From positions 1 to 43,204 of the forward strand of contig JAHFMT010000003.1 in NCBI GenBank assembly GCA_023267735.1: 43,204 nt of DNA. The letters are read 5' to 3'. Shown piece by piece: positions 1-43,204 of the stretch. This DNA is from Candidatus Kaiserbacteria bacterium (GTDB lineage Bacteria; Patescibacteriota; Minisyncoccia; Phycocordibacterales; Phycocordibacteraceae). Position numbers and translations under genes: made by a program. Every line of letters begins with the position of its first letter. Positions within the stretch are counted from its first letter, which is position 1. Below the pieces are notes generated by a model that searched no databases, was not told where the DNA came from, and saw only the letters and a program-made list of their open reading frames with translations.

Positions 1-261
1 GGTGGCACGGCCACCCTCATGGATGGAGAGGAAGTCACCCTTGTATGCCTCAACGTGTTCTTTGAGTGACTTGGCAAGATCGCCGCCCGCTATCTTTGGA
101 GTACCGATCCAGTTCTCAATGCCCTCAGAGACCACAGATTGGCCACCAAAGCTCTCCGTGATGAGTGCGGTGGTAAGTCGCTTGCGCGCTGCGTATACGC
201 CCGCAGCAACGCCTGCAGGGCCGCCGCCGATAATGATGAGGTCAAGAGGGGAGGTAGACAT
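1..261 (-). CDS. trxB: Thioredoxin reductase-like FAD-dependent disulfide oxidoreductase, N-terminal 87 codons (gene continues beyond window start)
   Basis: Own translation of the minus strand from ATG 259-261 gives MSTSPLDLIIIGGGPAGVAAGVYAARKRLTTALITESFGGQSVVSEGIENWIG. It has the GGGPAG dinucleotide-binding motif followed by GGQ...ENW.G as in TrxB. It runs off the window edge, so it is absent from the supplied ORF track. Confidence 0.6.
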   Translation of the reverse strand, partial: MSTSPLDLIIIGGGPAGVAAGVYAARKRLTTALITESFGGQSVVSEGIENWIGTPKIAGGDLAKSLKEHVEAYKGDFLSIHEGGRAT

Positions 262-264
262 AAG

Positions 265-295
265 AAAATGCGAGAGGGGTAATCTCTCGCATTTT
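265..295. terminator. Perfect 12-bp hairpin (AAAATGCGAGAG-GGGTAAT-CTCTCGCATTTT), intrinsic terminator downstream of ftsZ
   Basis: The inverted repeat was read directly. On the minus strand it is followed by TTTTCTT, and it lies 28 nt after the ftsZ stop. Its T-run abuts the trxB-like ATG. Confidence 0.7.
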
Positions 296-322
296 ACTCT
301 CTTCAAACCCAAACCTCAACCG

Positions 323-1600
323 CTATTTCTTGTGGCGGCGCAAGAAGGCAGGAATAGCGCCCCATGGCTCATCTTCTTCTTTGTCATCCTTCTTAAGTGG
401 CTCCGCAGGAGCAATAACCTCTTCGCGCTTGTGCGGCTTTGCAGTCACAATAGGCTCTTCCTTCTTTTCCTTCACCTCCTTTACTGGCACTGGCTCCATC
501 TCGGGAGTAGGTTCGGGAGCACGCTCTGGTTCACGGTTAAAGATGTTGTGATAAATCTTGCCCTGCGCTTCTTCTTGCTGGCGTGGTGGCATAGCAAAGA
601 GGGAGCGTTCAATAGTGGCAATGGTGGCGTAGCTGGTGCTCTGCTCAGGGAAGCCGGTCGCAATCACGATGATGCGCACCTGACCCTTCTTGAGCTTCGT
701 GTCCTGCATCATACCGAAGATAACGCGTGCATCCTTATCAACCGACTCGTTGATAACTTTTGCGGCCTCCTGCACCTCAAGGATGCCTAGATCGTCGGCA
801 CCGGCAACCACAAAGAGGATGCCGCGAGCGCCATGGATGGAGACGTCGAGGATAGGGGAGTTGATAGCACGGATAGCTGCTTCCTTGGCACGGTTATCGC
901 CTTCGGCAATACCGATACCCATCAGAGCAGGACCAGCGCCTTCCATGATGGTCTTGATGTCGTTGAAGTCAGTGTTGATGTTACCTGGGGTAACGATGAT
1001 GTCAGATACACCTTCAACTGCCTGGCGAAGGATTTCATCACACATACCAAAGGCCTGCTTTGCTGAAAGGTTTGCTTCAGCAACGGCAAGGAGTTTGTCG
1101 TTTTGAATAACGATGAAGGCATCTACTTCCTTCTTGAGTTCTGCAAGACCGCGCTCAGCGATGTCCTTGCGCTGCGCACCTTCAAACATAAATGGACGGG
1201 TTACCACCGCAATGGTGAGAGCACCAAGTTCCTTCGCAATCTTTGCCACTACCGATGATGCACCCGTACCAGTACCACCACCCATACCACAGGTGATGAA
1301 CACCATGTCAGAACCCTGGAGTGCTTCTTGAATCTCCTGACGAGTTTCTTCTGCAGCACGACGACCAAGATCAGGATTCATACCGGCACCAAGACCGCGG
1401 GTGAGATTCTTGCCGATGTGAATCTTGCGTTTCGCGAGTGAGCGATGCAAATCTTGTGCATCAGTGTTAATCGCGATGAATTCAACTCCGCGTACTTTGG
1501 AGTTGATCATGTGGTTGATCGCGTTACAGCCTGAGCCGCCAACACCCACGACACGAATTCGTGCGAACGTTTCGATTTCAGGCATGACGCGCTTAGACAT
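323..1600 (-). CDS. ftsZ: Cell division GTPase FtsZ
   Basis: 425-aa ORF with VVGVGGSGCNAINHM, the tubulin signature GMGGGTGTGAS, and the conserved C-terminal peptide IPAFLRR after an acidic/Pro-rich linker. Confidence 0.97.
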   Translation of the reverse strand: MSKRVMPEIETFARIRVVGVGGSGCNAINHMINSKVRGVEFIAINTDAQDLHRSLAKRKIHIGKNLTRGLGAGMNPDLGRRAAEETRQEIQEALQGSDMVFITCGMGGGTGTGASSVVAKIAKELGALTIAVVTRPFMFEGAQRKDIAERGLAELKKEVDAFIVIQNDKLLAVAEANLSAKQAFGMCDEILRQAVEGVSDIIVTPGNINTDFNDIKTIMEGAGPALMGIGIAEGDNRAKEAAIRAINSPILDVSIHGARGILFVVAGADDLGILEVQEAAKVINESVDKDARVIFGMMQDTKLKKGQVRIIVIATGFPEQSTSYATIATIERSLFAMPPRQQEEAQGKIYHNIFNREPERAPEPTPEMEPVPVKEVKEKKEEPIVTAKPHKREEVIAPAEPLKKDDKEEDEPWGAIPAFLRRHKK

Positions 1601-1695
1601 AAAGATAAAAATAAAGGCCCCTTAGTAAGTGGGCTTATGATACCAAAGCAGGGGTGCGGCTCAAGATTGACAAACCGCGAATTCGTTCGCAACTA

Positions 1696-2862
1696 CTAAG
1701 GCAAAAACTGACGGAAAAAGCGCCCCAGGGCAACGCCCATACCAGAAAAGATAGGATCCCCACCGCCATCGGTGTCTCCGGTGAGTCCCCAAAGGGCAAG
1801 TCCGTATGCCACCGCAAGGCTCGCGTCACGTACTTTGGCAGTTTCAGGGAGTCTGAGGTCCCCGGTCTTTGCCGGTAAGGAGAGCTCGCTTTTGGCAATC
1901 TCTACGAGTGGGAGGCCATAGCTTGCGCCACCACCGGAAAGAATGATGCCGGCAGGAAGGGGACCTTTGCGTCCAATCGTCTTCAAATGTTTATCAATTG
2001 CCGCAAAGATATGCTCAAAGCGTTTGGTCATGAGGTCATCTACCTTCTTGCGGGGATAGACACTGCCCGCAAGTTTTCCAACCTTCAAACGTTCTGCATC
2101 ATCAAGACCAATCTTAAAGGCGATAGCAATGTCATCAGTGATGTTGGCGCTTCCCTCAGGGAACGTCTTTACGGAAAGAGGAATACCTTCGTCATATGCC
2201 ACGATGGAGGTAGTGTCAGCACCAATGTCGGCAAGGAGACATCCTTTCATTTTCTGGTCACGGGAGAGGAGTACGTGTGAGCCAGCCAGTGGGGAAGCCA
2301 TCTCATCAATCACTTCTATGTCAGCTGCCTCAACGGCGTTCGTGAGTGCGGTGACATGCTGGGCAAGTGCGGTGATGAACAAGTACTCTGCCTGCAACCG
2401 CACGCCATGCATACCCACAGGGTTTCCCAGCACCTTAGTGCCATCAATACGAAACTCAAGCGGGATGTCGTGGAGGATGCGACGGTTAGTGAAGTGTGGT
2501 TTGCCTGCCTCCCGAGCGGCAGCACGCACCTTTTCAATATCAAGATCAGTTACTTCCTGATCAGCACGAGAGATAATCACTTCAGCACTGGCACGTGCTT
2601 CATCCAGTGAGATACCCCCTATAGCAAGAAAGCCTTTGCGCACCGGCATACGCGCTGCCTGTTCTGCTTGGCGCTTTGCCTCACGCACGCTGGCTGCCAC
2701 CTCGCCACCATCAACTACATACCCGTGGCGGATACCACGGGTCTTTGCAATGCCCGTACCAATGATCCGGGGAGTCTTTCCCTCAGACGCCTCTTCAACC
2801 ACCACGATCTTTACGTGGTGTGTGCCGATATCAATGCCAACAGCAATGCGAGGGTTCTTCAT
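1696..2862 (-). CDS. ftsA: Cell division protein FtsA (actin-like ATPase)
   Basis: 388-aa ORF with N-terminal IAVGIDIGTHHVKIVVVE phosphate-1 motif and ADIGADTTSI and LSGGGA motifs. It lies immediately upstream of ftsZ. Confidence 0.92.
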   Translation of the reverse strand: MKNPRIAVGIDIGTHHVKIVVVEEASEGKTPRIIGTGIAKTRGIRHGYVVDGGEVAASVREAKRQAEQAARMPVRKGFLAIGGISLDEARASAEVIISRADQEVTDLDIEKVRAAAREAGKPHFTNRRILHDIPLEFRIDGTKVLGNPVGMHGVRLQAEYLFITALAQHVTALTNAVEAADIEVIDEMASPLAGSHVLLSRDQKMKGCLLADIGADTTSIVAYDEGIPLSVKTFPEGSANITDDIAIAFKIGLDDAERLKVGKLAGSVYPRKKVDDLMTKRFEHIFAAIDKHLKTIGRKGPLPAGIILSGGGASYGLPLVEIAKSELSLPAKTGDLRLPETAKVRDASLAVAYGLALWGLTGDTDGGGDPIFSGMGVALGRFFRQFLP

Positions 2863-2904
2863 GAGGGTTGGTGACAGGGGTCGCGTCCCTCTTCGTGTCC
2901 TGCG

Positions 2905-3315
2905 CTATGAGGCGCTCATCCTGCGACGATGGTTTGTACCAAGAACACGAGCAAGGGTTGCCCGCTCTGACTTCTCCATTGTAGTGCCATGACGCATGCC
3001 TTTCAAATGAAATAATCCGTGGATAAACAATGAGAGGATAAAGTCGTGCGTAGAATGCCCATGGAGCGGTGCCTGCGCTTTGGCAACATCGGGGCAGATA
3101 ATGATCTCACCACTTCTAGTTCCCACCGCATACGAGAGTACGTTTGGCGTGTACGTTTTGTCACGCAGAGACATATTCAGTGCCTTGGCACGTGCAGGAC
3201 CCACGAACACCAGAGAGATATCCCACGACGAAAGACCCGCGAGGCGGGCTTTCTCAAAGAGTGCGAGAGCGGGAATCTTACTGCGAGTGAGGTTGCGTAC
3301 TGAGAGCGACCTCAT
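2905..3315 (-). CDS. ybeY: rRNA maturation endoribonuclease YbeY
   Basis: HGLFHLKGMRH matches the HxxxHxxGxxH zinc motif of YbeY. ATG 3315 was chosen because it lies 4 nt after the rpsU stop. The ORF-track start at 3369 would overlap rpsU. Confidence 0.8.
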   Translation of the reverse strand: MRSLSVRNLTRSKIPALALFEKARLAGLSSWDISLVFVGPARAKALNMSLRDKTYTPNVLSYAVGTRSGEIIICPDVAKAQAPLHGHSTHDFILSLFIHGLFHLKGMRHGTTMEKSERATLARVLGTNHRRRMSAS

Positions 3316-3319
3316 CGGA

Positions 3320-3580
3320 TTATTTGCGACCCTTTTTCGTGGCACGCTGGGTTGGGTCAATCTTGCCAAGCTTTACCAGCTCTTCGTAGTTGGCGCGACG
3401 AGCAACACCTACGAGGGCACGCTTGTGATCAACGTTCTTGCTCTTGATACGGATGTAGTAGCGGCGCTTGCGCATCTCGCGTACGAGACCAAGCCCCTGC
3501 GCGCGGCGGGAGAAACGGCGGATAAGCGACGCAGAGCTTTCGTTCTTTCCGCGGCGCACTTCTACTCGGGCTGTTGCCAT
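3320..3580 (-). CDS. rpsU: 30S ribosomal protein bS21
   Basis: MATARVEVRRGKNESSASLIRRFSRRAQGLGLVREMRKRRYY... matches the small basic S21 pattern (compare E. coli [29 protein letters not shown]). The internal ATG at 3580 is preferred; TGaTACAGT lies 10 nt upstream. Confidence 0.8.
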   Translation of the reverse strand: MATARVEVRRGKNESSASLIRRFSRRAQGLGLVREMRKRRYYIRIKSKNVDHKRALVGVARRANYEELVKLGKIDPTQRATKKGRK

Positions 3581-3611
3581 GGTGTCGCAAACTGTATCAC
3601 GATGCGTTTTC

Positions 3612-4739
3612 TTACGCAATCTGCTTGAGCTCCGTGATCAGGGAGGCGAGGGGAATGGCCCGCTCGTTGTAGGTATCGCGCTCTCGGAGGGTAACGACCT
3701 GCTCCAGAGCCTCCTTGCGGCCCATGATGAGGAGGTAGCGGGGGTTCAGGGTCTCGGCACGGTGCATCTGTTCGGTGAGGGACTCAACGCCAATAGCCTG
3801 GGCAAGGGGCAGGTGTGCTTTACGCATCTCTTCTGCCATGCGGATACTCACGCGCTTTGCCTCATTCCCAATATGTATGAAGAAGAAGCGGGCTGCAGAG
3901 CGTTTCTTTGCTGCGGGCACCATCTCACGATTCTCTGCCTTCATACGAATAACCACCCCTATGGAAGACGCACTGCCCTTGAAGAATGCCTTCGCAAGGT
4001 CATGGTATCGGGCACCCCAGGCTTCGGTATTCCCATATGACAGATCAAAGCAGGTATCGGTCCATGCTTGCCCTGCGGTGAGGAGTGTTGGGGAGAGCTC
4101 GTATGCAGTATCAGTCTCCTCGAGGTACTCAAGCAATTCTTCAAAGTGTTTGCGACTTGCTTCTGAAAGGGAATCAATTGGGGAAGGAAGTGTCTCTTTG
4201 CCTTCATGGCGAAGCAGCAGGTGCGCGGCGGCGAGCACATCTTTCTTTGCGCAGGCGGTGCACTGTGGGGGCAACGTAGCGTCATGCTTGCGGAAGAAGT
4301 TTCCAAGTTCACGAGCAAAGCGATTACGCGTCTCTTTGTCACCCATGCTGTTCACACGCACGACAGGGTCTGCCTTGGTGAGGTCATGCATGAGGGCACG
4401 TGCGGCACGAATAAGTACGGCGTCTGCGATAGGGCGATCAGAAGAGATGGCATGGAACTGGATGACGATTTCCTTTGGCACGGGACGGCCAGGAGTAATG
4501 TTGGTGTGCCATACAAAAAGTGGTGCAGCGCTGCTTGGGGTGAATCCTGCGTCACGTACCTGCTTAAGAAACGCGGCAACATCACGACCACGCTCATCAA
4601 GCGCCTCAAGGGAGAGACTTTCAGGGTACGGTGCTTTTGCTGAAGGGCGTTTTTCAGCAGCTAAATCAGTAAAGGGGACAAAGCCATACAAAGAACCGAC
4701 TGCGTGTGTGCGATTAAGCAAATCAGCAGGCTTCAGCAT
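3612..4739 (-). CDS. Histidyl-tRNA synthetase-like protein (class II aaRS fold plus anticodon-binding domain) with degenerate catalytic motifs
   Basis: IQFHAISSDRPIADAVLIRAARAL..VRVNSMGDKETRNRF parallels HisRS RQFHQ..G....DAE.I......LG....L.LNS.G. WGARYHDL parallels GGRYDGL. The C-terminal FFFIHIGNEAKRV...YLLIMGRKEALEQVVTLRER parallels the HGTP anticodon domain. The motif-2 Arg/Glu and motif-3 G.G.ER positions are not conserved. Confidence 0.6.
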   Translation of the reverse strand: MLKPADLLNRTHAVGSLYGFVPFTDLAAEKRPSAKAPYPESLSLEALDERGRDVAAFLKQVRDAGFTPSSAAPLFVWHTNITPGRPVPKEIVIQFHAISSDRPIADAVLIRAARALMHDLTKADPVVRVNSMGDKETRNRFARELGNFFRKHDATLPPQCTACAKKDVLAAAHLLLRHEGKETLPSPIDSLSEASRKHFEELLEYLEETDTAYELSPTLLTAGQAWTDTCFDLSYGNTEAWGARYHDLAKAFFKGSASSIGVVIRMKAENREMVPAAKKRSAARFFFIHIGNEAKRVSIRMAEEMRKAHLPLAQAIGVESLTEQMHRAETLNPRYLLIMGRKEALEQVVTLRERDTYNERAIPLASLITELKQIA

Positions 4740-4741
4740 AC

Positions 4742-5290
4742 TTACGGGAGTGTGACGGCACCTGGCCAGACGTCCATGTGGGTAGGAGGCAGGAGGCGGA
4801 GGAATGCACGGCCAATAATATTCTCACGAGGAAGTGCACCCCAGATGCGTGAGTCTGAACTCTTCGGACGATTGTCGCCCATGACGTAGTATTCGCCGTC
4901 GCCAAGTTGCATGTCACGGGTATACGTCGCATCATCATTTACCACATATGGCTCCGCAAAGGATATTTCCTCACCCGTGGCAGTGGTGATAGCTACCTTG
5001 CCATCCTGTACACGCACGGTCTCACCAGGAAGGCCGATAATACGCTTGATGTAGAAGGTTGATGGGTGTTCTGGGTAGCGGAACACAATAACGTCGCCAC
5101 GCTTTGGATCTTCAAAGCGGTACGTTATCTGATCAATGATGAGGTAATCGCCATTGGTGAACGTAGGATGCATGGATTCTCCATCTACCACAAACGGCTG
5201 CGCAACGAAGAGACGCACCGGAAGCACAATGAGTACTGCAAGAATAATGAACGTGAATGTCTCCTTGAACAGATATTTCACGAATCTCAT
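4742..5290 (-). CDS. lepB: Signal peptidase I
   Basis: N-terminal TM helix, catalytic Ser box VDGESMHPT, GDVIVF, KRIIGLPGE and YYVMGDNRPKSSDSR boxes. Confidence 0.93.
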   Translation of the reverse strand: MRFVKYLFKETFTFIILAVLIVLPVRLFVAQPFVVDGESMHPTFTNGDYLIIDQITYRFEDPKRGDVIVFRYPEHPSTFYIKRIIGLPGETVRVQDGKVAITTATGEEISFAEPYVVNDDATYTRDMQLGDGEYYVMGDNRPKSSDSRIWGALPRENIIGRAFLRLLPPTHMDVWPGAVTLP

Positions 5291-5361
5291 GCGCGCATTG
5301 TATTCCTCTTGTGGCGCACGTCAACTTTTTCACATCACCCACCCGCGGTATACTTCTTTTC

Positions 5362-5958
5362 ATGAGTATCGTCATTGTTGGTTTGGGGAATCCAGGCACG
5401 GAATATGAGCGCACCCGGCACAATGCGGGACGTCTTGCCGTGTCACTGCTTGCAAAGACGGAAGGATTTGATGCGTTTACCGAGAACAAAAAAGCGATAG
5501 CACTGGTCACCAAAGGAAGTATTGAGGGAGAGAACGTAACACTAGTACTGCCTGAGACCCAGATGAACCTTTCCGGGAAAGCAGTGCTGCCATTTGTGAA
5601 GTCAGTCAAGGCAGCGAAGACGCTTGTGGTAGTACGAGATGATCTTGATTTGCCGCTTGGGGTCATCAAGATGACCTTTGCCCGTGGAAGTGGTGGGCAT
5701 CGAGGCGTTGAGTCTATTATGCGCGCGCTCAAGACTGATGCGTTTGCGCAAATAAAGATTGGTATCTCTGCAAAGACTCCCAAGGGAAAGACCAAGAAGC
5801 CATCGGGAGAAGAGAAGGTGATTAAGCACGTGCTGGGGAAGTTCTCTCCCGCAGAAGATCCACTGCTGAAGAAGACCTTGAAGAAGGTTATGTCGGTGCT
5901 TACACTCTTTGCCTCTGATGGTATTGAGAAGGCAACGATGGAGGCGAATACGAAATAA
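5362..5958 (+). CDS. pth: Peptidyl-tRNA hydrolase
   Basis: IVIVGLGNPGTEYERTRHNAGRLAV is the Pth signature. ATG 5362 is preferred over the ORF-track start at 5311, because a TATACT -10 box ends 7 nt upstream. Confidence 0.92.
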   Translation: MSIVIVGLGNPGTEYERTRHNAGRLAVSLLAKTEGFDAFTENKKAIALVTKGSIEGENVTLVLPETQMNLSGKAVLPFVKSVKAAKTLVVVRDDLDLPLGVIKMTFARGSGGHRGVESIMRALKTDAFAQIKIGISAKTPKGKTKKPSGEEKVIKHVLGKFSPAEDPLLKKTLKKVMSVLTLFASDGIEKATMEANTK

Positions 5959-5962
5959 AAAA

Positions 5963-5992
5963 GTTCCCCACGCTCTGCAGAGCATGAGGAAC
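5963..5992 (+). terminator. Imperfect long hairpin just after the pth stop (GTTCC.CA.GCTCTGCAGAGC.TG.GGAAC)
   Basis: The inverted repeat was read directly. The T-tail is weak (TTGTATAA). Confidence 0.4.
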
Positions 5993-6064
5993 TTGTATAA
6001 GTTGGTGCCGTCTCTTTCTTGATACGGTTGTGCCGTACCGGGAGAGCATGGCAGGTGTTGATGA

Positions 6065-6099
6065 CATGAACTGTACCCGAAAGGTTCATGTCCTTTTCC
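6065..6099 (+). terminator. Hairpin CATGAAC-12nt-GTTCATG followed by TCCTTTTCC
   Basis: Read directly. This is the second of three hairpins in the pth/rpsA spacer. Confidence 0.4.
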
Positions 6100-6143
6100 A
6101 AGATGGATAATACACGAGTATTATATTTTGTCAATGACTACAC

Positions 6144-6175
6144 AAAAACCTCCGCTTTTGCGGAGGTTTTTGTTT
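6144..6175. terminator. Intrinsic terminator CCTCCGC-TTTT-GCGGAGG flanked by A-run and T-run (bidirectional), downstream of rpsA
   Basis: AAAAACCTCCGCTTTTGCGGAGGTTTTTGTTTG was read directly. It lies 18 nt after the rpsA stop. Confidence 0.8.
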
Positions 6176-6192
6176 GAAACCGTTTAAACCGT

Positions 6193-7317
6193 TTACTTCT
6201 TCTTGGTACCCATGAAGGTAAGCGTCATGCGCTGTTCCTTTGGCTCAAAGAGTGCAATACGGAACGGATAGGTCTTGCCGAGCTCAAGGTTTTCACGGAG
6301 CTCCTGTGGCGTTGCGAATTCACTGACGTGTACGAGACCAGCAACACCTTCTTCAACAGATGCAAGTGCACCGTGCTTGTTGTACTTGATGATAACACCA
6401 GTCACTTCCATGCCCTTCTTGTAGCGCTCACCGGCAGTCTTCCAAGGGTTTTCCTTAAGCGCCTTGATAGAGAGGGAGACCTTGCCGTCCTTAATCTCAA
6501 TAACCTTTACTGGTACGCGCTCACCAACCTTGAAGAGGGAACGTGGATCTTCCACCAAGCCCCAATCAAGCTCGCTGATGTGTACAAGGCCTTCAAGACC
6601 AGACTCAAGCTGTACGAAGACACCGAAATCAACGGCACCCGTCACTGCGCCTTCAATAACATCACCAACCTGGTACTTGTCTATGAGTGCAGTCTTTCCT
6701 TCTTCCTCACCACCCATGCGCTCAGAGAAGATAAGTTTATTCTCACGAGCATCTGCGGTGATAACACGCACGGGAAGGGAAGTACCAACGAGGTTCTTGA
6801 GTTCACCAAGAATCTTGTCCTTGTCACCATCTGGCACGCGTGGGTAATGATCCTTCGTGAGCTGGGATGCAGGAAGGAAGCCCTGGATACCCTGCCATGA
6901 CATGATGAGGCCACCCTTGTTCGCATCTTCAACTTTGATGTTGTAAATAGTCTGCGCAACGATAGCCTGTTCTGCTTCGCTCCAGATAGCGGCCTGACGT
7001 GCTTCCTTGAGAGAGAGCTCGATGTAACCATCGCGACCTGCGGCATCCACTACCTTAGCAGTAATGGTGTCGCCAACGTTTGCCTTGCGGAGTACGTCTG
7101 CAGCGTTGAGGTATTCACGGCCGTAAATAAGACCAGTACCAAATGGTGGGAGGTCAATGTAGAGGCGACCACGTGCAATGGCGAGGATGGTTCCCTCAAC
7201 AACATCACCTGCCTTAGGAGGGGTGGGGATGTCACCAGCAAATGCAGCCATTGGATGGCTTGGGTCAATCACAAACGGTGCCACAACAGGCTCTGCCTTC
7301 TTTATTTCTTCTGACAT
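6193..7317 (-). CDS. rpsA: 30S ribosomal protein bS1 (short, four S1 domains)
   Basis: 374-aa ORF with repeated S1/OB modules, e.g. GDVVEGTILAI..., VGDVIEGAVTGAVDFGVFVQLESGLEGLVHISEL and GMEVTGVIIKYNKHGALASVEEGVAGLVHVSEF. Confidence 0.9.
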   Translation of the reverse strand: MSEEIKKAEPVVAPFVIDPSHPMAAFAGDIPTPPKAGDVVEGTILAIARGRLYIDLPPFGTGLIYGREYLNAADVLRKANVGDTITAKVVDAAGRDGYIELSLKEARQAAIWSEAEQAIVAQTIYNIKVEDANKGGLIMSWQGIQGFLPASQLTKDHYPRVPDGDKDKILGELKNLVGTSLPVRVITADARENKLIFSERMGGEEEGKTALIDKYQVGDVIEGAVTGAVDFGVFVQLESGLEGLVHISELDWGLVEDPRSLFKVGERVPVKVIEIKDGKVSLSIKALKENPWKTAGERYKKGMEVTGVIIKYNKHGALASVEEGVAGLVHVSEFATPQELRENLELGKTYPFRIALFEPKEQRMTLTFMGTKKK

Positions 7318-7551
7318 GTATATAAGCGAGCGGGTTTTCAGGCGCGGTACCTCTTTGGGAAGAGGGGGTTAGTCACGCCGTACTGCCACGCACGATAAGG
7401 ATTTTCTACCATACCTAGCCTTTTTATTCAATAGAATGGTTGCGCTTGGGGGTTCTCGTGCTAGCCTTATACCCACAGGTCGAGCGATTGCCAGCTTAAT
7501 TTTGAGGATTGTGGTCTAGACATGTGCTAACCACGAAACTCCACCTAAACT

Positions 7552-7704
7552 ATGAGTGATGATATGAACGTAACTTCAGACGTTGTAACTCCAGAAGTTA
7601 CTGAGGAAGGAAAGAAGGACATGGTTGCTGCTGATGAAGCAATGACCACTCCTGAGGCTGACGTGGCTCCAGAAGCTGCAGCTGAAGAAGAAGTTGTTGC
7701 ATAA
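7552..7704 (+). CDS. Hypothetical 50-aa highly acidic protein
   Basis: Own translation gives MSDDMNVTSDVVTPEVTEEGKKDMVAADEAMTTPEADVAPEAAAEEEVVA. It is below the 60-aa ORF-track cutoff and is followed 13 nt later by a very strong terminator. No SD or obvious promoter was seen. Confidence 0.4.
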   Translation: MSDDMNVTSDVVTPEVTEEGKKDMVAADEAMTTPEADVAPEAAAEEEVVA

Positions 7705-7716
7705 GCAGCTGCTCTA

Positions 7717-7755
7717 GAAAACCCCCAAGACGCTTGCCGTCTTGGGGGTTTTCTG
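7717..7755 (+). terminator. Intrinsic terminator ACCCCCAAGACG-CTTGC-CGTCTTGGGGGT plus TTTTCTG
   Basis: 12-bp GC-rich perfect stem plus T-run, read directly. Confidence 0.85.
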
Positions 7756-7793
7756 TCGCATATACGAGCATTTTGCGGTATACTTAGGGGTAT

Positions 7794-8435
7794 ATGGTTA
7801 TTACCCACCACGGCGGCCAGTGCTTCAAAGTAACCTTTGGCGACGTTACGCTTGCCTTTGATCCTGTCTCCAAAAATGGCTCACTCCCAGCCGTACGGTT
7901 TGGTGCAGATATTGCGCTTATCTCCCGCAATCACCCGAATATGAACGGTGCCGCAGAAGTGACCTATGGGGACAAGGAACCCTTTGTTATCTTTGGGCCA
8001 GGTGAATATGAGCGTGCCGGAGTCACGGTGCAGGGCTTTTTGACGAAGAGTGAATACGGCCTTTCCAAGGGGCAGACTGAAGCAGTGAACACGGTATATG
8101 CTGTATCGCTTGAAGGTATGACGTTGGTGCATCTTGGTGCGCTTGCTTCACCAACGCTTTCAAAGGAGGCACGTGAGGCAATTGATGAGATAGATGTGCT
8201 GTTTGTTCCGGTAGGGGGAGATGGGGTGCTCTCTGCAGCACAGGCAAGTACCTTGGTTACTGCCCTTGAGCCGCGCATCATCATTCCTATGCACTGGAGC
8301 GGTATTGGTGAACCAAAATCATTGGAGCGCTTCTTGAAAGAGGAGGGGGGCACTGCTGAAACGATGGACAAACTCACCCTTAAAAAGAAGGATGCGCTTA
8401 CTAAAGACGGTGCTATTATGGTCATAACTGCATAA
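7794..8435 (+). CDS. MBL-fold metal-dependent hydrolase (UPF0173-like)
   Basis: 213 aa. MVITHHGGQCFKVTFGDVTLAFDP...ISRNHPN...VPVGG...IIPMHW fits the small beta-lactamase-fold hydrolase pattern. Confidence 0.65.
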   Translation: MVITHHGGQCFKVTFGDVTLAFDPVSKNGSLPAVRFGADIALISRNHPNMNGAAEVTYGDKEPFVIFGPGEYERAGVTVQGFLTKSEYGLSKGQTEAVNTVYAVSLEGMTLVHLGALASPTLSKEAREAIDEIDVLFVPVGGDGVLSAAQASTLVTALEPRIIIPMHWSGIGEPKSLERFLKEEGGTAETMDKLTLKKKDALTKDGAIMVITA

Positions 8436-8440
8436 CACGT

Positions 8441-8767
8441 ATGTCATCACCTACTCATCTCTTACGCACACTCCGTACAAAGTCTGATGCAGAAAAGAAG
8501 CGCATCACTATGATCGCATCAGGGGGACTCACCGTACTTATCGCGCTGTTTTGGATAACGGCAAGTCTTTCCTCGGGCACCTTTGCCGTTACCTCTCCTT
8601 CCGCAGCGAAAAAAACTAACACGCCTTCTGCGGCAACTGGCCTTGCAGGTGCGGGCGCGGCACTCTTTGTGCCAGACACCTCAGCACCACGTCTTGAGGC
8701 GGTATCGCCAGAGACTCCTACTGAGGAACCGAAGGTAGAGGAGACGCCTACCGTTATTCCGTTCTAG
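8441..8767 (+). CDS. Hypothetical single-pass membrane protein
   Basis: 108 aa with a basic N-terminus, one TM helix (GGLTVLIALFWITASL) and an Ala/Pro/Thr/Glu-rich tail. It is tightly packed between the MBL gene and gyrA. Confidence 0.5.
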   Translation: MSSPTHLLRTLRTKSDAEKKRITMIASGGLTVLIALFWITASLSSGTFAVTSPSAAKKTNTPSAATGLAGAGAALFVPDTSAPRLEAVSPETPTEEPKVEETPTVIPF

Positions 8768-8773
8768 TTTTCC

Positions 8774-11251
8774 ATGGCTCGAGCAAAGCAAACACCACCA
8801 GAAGGGGAGGCGCAGCCTGTAAAGGAGAACGTCATTGCGCAGTCTATTAGTGCAGAGATGCGTACGTCGTATCTGGACTACGCCATGTCCGTGATTACCT
8901 CACGTGCACTGCCAGATGTGCGCGATGGTCTTAAGCCAGTGCACCGCCGCATTCTCTTTTCCATGCGTCAGAATGGGCTTACCGCTTCCGCAAAGTTTCG
9001 TAAGTCAGCAACCGTAGTGGGAGATGTGATTGGTTCGTACCACCCGCACGGCGACGTCGCAGTGTATGACGCGTTGGTAAAACTTGCACAGCCATTTGGT
9101 ACGCGCTATCCACTCATTCTTGGTCAGGGTAACTTCGGTTCCGTAGACGGTGACCCACCAGCTGCATACCGCTATACCGAAGCAAAGATGGCACGTCTTG
9201 CTGAAGAGCTGCTTGAAGATCTTGAAAAAGATACGGTGGAGTGGGCACCGAACTATGATGCGACAAAGCAGGAGCCACGTGTGCTTCCTGCGGCTGTACC
9301 AAACGTGCTTCTTAACGGTGCACTGGGTATTGCGGTGGGTATGGCAACCAACATGCCACCACACAATCTTCGTGAAGTGGTTGCTGCAACAACACATCTT
9401 ATTGATACGCCAGACGCTACTACGGAAGACCTTCTCCAGTTTGTAAAAGGTCCAGACTTTCCGCTCGGTGGTATTGCCTTTAATCAGGCAGACATTCGTC
9501 ACGCATATACCAACGGCAAGGGTGGTGTGGTAGTGCGCGGTGATGCAGAGATAGTGGACGATGGAAAGAAAGACTCAAAGATTGTCATTACTTCTATCCC
9601 ATACCGTGTTAATAAGGCAGACCTCATTACGCGCGTTGCTGAGCTGGTACAGGACAAGAAGCTTGAAGGCATTCGTGATATTCGCGATGAATCCACTGAT
9701 GACATTCGTGTGGTCATTGAGCTGAAATGCACCGCACATCCGCAAGCAGTATTGAATGCGCTCTACAAGCACACCGAGCTTGAAAGCACCTTCCACTACA
9801 ACATGCTTGCGCTGGTTGATGGGGAACCAAAGACTCTTTCGTTGAAGGGTATTCTTGAGCAGTTCATCATGCACCGTCGTCTGGTGGTGCGTCGCCGTAC
9901 CGAGTTTGATTTGAAGAAGGCAAAAGACCGTGAGCATATCTTGCTCGGTCTTTCTAAGGCACTTGATCACATTGAAGAAATCATTGCGATCATTAAGAAA
10001 TCTGCAGATGTTGCGGAAGCATCGCTCGCACTCCAGAAGAAGTTTAAGTTCTCTGAAATACAGGCTGCCGCAATTCTTGAAATGCGTCTCTCAAAGCTTG
10101 CTGGTCTTGAGCGCAAGAAGATTGAAGATGAGCTTGAGGAGGTTGGCAAACTTATTGCGTCTCTTGAGAAGTTGCTCTCCTCTGAAAAGAACATTCTTGG
10201 GGTCATCAAGAGCGAGCTCTCTGGGATTGCTGAGAAGTATGGCGATGATCGTCGTACCAGAATCGTGAAAGGTGGGGTGCAGAATATTTCGGTAGAGGAC
10301 TTGGTGCCTGATGAGGAATCAATGCTTGTCCTCACCTATGGTGGGTACGTGAAGCGCACCAACCCAGATGAGTACCGTCGTCAGAAGCGTGGGGGAGTGG
10401 GAGTCGTTGATATTGCGACAAAGGAAGAGGATGTAGTGACCCACATGCTCTCAGCATCAGCACATGCTGACCTCCTCTTCTTTACTGATTTTGGTAAGGC
10501 ATACCAGTTGAAGATGTACGAGATCCCAGAAGGAAAGCGTGCAACCAAGGGCAAGAGCATTATGAACTTCTTGGCGCTCGCAGGAGACGAACGCGTGACG
10601 AGTGTATTGTCAGTGCCTAAGGGTGCCGCGCTTGATGCGTCATCGGTAGTATTTGTAACAGGAGAAGGTGTGGTAAAGCGTGTGGCGGCAAAAGCCTTTA
10701 GTGACGTGCGTCGCTCAGGCATCATTGCCATCAACCTAAAGGGAGACGACAAGCTGGTATCAGCAAGTCTTGCACAAGATGGTGATACGGTATCGCTCGT
10801 CTCCGCGAAGGGTCAGTCCATCCGCTTTGAGGTAGAAGACGCCCGTGAGATGGGACGTACCGCAGGTGGGGTGCGTGGTATGGGCGTTAAGAAGGGAGAC
10901 CGGGTCGTATCTGCTGAGGTTATCCCTGCAGCAAGCGCTAAAGATGCCGCATTGCTCGTCGTGATGAGTAAGGGATACGGCAAACACACGCCTATTGATG
11001 AATACAAGGTACAGGGTCGTGGTGGCTCAGGTATTAAGACCGCAGAGGTAACCGCAAAGACCGGTGACATCATCGGTGCAAAAATACTTGTAGGTGACTT
11101 TAAGGAAGATGAGGTAGTCATTGTCTCCAAGAAGGGTCAGGTGATTCGCACCTCGCTCGGTGAGATTCCGTCACTCTCTCGTGCCACCCAGGGTGTACGC
11201 GTGATGAAGCTCTACGAAGGTGACGCTATCGCATCCATGGTTGCGGTCTAG
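8774..11251 (+). CDS. gyrA: DNA gyrase subunit A
   Basis: 825 aa with [26 protein letters not shown], the quinolone-resistance-region segment [14 protein letters not shown], and C-terminal beta-pinwheel repeats. Confidence 0.97.
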
Positions 11252-11275
11252 AGTGCCGATTGTTTTCCCTCATGA

Positions 11276-11306
11276 GATACCACGCGCCTAAAGGGCGCGT
11301 GGTATC
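11276..11306 (+). terminator. 13-bp perfect hairpin GATACCACGCGCC-TAAAG-GGCGCGTGGTATC after gyrA (no T-run)
   Basis: Read directly. The 3' arm contains TGgTATCGT, a candidate -10 for the next gene. Confidence 0.5.
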
Positions 11307-11314
11307 GTATAGGT

Positions 11315-11845
11315 ATGCATTTTGCTGATCCAAAAGCGAATATTCTCCAGATGGGTATGCGTGAAGGTATGAAGGTGGGCGACTTTGGTGTCGGCTCCGG
11401 TCACTATGCCATCGCGGCTGCAGGTATCGTAGGGCGTGATGGTAAGGTGTATGCCGTTGATGTGCAGGAAGATGTGTTGAAGCACGTGCGACATATGGCA
11501 GAGCGCGCACACCGCATGAATATTGATACAGTCTGGGGTGACATTGAAAAGCCGGGAGGTACCAAGTTACGCGATCAGTCCCTTGATGCGGTGATTCTCT
11601 CTAACGTACTTTTTCAGCTTGCGCAGGTTGATCGCGCACTTGCTGAGGCTAAGCGCACGTTAAAGTCAGGAGGAAAGTTACTCGTTGTTGATTGGGCGGG
11701 CTCGTATGGCGGTATGGGTCCTGCTCCTGAACATGTGGTGCAAGAACACAAAGCAGAGGAGTGGGTACTTGCCGCCGGGTTTCATAAACAGAAAGGGTTC
11801 CGGGCTGGGCCACACCATTACGGGCTTGTCTTTACCGCACCATGA
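11315..11845 (+). CDS. Class I SAM-dependent methyltransferase
   Basis: 176 aa with motif I VGDFGVGSGHYA and post-I/II regions VYAVDV and LKSGGKLLVVDW. Confidence 0.75.
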   Translation: MHFADPKANILQMGMREGMKVGDFGVGSGHYAIAAAGIVGRDGKVYAVDVQEDVLKHVRHMAERAHRMNIDTVWGDIEKPGGTKLRDQSLDAVILSNVLFQLAQVDRALAEAKRTLKSGGKLLVVDWAGSYGGMGPAPEHVVQEHKAEEWVLAAGFHKQKGFRAGPHHYGLVFTAP

Positions 11846-13134
11846 AAATCTCACTCTTCCAAATCATTGTTATAGGCGCATTCGTTGCTGCAGCAGGTAT
11901 CGGTCTCTTTGTCTTTGCAACGTATTCAGGATCATCAAACAACGCAAATACTGCACCGGTAGTTATTTGGGGAACGCTTCCTGCCTCTGCCTTTACCGCG
12001 ACGATACAGCAAGCAGGTAAGGATAGTGTGCTTGCGGTAGCGTCATATGTGCAGAAGCAGCCAGAGACGTTTGAGAGTGAGTATATCAATGCTGCTGCCA
12101 GTGGGAACGCACCAGATCTTCTGGTGGTCTCCTCAGATCAATTGCTTGGGCTGTGGCACACGCTGACGCCAATTTCATATGATGCGGTGCCAGAACGGAA
12201 TTTCCGCGATACCTTTATTGATGCCACAGACGTCCTTCTTGGTCCTGAAGGATTGTACGGCGTGCCGCTCGCCCTTGATCCGCTCGTGCTGTATTACAAC
12301 CGTCCGATGCTCGCCTCAGCAAATATTGCAGAGGCGCCACGAACCTGGGAAGAGGTTGCAGCACTGGTGCCAAAAATAGCCAGCGTCGATTCTCGTAAGG
12401 AGGTGGTGCGTGCGGCGGTAGCGCTTGGTGGCTATGGAAATATCGTAAATGCAAAAGAGATTATTGCTACGTTATTTATGCAGGCAGGCGTTCCGTTGGA
12501 GGAATCGTCACAGGGCGGTCCTAACGCTTCATTCTTTACGCGAACGGTTACCGGCGGTGATGTGCCCGCAGAAGCAGCACTACGCTATTACCTTGCCTTT
12601 GCAAACCCTGCACAAGACACCTATACGTGGAATGGAACACTGCCGTCCTCAAGAGCTTCTTTCTTAGGGGGTACGCTGGCACTCTATCTTGGTTTTGGTT
12701 CTGAGTATGCATCGTTGCGCCAAGGGAATCCAAACTTGTCCTTTGATATAGCGCGTATGCCGCAGCCAGGTACGGCAACGCTTCGTTCTACCTATGGAAA
12801 GGTATATGCGTTTGTGTTACCGAAAGCAAGCAAGAATCCAGCTGGTGCACTCACCGTTGCTCTTGCCTTTACCCCAAACGAAACTATGAAGGCGTTTGCG
12901 GATAATGTGGGAACTCTTGCACCAGTGCGCCGAGACCTTCTTTCGGCAAACACGAGTGATCCTATTGCTAGTGTGGTGTATAAAGATGCGCTGGTTGCGC
13001 GTGGATGGCTGTCCCCAAACGCCAGTGCGACGGATACCATATTTGGCGCTATGATTAGCAATGTGATAAGCGGCCGTACACGCATTATAGAGTCCCTTAC
13101 TACCGCTGAGCGAGCAATCTCCGCCGCATATTAA
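11842..13134 (+). CDS. Membrane-anchored extracellular solute-binding protein (ABC SBP family 1-like)
   Basis: 430 aa with an N-terminal TM anchor. VVIWGTLP...GNAPDLLVVSSDQL...GLYGVPLALDPLVLYYNRPML...APRTWEEV is typical of MalE-type SBPs. ATGA overlap with the methyltransferase gene. No permease or ATPase gene is adjacent. Confidence 0.7.
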   Translation: MKISLFQIIVIGAFVAAAGIGLFVFATYSGSSNNANTAPVVIWGTLPASAFTATIQQAGKDSVLAVASYVQKQPETFESEYINAAASGNAPDLLVVSSDQLLGLWHTLTPISYDAVPERNFRDTFIDATDVLLGPEGLYGVPLALDPLVLYYNRPMLASANIAEAPRTWEEVAALVPKIASVDSRKEVVRAAVALGGYGNIVNAKEIIATLFMQAGVPLEESSQGGPNASFFTRTVTGGDVPAEAALRYYLAFANPAQDTYTWNGTLPSSRASFLGGTLALYLGFGSEYASLRQGNPNLSFDIARMPQPGTATLRSTYGKVYAFVLPKASKNPAGALTVALAFTPNETMKAFADNVGTLAPVRRDLLSANTSDPIASVVYKDALVARGWLSPNASATDTIFGAMISNVISGRTRIIESLTTAERAISAAY

Positions 13135-13136
13135 TT

Positions 13137-13724
13137 ATGAAACATCTTCATCAAATTCCAGTGGTGGGCATCAGTGCCTTTCTATTCGTTTTTGGAATGC
13201 TGATATTCATGAATCATAGTACGGTTTCTGCCGCATACTCTCCTACTGGTGGCTTAAATCAAACGTGTGAAGGTAGAAGTCACGTATGCAACACAGGGCT
13301 TATTTGCAATCCAACAACGTTGAAGTGTGTAAGCGTATACGCAAGTACACCTATTACTGTAACTGGTACAGCTGGTGATACAGCTGGTGGTTCAAGTGCT
13401 GGCTCAGGTGGTACGCAAACATCGGCACCGACAAACTCTACTGGGAACGCTCTATGGAATGGAGGTGGATTAGATAACCCTCTTAACTCAAATAACCTTA
13501 CTGAGCTTTTGAGTGCTATTCTCGGATTCGTGCAAACCATCGGCGCGATATTTGTGGTGCTCATGCTTATTTGGACGGGCTTTAAGTTTGTGCATGCACA
13601 AGGCAACTCGACTGAACTTAAGAGTGCTCGCGAGAGTCTGTTGTGGACCGTAATCGGTGCGCTGATACTCCTGGGTGCAACTGCCATATCGCTTGGTATT
13701 GAGGCAACGGTAAAAAGTCTGTAG
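13137..13724 (+). CDS. Pilin-like two-TM protein paralog 1 (TrbC/VirB2-type architecture) with Cys-rich and Gly/Ser/Thr-rich N-terminal region
   Basis: 195 aa. It has a signal/TM segment, a four-Cys module (QTCEGRSHVCNTGLICNPTTLKCVS) and a G/S/T-rich linker. The C-terminal helix-loop-helix is IGAIFVVLMLIWTGFKFVHAQGNSTELKSARESLLWTVIGALILLGA. Confidence 0.55.
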   Translation: MKHLHQIPVVGISAFLFVFGMLIFMNHSTVSAAYSPTGGLNQTCEGRSHVCNTGLICNPTTLKCVSVYASTPITVTGTAGDTAGGSSAGSGGTQTSAPTNSTGNALWNGGGLDNPLNSNNLTELLSAILGFVQTIGAIFVVLMLIWTGFKFVHAQGNSTELKSARESLLWTVIGALILLGATAISLGIEATVKSL

Positions 13725-13726
13725 CC

Positions 13727-14041
13727 ATGACTCGTCTCATTCCACTACTTGTACTTGCGCTCTACATTGTCTTTCCGCATCCCGCTGAAGCAGCAGTTTC
13801 ATTCAAGGTTTTTGTGAGCATGCTTATTGGTGCGGCAAACAGCGCGGTCGTTCCGTTGCTGTTTGCCTTTGCCGTCTTGTTCTTTCTTTTCGGTGTATTT
13901 AAGTATTTCATCTTGGGCGGTGAATCAGAAAAAGATCGGGGAGAAGGGAAGAAGTTTATCTTGTGGGGTCTGCTTGCGTTGGCGTTGATGGTTTCAGCAT
14001 TTGGTCTAGTGCGCATCTTTATGAATACCTTTGGGTTATAA
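13727..14041 (+). CDS. Pilin-like two-TM protein paralog 2
   Basis: 104 aa. It has a signal peptide ending AEA, then VVPLLFAFAVLFFLFGVFKYFILGGESEKDRGEGKKFILWGLLALALMVSAFGLVRIFMNTFGL. This module is shared with paralogs 3-5. Confidence 0.6.
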   Translation: MTRLIPLLVLALYIVFPHPAEAAVSFKVFVSMLIGAANSAVVPLLFAFAVLFFLFGVFKYFILGGESEKDRGEGKKFILWGLLALALMVSAFGLVRIFMNTFGL

Positions 14042-14048
14042 TCTGCAT

Positions 14049-14546
14049 ATGAAGAAATACACCTTTGCGTTTGCGGTTGCTACTGGGTTGTTTGCTATAG
14101 CTCCTCTGGTTGCTCCGACAGTATCGCTTGCGGCGGCAGGCCCGGCGACTGCAGCTGAAACAACTTCCTCAGACTCGCTCTTGCCGTATTCTCCAAGCTA
14201 TCCAACGTCAAACACCAATACTTCTAATGCAGGGAAGGTGACTACAAATGCTCCTGCGGCCTCTGCAGATACTCTTTTTGGGTTAAAGGACACGATACTG
14301 ACGCTCATCAATGATGTGTTCGTACCGTTACTCTTTGCGATAGCGTTTCTGGTATTTATTTTTGGTGTGTACAAACACTTCATTCAAAATGGCGCGAGTG
14401 GTGATGAGAAGAATGAAGGCAAGAAGCTCATTCTGTATGGTCTTATTGGTTTTGCCGTGATGGTATCGGTGTGGGGGTTGGTTAATATTGTGACAGGAAC
14501 ATTCGGACTTGATAGTGGGGGAAGACCAGATTATCCGACACTCTAA
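14049..14546 (+). CDS. Pilin-like two-TM protein paralog 3 with Ser/Thr/Asn/Pro-rich linker
   Basis: 165 aa from ATG 14049, with a TATAAT -10 box ending 6 nt upstream. It has a signal peptide, a low-complexity linker, then FVPLLFAIAFLVFIFGVYKHFIQNGASGDEKNEGKKLILYGLIGFAVMVSVWGLVNIVTGTFGL. Confidence 0.6.
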   Translation: MKKYTFAFAVATGLFAIAPLVAPTVSLAAAGPATAAETTSSDSLLPYSPSYPTSNTNTSNAGKVTTNAPAASADTLFGLKDTILTLINDVFVPLLFAIAFLVFIFGVYKHFIQNGASGDEKNEGKKLILYGLIGFAVMVSVWGLVNIVTGTFGLDSGGRPDYPTL

Positions 14547-14642
14547 CAATCCCCACACCCGGCCTTGCGCACGGGTGGATGCGGTATAATAAGAGTACGT
14601 CTTAGCAAGTGATTTTCTAAGCGTTATCAATTTAACTACGGT

Positions 14643-15011
14643 ATGAAACAGAAACTTGCATATATTGGTGTGTCGTTCGCATTCCCATTTCTCGCACTTG
14701 CGGCGTCAATTAATGATATTGGTGATCTTGGCGATACCATTCTTGGGATAATTAACGGTACATTGGTTCCTCTGGTGTTTGCAATCGCATTCATCGTGTT
14801 TCTCTGGGGCGCATTCCAGACCTTTATTCAGGGAGCAAACGATGATGAGGTGAAGACTAAGGGTAGAAACCTCATGATGTGGAGCATTGTTGGTTTTGCC
14901 GTGATGGTTTCCATTTGGGGTCTCGTAAACATCCTCACCGGTACGTTTAGCGTTGGAAGTACACTGAACACCCCAACGAGTGGTGTAGGTGCACCTTTCC
15001 AAGTTAAGTAG
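14643..15011 (+). CDS. Pilin-like two-TM protein paralog 4
   Basis: 122 aa. It has a signal peptide, then LVPLVFAIAFIVFLWGAFQTFIQGANDDEVKTKGRNLMMWSIVGFAVMVSIWGLVNILTGTFSV. Confidence 0.6.
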   Translation: MKQKLAYIGVSFAFPFLALAASINDIGDLGDTILGIINGTLVPLVFAIAFIVFLWGAFQTFIQGANDDEVKTKGRNLMMWSIVGFAVMVSIWGLVNILTGTFSVGSTLNTPTSGVGAPFQVK

Positions 15012-15032
15012 TCTCTAGGTATTCGGTTTTTA

Positions 15033-15067
15033 CATACAGCCGCTGTCAAAAAGACAGCGGCTGTATG
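15033..15067. repeat. Perfect 15-bp-stem hairpin CATACAGCCGCTGTC-AAAAA-GACAGCGGCTGTATG between paralogs 4 and 5
   Basis: Read directly. There is no T-run. The 3' arm runs into TGcTATACT, a candidate -10 for paralog 5. Confidence 0.6.
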
Positions 15068-15081
15068 CTATACTCGCGTAT

Positions 15082-15348
15082 ATGTCTGAGCTTATTTGTA
15101 AGGTGGTTACGGAGATTATCAATCCGATCATCATACTTATCTCTGCAGGTGCATTTGTGTACTTCCTCTTTGGATTGGTGAAATTCTTGCAGACCTCCGC
15201 AGCAGGAGGTGACACGAAAGATGGCAAGAATCACATGATATGGGGCATTGTAGGCCTGGTCATTATCTTTGGTGCCTACGGAATTATAAACTTCGTGATT
15301 GGCACGTTTGGTATTACGCCAATAGGTCCTCTCAACTGCGCCGCGTAA
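15082..15348 (+). CDS. Pilin-like two-TM protein paralog 5 (no signal peptide)
   Basis: 88 aa. IINPIIILISAGAFVYFLFGLVKFLQTSAAGGDTKDGKNHMIWGIVGLVIIFGAYGIINFVIGTFGI carries the same helix, G/K-containing loop, W-G and TFG module. Confidence 0.55.
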   Translation: MSELICKVVTEIINPIIILISAGAFVYFLFGLVKFLQTSAAGGDTKDGKNHMIWGIVGLVIIFGAYGIINFVIGTFGITPIGPLNCAA

Positions 15349-15361
15349 TAACCCTTGTGTG

Positions 15362-15433
15362 AGGTCCGGGCGGGGATCGAACCCGCGCATCGCGGTTTTG
15401 CAGACCGCTGTGTTACCGCTTCACCACCGGACC
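15362..15433 (-). tRNA. tRNA-Cys (GCA)
   Basis: The reverse complement is GGTCCGGTGGTGAAGCGGTAACACAGCGGTCTGCAAAACCGCGATGCGCGGGTTCGATCCCCGCCCGGACCT. It has a 7-bp acceptor stem, anticodon loop CTGCAAA and T-loop GGTTCGATCC. No CCA is encoded. Confidence 0.9.
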
Positions 15434-15571
15434 AGTACTCCGATAGTACCATGATGGGTATATTTCAGCAGGAATAAGGCAATCCACAGAGGGTGTGGTA
15501 TGGGCTCTTTATTGCCCCTGCAGGGTGTTTAATTAAGGGGTGCGCCATTATACGTATATTCCGTATATCAA

Positions 15572-15802
15572 ATGAAATTCCTTCATATCATCGCCTTCAT
15601 CCTTGTGATTGTTGGCGGCATTAACTGGGGCTTGACCGCGTTCGGGTATAACCTCGTGGCACTCCTCGTTGGGGCATGGCCAACCGTAGAGATGATCGTG
15701 TATGTCCTTGTCGGACTTTCGGCGATCTATCTCCTCGTGACGCATAAGCGCTGCTGCAGTGAGTGCTCAGTGAAGTCTTCTTCGGCATCAATGTCGATGT
15801 AA
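15572..15802 (+). CDS. DUF378-family small membrane protein with Cys-rich tail
   Basis: 76 aa. IAFILVIVGGINWGLTAFGYNLVA...IVYVLVGLSAIYLL matches the DUF378 pattern. The tail is HKRCCSECS. Confidence 0.7.
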   Translation: MKFLHIIAFILVIVGGINWGLTAFGYNLVALLVGAWPTVEMIVYVLVGLSAIYLLVTHKRCCSECSVKSSSASMSM

Positions 15803-15823
15803 GTCAGGTGAGTGTGTGTACAC

Positions 15824-15853
15824 AAACGCCCCGGTATATCCGGGGCGTTTGAT
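15824..15853 (+). terminator. Intrinsic terminator AAACGCCCCGG-TATAT-CCGGGGCGTTT
   Basis: 11-bp perfect stem read directly, 22 nt after the DUF378 gene stop. Confidence 0.75.
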
Positions 15854-15872
15854 ATGGTACAAAGGAGACATT

Positions 15873-15958
15873 GCCGGGATGATGAAATCGGTAGCCATAG
15901 GGGACTTAAAATCCCCAGACTTTAATAGGTCGTGTGGGTTCGAGTCCCACTCCCGGCA
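15873..15958 (+). tRNA. tRNA-Leu (TAA), class II with long variable arm
   Basis: The fold is GCCGGGA..GGGGA-CTTAAAA-TCCCC..variable arm..GTGGGTTCGAGTCCCAC-TCCCGGC-A. No complete CCA is encoded. Confidence 0.9.
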
Positions 15959-15965
15959 CCGCAAA

Positions 15966-16004
15966 AACAATACAGCCAATGCAAGATGCATTGGCTGTAT
16001 TGTT
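15966..16004. terminator. Perfect 18-bp-stem hairpin (AACAATACAGCCAATGCA-AGA-TGCATTGGCTGTATTGTT) between convergent tRNA-Leu and tRNA-Lys
   Basis: Read directly. It is flanked by an A-run on the left and a T-rich stretch on the right, so it is likely a bidirectional terminator. Confidence 0.65.
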
Positions 16005-16021
16005 GTACTGAGAAACTTAGT

Positions 16022-16094
16022 GCGCCCACCAGGGCTCGAACCTGGGACCCACTGCTTAAGAGGCAGTTGCTCTACCAGCTGAGCTATAGGCGCG
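16022..16094 (-). tRNA. tRNA-Lys (CTT)
   Basis: The reverse complement is GCGCCTATAGCTCAGCTGGTAGAGCAACTGCCTCTTAAGCAGTGGGTCCCAGGTTCGAGCCCTGGTGGGCGCA. The anticodon loop is CTCTTAA. No CCA is encoded. Confidence 0.9.
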
Positions 16095-16142
16095 TATGTG
16101 TTTTATACCAGATAATTCACAAATTTGGTATAGTGCCCTGAC

Positions 16143-16224
16143 GGGCGAGTGGCGGAATTGGTATACGCGCATGGCTTAGGACCATGTCTCGCAAGAGGTG
16201 AGGGTTCAAGTCCCTCCTCGCCCA
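16143..16224 (+). tRNA. tRNA-Leu (TAG), class II
   Basis: The fold is GGGCGAG..CATGG-CTTAGGA-CCATG..variable arm..GAGGGTTCAAGTCCCTC-CTCGCCC-A. No CCA is encoded. Confidence 0.9.
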
Positions 16225-16231
16225 CCTATAC

Positions 16232-16263
16232 AAAAAGCTGGGTACACAGGTACCTAGCTTTTT
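16232..16263. terminator. Hairpin AAAAAGCTGGGTAC-ACAG-GTACCTAGCTTTTT between tRNA-Leu(+) and thrS(-)
   Basis: Read directly. It has one G-U pair and A/T runs on both sides, so it is likely bidirectional. Confidence 0.7.
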
Positions 16264-16267
16264 GCGT

Positions 16268-18019
16268 TTACGCGCGGTCGCGTATCTCCTTGGAAATACG
16301 TACAACCGCTTCAGTAGTACTTACCGGATCAAGCTTCCCGTGATCACGACTTTCAATAGTGACGGTGCTGCTTTCAATTTCTTTGTCACCGACGATAAGG
16401 ACGTATGGAATCTTTTCAGTCTTTGCTGCACGAATCTTCTTGCCGAGAGAATCATTTGCGTCATCTATATCAGCGCGTATGTCAGCGTCCTTAAGTGCAC
16501 TCAGAACCGTCTTTGCATACTCAATATGTTTGTCAGAGACAGGAATGACCATTGCCTGTACAGGAGACAGCCAAGCAGGGAAGGCGCCTGCGTAGTGTTC
16601 AATCATTACCGAAAGGAAGCGTTCAAGAGAGCCGGAGATGGCGCGGTGGATCATGACTGGACGTACCTTTGCACCAGTCTGATCGGTGTACTCAAGCTTG
16701 AAGCGCTCTGGCTGTACAAAGTCCAACTGGATGGTGGCAAGCTGCCATTCACGTCCAATGGCGTCCTTGAACATGAAGTCCAGCTTAGGGCCATAGAAGG
16801 CTGCCTCGCCCTCGCCACGAATCATCGTGAGTCCTTCTGCGGACGCTATGGCCTCAAGGTGTGCTTCTGCAGCGTCCCATATTGCCGTGTCGCCAAGATA
16901 CTTGTCAGGGGTCTTCGGGTCGCGCACCGAAAGGCGTGCCCAGTATGAACCTTCACCAAGCATGTTGAGGGTGCTGTAGAAGTCCTTGATGATGGAGATG
17001 ATGCGGCCAGCTTCATCAGCAATTTGGTCTGGGCGGCAAAATACGTGTCCATCGTCTTGGGTGATGGAGAGTACGCGAGAGAGGCCCAGAAGCTCACCAC
17101 TGTTTTCATCACGGTATACGCGGGTGACGTCAAAATAGCGGATAGGGAGGTCACGATAGCTTTTGGGGCGGCTCGCATAAATCTGTGTGTGATGCGGGCA
17201 GTTCATCGGCTTCAGCATGTAGTGCTTGTCACGGCCGTGTACCTGGAACCCATCATCCTTGTACTTGTCCCAGTGTCCCGAGACTTTGTAGAGGTCTGGT
17301 TTTGCAAGGTGCGGTATATCAACCTTTTCGTATCCTTGCGCCTTGTTTAATTCCCACAGGAAGGAGATAAGTTCATCGCGTACGATTGTTCCTTTGGGAG
17401 TGAAGAGAGGGAGTCCTGCACCCACAAGGTCAGAGATGACAAAGAGATCAAGCTCCTGTCCAAGTTTGCGGTGGTCACGCTTGAGTGCCTCTTCTTTTTG
17501 GGTGACGTATGCATCAAGAGCTTCTTTGGTATCAAAGGCAAGACCGTAGATGCGGGTGAGCATTGGATTCTTTTCGTCTCCACGCCAGTATGCACCAGCA
17601 ATGCGATCCAGTACGAATGAATCAGGTGCAATCTCAGTCGCAGGGTTTTCACTGTGTCCACCACGGCAGAGATCGGTGAACGTGCCTGCGGTATAGAGGG
17701 TGAGTGTGTCACCACGCTGGGTGATTTCTTGTATGAGCTCCTTCTTGTACTGGTTAGCAGCAAACTGCTCAGTAGCCTGTGCTTCTGACACAGGTGCGCC
17801 GGTCATGCTGTTCCAGGTAGGTAGGAGAGCACGCATCTCCTCAGTGAGGGAAGCAAGGTCTTCGCTGGTAGGGGTTGCACCACCAGAGAAATCAAAGTCG
17901 TAATAGAAGCCCGTATCTACCGCAGGACCAATAGTTGGCTTTGCGTGTGGGTATTTCTTTTGAATAACTGCCGCAAGGAGATGGGCAAGAGTATGGCGCT
18001 TTGCTTCAAGGGGATTCAT
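16268..18019 (-). CDS. thrS: Threonyl-tRNA synthetase (starts at the editing/SAD region, no N-terminal TGS domain)
   Basis: 583 aa from ATG 18019; the ORF-track start at 18037 is a TTG. It has HTLAHLLAAVI, class II core motifs (FRDE.. YRDENSGELLGLSRV, HRAISGSLERF) and a C-terminal anticodon-binding domain. Confidence 0.93.
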   Translation of the reverse strand: MNPLEAKRHTLAHLLAAVIQKKYPHAKPTIGPAVDTGFYYDFDFSGGATPTSEDLASLTEEMRALLPTWNSMTGAPVSEAQATEQFAANQYKKELIQEITQRGDTLTLYTAGTFTDLCRGGHSENPATEIAPDSFVLDRIAGAYWRGDEKNPMLTRIYGLAFDTKEALDAYVTQKEEALKRDHRKLGQELDLFVISDLVGAGLPLFTPKGTIVRDELISFLWELNKAQGYEKVDIPHLAKPDLYKVSGHWDKYKDDGFQVHGRDKHYMLKPMNCPHHTQIYASRPKSYRDLPIRYFDVTRVYRDENSGELLGLSRVLSITQDDGHVFCRPDQIADEAGRIISIIKDFYSTLNMLGEGSYWARLSVRDPKTPDKYLGDTAIWDAAEAHLEAIASAEGLTMIRGEGEAAFYGPKLDFMFKDAIGREWQLATIQLDFVQPERFKLEYTDQTGAKVRPVMIHRAISGSLERFLSVMIEHYAGAFPAWLSPVQAMVIPVSDKHIEYAKTVLSALKDADIRADIDDANDSLGKKIRAAKTEKIPYVLIVGDKEIESSTVTIESRDHGKLDPVSTTEAVVRISKEIRDRA

Positions 18020-18049
18020 GGGCAGATAGTAGCACAAAACATGCTCTAT

Positions 18050-21000
18050 TTAGAGCGGTTTAAGCTCATCAAGTGCGAGGGAAAGTTCACCATTTCGGGG
18101 AGAGACCGTGGCTTTAATGAGCACACAGGAACCTTCGGTGAGAGCGCCGCTGTGCTGTTTGTAGAGCTTGGGGAAGGCGACAGCTTCAATAGATGCGGTC
18201 TTGTCGGCAATTCTTAGGAACGCCATCTTGTCACCGTTTTTGGTGAGGATGGGACGGACGTTTTCAATAAGCACGGGCAAAATGACGGTTGCTTTTGGTT
18301 GTGGCTTCTCGCGTATAGCTGCGATAGAGGTACGTGCTTTTGCGGTGAGCTCAGTGTGGGTATCAAGGGGATGTCCTGAGACATAGATACCAAGCAATTC
18401 CTTTTCCCAAAGGAGTTTGTCTATAAGAGAGGTCGGTTTGTCTTCTTGTGGCAGGGTGAGGACTGGCGGTGCCATCATGCCAAAGAGTGAGTCTTGGGCG
18501 GATTGTGTTGCTTCACGATGGAAGGTAAGCAGGGTTTCTATGTGCGCCAGCATGACTCCGCGGGTGCCAAGGGTATCAAGCGCACCACACTTAATAAGTG
18601 ACTCAAGTGATTTGCGGTTGAGAGATTTTGCGCTGACACGTGCCAAGAAGTCTGAAAGAGAGCGGTACGGACCGTGTGCGGTGCGTTCTGTAAGGATAGC
18701 TTCGGCAATACCTTCACCAAAGTTTTTAATAGAAGAGAGACCGAAACGGATTGCCTGCGTGCCGTCACGATCAACAACAGTAAAGTCAGTACCACTTTCG
18801 TTTACGTCTGGTGGTAGTACGGGGATACGTAACCGTGTCGCCTCGGCAACAAAGATTGCCACCTGCTCAGTGTCGCCTGCATCTGCAGTAAGGAGTGCTG
18901 CCATGTATTCCACAGGGAAGTTCGCCTTCATGTACGCAGTTTGATAGGCAACTTTCCCATAGCTTGCGGCATGTGCTTTGTTAAAGCCGTACGCAGCAAA
19001 TGGTTCAATCAGTTTCCACAACTGCTCAGCTTTCTCGTTACTTAGTTTGCCGAACTCCATAAATCCTTTGGTGAGTTTTGCCTTCTCTGCCTGCATAACC
19101 TCCGGAATCTTTTTGCCCATCGCTTTGCGGAGCTTGTCTGCTTCAAGCCATGAGTAGCCACCCAATTTAATAGCGGTGAGGAGCACGTCATCTTGGTACA
19201 CCAAGAGACCGTGTGAGAAGGCGAGGTATTCCTTCATGCGTGGGTCAAGGTATTCCACCAGACGTGGCTGGTGCTTACGGGCGATATACGTAGGAATGGT
19301 TTCCATCGGACCAGGGCGATAGAGCGCCACCATGGCATTAATGTCGTGAATGGTTGAGGGACGAAGCTCTTTCAAGAAGCGGGTCATACCTGAGCCGTTG
19401 AGCTGGAAGGTACCTTCGGTCTCACCGCGCGAGAGCATGGTGAATGTTTTCGGGTCGTTCAGGGGAATGTTTTCAATATCAATATCAACTCCCTGTGTTT
19501 CCTTTACCCGCGCCACCGCATCAGAAAGAATAGAAAGGTTTTTGATACCAAGGAAGTCAAACTTCAAGAGACCCGCATCTTCAACCGCATGCATGTCGTA
19601 TTGCGTAATGAGTTTGCCGGTTTTGGTATCGAGCTGGAGTGCGGTCCACTCGGTGAGTGGTGTTGGTGCCATCACCACACCGGCTGCGTGCACACCGGTA
19701 TGGCGAGCACAGCCTTCAATACGCTTAGCAAGATCAAGTATCTCGCGTACATCTTCGTCTTCGTCATACAAAAGCTTCAGGTCAGGCTCAAGCTCAAGGG
19801 CGCGATCAATGGTCATCGGGAATCCTTGGCTGCCCATGGGAATGAGTTTGGCGATGCGGTCGCCGGTGCCATATGAGTGCCCAAGAGCACGTGCGACGTC
19901 GCGCACGGCAGCACGCGCCATCATGGTACCGAAGGTACCTATCTGTGCCACATGGTCTTCACCATACTTTGCTTTGGCATACGCAATCATTTCATCACGT
20001 CGGTTATCGGCATAGTCCATGTCGATATCAGGAGCAGAAGGGCGCTCAGGGTTCAAAAAGCGCTCAAAAGGAAGCTGGTACTCAAGCGGATTTACGTTCG
20101 TGATACCGGCAAGGTACGTAACAAGGGAGCCTGCCACGGATCCACGAATGGTGGTGAGAATCTTGTTTTTGTGGGCAAAGGCGAGCAGGTCTTGCACTAC
20201 GAGGAAGTAGGTCGCAAACCCTTTCTGTTTGATGATATCCAACTCATATTCAATACGGGTACGCATCTCCTCGGTCTCCTCAAGGCCACGCTTTTTAATG
20301 CCAGCATATGTCTTGGCACGGAGCTCTTCATCATGATTAGCAAATCCTTCAGCAACGGGAAGTGCAGGGAACACCCATTTACCCAATTCAAAAGATACGT
20401 TGCATCTATCAGCAATGTGTCCACTTTCTTCAACCGCTTCAGGGACGTCTGCAAACCACTCACGCATCTGTGCCTCGGTTGTGAATGAAAAGTCTTCGTC
20501 TTCGTTTCCGCCACTGCTGCCGCCTTGGCGAATGCGTTGCAGCACGTTACACGCTTCGCGATCACTGGGGGCGAGGTAGTAGACGTCATGCTGGGCAACG
20601 AGCGGTGCGCCGCTTTCTTTAGAAAGAGCCCTGAGCTTTTTCATGCGCTCCATGTGACCCTCTACGTTCGGGTGGTGAGAGATTTCCAGATACACGTTCT
20701 CTTTGCCAAAGATACTCTGGTATTCCGCAATACTTGCTGCTGCTCCCGCTGTGTCACCATTCTTAAGTGCCTGAGCAGGGGAGCCGGCAAAGGAGGGAAT
20801 GAGTGCAATCAATCCTTGGTGATGCTTGCGCATCAACTCCATATCAATGCGTGGCTTCTCAGACAGTCCTACGGTTGCACCAGCGGAAACAAGCTGCAGG
20901 AGGTTTTTGTATCCATCCATGTTTTCTGCAAGGAGCACGATGCGTGAACGCTTTTCGTTTGCATCATGTATGAGGTGTGAGCCAGGTGCGACATATGCGT

Positions 21001-21199
21001 CTACACCGATAATCGCTTTGATTTCTTTTTTCTCTGCTTCTTTGTAGAGCTCAATGGCACCGTGGAGGTTACCGGCATCGGTAAGGGCAATAGCGCTCAT
21101 GCCTTCCGCCTTCACTTTCTTTACCAGCTCGTCCACTTTCGGGAGTGCCTGCAAGAAGCTGTAGTGGGAGTGGGTGTGGAGGTGGACGAAACGGCTCAT
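18050..21199 (-). CDS. dnaE: DNA polymerase III alpha subunit
   Basis: 1049 aa from MSRFVHLHTHSHYSFLQ (PHP domain), with conserved polymerase core and OB-fold regions. The ORF-track N-terminal extension to 21589 overlaps rnhB and looks non-protein-like. Confidence 0.95.
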   Translation of the reverse strand: MSRFVHLHTHSHYSFLQALPKVDELVKKVKAEGMSAIALTDAGNLHGAIELYKEAEKKEIKAIIGVDAYVAPGSHLIHDANEKRSRIVLLAENMDGYKNLLQLVSAGATVGLSEKPRIDMELMRKHHQGLIALIPSFAGSPAQALKNGDTAGAAASIAEYQSIFGKENVYLEISHHPNVEGHMERMKKLRALSKESGAPLVAQHDVYYLAPSDREACNVLQRIRQGGSSGGNEDEDFSFTTEAQMREWFADVPEAVEESGHIADRCNVSFELGKWVFPALPVAEGFANHDEELRAKTYAGIKKRGLEETEEMRTRIEYELDIIKQKGFATYFLVVQDLLAFAHKNKILTTIRGSVAGSLVTYLAGITNVNPLEYQLPFERFLNPERPSAPDIDMDYADNRRDEMIAYAKAKYGEDHVAQIGTFGTMMARAAVRDVARALGHSYGTGDRIAKLIPMGSQGFPMTIDRALELEPDLKLLYDEDEDVREILDLAKRIEGCARHTGVHAAGVVMAPTPLTEWTALQLDTKTGKLITQYDMHAVEDAGLLKFDFLGIKNLSILSDAVARVKETQGVDIDIENIPLNDPKTFTMLSRGETEGTFQLNGSGMTRFLKELRPSTIHDINAMVALYRPGPMETIPTYIARKHQPRLVEYLDPRMKEYLAFSHGLLVYQDDVLLTAIKLGGYSWLEADKLRKAMGKKIPEVMQAEKAKLTKGFMEFGKLSNEKAEQLWKLIEPFAAYGFNKAHAASYGKVAYQTAYMKANFPVEYMAALLTADAGDTEQVAIFVAEATRLRIPVLPPDVNESGTDFTVVDRDGTQAIRFGLSSIKNFGEGIAEAILTERTAHGPYRSLSDFLARVSAKSLNRKSLESLIKCGALDTLGTRGVMLAHIETLLTFHREATQSAQDSLFGMMAPPVLTLPQEDKPTSLIDKLLWEKELLGIYVSGHPLDTHTELTAKARTSIAAIREKPQPKATVILPVLIENVRPILTKNGDKMAFLRIADKTASIEAVAFPKLYKQHSGALTEGSCVLIKATVSPRNGELSLALDELKPL

Positions 21200-21255
21200 A
21201 GGTACTAAGAATAGCAAACTTATCTTGACCTGAAACTTACTGCTATTCTGGGGAT

Positions 21256-21831
21256 ATGAAATACATCGTCGGTGTGGACGAAGCGGGTAGGGGACCATTG
21301 GCAGGACCGGTGTCCGTAGGGATTGTTGCGGTACCCGTTGGCTTTGATGTGGCGGCAGAGTTTCCCGGCGTGAAGGACTCCAAGAAGCTTTCAGAAAAGA
21401 AACGGGAAGCGATTTTTGCACAGCTGGAAGAACGAAAGAAGTTGGGAGACGTGAAGTTCTCTGTATGTTTTGAAAGTGCGCAGGTGATAGATGCAAAGGG
21501 GATTGCGTATGCGGTAAAGAAGGCGGCGTGGCGAGGAATACGTGCACTTGCTCCTGAGGATATAGAGAAGGTGTTTTTGGATGGATCACTCAAAGCTCCC
21601 CCTGAGTACATACAAGAAACGGTCATTGATGGTGACAACCTCATACCGATTATTTCCCTCGCCTCGGTTGCAGCAAAAGTCTTGCGTGACCGGAAGATGT
21701 ACGAATACGAGAAAGAGTTTCCTGGATATGGATTTGCAAAGCACAAGGGGTACGGAACGAAAGAACACTATGCGGCCATACGCGAGCACGGTCTCTCTGC
21801 CATTCATCGCCGCTCATTTTTGCGAGATTGA
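21256..21831 (+). CDS. rnhB: Ribonuclease HII
   Basis: 191 aa with the RNase HII N-terminal signature VGVDEAGRGPLAGPVSVG, plus DSKKLS and HRRSF. Confidence 0.93.
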   Translation: MKYIVGVDEAGRGPLAGPVSVGIVAVPVGFDVAAEFPGVKDSKKLSEKKREAIFAQLEERKKLGDVKFSVCFESAQVIDAKGIAYAVKKAAWRGIRALAPEDIEKVFLDGSLKAPPEYIQETVIDGDNLIPIISLASVAAKVLRDRKMYEYEKEFPGYGFAKHKGYGTKEHYAAIREHGLSAIHRRSFLRD

Positions 21832-21835
21832 TTTG

Positions 21836-22194
21836 TCTGGGGCGAGTGGTATGCTGCTGGCTGGTTTTTATAGCACCTTCCACCCATCATTCATCCGGAG
21901 AGTCCCATGCCCGAAAAGGTTACGAAAGGCCTGCAAGAAGCAATCCAGCAGGCGGCAACAAAAGCGAAGCAAGTTACTGAAGGGAACAAGAAACCTGTTC
22001 CGCCCAATGACCCAGGAAAGCTCAGGGAGTGCGGGTTTAAAAAGTGTTCGGACTGTTCCTTTGCTGAGGCAACGGTTCGGGCTCATGGCGGCACCTGCGT
22101 CCTTGTCGTGTGCAGCGCGACTTCTCCGTGGAGTCAAATGGCGCGTGACGAGGTCGAAGCGTGTACTGGCCATAAGGCTCGACCGGTCCTTGAA
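21836..22194 (+). ncRNA. rnpB: Probable RNase P RNA (bacterial type A-like); ends approximate
   Basis: All frames are open but none is protein-like. GGAGAGUCC (21897-21905) resembles CR-I GAGGAAAGUCC, and CAUAAGGCUCGACC (22171-22184) resembles CR-V ACAGAAnnnGGCUUA. GAG(U)CC and GGCUC can form P4 with the bulged U. GCAACAAAAGCGAAGCAAG and GGAGUCAAAUGG resemble E. coli GCAACAGAGAGCAAAC and GGAGCAAGGCCAAAUAGG. An intrinsic terminator follows. Confidence 0.55.
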
Positions 22195-22228
22195 ACATCC
22201 CCTCCCTAAGGGGGTGTTTTCCTTTTTA
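22195..22228 (+). terminator. Intrinsic terminator ACATCCCCT-CCCTA-AGGGGGTGT plus TTTCCTTTTT
   Basis: Read directly. It fixes the orientation of the upstream RNA as plus. Confidence 0.75.
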
Positions 22229-22254
22229 TAGGGGTGTGGTACAGTCTCTCCACT

Positions 22255-22578
22255 ATGACTGTACGAATGCGCCATACACGCGGACACACGGGTAACCGTC
22301 GTTCCCACCACGCCCTTAAGACGCGCGTGATTGTTGCTGATAAGGAGACAGGAAACCTCCGTCTCCCACACCGCATTGATGAGGTAACCGGTATGTACAA
22401 GGGCAAGCAGATTGCTGAGCCTAAGAAGGTAAAGGCAGTGAAGAAGGAGTCTGGCAAGGGTACCAAGCATGATCACGTACATCACGACCATGATCACAAG
22501 GCTGAAACCGTAGCCGCTGAAGTGGTGGAAAAGAAGCCAACGGCACGTCCTCGTAGCCGTAGCGGCATGGGATCATAA
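22255..22578 (+). CDS. rpmF: 50S ribosomal protein bL32 with His-rich C-terminal extension
   Basis: MTVRMRHTRGHTGNRRSHHALKT...GNLRLPHRIDEVTGMYKGKQI follows the L32 pattern (..RRSHDAL......G...L.HH....G.Y.G..V). ATG 22255 is preferred. The tail contains HDHVHHDHDH. Confidence 0.8.
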   Translation: MTVRMRHTRGHTGNRRSHHALKTRVIVADKETGNLRLPHRIDEVTGMYKGKQIAEPKKVKAVKKESGKGTKHDHVHHDHDHKAETVAAEVVEKKPTARPRSRSGMGS

Positions 22579-22600
22579 TTTCTGTAATACACAGTTGTTA

Positions 22601-22634
22601 GAAACGCCCCGCTTGTGCGGGGCGTTTCTGTTGG
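22601..22634 (+). terminator. Intrinsic terminator GAAACGCCCCGC-TTGT-GCGGGGCGTTTC plus TGTTGG
   Basis: 12-bp perfect stem read directly, after rpmF. Confidence 0.8.
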
Positions 22635-22665
22635 TACGCTATAGGTACATAACGCTCTTTTATAT

Positions 22666-23568
22666 ATGGCCAACCGCCACTTAGCTCGTTCAATTGTCCT
22701 GCAGACACTCTTTGAGTGGGATACTGCCGCCGTGGGGGAGAAGGCCGTGAAAGATATTCTCACCAGAAACGTAGAGGAGTTTGGTGGTGGCGATACCGAC
22801 CACCCATTCATGAATGCACTGCTTGATGGTGTTATTGCTAAGCAGAAAGATTTGGATACGGTTATCACTAAAGCAGCTCCTGATTGGCCTCTCGAAAAGA
22901 TTGCTCCTGTTGACCGCAACATTTTGCGTATCGGGTTGTATGAGCTTCTGTTTGCTGATCGTGCTCAGGTGCCAGCAAAGGTAGCTATTAACGAAGCCAT
23001 TGAACTTGCAAAGACGTTTGGCGGGGACTCTTCTGGCAGGTTCGTAAACGGGGTGCTTGGTGCAGTGTATAAGGAGTTGGGTGAGCCAGGTAAAGATGAG
23101 AAGGGGAAGAAAGATGCCGTGCGTCGTGAAGATCTGCCTCTTGAAAAGCTTGGTGGTGCCATCATTTATTCTCGCCACGAGGGCCAATACTATTTAGCCT
23201 TGGTACATGACGTGTTTGGTCGCTGGACTCTTTCCAAGGGACATATTGAGGGCGACCCAACTCCCGAAGCGGGTGTGATACGTGTGGCAAAAGAAGAACT
23301 TGGCCTTGAGGTGAAGATTGAAGATCAGGTAGGTGAGAATGAGTACGTCGCTTCTCATCCTGAGAAAGGGAAGGTACGCAAGCACGTGTGGTTCTTCTTG
23401 TGTTCCTCCGAGTTCTTGCCGGTGGAGCTTAAGAAGAGTGGTGGACTTGATGATGCACGCTGGTTCCGTTTGCAGGATATTCTTGACCTTAACTTCTATG
23501 AGGACATGCTGCCGATCGTTACCGCTGCCGTGCAGAAGCTGCTTGACCGTACTGCTCCCGGGCAGTAG
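22666..23568 (+). CDS. nusB: NusB antitermination factor fused to a C-terminal Nudix-fold domain
   Basis: Residues 1-140 are NusB-like: ARSIVLQTLFEWD...RNILRIGLYELLF...VPAKVAINEAIELAKTFGGDSSGRFVNGVLGAV. Residues about 160-300 carry a Nudix-like box, GHIEGDPTPEAGVIRVAKEELGL, set against the consensus Gx5Ex7REUxEExGU. Confidence 0.8.
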   Translation: MANRHLARSIVLQTLFEWDTAAVGEKAVKDILTRNVEEFGGGDTDHPFMNALLDGVIAKQKDLDTVITKAAPDWPLEKIAPVDRNILRIGLYELLFADRAQVPAKVAINEAIELAKTFGGDSSGRFVNGVLGAVYKELGEPGKDEKGKKDAVRREDLPLEKLGGAIIYSRHEGQYYLALVHDVFGRWTLSKGHIEGDPTPEAGVIRVAKEELGLEVKIEDQVGENEYVASHPEKGKVRKHVWFFLCSSEFLPVELKKSGGLDDARWFRLQDILDLNFYEDMLPIVTAAVQKLLDRTAPGQ

Positions 23569-23577
23569 CGTTCCTGT

Positions 23578-24264
23578 ATGACCGACCATATTGATGCTGC
23601 AAAGACCTTAGGTCTTTCTTTTCGCGACGAAGAGCTGCTTGTTGAAGCGCTGACGCATCGTTCGTATTTGAATGAAAACAAAAAGACCAAGACCCATAAC
23701 GAGCGTTTGGAGTTTCTTGGAGACGCAGTGCTTGAGCTTGTTACCACCCACTATTTATTTACGAAATTCCCTGCAAGTCCCGAGGGTGAACTAACCACAT
23801 ACCGTGCAGCACTCGTGAACACGGTATCGCTTGCAGAGACTGCAGCAAAGATTGGCATTAATGACCACCTGCGTCTTTCCAAAGGTGAGGCACGAGATAC
23901 AGGACGTGCACGACAAATTATTCTTGCCGATGCACTGGAAGCGGTCATTGGCGCGGTCTATCTTGACCAGGGGTATGATGCTGCCGGAGCATTTATTGCA
24001 AAGCATTTGTTCCCGAAGGTAGATGCAATTGTCGCGAATCAAGGATTCAAAGATGCCAAGAGCCGTTTTCAGGAAGCAGCACAAGATAAAGAGGGGACGA
24101 CACCGCGGTACGAAGTACTTATGGAGGTGGGGCCTGATCACGATCGACGCTTCACTGTCGGAGTCTTCTTGGGTACTCAGGAAATAGCGCGCGGGGAAGG
24201 AAAGGCAAAGCAGGAAGCAGAACAGGAGGCGGCACAGAACGCGCTTGACAAGAGGGGTTGGTAG
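23578..24264 (+). CDS. rnc: Ribonuclease III
   Basis: 228 aa with the RNase III signature NERLEFLGDAVLELV and a C-terminal dsRBD (..GPDHDRRFTVGVFLG..GEGKAKQEAEQEAAQNAL). Confidence 0.95.
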   Translation: MTDHIDAAKTLGLSFRDEELLVEALTHRSYLNENKKTKTHNERLEFLGDAVLELVTTHYLFTKFPASPEGELTTYRAALVNTVSLAETAAKIGINDHLRLSKGEARDTGRARQIILADALEAVIGAVYLDQGYDAAGAFIAKHLFPKVDAIVANQGFKDAKSRFQEAAQDKEGTTPRYEVLMEVGPDHDRRFTVGVFLGTQEIARGEGKAKQEAEQEAAQNALDKRGW

Positions 24265-24326
24265 CAGGATAGTTTCGTGCAGGTTGCTGACGTCTATATC
24301 CACAATCCTCACAAAGGGGCCTCTCA

Positions 24327-24827
24327 ATGAATCAGTTCGGCGTGAACGTTCGTCTGACGGCCGCTCTTGTGTTGGTCGTCCTGGTGTTTTTCGTATATGG
24401 CGTGCCGTATGGGATGTCTGTGCGCTGGGCGGCAGCATGTACCTTCTGCACGGTCTCTCTCTCATGCCTGCCGGGCAAGGGCGAGATGACTCGGGCCGGA
24501 CTTCTGATGTACATCATGAGCATGTGTTTCCTTGGAAGTGCACTGGTGTTGATAGTGCGACCAGTGTTTCCTGCAGAGGCACCCGTGCCTCTCCCGGGAC
24601 TCATCGTGCTCGTCAACATCCCGGTGTTCTTTGGTGTGGGGTACCTTGCTCGGGAATCTCTTATGGACACCGAATGGGATAGAGCTTCCAGAAGTCTGGT
24701 TGCCTTCGCGTCCTTTCCTTTTTTGGGATTTCCCGGAGCACATATCCTAGAGGGCATTCGGAAGACTCGTGAAGTTCGGATAGAACGAAAGCGCAAAGAG
24801 CATCAGAAACCTTTGGTGCACTCATAG
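24327..24827 (+). CDS. Hypothetical polytopic membrane protein
   Basis: 166 aa with about 4 hydrophobic helices and a basic tail. Codons are relatively GC3-rich. AAAGGGG lies 8 nt upstream of the ATG, and a strong terminator follows. Confidence 0.55.
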   Translation: MNQFGVNVRLTAALVLVVLVFFVYGVPYGMSVRWAAACTFCTVSLSCLPGKGEMTRAGLLMYIMSMCFLGSALVLIVRPVFPAEAPVPLPGLIVLVNIPVFFGVGYLARESLMDTEWDRASRSLVAFASFPFLGFPGAHILEGIRKTREVRIERKRKEHQKPLVHS

Positions 24828-24836
24828 CTAGCGTTC

Positions 24837-24872
24837 AAAAGCTGTCGGCCCCGTGTCGACAGCTTTTTGTTT
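24837..24872 (+). terminator. Intrinsic terminator AAAAGCTGTCG-loop-CGACAGCTTTTTGTTT
   Basis: Read directly. Confidence 0.8.
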
Positions 24873-24886
24873 GGTACAATATCCTT

Positions 24887-27094
24887 ATGCTAAAGCGGCT
24901 TGAGATTGCCGGATTTAAATCATTTGCCAAGAAAACAATCTTGGATTTTTCATCATCGGTAACGGCTATTGTAGGGCCAAACGGCTCCGGTAAATCAAAC
25001 GTTGCCGAAGCGTTTCGGTTTGCGCTCGGTGAACAGTCAATGAAAAGCATGCGCGGCAAGCGCAGTGAGGATCTTATCTTCTCTGGATCTCTTTCATCTC
25101 CGCGAGCGAATCGTGCTGCGGTGGCTATTGTGTTTGATAACCGACCCCAGGGAAAAACACGTCCCTTCAAACTTGAGTTTGATGAGGTGATTATCGAACG
25201 CTCAGTATTTCGTGATGGTTCAAGTGAGTACGCGCTCAATGGCAGTAAGGTGCGCCTGCGTGATGTGCAGGAACTTCTTGCGGGTGCAAACATTGGTGAG
25301 ACGGGTCACCATATTATTTCTCAAGGTGAGGCAGATCGTGTGCTGCTCGCGTCTCCGAAAGAGCGTCGGGAATTGCTTGAAGATGCGCTTGGGTTGAAGG
25401 TGTTTGAGTTTAAGAAACAGGAGGCAGAGCGCAAGCTTACGCGTACTGAAGAAAATGCAAAAGAAGTAGAAGCACTGCGTCGTGAGATCGCACCGCATCT
25501 GCGCTTCCTTGCCAAGCAGGTAGAGAAACTTGATAGGGCAGAAGAGTTGCGTCAGGAATTGATTGGTGCGGCAAAGACCTACTGCGCTATTGAAGACGTG
25601 TATCTGCGTACCGAGCGTGCTGATGCTACGAAGAAGTTACAAGCCGCAACACATCGTGCAGAGTCGGCAAATACCAACCTTGCCAGCTATGACGAGCAGG
25701 GTGAGGCAGATACTGAGAGTGCCAAGCGATTGTCTGCGGTACGTGAAGCGGAGCGTACGCTTGATCGGGTGTTGCGTGAGCGTGGCGAGCTTGCCCGTGA
25801 ATTTGGTCGTGTAGAGGGTGCCCTTGAAGCTGCTATACAGCGTGCCAAAGAGGCAACTGAAGAAGAATTTGTGCGGGTACCGCGCAAAGAACTCTCCGTA
25901 CTTGCGCATGAAGCAAAGATGCAAGCAGAGCTGCCTGAGCACACTCCTGCACCAGCATTGCATGCGGCACTGGTATCGCTGCGCAACATGTTCAGTACCT
26001 TCTTTAACCGATATGTCGTATCCAGTGATGCGTATCTCCAGACCGATGAACGTGAGCAGCTTGCCCTTACTGAAAAGCGCGACATGCTGTCGGCGAAGGT
26101 AACGGCACTGGGTGCAGAAGAGGAACGCGCTCGCCATGAGCTGGTGAAGGCACGAGAGGCGGTGGCGGTTGAGAACGAAACGGGACGAGAAGTGAAGCAC
26201 AAGATTCTTGAGCTTGCAGGAGAGAAAGCGCAGGCAGAAAGTGATGTGGCACGCCAGGAGGGACGACTGAATGAACTCGCACTTCTTGAAGAAGAACTAC
26301 GCCGTGACCAGTCGGAGGTGCTCGCACTTGCTGGTGCTGAGGCAGCATCCTTTTCACCCCTTGAGACGCTTCCAGTGGAAGATCGTCGTGTGCAGGAGGA
26401 TAGAAAGCGCAATCTGGAGCGCCTGAAGATTCGTCTGGAAGAAGCAGGAGGTACCGGTGAAGAGGTGCGCCGTGAGCACACCGAGGCGACTGAGCGTGAA
26501 GCGTTCCTTGCTCGTGAACTTGAAGACCTGACGAAATCTGCGGCAAGTCTCCGTGACCTCATTGCTGAGCTTGATACAGAACTTTCAAAACAGTTTGTGG
26601 AAGGACTCGCGAAGGTAAATACTTCGTTTGGTGAGTTCTTCGCTATCTTGTTCGGTGGTGGTGGCGCACGTCTCTCACTTGAGGAGCTTTCCGCTTCTTC
26701 TGAGGAGGATGAAGAGCAGGAGAGTGTGGTGGTAGGGAAGCCGGGTATTGAGGTGACGGTGAACCTTCCGAAGAAGCGTGTGCAGTCATTGGTGCAGCTT
26801 TCTGGTGGTGAACGTGCTCTTACCTCCATCGCCCTTATCTTTGCGATGAGTCAGGTGAACCCACCACCATTTTTGATATTGGATGAAACTGACGCGGCCC
26901 TTGATGAGGCAAATTCTCGCCGCTATGCGGATATGATTGAGGCGCTCGCAAAGAAGTCGCAGCTGGTGGTGGTGACGCACAACCGTGAGACGATGAGTCG
27001 TGCAGGTATTTTGTACGGAGTAACTATGGGCAGTGATGGTATTTCAAAACTCCTTTCCGTGAAGTTTGAGGACGCGGTTGCAGTTGCGAAGTAG
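24887..27094 (+). CDS. smc: SMC-family chromosome partition ATPase, unusually short (735 aa) with no recognisable hinge domain
   Basis: The N-terminus MLKRLEIAGFKSFAKKTILDFSSSVTAIVGPNGSGKSNVAEAFRFALGEQSMKSMRGKRSEDLIFSGS is the SMC head signature. The C-terminus carries LSGGERALTSIALIFAM and FLILDETDAALD (ABC signature and Walker B). Long Glu/Arg/Leu/Ala-rich heptad-like segments lie between them. Confidence 0.85.
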   Translation: MLKRLEIAGFKSFAKKTILDFSSSVTAIVGPNGSGKSNVAEAFRFALGEQSMKSMRGKRSEDLIFSGSLSSPRANRAAVAIVFDNRPQGKTRPFKLEFDEVIIERSVFRDGSSEYALNGSKVRLRDVQELLAGANIGETGHHIISQGEADRVLLASPKERRELLEDALGLKVFEFKKQEAERKLTRTEENAKEVEALRREIAPHLRFLAKQVEKLDRAEELRQELIGAAKTYCAIEDVYLRTERADATKKLQAATHRAESANTNLASYDEQGEADTESAKRLSAVREAERTLDRVLRERGELAREFGRVEGALEAAIQRAKEATEEEFVRVPRKELSVLAHEAKMQAELPEHTPAPALHAALVSLRNMFSTFFNRYVVSSDAYLQTDEREQLALTEKRDMLSAKVTALGAEEERARHELVKAREAVAVENETGREVKHKILELAGEKAQAESDVARQEGRLNELALLEEELRRDQSEVLALAGAEAASFSPLETLPVEDRRVQEDRKRNLERLKIRLEEAGGTGEEVRREHTEATEREAFLARELEDLTKSAASLRDLIAELDTELSKQFVEGLAKVNTSFGEFFAILFGGGGARLSLEELSASSEEDEEQESVVVGKPGIEVTVNLPKKRVQSLVQLSGGERALTSIALIFAMSQVNPPPFLILDETDAALDEANSRRYADMIEALAKKSQLVVVTHNRETMSRAGILYGVTMGSDGISKLLSVKFEDAVAVAK

Positions 27095-27207
27095 GGGAGG
27101 GGTTGATACAGTCTTCCTCGGACCATATTCATCTTTTCTCGGGAGGATGCGTGGAAATTTCACCACTGTTTCTTTCTCGGGAATGGGAAAGAGTGTTGAT
27201 TGTTGGG

Positions 27208-27432
27208 TTACGCACGGAACTTGCACTTGCGCCCAGACATGAGCTGATCCAGCACGAAATGCTTCTTGAGGCCTGTGTGGCACTGTCGCCTGTGCCTGAA
27301 GTTGCATTGATTGATCATGAGCAGCTTGGCGTGGTGCTTCTTCTTGAGCAACGTCCAGAGTTCCTGGACGCGCCACAGGTGGCACTGGTCAATCAGGATC
27401 TGTTCATTCTTGAAGAGCCGTCCGTCGTTCAC
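27208..27432 (-). CDS. Hypothetical small basic Cys/His-rich protein (GTG start; possibly truncated)
   Basis: 74 codons with very high GC3 (ctg/aag/cac/tgc/ttc), matching the neighbouring 27620 gene and not the core genes. It sits in codon-aligned antisense register to the 27103-27519 plus ORF. There is no ATG start; the frame stays open upstream to 27510. Confidence 0.35.
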   Translation of the reverse strand: MNDGRLFKNEQILIDQCHLWRVQELWTLLKKKHHAKLLMINQCNFRHRRQCHTGLKKHFVLDQLMSGRKCKFRA

Positions 27433-27547
27433 AACAATCCACCAACCGCCTGCACCTGTGCAGGCATCATCCCGGAACCTTTGGAGACCATTCGTGGTCC
27501 TCCGGCGCCCTCATTTTGATGGCGTTTTCTTTTACAGGGCATATATA

Positions 27548-27575
27548 TTGACTATTTATACATTTTGTGTATAAT
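27548..27575 (+). promoter_or_regulatory. Sigma70-type promoter TTGACT-16nt-TATAAT for the 27620 membrane-protein gene
   Basis: TTGACT at 27548-27553 and TATAAT at 27570-27575, read directly. AAGGAG lies 8 nt upstream of ATG 27620. Confidence 0.6.
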
Positions 27576-27619
27576 ATAAATATAACCGCAATGTCGCGGT
27601 ACAGCAAGGAGCTCTTTCC

Positions 27620-28078
27620 ATGTTCAAGAAAATCGGCCTCTTTCACGTGGCCATCCTCTTCATCGGCCTGTACGCCCTGCTCTGGGTGAACGAGTTCAAG
27701 CCCGTCCACGTTCCCCAGGAGGCGGCGCTGATCGCGGGTTTGGCGATGACGTTCGCCCTGCTCGCGTCGCTGCGGTGGTTGCCTAAGAACCTCGTGGCCA
27801 TCACCCTCTCGTACTTCGTGCTGCTTGTCAGCATGTTGTTCCTGGTCGTGAGTCTGCAGGGGCAGCCGTTTCCGTTCGTCCCGTGGCGTGCGGAGCGCTG
27901 GTTGTTCTTCTTCGTGGACATTCTTATTTCGGCGCTCGCTGCGTGGGAAACACGTCAACAGTTGTCCGTGAAAGGGCGAACCAGTTTCTTCTGGAAGCTC
28001 GGCCTCTTCCTCGCGCACGTTCCGTTTGTGGGTGTGGTGCCAGCCGGCATCATGTCTCGTACGGAGCAGCGCGGGTGA
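27620..28078 (+). CDS. Hypothetical polytopic membrane protein (GC3-rich, SD-led)
   Basis: 152 aa with about 4-5 hydrophobic helices, a strong AAGGAG site, a canonical promoter, and codon usage (ctg, gcc, atc, ttc, aag) unlike the core genes. Confidence 0.7.
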   Translation: MFKKIGLFHVAILFIGLYALLWVNEFKPVHVPQEAALIAGLAMTFALLASLRWLPKNLVAITLSYFVLLVSMLFLVVSLQGQPFPFVPWRAERWLFFFVDILISALAAWETRQQLSVKGRTSFFWKLGLFLAHVPFVGVVPAGIMSRTEQRG

Positions 28079-28105
28079 AGGAAACCGCAGCGGAAGACTT
28101 TCCGA

Positions 28106-28146
28106 ACATCCTCTCTCCTTGTGGGGGAGGGTGTTTTCTTTTTATT
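28106..28146 (+). terminator. Terminator-like hairpin CCTCTCTCC-TTGT-GGGGGAGGG plus TGTTTTCTTTTTAT
   Basis: Read directly. The stem contains G-U pairs and one mismatch. It overlaps the rnr stop codon and resembles the 22195-22228 terminator. Confidence 0.55.
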
Positions 28147-30100
28147 TCACCAACTCAAAATCAAGTTCACGTTCAAGCGGACGGGCTGCGATGAGTTTTA
28201 CGCGCACCGGGTTGCCCAACTGGTATGAGGTTTTAGTACGTTCACCAATAAGACGATAATGTTTGTCGTCGTAGCTGTAGTAGTCGTCACCAATAGAGCG
28301 AACCGATACCATGCCTTCTGCATGGGTTTCTTTTAGTTCAACATACAAGCCGCGCTCAGATACGCCAGAGATAATGGCATCAAATTCTTCACCGATGTGC
28401 GCCATCATGTATTCCGCAAGCTTCATCTTCACCGAGTCACGCTCTGCTTCTGCAGCACCCACTTCGCGTTCACTGGCATGTGCAGCAAGGTGATCAAACT
28501 CAGCAAGCTCTTTTGCAGGAATTACTTCACCATCAGCATAGTGCTTCACCAAGCGGTGAATGAGGAGGTCAGGATAGCGACGGATAGGGGAGGTGAAGTG
28601 CGTGTAGTGGGTGAAGGCAAGACCAAAGTGACCCGCGTTCTTGGTTGCATAGATTGCTTTTGACATGGAGCGCAGCGTCGCTGTCTTGATGAGGTACTCT
28701 TCGGGCGTACCTTTGGTCTCCGCAATCAATTTATTGAGCGCGGTGCCTTTCACGCGTCCTCCCTTTGCATCAAGGTCATAGCCCATAACCCGGAGGAATT
28801 GGGTGAGTGCCTCAATACGATCAGCATCTGGTGCATCGTGGATGCGGTAGATAGAAGGAATGGCGCCGTTAGATTTCTCCGTAAGTGCGCCGAGGTGTTC
28901 GGCAACCGCAACGTTTGCAAGAAGCATGAAGTCCTCAATGAGCATCATGGTCTCAAGCCGTTCCTTAAGCTTTATCTCTACCGGCTTACCCTCAGCATCA
29001 AGAAGTACCTTTACCTCAGCGGTATCAAACTCCACAGCACCTTTGGCAATGCGCTCTGCACGAATCTTGCGGGCAAGGTCCCGTAGGGTGACGAGCTCAG
29101 AAAGAAGGGGGCCGTTATTTTTGTTCAGTACCTCCTGTGCTTCTTCGTACGTAAAGCGTTTCGCAGAGTGAATAGCAGTTTTACCAAACCACTTCGTTTT
29201 CACGTGCCCGTTTTGATCAAGGGTGAAGACCGCAGACACCGCAAGACGGTCTACATCAGGATTAAGTGAACAGAGATTGTTGGAGAGTACATGCGGCAGC
29301 ATCGGAATAGTGCGGTCAACAAGGTACACCGAGGTGGCGCGTTCACGGGCTTCGGTATCAATAGCGGTGCCAGGACGTACAAAATGAGATACGTCTGCGA
29401 TATGTACGCCTACCTCAATATCTCCATTAGGAAGCGTCTGTACTGAAAGTGCATCGTCAAAGTCTTTTGCATCTACCGGGTCAATGGTGCAGGTAGGGAT
29501 GTGTCTAAAGTCACGACGTCCAGCGATAGCTTCATCAACAAGTGATTGACCTTGTTCTTCTAGCGCCTCAGCTTCCTGCTCAACGCCCGGAGGGAATGTA
29601 GGAGAAAAGCCTTGACCAAGTGCGAGTGCACGCATCTCAGTTTCGTGTACACCTGCGGCGCCAATATCTTCTTTGATGACGCCGGTAGGAAGTGGATCAC
29701 CTTCGTTCCAAGCGGTTATCTCAACCAGTACCTTGTGCCCAAATGGAATGTTCTGCGTGTCGGCAACACGGATAGGGACGTGCATGCGCTTGGCATCCGG
29801 GGCAACCAATATGAGAGAGGGATCATTTTCTGCACGTATGAGCGGGCCAACGAAGGTGGTGTTCTTGCGCTCAAGTACGGCAACTACCTTCGCGGCAGGG
29901 CGGGGTGGATCTCCTGCACGTCCTGGTGCTATGCCCGCAGGTTCTACACGAACCGTGTCGCCATGGAGCGCTACGCCAAGGTTTTCCTTGAGGATAATAA
30001 GGTCGTCAGCCTTATCTTTGGTGCCCATGGAGAAAAACCCGACGCCACGGCGGGTGATTGAAATAGGGCCCTCCAGAGGGCTAGGGGATTGGGTGGTCAC
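28142..30100 (-). CDS. rnr: Ribonuclease R (RNB family 3'-5' exoribonuclease)
   Basis: 652 aa with a GTG start, RNB catalytic region IDPVDAKDFDDALS...LVDRTIPMLP...FTSPIRRYPDLLIHR, and a C-terminal S1 domain (FDAIISGVSERGLYVELKETHAEGMVSV). Confidence 0.93.
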   Translation of the reverse strand: MTTQSPSPLEGPISITRRGVGFFSMGTKDKADDLIILKENLGVALHGDTVRVEPAGIAPGRAGDPPRPAAKVVAVLERKNTTFVGPLIRAENDPSLILVAPDAKRMHVPIRVADTQNIPFGHKVLVEITAWNEGDPLPTGVIKEDIGAAGVHETEMRALALGQGFSPTFPPGVEQEAEALEEQGQSLVDEAIAGRRDFRHIPTCTIDPVDAKDFDDALSVQTLPNGDIEVGVHIADVSHFVRPGTAIDTEARERATSVYLVDRTIPMLPHVLSNNLCSLNPDVDRLAVSAVFTLDQNGHVKTKWFGKTAIHSAKRFTYEEAQEVLNKNNGPLLSELVTLRDLARKIRAERIAKGAVEFDTAEVKVLLDAEGKPVEIKLKERLETMMLIEDFMLLANVAVAEHLGALTEKSNGAIPSIYRIHDAPDADRIEALTQFLRVMGYDLDAKGGRVKGTALNKLIAETKGTPEEYLIKTATLRSMSKAIYATKNAGHFGLAFTHYTHFTSPIRRYPDLLIHRLVKHYADGEVIPAKELAEFDHLAAHASEREVGAAEAERDSVKMKLAEYMMAHIGEEFDAIISGVSERGLYVELKETHAEGMVSVRSIGDDYYSYDDKHYRLIGERTKTSYQLGNPVRVKLIAARPLERELDFELVK

Positions 30101-30142
30101 GGGAATACTCTAGCAAATAATGCCCGAAACGGCACGTACCCT

Positions 30143-30171
30143 TTGACTCATATACCCGTATCTGGTACAGT
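30143..30171 (+). promoter_or_regulatory. Promoter TTGACT-17nt-(TGg)TACAGT, 9 nt upstream of the rpsP ATG
   Basis: Read directly. It implies a leader of about 0-3 nt. Confidence 0.5.
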
Positions 30172-30180
30172 CTGCGCTAC

Positions 30181-30612
30181 ATGCTAACTATTCGATTCCA
30201 GCGCATTGGCCGCACCAACCAGCCGGCTTTTCGTATTGTCGCGACTGAAAAGGCGCGCGCTGCAAAGGCAGGCAGTATTGTTGAGATTCTCGGCAACTAC
30301 AACCCTCTTACCAAGGCTTTTGCCATTGAAAAGGACCGTGTCCTTGCGCGTATTGCCCAGGGTGCACAGCCATCTGGTTCTCTCAAGAACCTCCTTATCT
30401 CCAAGGGCATCATTGAGGGCAAGAAGGTAAACGTACTTCCAAAGCGCACCGCGCCAAAGAAGGAAGAGCCGGTAGCGGAGGCACCTAAGGCAGAAGCACC
30501 AGCAGCTCCTGTTTTAGAGGCTCCAGTTGCTGCAGAACCTGCTCCAGCAGAAGAGGCACCAGTTGCCGAGGTTGCTCCAGAGGCAGCGCCTGCTGAAGAG
30601 CCTGCGGCGTAA
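30181..30612 (+). CDS. rpsP: 30S ribosomal protein bS16 with Ala/Pro/Glu-rich C-terminal extension
   Basis: MLTIRFQRIGRTNQPAFRIVATE...ILGNYNP is the S16 signature. The tail is a low-complexity stretch, APKAEAPAAPVLEAPVAAEPAPAEEAP.... Confidence 0.93.
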   Translation: MLTIRFQRIGRTNQPAFRIVATEKARAAKAGSIVEILGNYNPLTKAFAIEKDRVLARIAQGAQPSGSLKNLLISKGIIEGKKVNVLPKRTAPKKEEPVAEAPKAEAPAAPVLEAPVAAEPAPAEEAPVAEVAPEAAPAEEPAA

Positions 30613-30660
30613 TGCCGTTGGTGCCTGTATAGCGGCACACCCAACTCACTTCACCTATCT

Positions 30661-30975
30661 ATGGATAAAGAACTCGACCAGCAGTTTCTTGAGTACGTAG
30701 TGCAAGGACTTGTTGACCACCCTGAAGCGGTGGTAGTTGCTCGTACCGTTGATGAAATGGGCGTACTCCTCACTCTCACCGTTTCTCCAGAAGATATGGG
30801 CAAGATTATCGGTAAAGACGGCAATACCGCAAAGGCACTGCGCGTGCTGCTTCGTGTGGTGGGTATGAAGCACAATGCTCGTGTAAACCTCAAGATTAAC
30901 GAGCCAATGGGCGGCAAGCGTTTTGGTGAAGAGCGTGAAGAAAAGACGCTCGACCAAGTCGTCAATGAACTCTAA
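30661..30975 (+). CDS. KH-domain RNA-binding protein (KhpA/YlqC-like)
   Basis: LEYVVQGLVDHPEAV...LTLTVSPEDMGKIIGKDGNTAKALRVLL carries the GxxG KH motif and sits in the usual position after rpsP. Confidence 0.85.
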   Translation: MDKELDQQFLEYVVQGLVDHPEAVVVARTVDEMGVLLTLTVSPEDMGKIIGKDGNTAKALRVLLRVVGMKHNARVNLKINEPMGGKRFGEEREEKTLDQVVNEL

Positions 30976-31639
30976 AAAGAAACGAGCGCTTCGTTTCCAT
31001 TTCGTAACGCTTTTTCAAGAAGCGTGTGATCCGTATTTGTCCGCATCTATTTTGGGACGTGCTCGTGCGAATAAAAAGATTTCTGTGTCGTATCAAAACC
31101 CCCGCGATTTTGTAGATAACAAATGGGGAAAGGTAGATGAGCGTCCATATGGAGGTGGTCCTGGTATGGTAATGACCGCACTTCCGGTAGTGCGTGCTGC
31201 AGAGAAGGCACTGAAAGGAAAGAAGGGAAAGATTGCACTCGTATGGTTTTCCCCTGGTGCAAAGCAATTCACCAATACTGATGCAGATAAACTCACTGCA
31301 TATGATGACATCGTGTTTATCTGTGGCAGGTACGAGGGTATCGATGATCGTGCACGAGTGATGTTGAAGAAGCTCGGCAAGCTCCATGAGTTTGCAGTAG
31401 GGGAGGCGGTATATACCGGCGGGGAAGTGCCGGCTCTTGCGATAACCGATGCGGTTACCCGTCGCCTGCCCGGGGTACTTGGCAAAGATGCGTCAGTAGA
31501 AGAGCGTCGCGTATCCTCACACTACGTGTACACTCGTCCTGAAGCTATTACGTGGAAAAAGAAGACATACAAAGTCCCTGCGGTACTCAAGACGGGACAC
31601 CATGCAAATATTGATGGGTGGAAGAGTACGGGGAAGTAG
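30965..31639 (+). CDS. trmD: tRNA (guanine37-N1)-methyltransferase
   Basis: FHFVTLFQEA...SILGRA...DERPYGGGPGMVM...ICGRYEGIDDR are TrmD signatures. ATG 30965 is preferred and overlaps the KH gene end by 11 nt. Confidence 0.93.
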   Translation: MNSKKKRALRFHFVTLFQEACDPYLSASILGRARANKKISVSYQNPRDFVDNKWGKVDERPYGGGPGMVMTALPVVRAAEKALKGKKGKIALVWFSPGAKQFTNTDADKLTAYDDIVFICGRYEGIDDRARVMLKKLGKLHEFAVGEAVYTGGEVPALAITDAVTRRLPGVLGKDASVEERRVSSHYVYTRPEAITWKKKTYKVPAVLKTGHHANIDGWKSTGK

Positions 31640-31654
31640 GTACTAAAAGTTTTA

Positions 31655-31690
31655 GGGCCCGATACACAGTGTGTACCGGGCCCCGTTTGG
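31655..31690. terminator. Hairpin GGGCCCG.TACAC-AGT-GTGTA.CGGGCCC plus CGTTTGG between convergent trmD and the 31700 gene
   Basis: Read directly. Confidence 0.65.
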
Positions 31691-31699
31691 TTGAAGGTG

Positions 31700-32104
31700 C
31701 TAGTCGCGTTCGCCGATGCGAGCCGCGTTCAGGTGATAGAAGTCAGACTGTTCTTCGGAAGGTTGCTCCTCCGGCTTGACGACCTTCTCGTTCTTCTCGG
31801 TATGGTTCTTCCGAAGGTTGAAGACGTGGCTTGCTCCAGACGAGTAGAGCGACTGATCATCGTAGTAGTGCTGAACGGCACGATGTTCTGCCAGAAGCTG
31901 ACGCATTGCACGACGCTTCGCGTCGTACACACCCAGTTGCTGGCCTCTCTTTTGCATCGCGACGCGCAATTCATCACTGCGTTCGATGAGTTTCGCCATG
32001 AAGCTGTAGTCCAGGCGACGTCCCTTGCGCTTGAGCACATAGTTCAGCGCCTCTTGCGCTTCGTCTACGTGCGTAGACGAACTATGGTTCTGTGAAGAAG
32101 ACAT
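31700..32104 (-). CDS. Hypothetical soluble protein (GC3-rich, SD-led)
   Basis: 134 aa from ATG 32104, with AGGGGGA 6 nt upstream. It looks helical and charged (..LKRKGRRLDYSFMAKLIERSDELRVAMQKRGQQLG..) with an acidic tail. Its codon usage differs from the core genes. Confidence 0.6.
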   Translation of the reverse strand: MSSSQNHSSSTHVDEAQEALNYVLKRKGRRLDYSFMAKLIERSDELRVAMQKRGQQLGVYDAKRRAMRQLLAEHRAVQHYYDDQSLYSSGASHVFNLRKNHTEKNEKVVKPEEQPSEEQSDFYHLNAARIGERD

Positions 32105-32219
32105 GGTATCCCCCTGTGGAAAAGGACTGCGACCAAACCCGTAGACCAAAGAAACTATAGCATAGTATTAGTAAAATGCAAGTAGCTGTGTATAAGTATC
32201 GTTATGCGATACTGCGCAT

Positions 32220-32873
32220 ATGGCGCATGCCTTTTTAATTACCGGTGACCAGGAGAGCGGGGTACAGGAAGCGACTCGTCTTGCCTGTGCGGTAGTAGGT
32301 GCGACTGAGGCGACACATCCTGACGTGCTTGTGTGCACCTATGATCTTCTTTCGGTAGATGATGCCCGTGAACTCACCCGTCTTGCGTCTCATGCACCCG
32401 TGCGCGGACCGCAGAAGGCGTTTGTGATACAGGCAGCGCGTATATTCCATGAAGCACAAAACGCACTGCTGAAACTTTTTGAAGAACCACCAGCAGGTAC
32501 GGTCTTGTACCTCGTTGTGCCTCAGGCAGGTGCGCTCTTGCCAACACTTCGCTCACGCGTAGTGATGCATACCACCACAAAAACTCCTGCAGAAGCAGCT
32601 CGGACATTTGCGGGTGCTTCACCTAAAGCGCGTGAACAGATGGTAACGAAGCTGGTGGAGCGGGCGCGCTCTGAAAAGGATGACTCGCAGGCAGTGCGTG
32701 CTGAGGCGGAGCAGTTTCTTGCGGGTCTGGTGCAGATTGTGTATCAGTCCCCCCGTACCAAGGCAGGGCAGGCGTTTCTGCAGGATGCTGCACGGCTGGC
32801 ACCCATTCTTGCCACCCGCTCCGCTCCGCTCAAGCAGATCTTGGAGCATGTGCTGCTCACGTATCCCAGATAG
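32220..32873 (+). CDS. holB: DNA polymerase III delta-prime-like clamp-loader subunit (short)
   Basis: 217 aa. HAFLITGDQESG is a degenerate P-loop as in delta-prime. Sensor-1/SRC-like motifs are QNALLKLFEEPP and LPTLRSR. Confidence 0.75.
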   Translation: MAHAFLITGDQESGVQEATRLACAVVGATEATHPDVLVCTYDLLSVDDARELTRLASHAPVRGPQKAFVIQAARIFHEAQNALLKLFEEPPAGTVLYLVVPQAGALLPTLRSRVVMHTTTKTPAEAARTFAGASPKAREQMVTKLVERARSEKDDSQAVRAEAEQFLAGLVQIVYQSPRTKAGQAFLQDAARLAPILATRSAPLKQILEHVLLTYPR

Positions 32874-32941
32874 GGGTATATGTGGGGAAAACTGCCAGAA
32901 TCTCAGTACTCCTTTAGGGGATAAGCGGCTATGATGGGGAG

Positions 32942-33493
32942 ATGCTTACACCGCCCCAGGCACTCGAAGCCCTCCTGTTCGCTGTCGGTGAGCCGCTTGC
33001 GAAGAAAGAAGCAGCTAAACTTCTTGATATTTCTGTAGAGGATCTTGCCCGTACGACAGAGGCACTCAGTGTGGCACTTGCGGAGCGCGGTCTCACACTG
33101 GTTACCACGGACACGCATCTTGAGTTGCGTACCACACCTGAGGCAGCGCCACTGGTAAAAAAGCTACGCGAAGGTGAGCTGTCACGTGATTTAGGAAAGG
33201 CAGGTCTTGAGACACTTGCGATTATTTTGTATCGCGGTGGTGCTACCCGTACAGACATTGATTGGTTGCGTGGCGTTAACTCATCACAAACATTACGTAC
33301 ACTTTTGTTGCGTGGACTTATTGAGCGCGTGGAAGATCCTACAGACAAGCGCAAGTTCCGCTACCGAGCTACCACCGAGGCGCTTGGGCACCTGGGTCTT
33401 TCTTCAGCCAAAGAACTTCCACAATTTGCAGAGCTTGCACAGGCCGCAGATGCTGCCGTGGAAGTGGCAGAGGGGGAGCATACCGAATCATGA
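32942..33493 (+). CDS. scpB: Segregation and condensation protein B
   Basis: LEALLFAVGEPL...LSRDLGKAGLETLAIILYRGGATRTDIDWLRGVNSSQTLRTLLLRGLIE are the ScpB winged-helix repeats. Confidence 0.88.
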   Translation: MLTPPQALEALLFAVGEPLAKKEAAKLLDISVEDLARTTEALSVALAERGLTLVTTDTHLELRTTPEAAPLVKKLREGELSRDLGKAGLETLAIILYRGGATRTDIDWLRGVNSSQTLRTLLLRGLIERVEDPTDKRKFRYRATTEALGHLGLSSAKELPQFAELAQAADAAVEVAEGEHTES

Positions 33494-34446
33494 ACCTTGA
33501 TGAACTGAAACAGTTGGCTGAGGCAAATCGTACCCGCATTCAGATAGCGACGGCGCTGGTGATTGCGGTGTTGGCGCTTGGCACTATCACGGTTGCGGGC
33601 TTCGTAGGGAAGGCGGTCATTGCGCGAGAGAGTGACAAAGAACCAGCCGCTGCGGCTGGAGCAGTTCCTGCAACACCTTTTCCAAAAGTTTCTATTGAAG
33701 GGAAGGCGGCTGCGGTGTATGACCTACAGACACACACGCTGCTCTATGGTCTCTACGAAGAGACGCCCTTGCCACTGGCATCCATAACAAAACTGCTTAC
33801 GGTGCATGCAGCACTTGAAGCACTTCCCCTTGATACAACACTTGCCGCTACTGATGCTGATCCGGCAATGTCACTCGGTGATACCTTTACCGTCGCAGAT
33901 CTTATCCGTCTTGCACTCGTAGCTTCATCAAATGCTGCCGCAAATACATTGGGAGATGCAGTGACACTCGCACGTGCTGAGAAGCCTTCTGCATTTGTTG
34001 CCGGTGTTGCAAGTGCGGTAGGTCTTTCACAAACCAGTGCAACAAATCCAACAGGGCTTGATGAGAGCGTGTCGCAGGCAGGAGGCTACGGTTCAGCACT
34101 TGATGCGGCACTGTTGGCGGGTGCACTGCTTGAAAAGGCGCCAGCACTCGTATCCATTACTACAGAACCCGTAGTGACGGTTGCCTCAACGGATGGACGG
34201 TTACATACACGGCCTAACACCAATACGGCTATAGCGCGTATCCCTGGGCTCCTGTTCTCCAAAACAGGGTATACCGATTTGGCAGGTGGCAATTTGGTAG
34301 TAGTGTTTGATGCAGGTATCAACCACCGCATTGCCGTAGCGGTACTTGGCTCTACTGAGACTGGTCGCTTTACTGATGTAGAGCAGCTTATCAACGCAAC
34401 GCGTACCTATCTCGGGGAATATTATTCATCACAACCTTCCGTATGA
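33490..34446 (+). CDS. D-alanyl-D-alanine carboxypeptidase (serine-type, PBP5-like) with N-terminal anchor
   Basis: SxxK (SITK), SxN (SSN) and KTG (KTGYT) motifs are present in the correct order. Confidence 0.85.
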   Translation: MNLDELKQLAEANRTRIQIATALVIAVLALGTITVAGFVGKAVIARESDKEPAAAAGAVPATPFPKVSIEGKAAAVYDLQTHTLLYGLYEETPLPLASITKLLTVHAALEALPLDTTLAATDADPAMSLGDTFTVADLIRLALVASSNAAANTLGDAVTLARAEKPSAFVAGVASAVGLSQTSATNPTGLDESVSQAGGYGSALDAALLAGALLEKAPALVSITTEPVVTVASTDGRLHTRPNTNTAIARIPGLLFSKTGYTDLAGGNLVVVFDAGINHRIAVAVLGSTETGRFTDVEQLINATRTYLGEYYSSQPSV

Positions 34447-35507
34447 TTGCTGACGCTGCACGAGTGCTGATTCCTTCGGTTACTGCGTTTATGATTGGTA
34501 TTGCACTTGCGCCCGTCCTTACACACTATCTCTACAAGTTCCGTGTATGGAAGAAGCGTGGTGGAAAGGGGAATGGTCTTGGTGACGCAAGTGGCACTCC
34601 AATCTTTGATTCACTGCATGCAGAACGCGAAACCCGTACGCCTCGCATGGGCGGCATCCTCATCTGGAGCTCAGTACTGGTTACTGCGGGGGTTATCGGA
34701 CTTCTTTCCGTATTCGCTGGTTCTTTCTATGCAGAACTTAATTTTGTAAACAGAAGTCAGACATGGCTGCCGTTTGCTGCACTCGTGTTCGGTGCACTCA
34801 TAGGTCTTATTAACGACATTCTTGATGTGGTTACTCCTGATGCACGGGGTCTGTCTCTTCGGGTACGACTTGGTGTTATCACGGTAGCGGCTACCGGTGC
34901 TGCCTGGTGGTTCTATGCAAAGCTCGGTGTCTCTGCGGTTGGGGTGCCATTCTCTGAGCCGTTGCACCTAGGGCTCTGGTTCATCCCATTCTTTGTACTC
35001 GTGGTACTCGCACTCTATGCCAGTGGCATTATTGATGGCATTGATGGTCTTTCTGGTGGTGTGTTCTCAATCATTTTCATGACCTATGCGGGTATCGCGT
35101 TTGTGCAGCATCAAGTGTCGCTTGCTGCGTTTGCCGCAACGGTTGCAGGTGCAACGCTCGCATTTCTTTGGTTCAACATTCCGCCGGCACGTTTTTGGAT
35201 GACAGAAACAGGCTCCATGGCCCTTACCCTTGCACTGGCTATTACCGCGTTCTCAGCAGATGTCCTTGGGGATGGTGTGGGTGTTGCGGTACTACCTATT
35301 ATTGCGTTTCCTCTGTTGGCAACGGTGGTGACAACACTCATGCAGGTGTTCTCAAAGAAAGTGCTTAAACGAAAGATCTTTCGTGTTGCACCTATTCATC
35401 ACCACTTTGAGGCTATTGGATGGCCCGCAACCAAGGTGGTTATGCGCTACTGGGTGATTACTCTCATTGCAGGTGTACTCGGTCTTGCGGTGGCGTTGGT
35501 GGCCTAG
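34443..35507 (+). CDS. mraY: Phospho-N-acetylmuramoyl-pentapeptide transferase
   Basis: TPRMGGI, NDILDV, DGIDGLSGG and APIHHHFE motifs are present, and the protein is polytopic. Confidence 0.95.
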   Translation: MIADAARVLIPSVTAFMIGIALAPVLTHYLYKFRVWKKRGGKGNGLGDASGTPIFDSLHAERETRTPRMGGILIWSSVLVTAGVIGLLSVFAGSFYAELNFVNRSQTWLPFAALVFGALIGLINDILDVVTPDARGLSLRVRLGVITVAATGAAWWFYAKLGVSAVGVPFSEPLHLGLWFIPFFVLVVLALYASGIIDGIDGLSGGVFSIIFMTYAGIAFVQHQVSLAAFAATVAGATLAFLWFNIPPARFWMTETGSMALTLALAITAFSADVLGDGVGVAVLPIIAFPLLATVVTTLMQVFSKKVLKRKIFRVAPIHHHFEAIGWPATKVVMRYWVITLIAGVLGLAVALVA

Positions 35508-35510
35508 CAT

Positions 35511-36620
35511 ATGTTGCGGGGTCGCATAAATGTACTGGGGGACAAGCCGTTCGCACTCATTGTCTTTATCTTGCTGGCGTTTGGTGTGGCGCTCTTTTTC
35601 TCTGCAGCACTCGGGCTATTGGCACGTGAAGGTTCTTCACTTTCTCACATTGTACTTACGCAGGTAGGACTCGGGGTGATTCCAGGATTGGTGGCACTGG
35701 TGGCATTACGCTTCGTGCCGCCCCAGAAGCTGCTTCGTGCCGCGCTGCCTGCCTACCTGATTGCCATGGCGTTTACGGCACTCGTGTTTATTCCTGGTCT
35801 TGGCCTTACGGCGAATAACGCAACACGTTGGCTTGATCTTGGGGTTATCAGTATTCAGCCAGGGGAGTTTCTTAAGCTCGCCACTATTGTGCTCTTTGCG
35901 GCGTATCTCTCGCAGATGCGCACGAAGTTGCACGACATACGCATTGGGCTTGGTGGATTCTTTGGTATCCTTGCGGGTCCCGCACTCATCTTCCTCAAGA
36001 TGCCAAACACTTCCAGTGTGATAATCATTGCGGCAACCGCCTTTGTTCTTTATTTTGTTGCAGGTGCGCCCTGGCGTGACTTTCTTATTATTGCTCTGGT
36101 AGGTGTGGCGCTTGCCGCAGTGTTGGTATACCAGCGTCCGTATCTCATGGAGCGTGTGCGTACCTTCGTTGATCCTTCGCGTGATTCTCAGGCGAGTGGC
36201 TATCAAATACAGCAGTCACTTATTGCTATAGGTTCGGGCGGTATCTTGGGACGTGGATTTGGTCAGAGCGTGCAGAAGTTTAACTATCTGCCTGAGCCAG
36301 TGGGTGACTCTATCTTTGCCGTCACTGGAGAGGAGCTTGGCTTCCTTGGTGCAACCATTCTCATTCTTTTATTTGTTGCCTTTGCGCTCCGTGGATTTGC
36401 TATTGCCGCGAGCGCAGCGACTTCATTCGGGTCGCTTCTCGTCACCGGCCTCACGCTGCTCATTGTCTTAGCAGCATTTCTTAATATTGGTGCAATGCTT
36501 GGGGTCGCCCCGTTAACAGGGGTGCCGCTCCCGTTTGTCTCCCATGGTGGCACTGCTATGTTTGCTGCGCTTGCGGCCGTGGGGCTTATTTTGAACGTTG
36601 CAGCGCATAGAAAAGCATAG
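35511..36620 (+). CDS. ftsW: SEDS-family peptidoglycan glycosyltransferase FtsW/RodA
   Basis: QPGEFLKLATIVLFAAYL and QSLIAIGSGGILGRGFGQSVQKFNYLPEPVGDSIFAVTGEELGFLG are present. Confidence 0.9.
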   Translation: MLRGRINVLGDKPFALIVFILLAFGVALFFSAALGLLAREGSSLSHIVLTQVGLGVIPGLVALVALRFVPPQKLLRAALPAYLIAMAFTALVFIPGLGLTANNATRWLDLGVISIQPGEFLKLATIVLFAAYLSQMRTKLHDIRIGLGGFFGILAGPALIFLKMPNTSSVIIIAATAFVLYFVAGAPWRDFLIIALVGVALAAVLVYQRPYLMERVRTFVDPSRDSQASGYQIQQSLIAIGSGGILGRGFGQSVQKFNYLPEPVGDSIFAVTGEELGFLGATILILLFVAFALRGFAIAASAATSFGSLLVTGLTLLIVLAAFLNIGAMLGVAPLTGVPLPFVSHGGTAMFAALAAVGLILNVAAHRKA

Positions 36621-36653
36621 GCAGTAAGGGTTTTGCGGGGTATACTCATCCCT

Positions 36654-37793
36654 ATGAAGATTGCGTTTACGGGTGGGGGAACAGGCGGGCATTTCTATCC
36701 AATTATTGCCATTGCTGAGGCAGTGCATGACGCAGTGCGTGAGAAGCATCTTCTCGAACCGCAGCTCTATTATTTTGCCCCAGAGCCGTTTGATGCCGAG
36801 GCACTGTTTGAGAACCGCATCTCGTATGTACGTGTTCCCGCAGGGAAGTGGCGTCGGTATGTATCGTTGTTAAACATCACCGACATCTTTGTGTCACTCA
36901 GTGGGTGCTTTATCGCGCTGTTGCGTCTCTTTATGCTCTATCCAGACGTCATCATCTCAAAGGGTGGGTTTGGGAGCGTACCGACGGTGCTTGCGGCACG
37001 CGTGCTTGGTATACCAATTATCATTCACGAATCAGATGCAAAGCCAGGACGTGCGAACTTGCTTGCGGCGAAGTTCGCAACACGCATTGCGGTTTCTTTT
37101 GAGAGTGCCATACCGTATTTCGGTGAGAAGGCGCGTAGCAAAGCAACAAAGACAGGTGCACCGATACGTCGTGAACTCATGCAGCTTGAAACTGAAGGCG
37201 CCCGTCAGGAGCTTGGGCTTGATCCAGCGGCACCAACCGTATTAGTGCTCGGTGGTTCCCTTGGTTCTCTTGCGGTGAATGAAGCAATACTCTCGGTGCT
37301 CCCTGAGTTGGTGGCAGTGGCGAATATTATTCACCAGACCGGCAAACCACATATCCATGAAGTGGAGGGACGTGCTGCTATTGCGCTTCGTGATAACCCG
37401 CTCTCACTTCGCTACCATCCATTTGCATACTTGAACGCACTTGCGATGCGTCGTGCTGCCGGAACGGCAGATTTAATAATCTCTCGTGCAGGCGCTGGCG
37501 CTATTGCAGAAATTGCAGCATGGAAGCGTCCCGCCATTCTCGTTCCTATCCCAGAAAGCATCAGTCATGACCAGCGCATGAATGCGTATGCGTATGCACA
37601 CACAGGTGCTGCGGTGGTTATTGAAGAGGCGAATATGACCCCGCATGTTATTGCGTCTGAAATTAAGCGCTTGCTTGCGGATGCGACATTGCGCGCACAG
37701 ATGGCGGAGAAGGGCGCTGTGTTTGCCTCCCCAGAGGCCGCCCGTCTTATCGCGGATGAAGCTATTGCGATTGGGCTCTCACACGAAAAATAG
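36654..37793 (+). CDS. murG: Lipid II synthase MurG (undecaprenyl-PP-MurNAc-pentapeptide GlcNAc transferase)
   Basis: MKIAFTGGGTGGHFYPIIAIAE and a GT28 C-terminal domain (ISRAGAGAIAEIAAWKRPAILVP). ATG 36654 has a TATACT box ending 7 nt upstream. Confidence 0.92.
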   Translation: MKIAFTGGGTGGHFYPIIAIAEAVHDAVREKHLLEPQLYYFAPEPFDAEALFENRISYVRVPAGKWRRYVSLLNITDIFVSLSGCFIALLRLFMLYPDVIISKGGFGSVPTVLAARVLGIPIIIHESDAKPGRANLLAAKFATRIAVSFESAIPYFGEKARSKATKTGAPIRRELMQLETEGARQELGLDPAAPTVLVLGGSLGSLAVNEAILSVLPELVAVANIIHQTGKPHIHEVEGRAAIALRDNPLSLRYHPFAYLNALAMRRAAGTADLIISRAGAGAIAEIAAWKRPAILVPIPESISHDQRMNAYAYAHTGAAVVIEEANMTPHVIASEIKRLLADATLRAQMAEKGAVFASPEAARLIADEAIAIGLSHEK

Positions 37794-37794
37794 T

Positions 37795-39207
37795 ATGACG
37801 AAGGTTGTTACCCGTTTCGCTCCCTCACCAACTGGCTTTATGCATGTGGGTGGTGCACGTACCGCACTCTATGCGTGGCTGTATGCAAAAAAGCATGGCG
37901 GTACCTTTATCTTGCGTATTGAAGATACAGACAAGGAGCGAGAGGTGGAAGGATCTATTCCACACATCATGGAGTCGCTCTCTTGGCTTGGGCTTACTTG
38001 GAACGAGGGACCAGACGTAGGTGGTGCACATGCACCGTATATCCAATCTGAACGTCTCGCACTCTACAAAACGTATGCAGAGAAGCTTATCGCTGCCGGA
38101 CATGCGTATCCTGATCCGTATACCTCTGAGGAGGTAGAGGTGTTTAGAAAGAGTGCCGAAGTGGAGAAGCGCCCGTTCCTGTTTCGTAACCACCGTCCTG
38201 AGACGGTAGCGGTGTGGGATGGTACCAAGCCGCTACGCTTTAAGGTCCCTACTATTAAGCGCTACGTATGGCAGGATGCGGTGCGTGGTGAACTTTCTGC
38301 AGGTGAGGAGGCGCTTGATGACTTTATCTTGATAAAGAGTGACGGGTATCCAACGTATAACTTTGCGCACGTGGTTGATGACATAGAGATGGGTGTGACG
38401 CATGTGATGCGTGGTGAAGAGTTCATCTCATCCACCCCAAAGTTCCTTGCACTCCATGAGGCGCTTGGAGTAACGCCGCCCGTGTTTGCAACGCTGCCGC
38501 CAATCCTTGGGGAGGGTGGGCACAAGAAGCTCAGCAAGCGTGATGGTGCAAAAGATCTCCTTGATTACCGTGCTGACGGGTATCTGCCTCAGGCGTTAAT
38601 GAACTTCCTTGCACTCCTTGGGTGGCACCCTACCGGTACTGAAGAATTCTTTGCTGCAGATGCACTTGCGGATGCGTTTGAGCTTGAGCGTGTGCAAAAA
38701 TCTGGTGCCATGTTTGATGATGAAAAGCTGTTGCATATTAATCAGCACTGGATGCGCACGCTTTCAGATAGCGATTTTGTGTCGCACATGGATACGGCAG
38801 GGAAGGACGAGGCAGTAGTGTTGCACGCAGTATCCCTTTTGAAGGATCGCGCGAAAACATTTGTTGAAGCGAACGCAATGCTCTCTGGAGAACTCGCCTG
38901 TCTTTTTGCTGCATCCGTACTCACGAAAGAATTGTTGGTTGCCAAAGAGTCTGCGGATGTAACTGCAGAGTACCTTTCTCAGGTGTTGGACATTATTCGT
39001 CCGCTCGTGGCACCCTCTGCAGAAGAGGTGAAGGCAGTCGTCATGCCATACGCAGATGATAAGGGACGTGCTGCGGTACTTTGGCCATTGCGCTATGCGC
39101 TTTCAGGACAGGAACGCTCTCCCGATCCATTTACGCTCATTGCTATACTCGGTGTTGCAGAATCGGTGGCACGCATTGAGACCGCACTTGGTATACTGCA
39201 TAAATGA
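37795..39207 (+). CDS. gltX: Glutamyl-tRNA synthetase
   Basis: MTKVVTRFAPSPTGFMHVGGARTALY carries the HIGH-type motif, LRIEDTD is present, and KLSKRDG is the KMSKS-type motif. The ORF-track upstream extension overlaps murG and was rejected. Confidence 0.95.
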   Translation: MTKVVTRFAPSPTGFMHVGGARTALYAWLYAKKHGGTFILRIEDTDKEREVEGSIPHIMESLSWLGLTWNEGPDVGGAHAPYIQSERLALYKTYAEKLIAAGHAYPDPYTSEEVEVFRKSAEVEKRPFLFRNHRPETVAVWDGTKPLRFKVPTIKRYVWQDAVRGELSAGEEALDDFILIKSDGYPTYNFAHVVDDIEMGVTHVMRGEEFISSTPKFLALHEALGVTPPVFATLPPILGEGGHKKLSKRDGAKDLLDYRADGYLPQALMNFLALLGWHPTGTEEFFAADALADAFELERVQKSGAMFDDEKLLHINQHWMRTLSDSDFVSHMDTAGKDEAVVLHAVSLLKDRAKTFVEANAMLSGELACLFAASVLTKELLVAKESADVTAEYLSQVLDIIRPLVAPSAEEVKAVVMPYADDKGRAAVLWPLRYALSGQERSPDPFTLIAILGVAESVARIETALGILHK

Positions 39208-40481
39208 TGCATTTGGGGTCTCGGTACATTGCGCTCCTTATACTCAGTGTCCTCATATGGCCCCAGGGCGCATATGCACAGACACCTGTAGAGAGTTTGC
39301 GTAGCCAGATACAGTCGCATAACGATCAGATCCAGCAGTTGGAGAAGGATATTGCTACGTATCAAAAGCAGATGCAGGCACTGGGCACTACTCGCTCTAC
39401 GCTTGAATCAACGCTTAAGACACTCGAGCTTTCGCGACAGAAGCTTTCTGCAGATCTCGCCATTACCCAGAACAAGATTGCCAGTGCAAACTTGCGCATC
39501 AAAGAACTTTCTTTGTCTATTGGAGACAAGGAAGAAATGATTGCGTCGCACCGCACCCTTATCGGTCGTTTTGTTCGTGACATTGCCAGTGAAGATAGCA
39601 CCTCACTCATAGAGCGCCTTGCCGCAACAGAACGTCTTGCAGATGTATGGGTGGCGGTAGATGAAACGGTGTCGGTAAAGCGTGCACTCAATACACATAT
39701 TGAAGAACTTGCCGCAGCAAAGGTGCAGCTCACTGATAATCGTGAAGAGGTGCAAAAGACAAAGGAACAGCTTGCTGCACTTGAGTCACAGCTTATCGTC
39801 GAGCGTCGCTCAGTTGATGCAAGCAAAGCGGCGCAGCAGGCACTGATTGCACAAACTAAAAACCAAGAAAGTGAGTATCAGAAACTGATTGCACAAAAGC
39901 AGGCAGAGAAAACTTCCTTTGAGGCAGCATTGTTCCAACTTGCTTCAGAACTCACGACGGCACTTGATCCCTCGCGTATTCCTTCAGCCGCAACTGGCAT
40001 CTTGCGCTGGCCACTAGATTCAGTGTTTATCACCCAAGAGTTCGGAAAGACCACCTCATCAGGACGGCTCTATGCATCCGGTACCCATGACGGTATTGAT
40101 CTTCGTGCTTCGGTAGGTACGCCGGTGCGTGCCGCCCTCTCAGGCACTATTCTTGAAGTGAATCATGGGGCAGTGCCTAACTGTCAGTACGGCAAATGGG
40201 TGCTGGTGAAGCATGCAAATGGACTCACTACCCTCTACGCGCACTTGTCAGAGATAGCGGTGCAGAAAGGGCAGGTGGTCACGACAGGGCAGGTGGTTGG
40301 GTTTGCGGGCAGTACGGGGTACGCAACAGGACCCCATCTCCACTTCACGGTATATGCTTCTGAAGGGCTCTCCTTCAAGCAGTACACCTGCAAGAGTGGT
40401 CCGGTGGTGACGGTGCCAATTGCGCCACCAACAGCCTATTTAAATCCACTCCTGTACCTCCCAGCATTCCGTCCGCTCTAG
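39204..40481 (+). CDS. M23-family peptidoglycan metalloendopeptidase with N-terminal coiled coil (EnvC-like)
   Basis: It has a signal peptide, about 230 aa of heptad-rich Q/E/L/K sequence, then GTHDGIDLRASVGTPV and GSTGYATGPHLHFTVY (the HxxxD and HxH zinc sites). ATGA overlap with gltX. Confidence 0.88.
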   Translation: MMHLGSRYIALLILSVLIWPQGAYAQTPVESLRSQIQSHNDQIQQLEKDIATYQKQMQALGTTRSTLESTLKTLELSRQKLSADLAITQNKIASANLRIKELSLSIGDKEEMIASHRTLIGRFVRDIASEDSTSLIERLAATERLADVWVAVDETVSVKRALNTHIEELAAAKVQLTDNREEVQKTKEQLAALESQLIVERRSVDASKAAQQALIAQTKNQESEYQKLIAQKQAEKTSFEAALFQLASELTTALDPSRIPSAATGILRWPLDSVFITQEFGKTTSSGRLYASGTHDGIDLRASVGTPVRAALSGTILEVNHGAVPNCQYGKWVLVKHANGLTTLYAHLSEIAVQKGQVVTTGQVVGFAGSTGYATGPHLHFTVYASEGLSFKQYTCKSGPVVTVPIAPPTAYLNPLLYLPAFRPL

Positions 40482-40549
40482 GAGCGGTTATGCACCAGGG
40501 TCTCCAGACCCCATGGTCGGGGTTGTATAAAGCGTTATACTACAGCCAT

Positions 40550-40738
40550 ATGATTAAATTGATTATCTGGATCATTATTGGCGTGCTCGCGCTCTCGTTC
40601 TTCGGTATCTCACTTCGTGGTCTCGTAGATGCTCCTACGACTCAGGAGAACGTCGGCTTTCTTAAGGAACTTGCCACCAGCGGCTGGATGATTGTGAATG
40701 ACTTTGTGATGGGTCTCGTGCACTTGGTACTTAAGTAA
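40550..40738 (+). CDS. Hypothetical small membrane protein
   Basis: 62 aa, MIKLIIWIIIGVLALSFFGISL.... A TATACT box ends 8 nt upstream of ATG 40550. The ORF-track start at 40490 is possible but less likely. Confidence 0.5.
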   Translation: MIKLIIWIIIGVLALSFFGISLRGLVDAPTTQENVGFLKELATSGWMIVNDFVMGLVHLVLK

Positions 40739-40766
40739 CCGCGACCCCTTTCTTGAAAAGAAAAAT

Positions 40767-40790
40767 ACCCGCTTTCGTGGCGGGTGTTTT
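40767..40790. terminator. Terminator ACCCGC-TTTCGTG-GCGGGT flanked by an A-run and GTTTTGG (bidirectional)
   Basis: Read directly. Confidence 0.65.
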
Positions 40791-40859
40791 GGTAAAAGAG
40801 AAAGCGCCGTACCCGAAGGTCGTGCGCTCGTTTGCTACCAAGAGAGCTAATTATTCCAA

Positions 40860-41084
40860 TCACGTTCTGCCGGTCTGTTTTCTGGAATCCCACGATAGCC
40901 ACGACTTCAGTCCTCCCAGGAATATTCCCAGGCCCAGTACCGTTATGAAGGTATAGCCCACGATTAAGGTTCTGTGAAATGCAACGGGCGTGTTAACTGG
41001 ATTTAACTCCAGGATTTCCAAAACCGCATGAGGACCAAAGATCACGAGCATGAGTCCTGCGACCGCGATAATGAGACGATACAT
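40860..41084 (-). CDS. Hypothetical two-TM small membrane protein (SD-led)
   Basis: 74 aa. AAGGAG lies 6 nt upstream of ATG 41084. There are two hydrophobic helices. Confidence 0.6.
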   Translation of the reverse strand: MYRLIIAVAGLMLVIFGPHAVLEILELNPVNTPVAFHRTLIVGYTFITVLGLGIFLGGLKSWLSWDSRKQTGRT

Positions 41085-41187
41085 GTCGACTCCTTTCGTT
41101 CAAAAAGAACTGAAAATTTAAGCACTCGTACCATACAATATATTTTTTATTTTGTAAATGTAGAGATAATATGATCCCCAGTAAATA

Positions 41188-41204
41188 GGGAAGTACGACT
41201 TCCC
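41188..41204. repeat. Hairpin GGGAAGT-ACG-ACTTCCC (left copy of a repeated hairpin)
   Basis: Read directly. It matches 41815-41831 at 15 of 17 positions, with both differences in the loop. Confidence 0.7.
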
Positions 41205-41814
41205 TGAAGCCAACTTATTTTTACCTGATTAATTACCCTCGTCCTTTATCTGATCCTTAATTAATTTATGTATAGATGATTACTGCACAAGAGTTAGATA
41301 AATCAATATTTCTCGCTCAAAAAGCACCTGTGGATAACGTTTCTCGGTCATCCGAGATAGGGAGTAGGGGAGAAGTGCTTTCCTTACCCTATAGCCCCTC
41401 TATACTCTCTCATAACCCCTACATACAGCGTCTGTGTGGGCATATAAGTATATATAGTAACGATTATGTATCTCGTTAATACGGTACATACGCGCAGGAG
41501 TGGTGAAGTACCCGACACAGATCCCCTCAAAGAATAGGTATCGGTAAATAACCTTGCATCCTATATTCTCTTCGCAAAAGGCATATTGTGCGAAGATTAT
41601 GTATCAAGCATTGTAAACATTGGATTAATTAAAATCGCTCTGCTCCCTATCATGGGTATACTCAATTTTTCCTAAACTTCTTTAGTGTCTGTGAAAATGT
41701 TTTTATACCTGCGTTTCTCTACCACCCCAAGGGTCTCTTGGTACTAATAATTTTTCCTTTGAAGAGACCTTTGTAGAACCTAAAACAACCTTTGTGAAAA
41801 CTGGGGAGGTTTCG

Positions 41815-41838
41815 GGGAAGTCGGACTTCCCTTTTTAT
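41815..41838 (+). terminator. Hairpin GGGAAGT-CGG-ACTTCCC plus TTTTTATT (right copy; plus-strand terminator)
   Basis: Read directly. Confidence 0.65.
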
Positions 41839-41847
41839 TAAATAAGA

Positions 41848-41869
41848 AAGCCACCCCGAAGGATGGCTT
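41848..41869 (-). terminator. Hairpin AAGCCACCC-CGAA-GGATGGCTT; on the minus strand it is followed by TCTTATTT. Terminator of the 41896-42108 gene
   Basis: Read directly. It lies 27 nt after the minus-strand stop. Confidence 0.65.
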
Positions 41870-41895
41870 CTATCTTGCTCTGAGATCCTTGAGAC

Positions 41896-42108
41896 CTAGA
41901 TGGTGTCCAACTCCCTTTGGAGTCCGAGTTCATCTTCGGACTCCAAGAGATTCAGAAAATGAGCTTTTTCGAAATTTCTGCCAGTGACCAGGCACCAAAG
42001 GTACAAGGCAAAAAGCACTGCCAACAAGAGGAAAAGTAGTCCAAGGCACTGGAAAAGAAACCAGAGGCCTCTGACCCAGTGTCCGATTCCCAGGAAAAAC
42101 TGTCGCAT
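41896..42108 (-). CDS. Hypothetical small membrane protein with acidic tail (SD-led)
   Basis: 70 aa. GGAGG lies 4 nt upstream of ATG 42108. It has a hydrophobic core, WFLFQCLGLLFLLLAVLFALYLWCLV, and its own terminator. Confidence 0.6.
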   Translation of the reverse strand: MRQFFLGIGHWVRGLWFLFQCLGLLFLLLAVLFALYLWCLVTGRNFEKAHFLNLLESEDELGLQRELDTI

Positions 42109-42150
42109 AGAGCCTCCGTGAGGATGAGCGAATGAAATCTCCCATGTGCA

Positions 42151-42179
42151 ATTTTGCTATAAAAACAAATATGTGTCAA
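42151..42179 (-). promoter_or_regulatory. Candidate promoter TTGACA-17nt-CAAAAT for the 42108 gene; the -35 lies inside palindrome ATGTGT-CAA-ACACAT (42171-42185)
   Basis: Read directly on the reverse complement. Confidence 0.4.
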
Positions 42180-42211
42180 ACACATTAGCGCATAGACAGA
42201 CATCGCTTTTG

Positions 42212-42240
42212 TTGTAGTAATTTATATACGGTGGTATAAC
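42212..42240 (+). promoter_or_regulatory. Candidate promoter TTGTAG-17nt-TATAAC for the 42276 gene
   Basis: Read directly. AGGAGG lies 6 nt upstream of ATG 42276. Confidence 0.45.
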
Positions 42241-42275
42241 AGCAACGAACGTTCCCTAGGGGAAAGGAGGAGTCC

Positions 42276-42491
42276 ATGACTCACAGTAGACGGAGTGTCC
42301 TGGCTGCAGGCATTCTATCCTTCGTTGCTGGCACGTGGATAGGTGTCGCCGCGAGTGATGGTGTATGGAAGACGCGACAGTTCCAGGCGGCGATTGTCGC
42401 AGTTGGAATCATGCTCTTGATCTTCGGCATCGTATTCATCGCCCTCGCACTCCTGCCTCGCCGCCAGAAACAAGTGCCACGTCGCTGGTAG
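42276..42491 (+). CDS. Hypothetical two-TM small membrane protein (SD-led)
   Basis: 71 aa with a strong AGGAGG site, two hydrophobic helices and a basic C-terminus, RRQKQVPRRW. Confidence 0.65.
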   Translation: MTHSRRSVLAAGILSFVAGTWIGVAASDGVWKTRQFQAAIVAVGIMLLIFGIVFIALALLPRRQKQVPRRW

Positions 42492-42500
42492 CGAAAACGA

Positions 42501-42529
42501 AAGGGCCATCCGTCATGCGGATGGCCCTT
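42501..42529. terminator. Perfect 12-bp hairpin AAGGGCCATCCG-TCATG-CGGATGGCCCTT between convergent genes
   Basis: Read directly. It overlaps the last codons of the 42513-42878 gene. Confidence 0.75.
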
Positions 42530-42878
42530 GTTCTGTTGTAGTAGTGAGCACTTTCTTTTCGTTGAGGTACAACTTACGCTTCTCTGCCGCATGGCCAGCT
42601 ATGTATAGGATGCCCAAGACCCAGAGCAGGCGCGGCAGTCCTTCAGGCGTTATGATTGGCCCCAACACTGAAGCACAGAGGACGGTGATGCTTGAGCACC
42701 ACGCTGATACGTCCCAGTGCTGTTTCCGGCGGAACACCTCACCCACCGCAGCTGCCAAAGTTGCGGTGAAAAACACCATGGGCAAGATGTTCTCTGCAGA
42801 TGATGGGGTGATATACCCGCTCCCAAACCAGGTGACGCACGCCGCAGTGACGAGCGCGCAAAACCATTTCATGCTCAT
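42513..42878 (-). CDS. Hypothetical polytopic membrane protein (SD-led)
   Basis: 121 aa. AAGGAG lies 7 nt upstream of ATG 42878. There are about 4 hydrophobic helices. Confidence 0.65.
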   Translation of the reverse strand: MSMKWFCALVTAACVTWFGSGYITPSSAENILPMVFFTATLAAAVGEVFRRKQHWDVSAWCSSITVLCASVLGPIITPEGLPRLLWVLGILYIAGHAAEKRKLYLNEKKVLTTTTEQGPSA

Positions 42879-42995
42879 GACGCTCTCCTTTCGTGCGGTT
42901 CAGTATGTAGTGTGAGTTGGTCTTCAGACGCGTATAGGTACGCCATTCCATGCATGAAAATACACTCATTTTATGAAAAGTCAATAAAGCACAAA

Positions 42996-43020
42996 GCCGC
43001 CTTCCTAGGGCGGCCTGTTT
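42996..43020. terminator. Hairpin GCCGCC-TTCCTAG-GGCGGC with T-rich flanks on both strands
   Basis: Read directly. It may terminate an unseen or very small minus-strand gene entering from the window end. Confidence 0.5.
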
Positions 43021-43204
43021 GTGTGTCGTGATTACGGACACTTAATGGAAATGAGATTTCCTGTCTTTCGCAATAACCCCTGTCTGCTCATAAGCAGTAT
43101 TGGTTGGTTGAAGTGTACTCGCAGCTCCTTGCACTTGTACGGAACGTTCAGTGACATGCTCTTTTCAGAGCCGCGAAAGTTTTTCGCTTCTTTCGTTTTT
43201 GTAA

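What the first reader, a model, noticed from the sequence alone, without database searches (positions are those of the whole stretch)
13137..15348. Tandem array of five paralogous two-TM pilin-like proteins with swapped N-terminal modules, no secretion machinery in sight
Five consecutive same-strand genes share a C-terminal helix, charged Gly/Lys loop, helix module that can be aligned by eye:
- P2: VVPLLFAFAVLFFLFGVFKYFILGGESEKDRGEGKKFILWGLLALALMVSAFGLVRIFMNTFGL
- P3: FVPLLFAIAFLVFIFGVYKHFIQNGASGDEKNEGKKLILYGLIGFAVMVSVWGLVNIVTGTFGL
- P4: LVPLVFAIAFIVFLWGAFQTFIQGANDDEVKTKGRNLMMWSIVGFAVMVSIWGLVNILTGTFSV
- P5: IINPIIILISAGAFVYFLFGLVKFLQTSAAGGDTKDGKNHMIWGIVGLVIIFGAYGIINFVIGTFGI
- P1 is more divergent: IGAIFVVLMLIWTGFKFVHAQGNSTELKSARESLLWTVIGALILLGA

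This is the architecture of TrbC/VirB2-type conjugative pilins. I believe a related T4SS-pilin family has been described for CPR genomes, but I cannot verify that here.

What precedes the module differs in each copy. P1 has a four-Cys knot-like segment plus a G/S/T-rich linker. P3 has an S/T/N/P-rich linker. P2 and P4 have only a signal peptide. P5 has no signal peptide at all.

No VirB4, VirB6 or VirD4, pilus ATPase or prepilin peptidase gene is in the window. The array is flanked by an orphan SBP on one side and four tRNA genes on the other. It looks like a modular surface-filament or adhesin set, which would suit an episymbiotic lifestyle, or a novel small-membrane-protein system.
Basis: partly seen in the sequence, partly recalled or inferred. 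Interest (0 to 1): 0.75.

Follow-up and report, generated by a model that had tools for sequence, protein, structure and literature searches.

The report
Known CPR VirB2-like pilin gene array
Five neighbouring small membrane-protein genes are a real tandem set of "T4SS pilin" (VirB2-like) genes, a kind already described in ultrasmall Patescibacteria (CPR), so this is another example of a known though functionally unsolved system.

Summary
Five same-strand genes at 13137-15348 are paralogues. Each has two hydrophobic helices joined by a short charged loop, and the N-termini differ.

All five score above the Pfam gathering cut-off for PF18895 (T4SS_pilin), the CPR branch of the VirB2/TrbC pilins. 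Tandem arrays of 2-11 such genes are already published: 441 arrays in 383 Patescibacteria assemblies, and a six-gene array that is essential in Southlakia epibionticum ML1. This is therefore a new member of a known kind.

The window holds no T4SS machinery, only housekeeping genes.

New details:
- In all 16 related loci, the methyltransferase, the membrane-anchored orphan MalE-like binding protein and the 5-7 pilin genes sit in the same order. No T4SS gene was seen among the genes checked within about 10 kb.
- Array positions are orthologous between genomes. P1 is a distinct "NPL" type, and P5 is a conserved last member without a signal peptide.
- A four-cysteine mini-domain and low-complexity linkers sit on different paralogues, or are absent, in close relatives.
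- Natural fusions of 2-8 pilin modules in one protein exist.

The function (a pilus or conduit built by a T4SS encoded elsewhere) is inferred, not shown.

The parts
11315..11845 (+). Class I SAM-dependent methyltransferase (176 aa). It is the first gene of the conserved MTase-SBP-pilin block and overlaps the SBP start by 4 nt.
   Evidence: Pfam Methyltransf_31/11/25 and Ubie_methyltran. It sits directly upstream of the SBP in 14 related loci that reach that far; L001 has no match and L005 has no upstream sequence beyond MTase.
11842..13134 (+). Membrane-anchored solute-binding protein, distantly MalE-like. The window holds no ABC permease or ATPase. Its stop codon lies 2 nt before the P1 start.
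   Evidence: Pfam SBP_bac_8, E 3e-16. It matches MalE chains in the PDB at E 1e-5 to 1e-7. It is followed directly by the pilin array in every related locus with enough DNA.
13137..13724 (+). P1, the 'type B' pilin (195 aa). It has a signal peptide, a 4-Cys mini-domain, a G/T/S-rich disordered linker, an NPL motif and a two-helix hairpin.
   Evidence: PF18895 35.8 bits and PF04956 26.3 bits. Its best hit in all 7 distant loci is the same array type. The module has 20 invariant columns across 19 orthologues.
13266..13328 (+). Four-cysteine mini-domain of P1 (residues 44-64, CEGRSHVCNTGLICNPTTLKC).
   Evidence: AF2 places a small beta-hairpin at 55-57/64-66; the 10-residue block means covering residues 51-70 are 76 and 72. 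The same C-x(2-8)-C-x(4-6)-C-x(5-20)-C pattern occurs on other pilins of related arrays. It occurs 0 times in 10,105 residues of the window's housekeeping proteins.
13344..13475 (+). Low-complexity G/T/S/A/N linker of P1 (residues 70-113), predicted disordered.
   Evidence: Composition is. pLDDT is below 50 for residues 70-72 and 74-113. The region is absent in the closest orthologues, P0002-P0006 and L010_p1, which are 107-111 aa long.
13494..13718 (+). Two-helix hairpin core of P1 (residues 120-194).
   Evidence: AF2 helices span 120-153 and 158-194; the 10-residue block means covering residues 121-190 run 80-88. Hydrophobic segments span 124-154 and 166-190.
13727..14041 (+). P2 pilin (104 aa): a signal peptide plus the hairpin only.
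   Evidence: PF18895 31.9 bits. It is 62.5% identical over its full length to L010_p2, which holds the same array position in the closest relative.
14049..14546 (+). P3 pilin (165 aa from the ATG at 14049): a signal peptide, an A/T/S/P/N-rich linker (residues 29-74, nt 14133-14270), the hairpin and a short tail.
   Evidence: PF18895 35.6 bits. Its orthologue L010_p3 (55% identity in the module) carries a 4-Cys module in place of the linker.
14643..15011 (+). P4 pilin (122 aa): a signal peptide, the hairpin and a 22-aa tail. A 96-nt spacer precedes it.
   Evidence: PF18895 36.8 bits. There are 501 homologues at E<=1e-3; all 120 listed carry PF18895. AF2 helices span 26-63 and 68-99; the 10-residue block means covering residues 31-100 run 72-91.
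15033..15067 (.). Perfect 15-bp inverted repeat with a 5-nt loop, between P4 and P5. It may be a terminator or a regulatory hairpin.
   Evidence: the repeat finder, I1. It has no T-tract, and the terminator scan did not list it.
15082..15348 (+). P5, the 'type F' pilin without a signal peptide (88 aa). It is the last gene of the array.
   Evidence: PF18895 30.0 bits. Its best hit in every related array that reaches the last gene is the last, likewise leaderless, gene, which shares the INP and GTFG motifs.

Best explanation
The five genes are an array of VirB2-like 'T4SS pilin' (Pfam PF18895) paralogues in a Patescibacteria (CPR) chromosome. The closest named relatives are Candidatus Kaiserbacteria (Parcubacteria).

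Shown here:
- Family membership of all five genes.
- The layout of a signal peptide followed by a two-helix hairpin (P5 has no leader).
- Conservation of the whole array, in the same order, behind a methyltransferase gene and a membrane-anchored solute-binding-protein gene in all 16 related loci.
- Orthology of array positions between genomes.
- Variable extra-membrane appendages (a four-Cys mini-domain and low-complexity linkers) that differ between close relatives.

Inferred:
- P1-P4 are inserted through Sec, and a type I signal peptidase removes the leader. P5 inserts without a leader.
- Each protein sits as an N-out/C-out hairpin with its K/R-bearing loop in the cytoplasm.
- The paralogues co-assemble as non-redundant subunits: core, minor and appendage-bearing.
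- A monoderm-type T4SS (VirB4, VirB6, PrgI, TrsD) encoded elsewhere in the genome builds them into a pilus-like tube or an envelope-spanning conduit.
- The variable appendages face outward and contact the host cell.
For: Family and structure:
- PF18895 is above its cut-off for all five, and PF04956 and NF045849 give sub-threshold hits.
- Hydropathy and loop charge fit the hairpin.
- AF2 predicts hairpins whose 10-residue block means run 72-91.
- The top PDB sequence hit of the family profile is the pKM101 pilin TraM (8cw4), but at only E 0.036.
- The family is very large: 25,213 50%-identity representatives at E<=1e-3.

Literature:
- The homologous six-gene PF18895 array SEML1_0014-0019 lies next to the T4SS genes of S. 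epibionticum, and every member is essential in Tn-seq (PMC10633639).
- 441 arrays of 2-11 pilin genes are reported, with mean identity 25% and maximum 54%. The pilin gene is near virB4 in 1,135 of 1,948 assemblies, so many are not (PMC12102498).
- VirB4 is recorded in a Ca. Kaiserbacteria assembly (Table S1).

Non-redundant roles:
- Array positions are orthologous between genomes.
- All six ML1 genes are individually essential.

Co-assembly:
- Natural single-chain fusions of 2-8 modules exist.

Outward-facing variable parts:
- The appendages always lie between the leader and helix 1, or after helix 2, and they change between close relatives.
Against: - No T4SS gene lies in the 43-kb window. 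None was seen within about 10 kb of the array in the related loci; this rests on the public gene calls with their Pfam marks for L010-L017 and on a partial Pfam check of ten downstream ORFs for L001, L003, L004 and L008. L002, L005 and L006 downstream ORFs were not scanned.
- Whether this genome has VirB4 at all could not be tested.
- No VirB2-type filament has been seen on any Patescibacterium. The filaments solved so far are type IV pili and Pam pili (bioRxiv 10.64898/2026.03.03.709456).
- Fold searches cannot tell the hairpin from generic helical hairpins.
- PF04956 itself stays below its cut-off.
- The tight, conserved linkage to an SBP and a methyltransferase is unexplained by the T4SS model.
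Confidence: 0.68

Rival explanations
1. A T4SS-independent surface or uptake module. The membrane-anchored orphan MalE-like binding protein and the pilin-like hairpins, possibly with the methyltransferase, form one functional unit. The hairpin bundle would serve as the membrane partner or conduit for the binding protein.
For: - MTase-SBP-array order and tight spacing (4-nt overlap; gaps of 10 nt or less) recur in 14 of the 16 related loci, at SBP identities from 64% down to 33%. L015 and L016 have gaps of about 350-400 nt to the first called pilin gene, where the first gene looks truncated.
- No ABC permease or ATPase and no T4SS gene lies nearby.
- Multi-module fusions suggest a membrane bundle.
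Against: - The whole region from FtsA or HisRS to GyrA is syntenic too, so the linkage may simply be inherited gene order.
- In S. epibionticum the homologous array sits beside the T4SS genes. No SBP_bac_8 protein is recorded there, and the gyrA neighbourhood differs.
- No precedent is known for an SBP working with VirB2-like proteins.
Confidence: 0.14
2. A cassette of interchangeable major pilins for antigenic or host-range variation, as proposed for the VirB2 paralogues of Bartonella and Anaplasma. One pilin would be used at a time.
For: - Sequence divergence within the array is high.
- The appendages are variable.
- PMC12102498 raises this idea.
- P2-P4 resemble each other more than they resemble their distant counterparts.
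Against: - Array positions are orthologous across genomes and keep type-specific motifs: NPL in P1, and INP without a leader in P5.
- No DNA repeats or inversion sites that would drive switching were found.
- All six ML1 paralogues are individually essential.
Confidence: 0.1
3. Sec-secreted soluble effector or toxin subunits exported by a T4SS, following the pertussis-toxin analogy proposed for the TM7x array.
For: McLean et al. 2020 (PMC7427843) described the homologous TM7x array as small secreted proteins and compared it with ptx/ptl. P1-P4 have signal peptides.
Against: - Every mature protein is dominated by two hydrophobic helices of 25-30 residues.
- All five match a pilin profile.
- P5 has no signal peptide.
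- Later work re-interpreted the TM7x array as VirB2-like pilins (PMC12102498).
Confidence: 0.03

Closest known systems
Patescibacterial VirB2-like pilin arrays (Pfam PF18895), such as SEML1_0014-0019 of Ca. Southlakia epibionticum ML1 and the TM7x 'secreted array'
   Same: - Same Pfam family.
- A tandem array of 5-6 small genes on one strand.
- Similar sizes: 103-185 aa in ML1 against 88-195 aa here.
- Low identity within the array: 20-52% here, against a published mean of 25% and maximum of 54%.
- Some members carry long N-terminal extensions before the pilin domain.
   Different: - In ML1 and TM7x the array lies beside virB4, virB6 and prgI, near dnaA.
- Here, and in 16 related loci, it lies behind gyrA, a methyltransferase and an SBP. 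No T4SS gene was seen among the genes checked within 10 kb (28 kb downstream in the window).
- The window's lineage appears to be Kaiserbacteria-like (Paceibacteria), not Saccharimonadia.
VirB2/TrbC/TraA conjugative pilins of diderm T4SSs (Pfam PF04956; for example pKM101 TraM, PDB 8cw4)
   Same: - A cleavable leader.
- A two-helix hydrophobic hairpin with a short charged loop, in a small protein.
- Weak profile similarity: P1 26.3 bits and P5 16.9 bits to PF04956, and the family profile against 8cw4 at E 0.036.
   Different: - Scores are below the PF04956 gathering cut-off.
- The host is a monoderm.
- There are five divergent paralogues, not one major pilin.
- One member has no leader.
- Some members carry long N-terminal appendages with Cys modules.
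- The genes are not inside a virB operon.
Mbov_0395 family pilin-like conjugal transfer protein of Mycoplasma ICEs (NCBIfam NF045849)
   Same: An 80-aa two-helix module in a wall-less or monoderm MPF-FATA-type system. All five proteins hit it, at E 1e-9 to 5e-4.
   Different: All scores (19.7-37.9 bits) are below the cut-off of 40 bits. That family is a single gene within an integrative conjugative element, not a chromosomal array.
Multicopy virB2 paralogues of Bartonella and Anaplasma T4SSs
   Same: Tandem, divergent VirB2 copies in a host-dependent bacterium (as cited in PMC12102498).
   Different: Those arrays are adjacent to the T4SS, occur in diderms, and are thought to serve antigenic variation. 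Here the positions are conserved orthologues, which argues for distinct roles.

Membership tests
Pfam PF18895 T4SS_pilin | Profile HMM score at or above the curated gathering cut-off (26.6 bits) | tested here: met
   P1 35.8, P2 31.9, P3 35.6, P4 36.8 and P5 30.0 bits. The precomputed Pfam marks on the public gene calls agree.
Patescibacterial VirB2-like pilin array (as defined in PMC12102498) | Two or more VirB2-like (PF18895 or PF04956) genes in tandem, or separated by at most one non-pilin gene | tested here: met
   Five consecutive + strand genes with spacers of 2, 7, 96 and 70 nt.
Patescibacterial VirB2-like pilin array (as defined in PMC12102498) | Low identity between array members (published mean 25%, maximum 54%) | tested here: met
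   20-52% pairwise identity.
Patescibacterial VirB2-like pilin array (as defined in PMC12102498) | Encoded in a Patescibacteria genome that also encodes VirB4 | not testable with these tools
   Homologue names point to Ca. Kaiserbacteria, Parcubacteria and Patescibacteria. The window is a whole 43,205-nt MAG contig with no virB4, and the other contigs of the MAG could not be fetched. Table S1 of PMC12102498 records VirB4 in one Kaiserbacteria assembly and none in another.
VirB2/TrbC conjugative pilin (Pfam PF04956) | Profile HMM score at or above the gathering cut-off (27.9 bits) | tested here: not met
   P1 26.3 bits and P5 16.9 bits. P2-P4 give no hit at E<=1.
VirB2/TrbC conjugative pilin (Pfam PF04956) | Cleavable N-terminal leader followed by two hydrophobic helices joined by a short charged loop | tested here: met
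   Met for P1-P4 by hydropathy, AxA-like sites and AF2. P5 has the hairpin but no leader. No dedicated signal-peptide or TM predictor was available.
VirB2/TrbC conjugative pilin (Pfam PF04956) | Gene located within or next to the T4SS operon (virB3, virB4) | tested here: not met
   No T4SS gene lies in the window, which extends 13 kb upstream and 28 kb downstream. None was seen in the related loci among the genes checked.
VirB2/TrbC conjugative pilin (Pfam PF04956) | Fold match to solved T4SS pilins, and polymerisation into a pilus | tested here: inconclusive
   Foldseek of both AF2 models against the PDB gave no hit with E<0.4 and only generic helical hairpins. The sequence profile against the PDB put TraM (8cw4) first, but at E 0.036. 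Polymerisation cannot be tested here.
Mbov_0395 pilin-like conjugal transfer protein (NCBIfam NF045849) | Score at or above the curated cut-off (40 bits) | tested here: not met
   Best score 37.9 bits (P4); the others score 19.7-30.5 bits.
Type IV pilin (T4P, class III signal peptide) | N-terminal prepilin motif G|F/M-x-x-x-E, with a prepilin peptidase and a PilB-type ATPase nearby | tested here: not met
   None of the five N-termini has such a motif (sequences). No type IV pilin Pfam family is hit. The window has no peptidase A24 or T2SS-E ATPase.

The most novel reading that the evidence does not exclude
In this Kaiserbacteria-like lineage the VirB2-like array may have been uncoupled from the T4SS genes. 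It would then work as one conserved operon with a membrane-anchored orphan MalE-like binding protein and a methyltransferase. This would be a new kind of host-facing capture or uptake device. The hairpin proteins would form a heteromeric membrane or filament scaffold, decorated with swappable disulfide-rich mini-domains. The binding protein would supply ligand recognition in place of a classical ABC permease.
Probability: 0.12. Interest if true: 0.75.

Novelty: new member of a known kind. Interest (0 to 1): 0.33.

Why it matters
The T4SS and its pilin array are among the few systems shown to be essential for the epibiotic life of a cultivated Patescibacterium. What they do is unknown. Candidates include effector delivery and import of DNA, nutrients or lipids from the host.

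This locus adds no new family, but it gives four concrete handles:
- The array can live far from the T4SS genes, in a conserved operon with a binding protein and a methyltransferase.
- Its members are position-specific orthologues, which points to a heteromeric machine and not to redundant copies.
- The exposed ends carry shuffled four-Cys modules and linkers, which are candidates for host-specificity determinants.
- Natural poly-pilin fusions offer a Rosetta-stone argument for co-assembly.

Each of these is testable by co-occurrence analysis, multimer modelling and work in cultivated relatives.

Tried and rejected
- **Fold searches.** Foldseek of the AF2 models of P1 and P4 against the PDB gave only generic helical hairpins (best E 0.43) and no T4SS pilin in the top 50. 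This is uninformative for so small a fold.
- **Sequence profile against the PDB.** A profile of 41 array proteins put TraM of pKM101 first, but only at E 0.036 and over the leader plus helix 1. That is marginal.
- **Promoter and terminator scan, 11000-16300.** Counts were at or below the shuffle expectation, and nothing was usable.
- **DNA repeats in the array.** No long repeats between paralogues and no switching elements were found, only the 15-bp hairpin before P5.
- **Exact-sequence look-up of P1.** It failed because the public gene call starts at M25. This was resolved through P0001.
- **Finding VirB4 for this genome or its relatives.** This was not possible.
- **Fusion origin of the P1 Cys segment.** I considered whether it is a remnant of the two-Cys 'type A' first gene of distant arrays, fused onto type B. 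The similarity is too weak to claim. The segment matches better the four-Cys module seen on other array members.
- **Taxon.** I first took the lineage for Saccharibacteria, from the titles of L001-L008. I dropped this after the P4 homologues at 53-64% identity turned out to be named Kaiserbacteria or Parcubacteria.
- **Transporter fragment.** I rejected this reading. Only sub-threshold hits appear: COX2_TM, DctQ and UPF0114, at E 0.009-0.16.


Full report
**Observation**

The five + strand ORFs are real:

| Gene | Coordinates | Length |
|---|---|---|
| P1 | 13137-13724 | 195 aa |
| P2 | 13727-14041 | 104 aa |
| P3 | 14049-14546 | 165 aa |
| P4 | 14643-15011 | 122 aa |
| P5 | 15082-15348 | 88 aa |

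For P3, the ORF finder's first possible start is a TTG at 14031. The ATG at 14049 gives a normal leader, MKKYTF....

They are paralogues well beyond chance:
- P3-P4: 52% identity, E 5e-31.
- P2-P3: 48%.
- P2-P4: 38%.
- P5 against P2-P4: 30-35%.
- P1 against P4 or P5: about 20%, E 1e-5.

Hydropathy shows a leader-like N-terminal segment in P1-P4. All five have two hydrophobic segments of 25-30 residues, separated by a polar loop of 15-19 residues carrying 3-5 Lys/Arg.

P5 has no leader and no upstream in-frame start. Its reading frame opens only 63 nt upstream, inside a perfect 15-bp hairpin at 15033-15067.

AlphaFold2 models agree with this layout.
- P1: a leader helix at 7-27, a small beta-hairpin in the Cys region at 55-66, a disordered stretch at 70-113, and helices at 120-153 and 158-194. 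The 10-residue block means over the two helices run 80-88.
- P4: a leader helix at 6-20, helices at 26-63 and 68-99 (block means 72-91), and a disordered tail.

**Identity**

- PF04956 (TrbC/VirB2) is hit below its cut-off by P1 (26.3 against 27.9) and by P5.
- The NCBIfam model for the Mycoplasma ICE 'pilin-like conjugal transfer protein' is hit by all five, also below its cut-off.
- A profile of the five finds 25,213 50%-identity representatives at E<=1e-3 in a 1.84-billion-protein library, so the family is very large.
- No profile assigns the module to a transporter or any other characterised family.

**The window**

Every other ORF that got a Pfam assignment is housekeeping:
- Upstream of the array: FtsZ, FtsA, HisRS, LepB, S1, an MBL-fold protein, GyrA, a SAM methyltransferase and an SBP_bac_8 protein.
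- Downstream: four tRNAs, a DUF378 protein, ThrRS, DnaE, NusB-Nudix, RNase III, SMC, RNase R, TrmD, HolB, ScpB, a D-Ala-D-Ala carboxypeptidase, MraY, FtsW, MurG, GltX and an M23 peptidase.

No T4SS, T2SS or T4P machinery is present. A few ORFs of 150-330 aa had no Pfam hit.

The window is a whole 43,205-nt MAG contig.

**Literature**

This kind of locus is already described.
- McLean et al. 2020 (PMC7427843) noted an array of 4-6 small signal-peptide proteins beside the T4SS genes of TM7x.
- Wang et al. 2023 (PMC10633639) showed that the six PF18895 genes SEML1_0014-0019 lie beside the T4SS cluster of S. epibionticum ML1. All six are essential in Tn-seq.
- Quinonero-Coronel et al. 2025 (PMC12102498) used PF18895 and PF04956 to find VirB2-like genes in 1,948 VirB4-positive assemblies. 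The pilin gene was near virB4 in only 1,135 of them. They counted 441 arrays of 2-11 pilin genes, with mean identity 25% and maximum 54%.
- A 2025 review calls these the first monoderm T4SSs with potential pili (PMC12857230).

The finding is therefore a new member of a known kind.

**Conservation**

Using the SBP as an anchor, eight genome loci were fetched. Eight more came from the contexts of P1 and P4 homologues.
- All 16 show the SBP with pilin genes after it wherever the DNA reaches, and 14 show the same upstream order ...S1 - MBL - GyrA - methyltransferase - SBP.
- Every locus with enough downstream DNA then carries 5-7 tandem PF18895 genes that start within about 10 nt of the SBP stop (L015 and L016 have a gap of 350-400 nt where the first gene call looks truncated).
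- For L010-L017, none of the public gene calls within 10 kb carries a T4SS Pfam mark. For L001, L003, L004 and L008, ten downstream ORFs were scanned: five hit SPFH/Band_7, pyruvate kinase or a 2-hydroxyacid dehydrogenase, and three had no Pfam hit. The downstream ORFs of L002, L005 and L006 were not scanned.
- In ML1 the gyrA neighbourhood is different and no SBP_bac_8 protein is recorded.

Detachment of the array from the T4SS genes, and its linkage to the methyltransferase and SBP, are thus features of this lineage.

Taxon labels conflict.
- P4 homologues at 53-64% identity are named Ca. Kaiserbacteria, Parcubacteria or Patescibacteria.
- The more distant SBP-anchored loci are titled 'uncultured Candidatus Saccharibacteria', Parcubacteria or Paceibacterota.
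- I take the window to be Kaiserbacteria-like (GTDB class Paceibacteria).
- Table S1 of PMC12102498 lists VirB4 as present in one Kaiserbacteria assembly and absent in another.

**Positional orthology**

Array members match across genomes by position, not within genomes.
- In five distant six-gene or five-gene arrays, each gene's best hit in every other array is the gene at the same position. Ortholog scores are about twice the best paralog scores.
- Window P1 is the 'type B' member in all seven comparisons. Its module has 20 invariant columns, including an NPL motif before helix 1.
- Window P5 is the last member wherever the last gene is present, and that member always lacks a leader (INP...GTFG motifs).
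- P4 matches the penultimate type in four of six arrays.
- P2 and P3 resemble each other and P4 more than they resemble their distant counterparts. They do have clear positional orthologues in the closest relative L010, whose SBP is 64% identical: P2 at 62.5% over its full length, and P3 at 55%.

This argues for non-redundant roles and against a simple variation cassette.

**Appendages**

The segment between the leader and helix 1 is hypervariable among type B orthologues:
- It is absent in the closest ones (107-111 aa).
- One orthologue has a thrice-repeated GPTSGTPQAG unit.
- Others carry one to three cysteine modules.

The P1 module (C-x6-C-x5-C-x6-C) recurs on other proteins:
- P0011, as ...DCPSGYRCDPISLTCVSS.
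- The third gene of L010, in place of the Ser/Thr-rich linker of P3.
- The first genes of L011 and L014.
- Twice in the C-terminal extension of the third gene of L013.

The same pattern is absent from 10,105 residues of the window's housekeeping proteins, where Cys frequency is 0.34%. These appendages always sit on the ends that a VirB2-like topology places outside the cell.

**Fusions**

Many of the best library hits are single proteins with 2-8 pilin modules in series, for example P0147 (820 aa, eight hairpins). This is Rosetta-stone evidence that the modules work side by side.

**Mechanism**

- Shown: family membership, hairpin architecture, array conservation, positional orthology and variable outward-facing appendages.
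- Inferred from established knowledge of VirB2, TraA and TrbC: Sec insertion and leader cleavage, an N-out/C-out hairpin with a cytoplasmic basic loop, and extraction and polymerisation by a VirB4/VirB6 platform.
- Taken from the ML1 work: essentiality, and association with a monoderm-type T4SS that lacks a relaxase.
- Not shown anywhere: that these proteins form a filament. The Patescibacterial filaments solved so far are type IV pili and the Ig-like Pam pili. An 8.6-nm tube between Mycosynbacter and its host has unknown composition.

**Verdict**

The interpretation as CPR VirB2-like pilins is supported. Novelty is low: this is a new member of a known kind.

Four details may be worth following up:
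- The conserved methyltransferase-SBP-pilin operon lying away from T4SS genes.
- The position-specific paralogue types.
- The mobile four-Cys module.
- The poly-pilin fusions.

Noticed in passing
window 11315-13134, and the same genes in L001-L017: A SAM methyltransferase and a membrane-anchored MalE-like SBP with no transporter partner precede the pilin array in the related loci that reach them. The gene junctions are overlapping or nearly abutting in most. The published T4SS papers I read do not mention this linkage.
   Followed up: partly
window 41000-41900: A stretch of about 0.8 kb has low GC (30-43%, against about 51% for the window) and no ORF of 70 aa or more. It is bounded by 41-nt imperfect inverted repeats (41182-41222 and 41797-41837). 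Each repeat contains the palindrome GGGAAGTnnGACTTCCC. Rfam gave no hit.
   Followed up: partly
window 15033-15081: A perfect 15-bp inverted repeat with a 5-nt loop sits between P4 and P5. A TATACT hexamer lies about 6 nt before the P5 ATG. Together they hint at separate, possibly leaderless, transcription of P5.
   Followed up: no
proteins P0140, P0142, P0147 and other hits: Single polypeptides carry 2-8 tandem T4SS_pilin modules, up to 820 aa and eight hairpins. They are common among the best-scoring relatives. Their taxa and genomic contexts are unknown.
   Followed up: partly
window 13137-13208 (P1 start): The public gene call for P1 (171 aa, P0001) starts at Met25 and omits the signal peptide. 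Orthologues, and the position 2 nt after the SBP stop, support the 195-aa form.
   Followed up: yes
window 15572-15802: A DUF378 small membrane protein (76 aa, Pfam E 1.5e-16) is wedged between tRNA-Cys and tRNA-Leu, just downstream of the array.
   Followed up: no
L001-L008 compared with the hits: Record titles of related MAGs disagree on taxonomy: 'uncultured Candidatus Saccharibacteria' against Parcubacteria, Paceibacterota and Kaiserbacteria. Yet they share a long syntenic block running FtsA-HisRS-LepB-S1-MBL-GyrA-MTase-SBP-pilins. Some labels are probably wrong.
   Followed up: partly
L002, L004, L006, L008, L001 (first gene after the SBP): Distant arrays have an extra first member ('type A') with a two-Cys motif, TYEC...YGxC. 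The window and its closer relatives lack it. L003 also lacks it and has a gap of about 480 nt in its place.
   Followed up: no

Follow-up and report, generated by a model that had tools for sequence, protein, structure and literature searches.

A dif-like 28-bp site at the probable replication terminus of a Paceibacteria-class CPR bacterium

The described systems closest to the locus reported here are XerCD/dif with FtsK and KOPS in Escherichia coli, and CodV-RipX/dif with SRS in Bacillus subtilis. Single-recombinase counterparts are XerS/difSL in streptococci and lactococci, XerH/difH in Helicobacter and Campylobacter, and XerA/dif with ASPS in archaea. The archaeal system also provides a precedent for identification in silico, based on an 11-6-11 repeat and a polar-word summit (PMC2958812). 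In this study, we analyzed a window of 43,204 nucleotides, that is, the whole stretch of DNA at its full length. We found that an intergenic region toward its right end is most likely the dif locus of an ultra-small CPR bacterium of the Paceibacteria class, meaning the place in the replication terminus where chromosome dimers are resolved. The region carries a 28-bp core composed of two 11-bp inverted arms and a 6-bp center, with an arm symmetry of 10 out of 11 positions. This 11-6-11 layout is the canonical core architecture of tyrosine recombinases and is shared with E. coli dif, to which 17 of the 28 positions are identical (checked in NC_000913); the cores of the relatives match it at 16-19 positions. 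Composition-matched shuffles average 8.3 matches to E. coli dif and reach 17 or more with a probability of about 2.5e-4, and archaeal dif sites have been accepted at 14-18 matches out of 28 (PMC2958812). Unlike in E. coli dif, the two arms show almost perfect symmetry, and each of them resembles the E. coli XerC arm (CGCAAAA vs. CGCATAA). Site symmetry is shared with the single-recombinase systems and suggests, by analogy, that one recombinase species may occupy both arms. Across relatives, the right arm and the center hardly vary and the left arm is less strictly conserved, a bias likewise seen between the XerD and XerC arms. Both the E. coli and the B. subtilis systems share with this locus the better conservation of one arm and, probably, a single copy near the skew inversion.

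The core lies in a gap of 811 bp (41085-41895) between two small minus-strand ORFs (40860-41084 and 41896-42108). The original prediction for this DNA had singled out the gap as an ORF-poor, AT-rich stretch, and this description holds. The longest ORF within it has 67 aa (41276-41479), none is credible, and the GC content is 38.6%, compared with 51.2% for the whole window. In addition, Pfam gave no matches for the small ORFs of the region and its surroundings, including the one of 67 aa. The AT-richness and the lack of ORFs fit the noncoding spacer that holds the site in the relatives, which measures from 66 to about 1160 bp. A functional noncoding element had also been anticipated, and rightly so; the core is conserved in 22 related Paceibacteria genome loci and 85 metagenome contigs. 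In fact, the CTTCGCA..TGCGAAG hairpin at 41570-41595, initially listed as one local hairpin among several, is the conserved core of the locus. Every repeat and motif reported for the region is present at its coordinates. The 11-mer GATTATGTATC occurs twice, which is within chance, as 48 of 500 shuffles reach an equal or longer repeat (P ~0.1); GATC is not enriched, and the remaining repeated words are post-hoc picks. The features of the locus are collected in Table 1.

Table 1. Positions of the dif-like core and of its surrounding features in the 43,204-nt window.
Feature	Position	Strand	Details
Left chromosome arm	1..41084	+	RGGGAAG 22 forward vs. 2 reverse; GGGRAG 46 vs. 5
Left palindrome GGGAAGTACGACTTCCC	41182..41211		GGGAAGT-ACG-ACTTCCC at 41188-41204, with flanks; 385 bp left of core
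DnaA-box-like 10-mer TGTGGATAAC	41329..41338	+	Solitary
Hairpin TCTCGG-TCAT-CCGAGA	41342..41357		Conserved left-flank module, ~220 bp from core
AGGGGAG, forward polar-word copy aimed at core	41366..41372	+	-207 from core
dif-like Xer recombination core	41569..41596	+	TCTTCGCAAAA 41569-79, GGCATA 41580-85, TTGTGCGAAGA 41586-96
Right-flank block TTATGTATCAAGCATTGTAAACATTGG...CGCTCTGCTCCCTATC	41597..41650	+	Kept among closest relatives (alignment with L123, L125)
Right palindrome GGGAAGTCGGACTTCCC	41808..41837		GGGAAGT-CGG-ACTTCCC at 41815-41831, then T5; 242 bp right of core
Intrinsic terminator of minus-strand gene 41896-42108	41847..41870	-	

The pattern of conservation bears directly on a structured noncoding RNA, one of the explanations put forward at the outset. 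Such an RNA would span about 600-650 nt of the plus strand, from near the left hairpin to the right hairpin and its T5, with its two ends paired. The right hairpin and T5 do resemble a plus-strand terminator with no CDS upstream, the minimum free energy fold pairs both ends (z = -4.7), and GGGAAGT/ACTTCCC motifs surround the core in relatives. However, the minus strand folds nearly as well (z = -3.3), and negative z-scores on both strands are expected from inverted repeats in the DNA, so that folding does not discriminate. In a multiple alignment of the flanks from 14 loci, the core is the sole invariant part and the flanks align only at short motifs, being unalignable past them. Moreover, the core stands alone within spacers of 66-158 bp in L021, L032, and L033, the closest relatives lack the left hairpin and have a variable interior, and the flanking word is a genome-wide polar motif rather than an RNA-specific helix. 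No Rfam family matches the region even at E<=10, and ARAGORN finds no tRNA or tmRNA there; a search of the window against Rfam 15 returned four tRNAs, all outside the region, and only sub-threshold terminator-like matches inside it. Altogether, we regard a large structured RNA as very unlikely.

The dif-like core was found in 22 of about 36 Paceibacteria loci, where it always has the same strand as gltX; the non-CPR loci examined all lack it. It is conserved in a syntenic position across Patescibacteria classes and usually has convergent genes on its two sides, as in 12 loci. The 43-kb window contains one copy, which scores 31.6 bits with a position weight matrix built from the 22 relatives, compared with 3.4 bits for the next-best plus-strand site. 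Each of the 85 metagenome contigs, two of them 674 and 742 kb long, also contains exactly one copy. A second site in L035 was discarded as a chance match, situated inside a long ORF. An exact-protein look-up returned solely L001 and L002, which are identical copies of the window and carry no variation.

Conserved and found once per contig, the 28-bp site shows genetic linkage to recombinases of the Xer family and to an integrated element of the inovirus type. Three contigs, namely L127, L140, and the 102-kb L136, have a Xer-family gene whose start is 32-39 bp away from the core. The best NCBIfam matches of the three recombinases are XerD, XerC, and XerA, full length and with E-values of 1e-60 to 1e-78, and the L140 protein scores above the NCBIfam XerA cut-off. 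A recombinase gene abutting the site is reminiscent of xerS-difSL, from which the locus differs in the length of the site (28 bp vs. 31 bp) and in that the recombinase gene is nonadjacent in the window and in most relatives. L041 likewise encodes a Xer-family recombinase, the only xer gene among the genome loci of the relatives, and the window contains neither xer nor ftsK. No ftsK was found in the fetched loci of the relatives either; the gene is annotated in the cultivated CPR bacterium TM7x (PMC10768705).

A tyrosine-recombinase target with a role other than dimer resolution, such as an attB hotspot or an inversion switch, might also lie near a terminus by chance. In favor of such a role, just 3 of the 85 contigs have a recombinase gene next to the site, and a prophage uses the site. 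On the other hand, the one copy in the window and in each contig leaves no partner for inversion, the site resembles canonical dif, and the recombinases next to it show similarity to Xer from end to end. The syntenic conservation across classes and a polar word that converges exactly on the core also speak against such a role, to which we assign very little probability.

The polarity of this word, AGGGRAG, reverses at the site. In an unbiased ranking of 7-mers by strand skew, AGGGAAG came first in the genome loci (171:12, or 128:5 when the surrounding +/-400 nt are excluded) and first again in independent metagenome loci (132:10), with AGGGGAG at 91:5. In the genome loci, RGGGAAG counts 193 forward and 24 reverse copies on the left of the site, and 14 and 110 on the right; the corresponding figures of the replication set are 103 and 19, and 4 and 97. 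This polarity is independent of gene strand, as left-side copies count 125:9 in plus-strand genes and 37:4 in minus-strand genes, and right-side copies 0:12 and 2:30. Similarly, nine of the forward RGGGAAG copies in the left arm of the window sit inside minus-strand genes. The skew of the word follows the replichore and not the direction of transcription, as KOPS does. The flip takes place no more than about 80 bp from the core, and 32 of the 38 loci that extend for 2 kb or more to each side show it. It is also seen in L125, the closest relative with a long right flank, whose core is identical to that of the window. Density of the word rises from about 0.5/kb beyond 500 bp to 2.7-4.2/kb within 300 bp, an increase of 5- to 8-fold in the final 300 bp on each side. 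Like KOPS, it is G-rich (GGGRAG; cf. GGGNAGGG), favors one strand of each arm with about 90% of its copies, switches strand at the site, and becomes denser nearby; it differs from KOPS in being a 6-7-mer. At -198 to -250 from the core, L009, L010, L012, and L015 carry TAGGGGAG.

Cumulative GC skew, proposed with the original prediction as a check on an origin, climbs over the whole left arm (40 kb) and peaks at 40319, 1.25 kb from the site. The window includes 1.6 kb of sequence to the right of the site, so that the turn of the skew and the flip of the polar word are directly visible only in the relatives. There, the cumulative maximum is found 34-260 bp from the site in L014, L032, L033, L035, and L036, and no more than 2.5 kb away in L004, L006, and L010. 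About ten relatives show a local maximum 7-16 kb to the left of the site, and GC skew alone is ambiguous in about half of all the relatives.

The earlier proposal of a replication or partition element was in the right area of biology, but its origin and iteron specifics fail. An origin of replication, or a plasmid-like element of the iteron or partition type, would draw on the low GC content of the region, on its short repeated words, and on one perfect DnaA box (TGTGGATAA, 41329-41337) within the 10-mer TGTGGATAAC, which is conserved in L123 and L125. Against it, the cumulative GC skew is at its maximum here and not at its minimum, and the copies of the polar word point toward the site from both arms, which is the pattern of termini. 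The DnaA box is solitary in the region, and the window shows no enrichment, with 11 boxes of at most one mismatch, compared with 8.0 +/- 2.7 expected. The repeats are within chance, iterons are absent, and no dnaA or dnaN was found among the window ORFs scanned. As for the 10-mer, it lies beside the left module in L123 and L125 and is mirrored at +48 in L134 and L177, and it occurs in only 6 of 108 loci. For these reasons, the origin reading was rejected, and we consider its probability to be close to nil.

The two GGGAAGTnnnACTTCCC palindromes start at 41188 and 41815, and the pattern has no other match in the 43 kb, with none expected in shuffles. Each palindrome folds with an energy of about -10 to -11 kcal/mol. 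Their flanks are mutually inverted, 41182-41222 being 78% complementary to 41797-41837 across 41 nt, and the left palindrome is composed of one forward and one reverse copy of the polar word. That the bracketing by hairpins is no coincidence is confirmed by the related loci, where 13 copies of GGGAAG-N0-9-CTTCCC lie no more than 500 bp from the site and none in the other 851 kb. Palindromes of the left kind are located at -208 to -291 in L171, L109, L164, L019, L027, L038, L179, and L139, and the right palindrome is kept at +230 in L125 and at +249 in L123, the closest relatives, with changes only in the loop. Scattered generic terminators had been considered as a trivial source of the hairpins. 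The palindromes are not of that kind, since a T-run is missing from 9 of the 13 and all of them are close to the site; T-rich tails are found in L123, L125, and L139. In the window, T5 follows the right palindrome and the minus-strand gene's terminator comes next, just as first described. This palindrome is terminator-like on the plus strand, and its 8-bp G+C-rich stem and T5 match Rho-independent terminators, from which the palindromes as a class differ in their mostly missing T-runs and their confinement to the site.

In other contigs, elements do integrate at the site. Both L087 and L092 carry a 5.4-kb element between two site copies, the second of which has a hybrid left arm. The L087 element, which is the annotated one, encodes a Zot-like ATPase and a rolling-circle Rep and is an inovirus-like prophage flanked by two site copies. 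Placement between the site and a hybrid copy resembles that of integrative mobile elements exploiting Xer (IMEX) and of filamentous phages such as CTXphi. The MurG of the prophage-bearing contigs is only 31% identical to that of the window, and their one match in the phage database is a 170-bp match to Zot.

Integration of this kind raises the question of whether the spacer of the window, which is longer than in most relatives, was enlarged by a mobile element that has since decayed. The insertion scar envisaged early on would be a MITE, an IS200/IS605-like element, or a Xer-exploiting remnant, and the hairpins would be its terminal inverted repeats. The mutual inversion of the hairpin regions agrees with such a scar, as do a partial repeat of the core center and its 3' flank at 41440-41472 and the absence from L125 of about 390 bp on the left side, including a 74-aa ORF. 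However, the window contains no second core-like site, and the ORFs of site-carrying viral contigs gave no real tblastn match in its spacer, that is, no trace of the integrated elements at the protein level. In addition, the word in the hairpins is itself the polar motif of the host. These palindromes are also present in 11 other lineages, equally far from the site but with loops and interiors that differ, which points to a feature of the locus rather than of one insertion. Hence, an insertion scar is an improbable source of this spacer.

Under the dif reading, one or more Xer recombinases encoded elsewhere in the genome would bind both arms, and strand exchange across the 6-bp center would resolve chromosome dimers at division. 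The polar word would be KOPS-like, loading an FtsK-type translocase or orienting it toward the site from either arm. CPR/Patescibacteria represent a large share of bacterial diversity, and to our knowledge almost nothing is known about their chromosome segregation. The searchable literature contains no description of a dif site, a Xer system, or a KOPS-like word for CPR bacteria, and the probable dif/Xer/KOPS-type system reported here is new for them in that literature. Together, the 28-bp consensus and AGGGRAG could locate the terminus in thousands of fragmented CPR genomes, give their contigs an orientation, serve to check for misassemblies, and help to recognize filamentous prophages integrated at the site. 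Genetic tools for those few CPR bacteria that are tractable could also use the 28-bp site as a naturally occurring recombination site.

The flanking modules may extend this system. On the basis of their sequence and placement, we favor reading the palindromes as putative protein-binding boundary elements of the dif cassette, in which the two hairpins would be head-to-head pairs of the polar word, of a class confined to about 210-385 bp from the site. The right palindrome might double as a transcription terminator that insulates the site. A stronger version, in which the palindromes on either side serve a CPR-specific dif cassette as dedicated accessory elements, is a tentative proposal that we hold to be possible but doubtful. 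In that version, the palindromes could bind a dimeric protein or the gamma domains of the translocase, and the bound factors could stop, unload, or reload the translocase, or loop out the core. If true, the accessory palindromes would add a layer of control on Xer recombination undescribed in other bacteria. Such head-to-head word palindromes distinguish the locus from those of E. coli and B. subtilis, and we know of no counterpart at other dif sites. The plasmid Xer sites cer and psi offer an analogy, as conserved modules about 200 bp from the core could bind accessory proteins here as well; unlike in cer and psi, the modules flank the core to its left and right and consist of a chromosome-wide polar word, and no PepA, ArgR, or ArcA-type sites were identified. 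The left-flank hairpin TCTCGG-TCAT-CCGAGA recurs in the relatives L009 and L010 (both near -220), L014 (near -150), L123, and L125. The site-specific palindromes are a small feature that could reveal how a translocase is handled at dif. Within each palindrome, one copy of the polar word points outward from the site, an orientation that a simple KOPS model does not predict.

The 811-bp spacer at 41085-41895 lies between two small minus-strand ORFs (40860-41084 and 41896-42108) and has a GC content of 38.6%, versus 51.2% for the whole window. Its longest ORF spans 67 aa and gave no match in a family search, bearing out the original prediction of an AT-rich stretch poor in ORFs. Flanking genes in the window include murG, gltX, an M23 peptidase gene, ftsW, ftsZ, ftsA, gyrA, dnaE, and smc. 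Two public contigs with the same encoded proteins match the window at 100% identity, leaving no variation to compare. The closest gltX relatives (61-67% identity) are Patescibacteria/CPR, which assigns the window to that group; their genomes are labeled Paceibacteria, Kaiserbacteria or Parcubacteria.

By comparing the spacer with the 10-kb gltX flanks of these relatives, we found one short block that recurs 2-9 kb downstream of gltX, always in the same orientation, with the consensus nnnnCGCAAAA-GATATA-TTGTGCGnnnn. In the window, this core overlaps a local hairpin (41570-41595) that had already been listed. Of about 36 Paceibacteria loci, 22 have the block once each, and the non-CPR loci searched all lack it; a metagenome scan for the core added 85 contigs with a single copy each. 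A weight matrix built from the relatives gives the window site 31.6 bits, the runner-up on the plus strand scoring 3.4 bits. Among relatives, the right arm and centre hardly vary and the left arm is looser, while outer arm positions tend to co-vary between the two sides. Convergent genes flank the block in 12 loci, and invariance is limited to the core when the surroundings are aligned across 14 loci. Of note, three related loci (L021, L032, and L033) carry the block alone in spacers of 66-158 bp, which argues that it is an autonomous DNA site and not a fragment of a large RNA. The proposal of a structured RNA of about 600 nt across the spacer is further weakened by RNA family searches of the region, which gave no matches, by fold z-scores that are alike on both strands, and by interiors that vary among relatives. 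Relative L004 has a second dif-like site, GTGTACGATAA GATATA TTGTGCGACGT (16024-16051), situated 2.5 kb to the right of its main site. The contig ends 3 nt away, and this second site may delimit a dif-flanked module or have caused the assembly break.

Coordinates of the core, its flanking modules and associated elements
Feature	Location	Strand	Description
Core	41569-41596	+	TCTTCGCAAAA-GGCATA-TTGTGCGAAGA
Left hairpin	41188-41204		GGGAAGTACGACTTCCC
Right hairpin	41815-41831		GGGAAGTCGGACTTCCC
Left-flank module	41342-41377		hairpin TCTCGG-N4-CCGAGA, then G-rich words; recurs in relatives
DnaA-box-like 10-mer	41329-41338		TGTGGATAAC; adjoins left-flank module
Xer-family gene	L136:7490-8510		metagenome contig
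Xer-family gene	L127:440-1460		metagenome contig
Xer-family gene	L140:1309-2289		metagenome contig
Two-site element	L087:2200-7640		viral contig
Two-site element	L092:2067-7530		viral contig

Xer recombination sites consist of two 11-bp inverted arms around a 6-bp centre (PMC5357621, PMC2958812). The window site matches E. coli dif, whose sequence was confirmed at its known map position in NC_000913, at 17 of 28 positions; composition-matched shuffles average 8.3, with P(>=17) = 2.5e-4, and archaeal dif sites have been accepted at 14-18/28 (PMC2958812). Both arms resemble the XerC arm of E. coli dif (CGCAAAA versus CGCATAA). Observed in the window or its relatives are the architecture, conservation, copy number and position of the site, the convergence of a polar word on it, its linkage to recombinases and its use by a prophage. 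One or more Xer recombinases would bind both arms, swap strands across GGCATA and resolve chromosome dimers.

Copies of GGGAAGT left of the site are almost all on the plus strand, and right of the site the same holds for ACTTCCC. When all 6- to 8-mers were ranked without bias by orientation towards or away from the site, AGGGAAG was the top 7-mer in 19 genome loci (171:12, or 128:5 after excluding 400 nt on each side). It was again the top word in an independent metagenome set (132:10), followed by AGGGGAG (91:5). Counts of forward and reverse RGGGAAG were 193/24 on the left and 14/110 on the right in the genome loci, and 103/19 and 4/97 in the metagenome set. This polarity is independent of gene orientation: the ratios are 125:9 in plus-strand and 37:4 in minus-strand genes on the left, and 0:12 and 2:30 on the right, and 9 of the 22 forward copies in the window lie inside minus-strand genes. 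Moreover, the word also flips in loci lacking a GC-skew turn at the site. The flip is present in 32 of the 38 loci having at least 2 kb on both sides, and correctly oriented copies at -46 and +35 confine it to about 80 bp. Closer than 300 bp to the site, word density reaches 2.7-4.2/kb, against about 0.5/kb elsewhere. As the window stops just 1.6 kb beyond the site on the right, the flip itself is observed only in relatives; these include L125, whose core is identical and which matches the window at 72% of nucleotides across gltX and the M23 peptidase gene. Six consecutive bases of the AGGGRAG consensus match the start of the E. coli KOPS, GGGNAGGG (PMC5357621). Judged by its sequence distribution, the word appears to have the defining properties of FtsK-orienting polar sequences converging on dif, and AGGGRAG would orient an FtsK-type translocase towards the site.

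In the window, cumulative GC skew climbs for 40 kb to a maximum at 40319, which leaves 1.25 kb between peak and site. A local maximum lies 34-260 bp from the site in L014, L032, L033, L035, and L036, and no more than 2.5 kb from it in L004, L006, and L010. In about ten other relatives, the maximum lies 7-16 kb to the left, so that GC skew alone is suggestive of a terminus position but not decisive. A replication origin, also considered originally, is expected at a skew minimum, and skew thus excludes it here. The predicted DnaA box is present but solitary in the region and the polar word converges on the site, which likewise refute an origin.

Neither xer nor ftsK was found in the window or beside the site in the genome loci. 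However, in 3 of the 85 metagenome contigs (L127, L136, and L140) a gene encoding 308-319 aa starts 32-39 bp from the core, a layout similar to that of xerS-difSL and xerH-difH. The best NCBIfam matches of these genes are XerD, XerC, generic tyrosine recombinase, and XerA, all full-length with E values of 1e-60 to 1e-78, and the L140 protein exceeds the XerA cut-off. L136 comes from a 102-kb contig in which the polar word flips too. A similar gene with an Xer domain pair is present in L041. Scanning viral contigs with 17 nt of the core yielded 33 contigs, most of which carry the full symmetric 28-mer ATGTCGTAAAA-GATATA-TTGTGCGACAC. Two of them (L087 and L092) have two site copies 5.4 kb apart, and the left arm of the second copy is a hybrid. 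The copies in L087, the annotated contig of the two, enclose genes encoding a Zot-like ATPase and a rolling-circle Rep. As in the window, murG is located directly upstream of the two-site element. This arrangement looks like an inovirus-type prophage and is the signature of a filamentous phage integrating at dif via host Xer. These viral contigs are low in GC. Inoviruses have been reported in CPR (PMC6813254).

The two hairpins predicted to bracket the region are the sole pattern matches in 43 kb, with none expected by chance, and their flanks are mutually inverted copies. In each, a forward copy of the polar word meets a reverse one head to head. Among 108 loci, 13 occurrences of GGGAAG-N0-9-CTTCCC lie no more than 500 bp from the site (-385 to -208 and +223 to +249), with constant stems and variable loops. 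The search for further hairpin copies found none in the remaining 851 kb. A T-rich tail is present in just 4 of the 13, which rules them out as generic terminators. The right hairpin is followed, as described originally, by T5 and the minus-strand terminator of the neighboring gene. It is kept in the closest relatives, L123 (+249) and L125 (+230). Neither relative keeps the left one; a lone forward word seems to fill its place, and insertion of 11 nt beside a single forward motif may have created the left palindrome, the alignment being weak. The palindromes may serve the locus as accessory or boundary elements, with the right-hand copy perhaps also terminating plus-strand transcription. The simple KOPS model does not account for the outward-pointing half of each palindrome.

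The TCTCGG-N4-CCGAGA module also recurs, at about -150 to -220 in L009, L010, L014, L123, and L125. In L123 and L125, as in the window, it adjoins TGTGGATAAC (about -200 in the two relatives). This 10-mer is rare (6/108 loci) and lies on the opposite strand at +48 in L134 and L177, mirrored in another lineage.

A decayed mobile element would agree with a spacer longer than that of L125 and with a partial repeat of the core centre and flank at 41440-41472. Yet the window holds neither a second site nor a protein remnant, and the palindromes recur in many lineages with different interiors, which speaks against an insertion scar. The partial repeat (GGCATAT-N16-GATTATGTATC) resembles the core centre and 3' flank (GGCATAT-N8-GATTATGTATC, 41580-41605) and may be a decayed half-site. 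The repeated words listed in the original prediction are all present but within chance (P ~0.1 for the 11-mer GATTATGTATC by itself; GATC not enriched). About 390 bp of window 40800-41300, including a 74-aa minus-strand ORF, are absent from L125, so the left part of the spacer is variable among close lineages. At 40767-40830, a bidirectional terminator hairpin (ACCCGC...GCGGGT) after an 82-aa ORF is followed by a hairpin-forming block, GCGCCGTACCCGAAGGTCGTGCGC; both are kept in L123.

No paper in the literature searched links CPR, Patescibacteria or Parcubacteria with dif, Xer or chromosome dimers, and the site is therefore filed as a dif/Xer/KOPS-type locus in a phylum without an earlier description. 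In the cultivated CPR bacterium TM7x, ftsK is annotated (PMC10768705). The site-specific palindromes of the polar word are the unexplained twist of this locus.

Elsewhere in the window, a 300-aa plus-strand ORF (22666-23568) shows an unusual fusion of a NusB domain (7-136) with a NUDIX hydrolase domain (177-284), and four tRNA genes, with both strands represented, lie inside 0.9 kb at 15362-16224.
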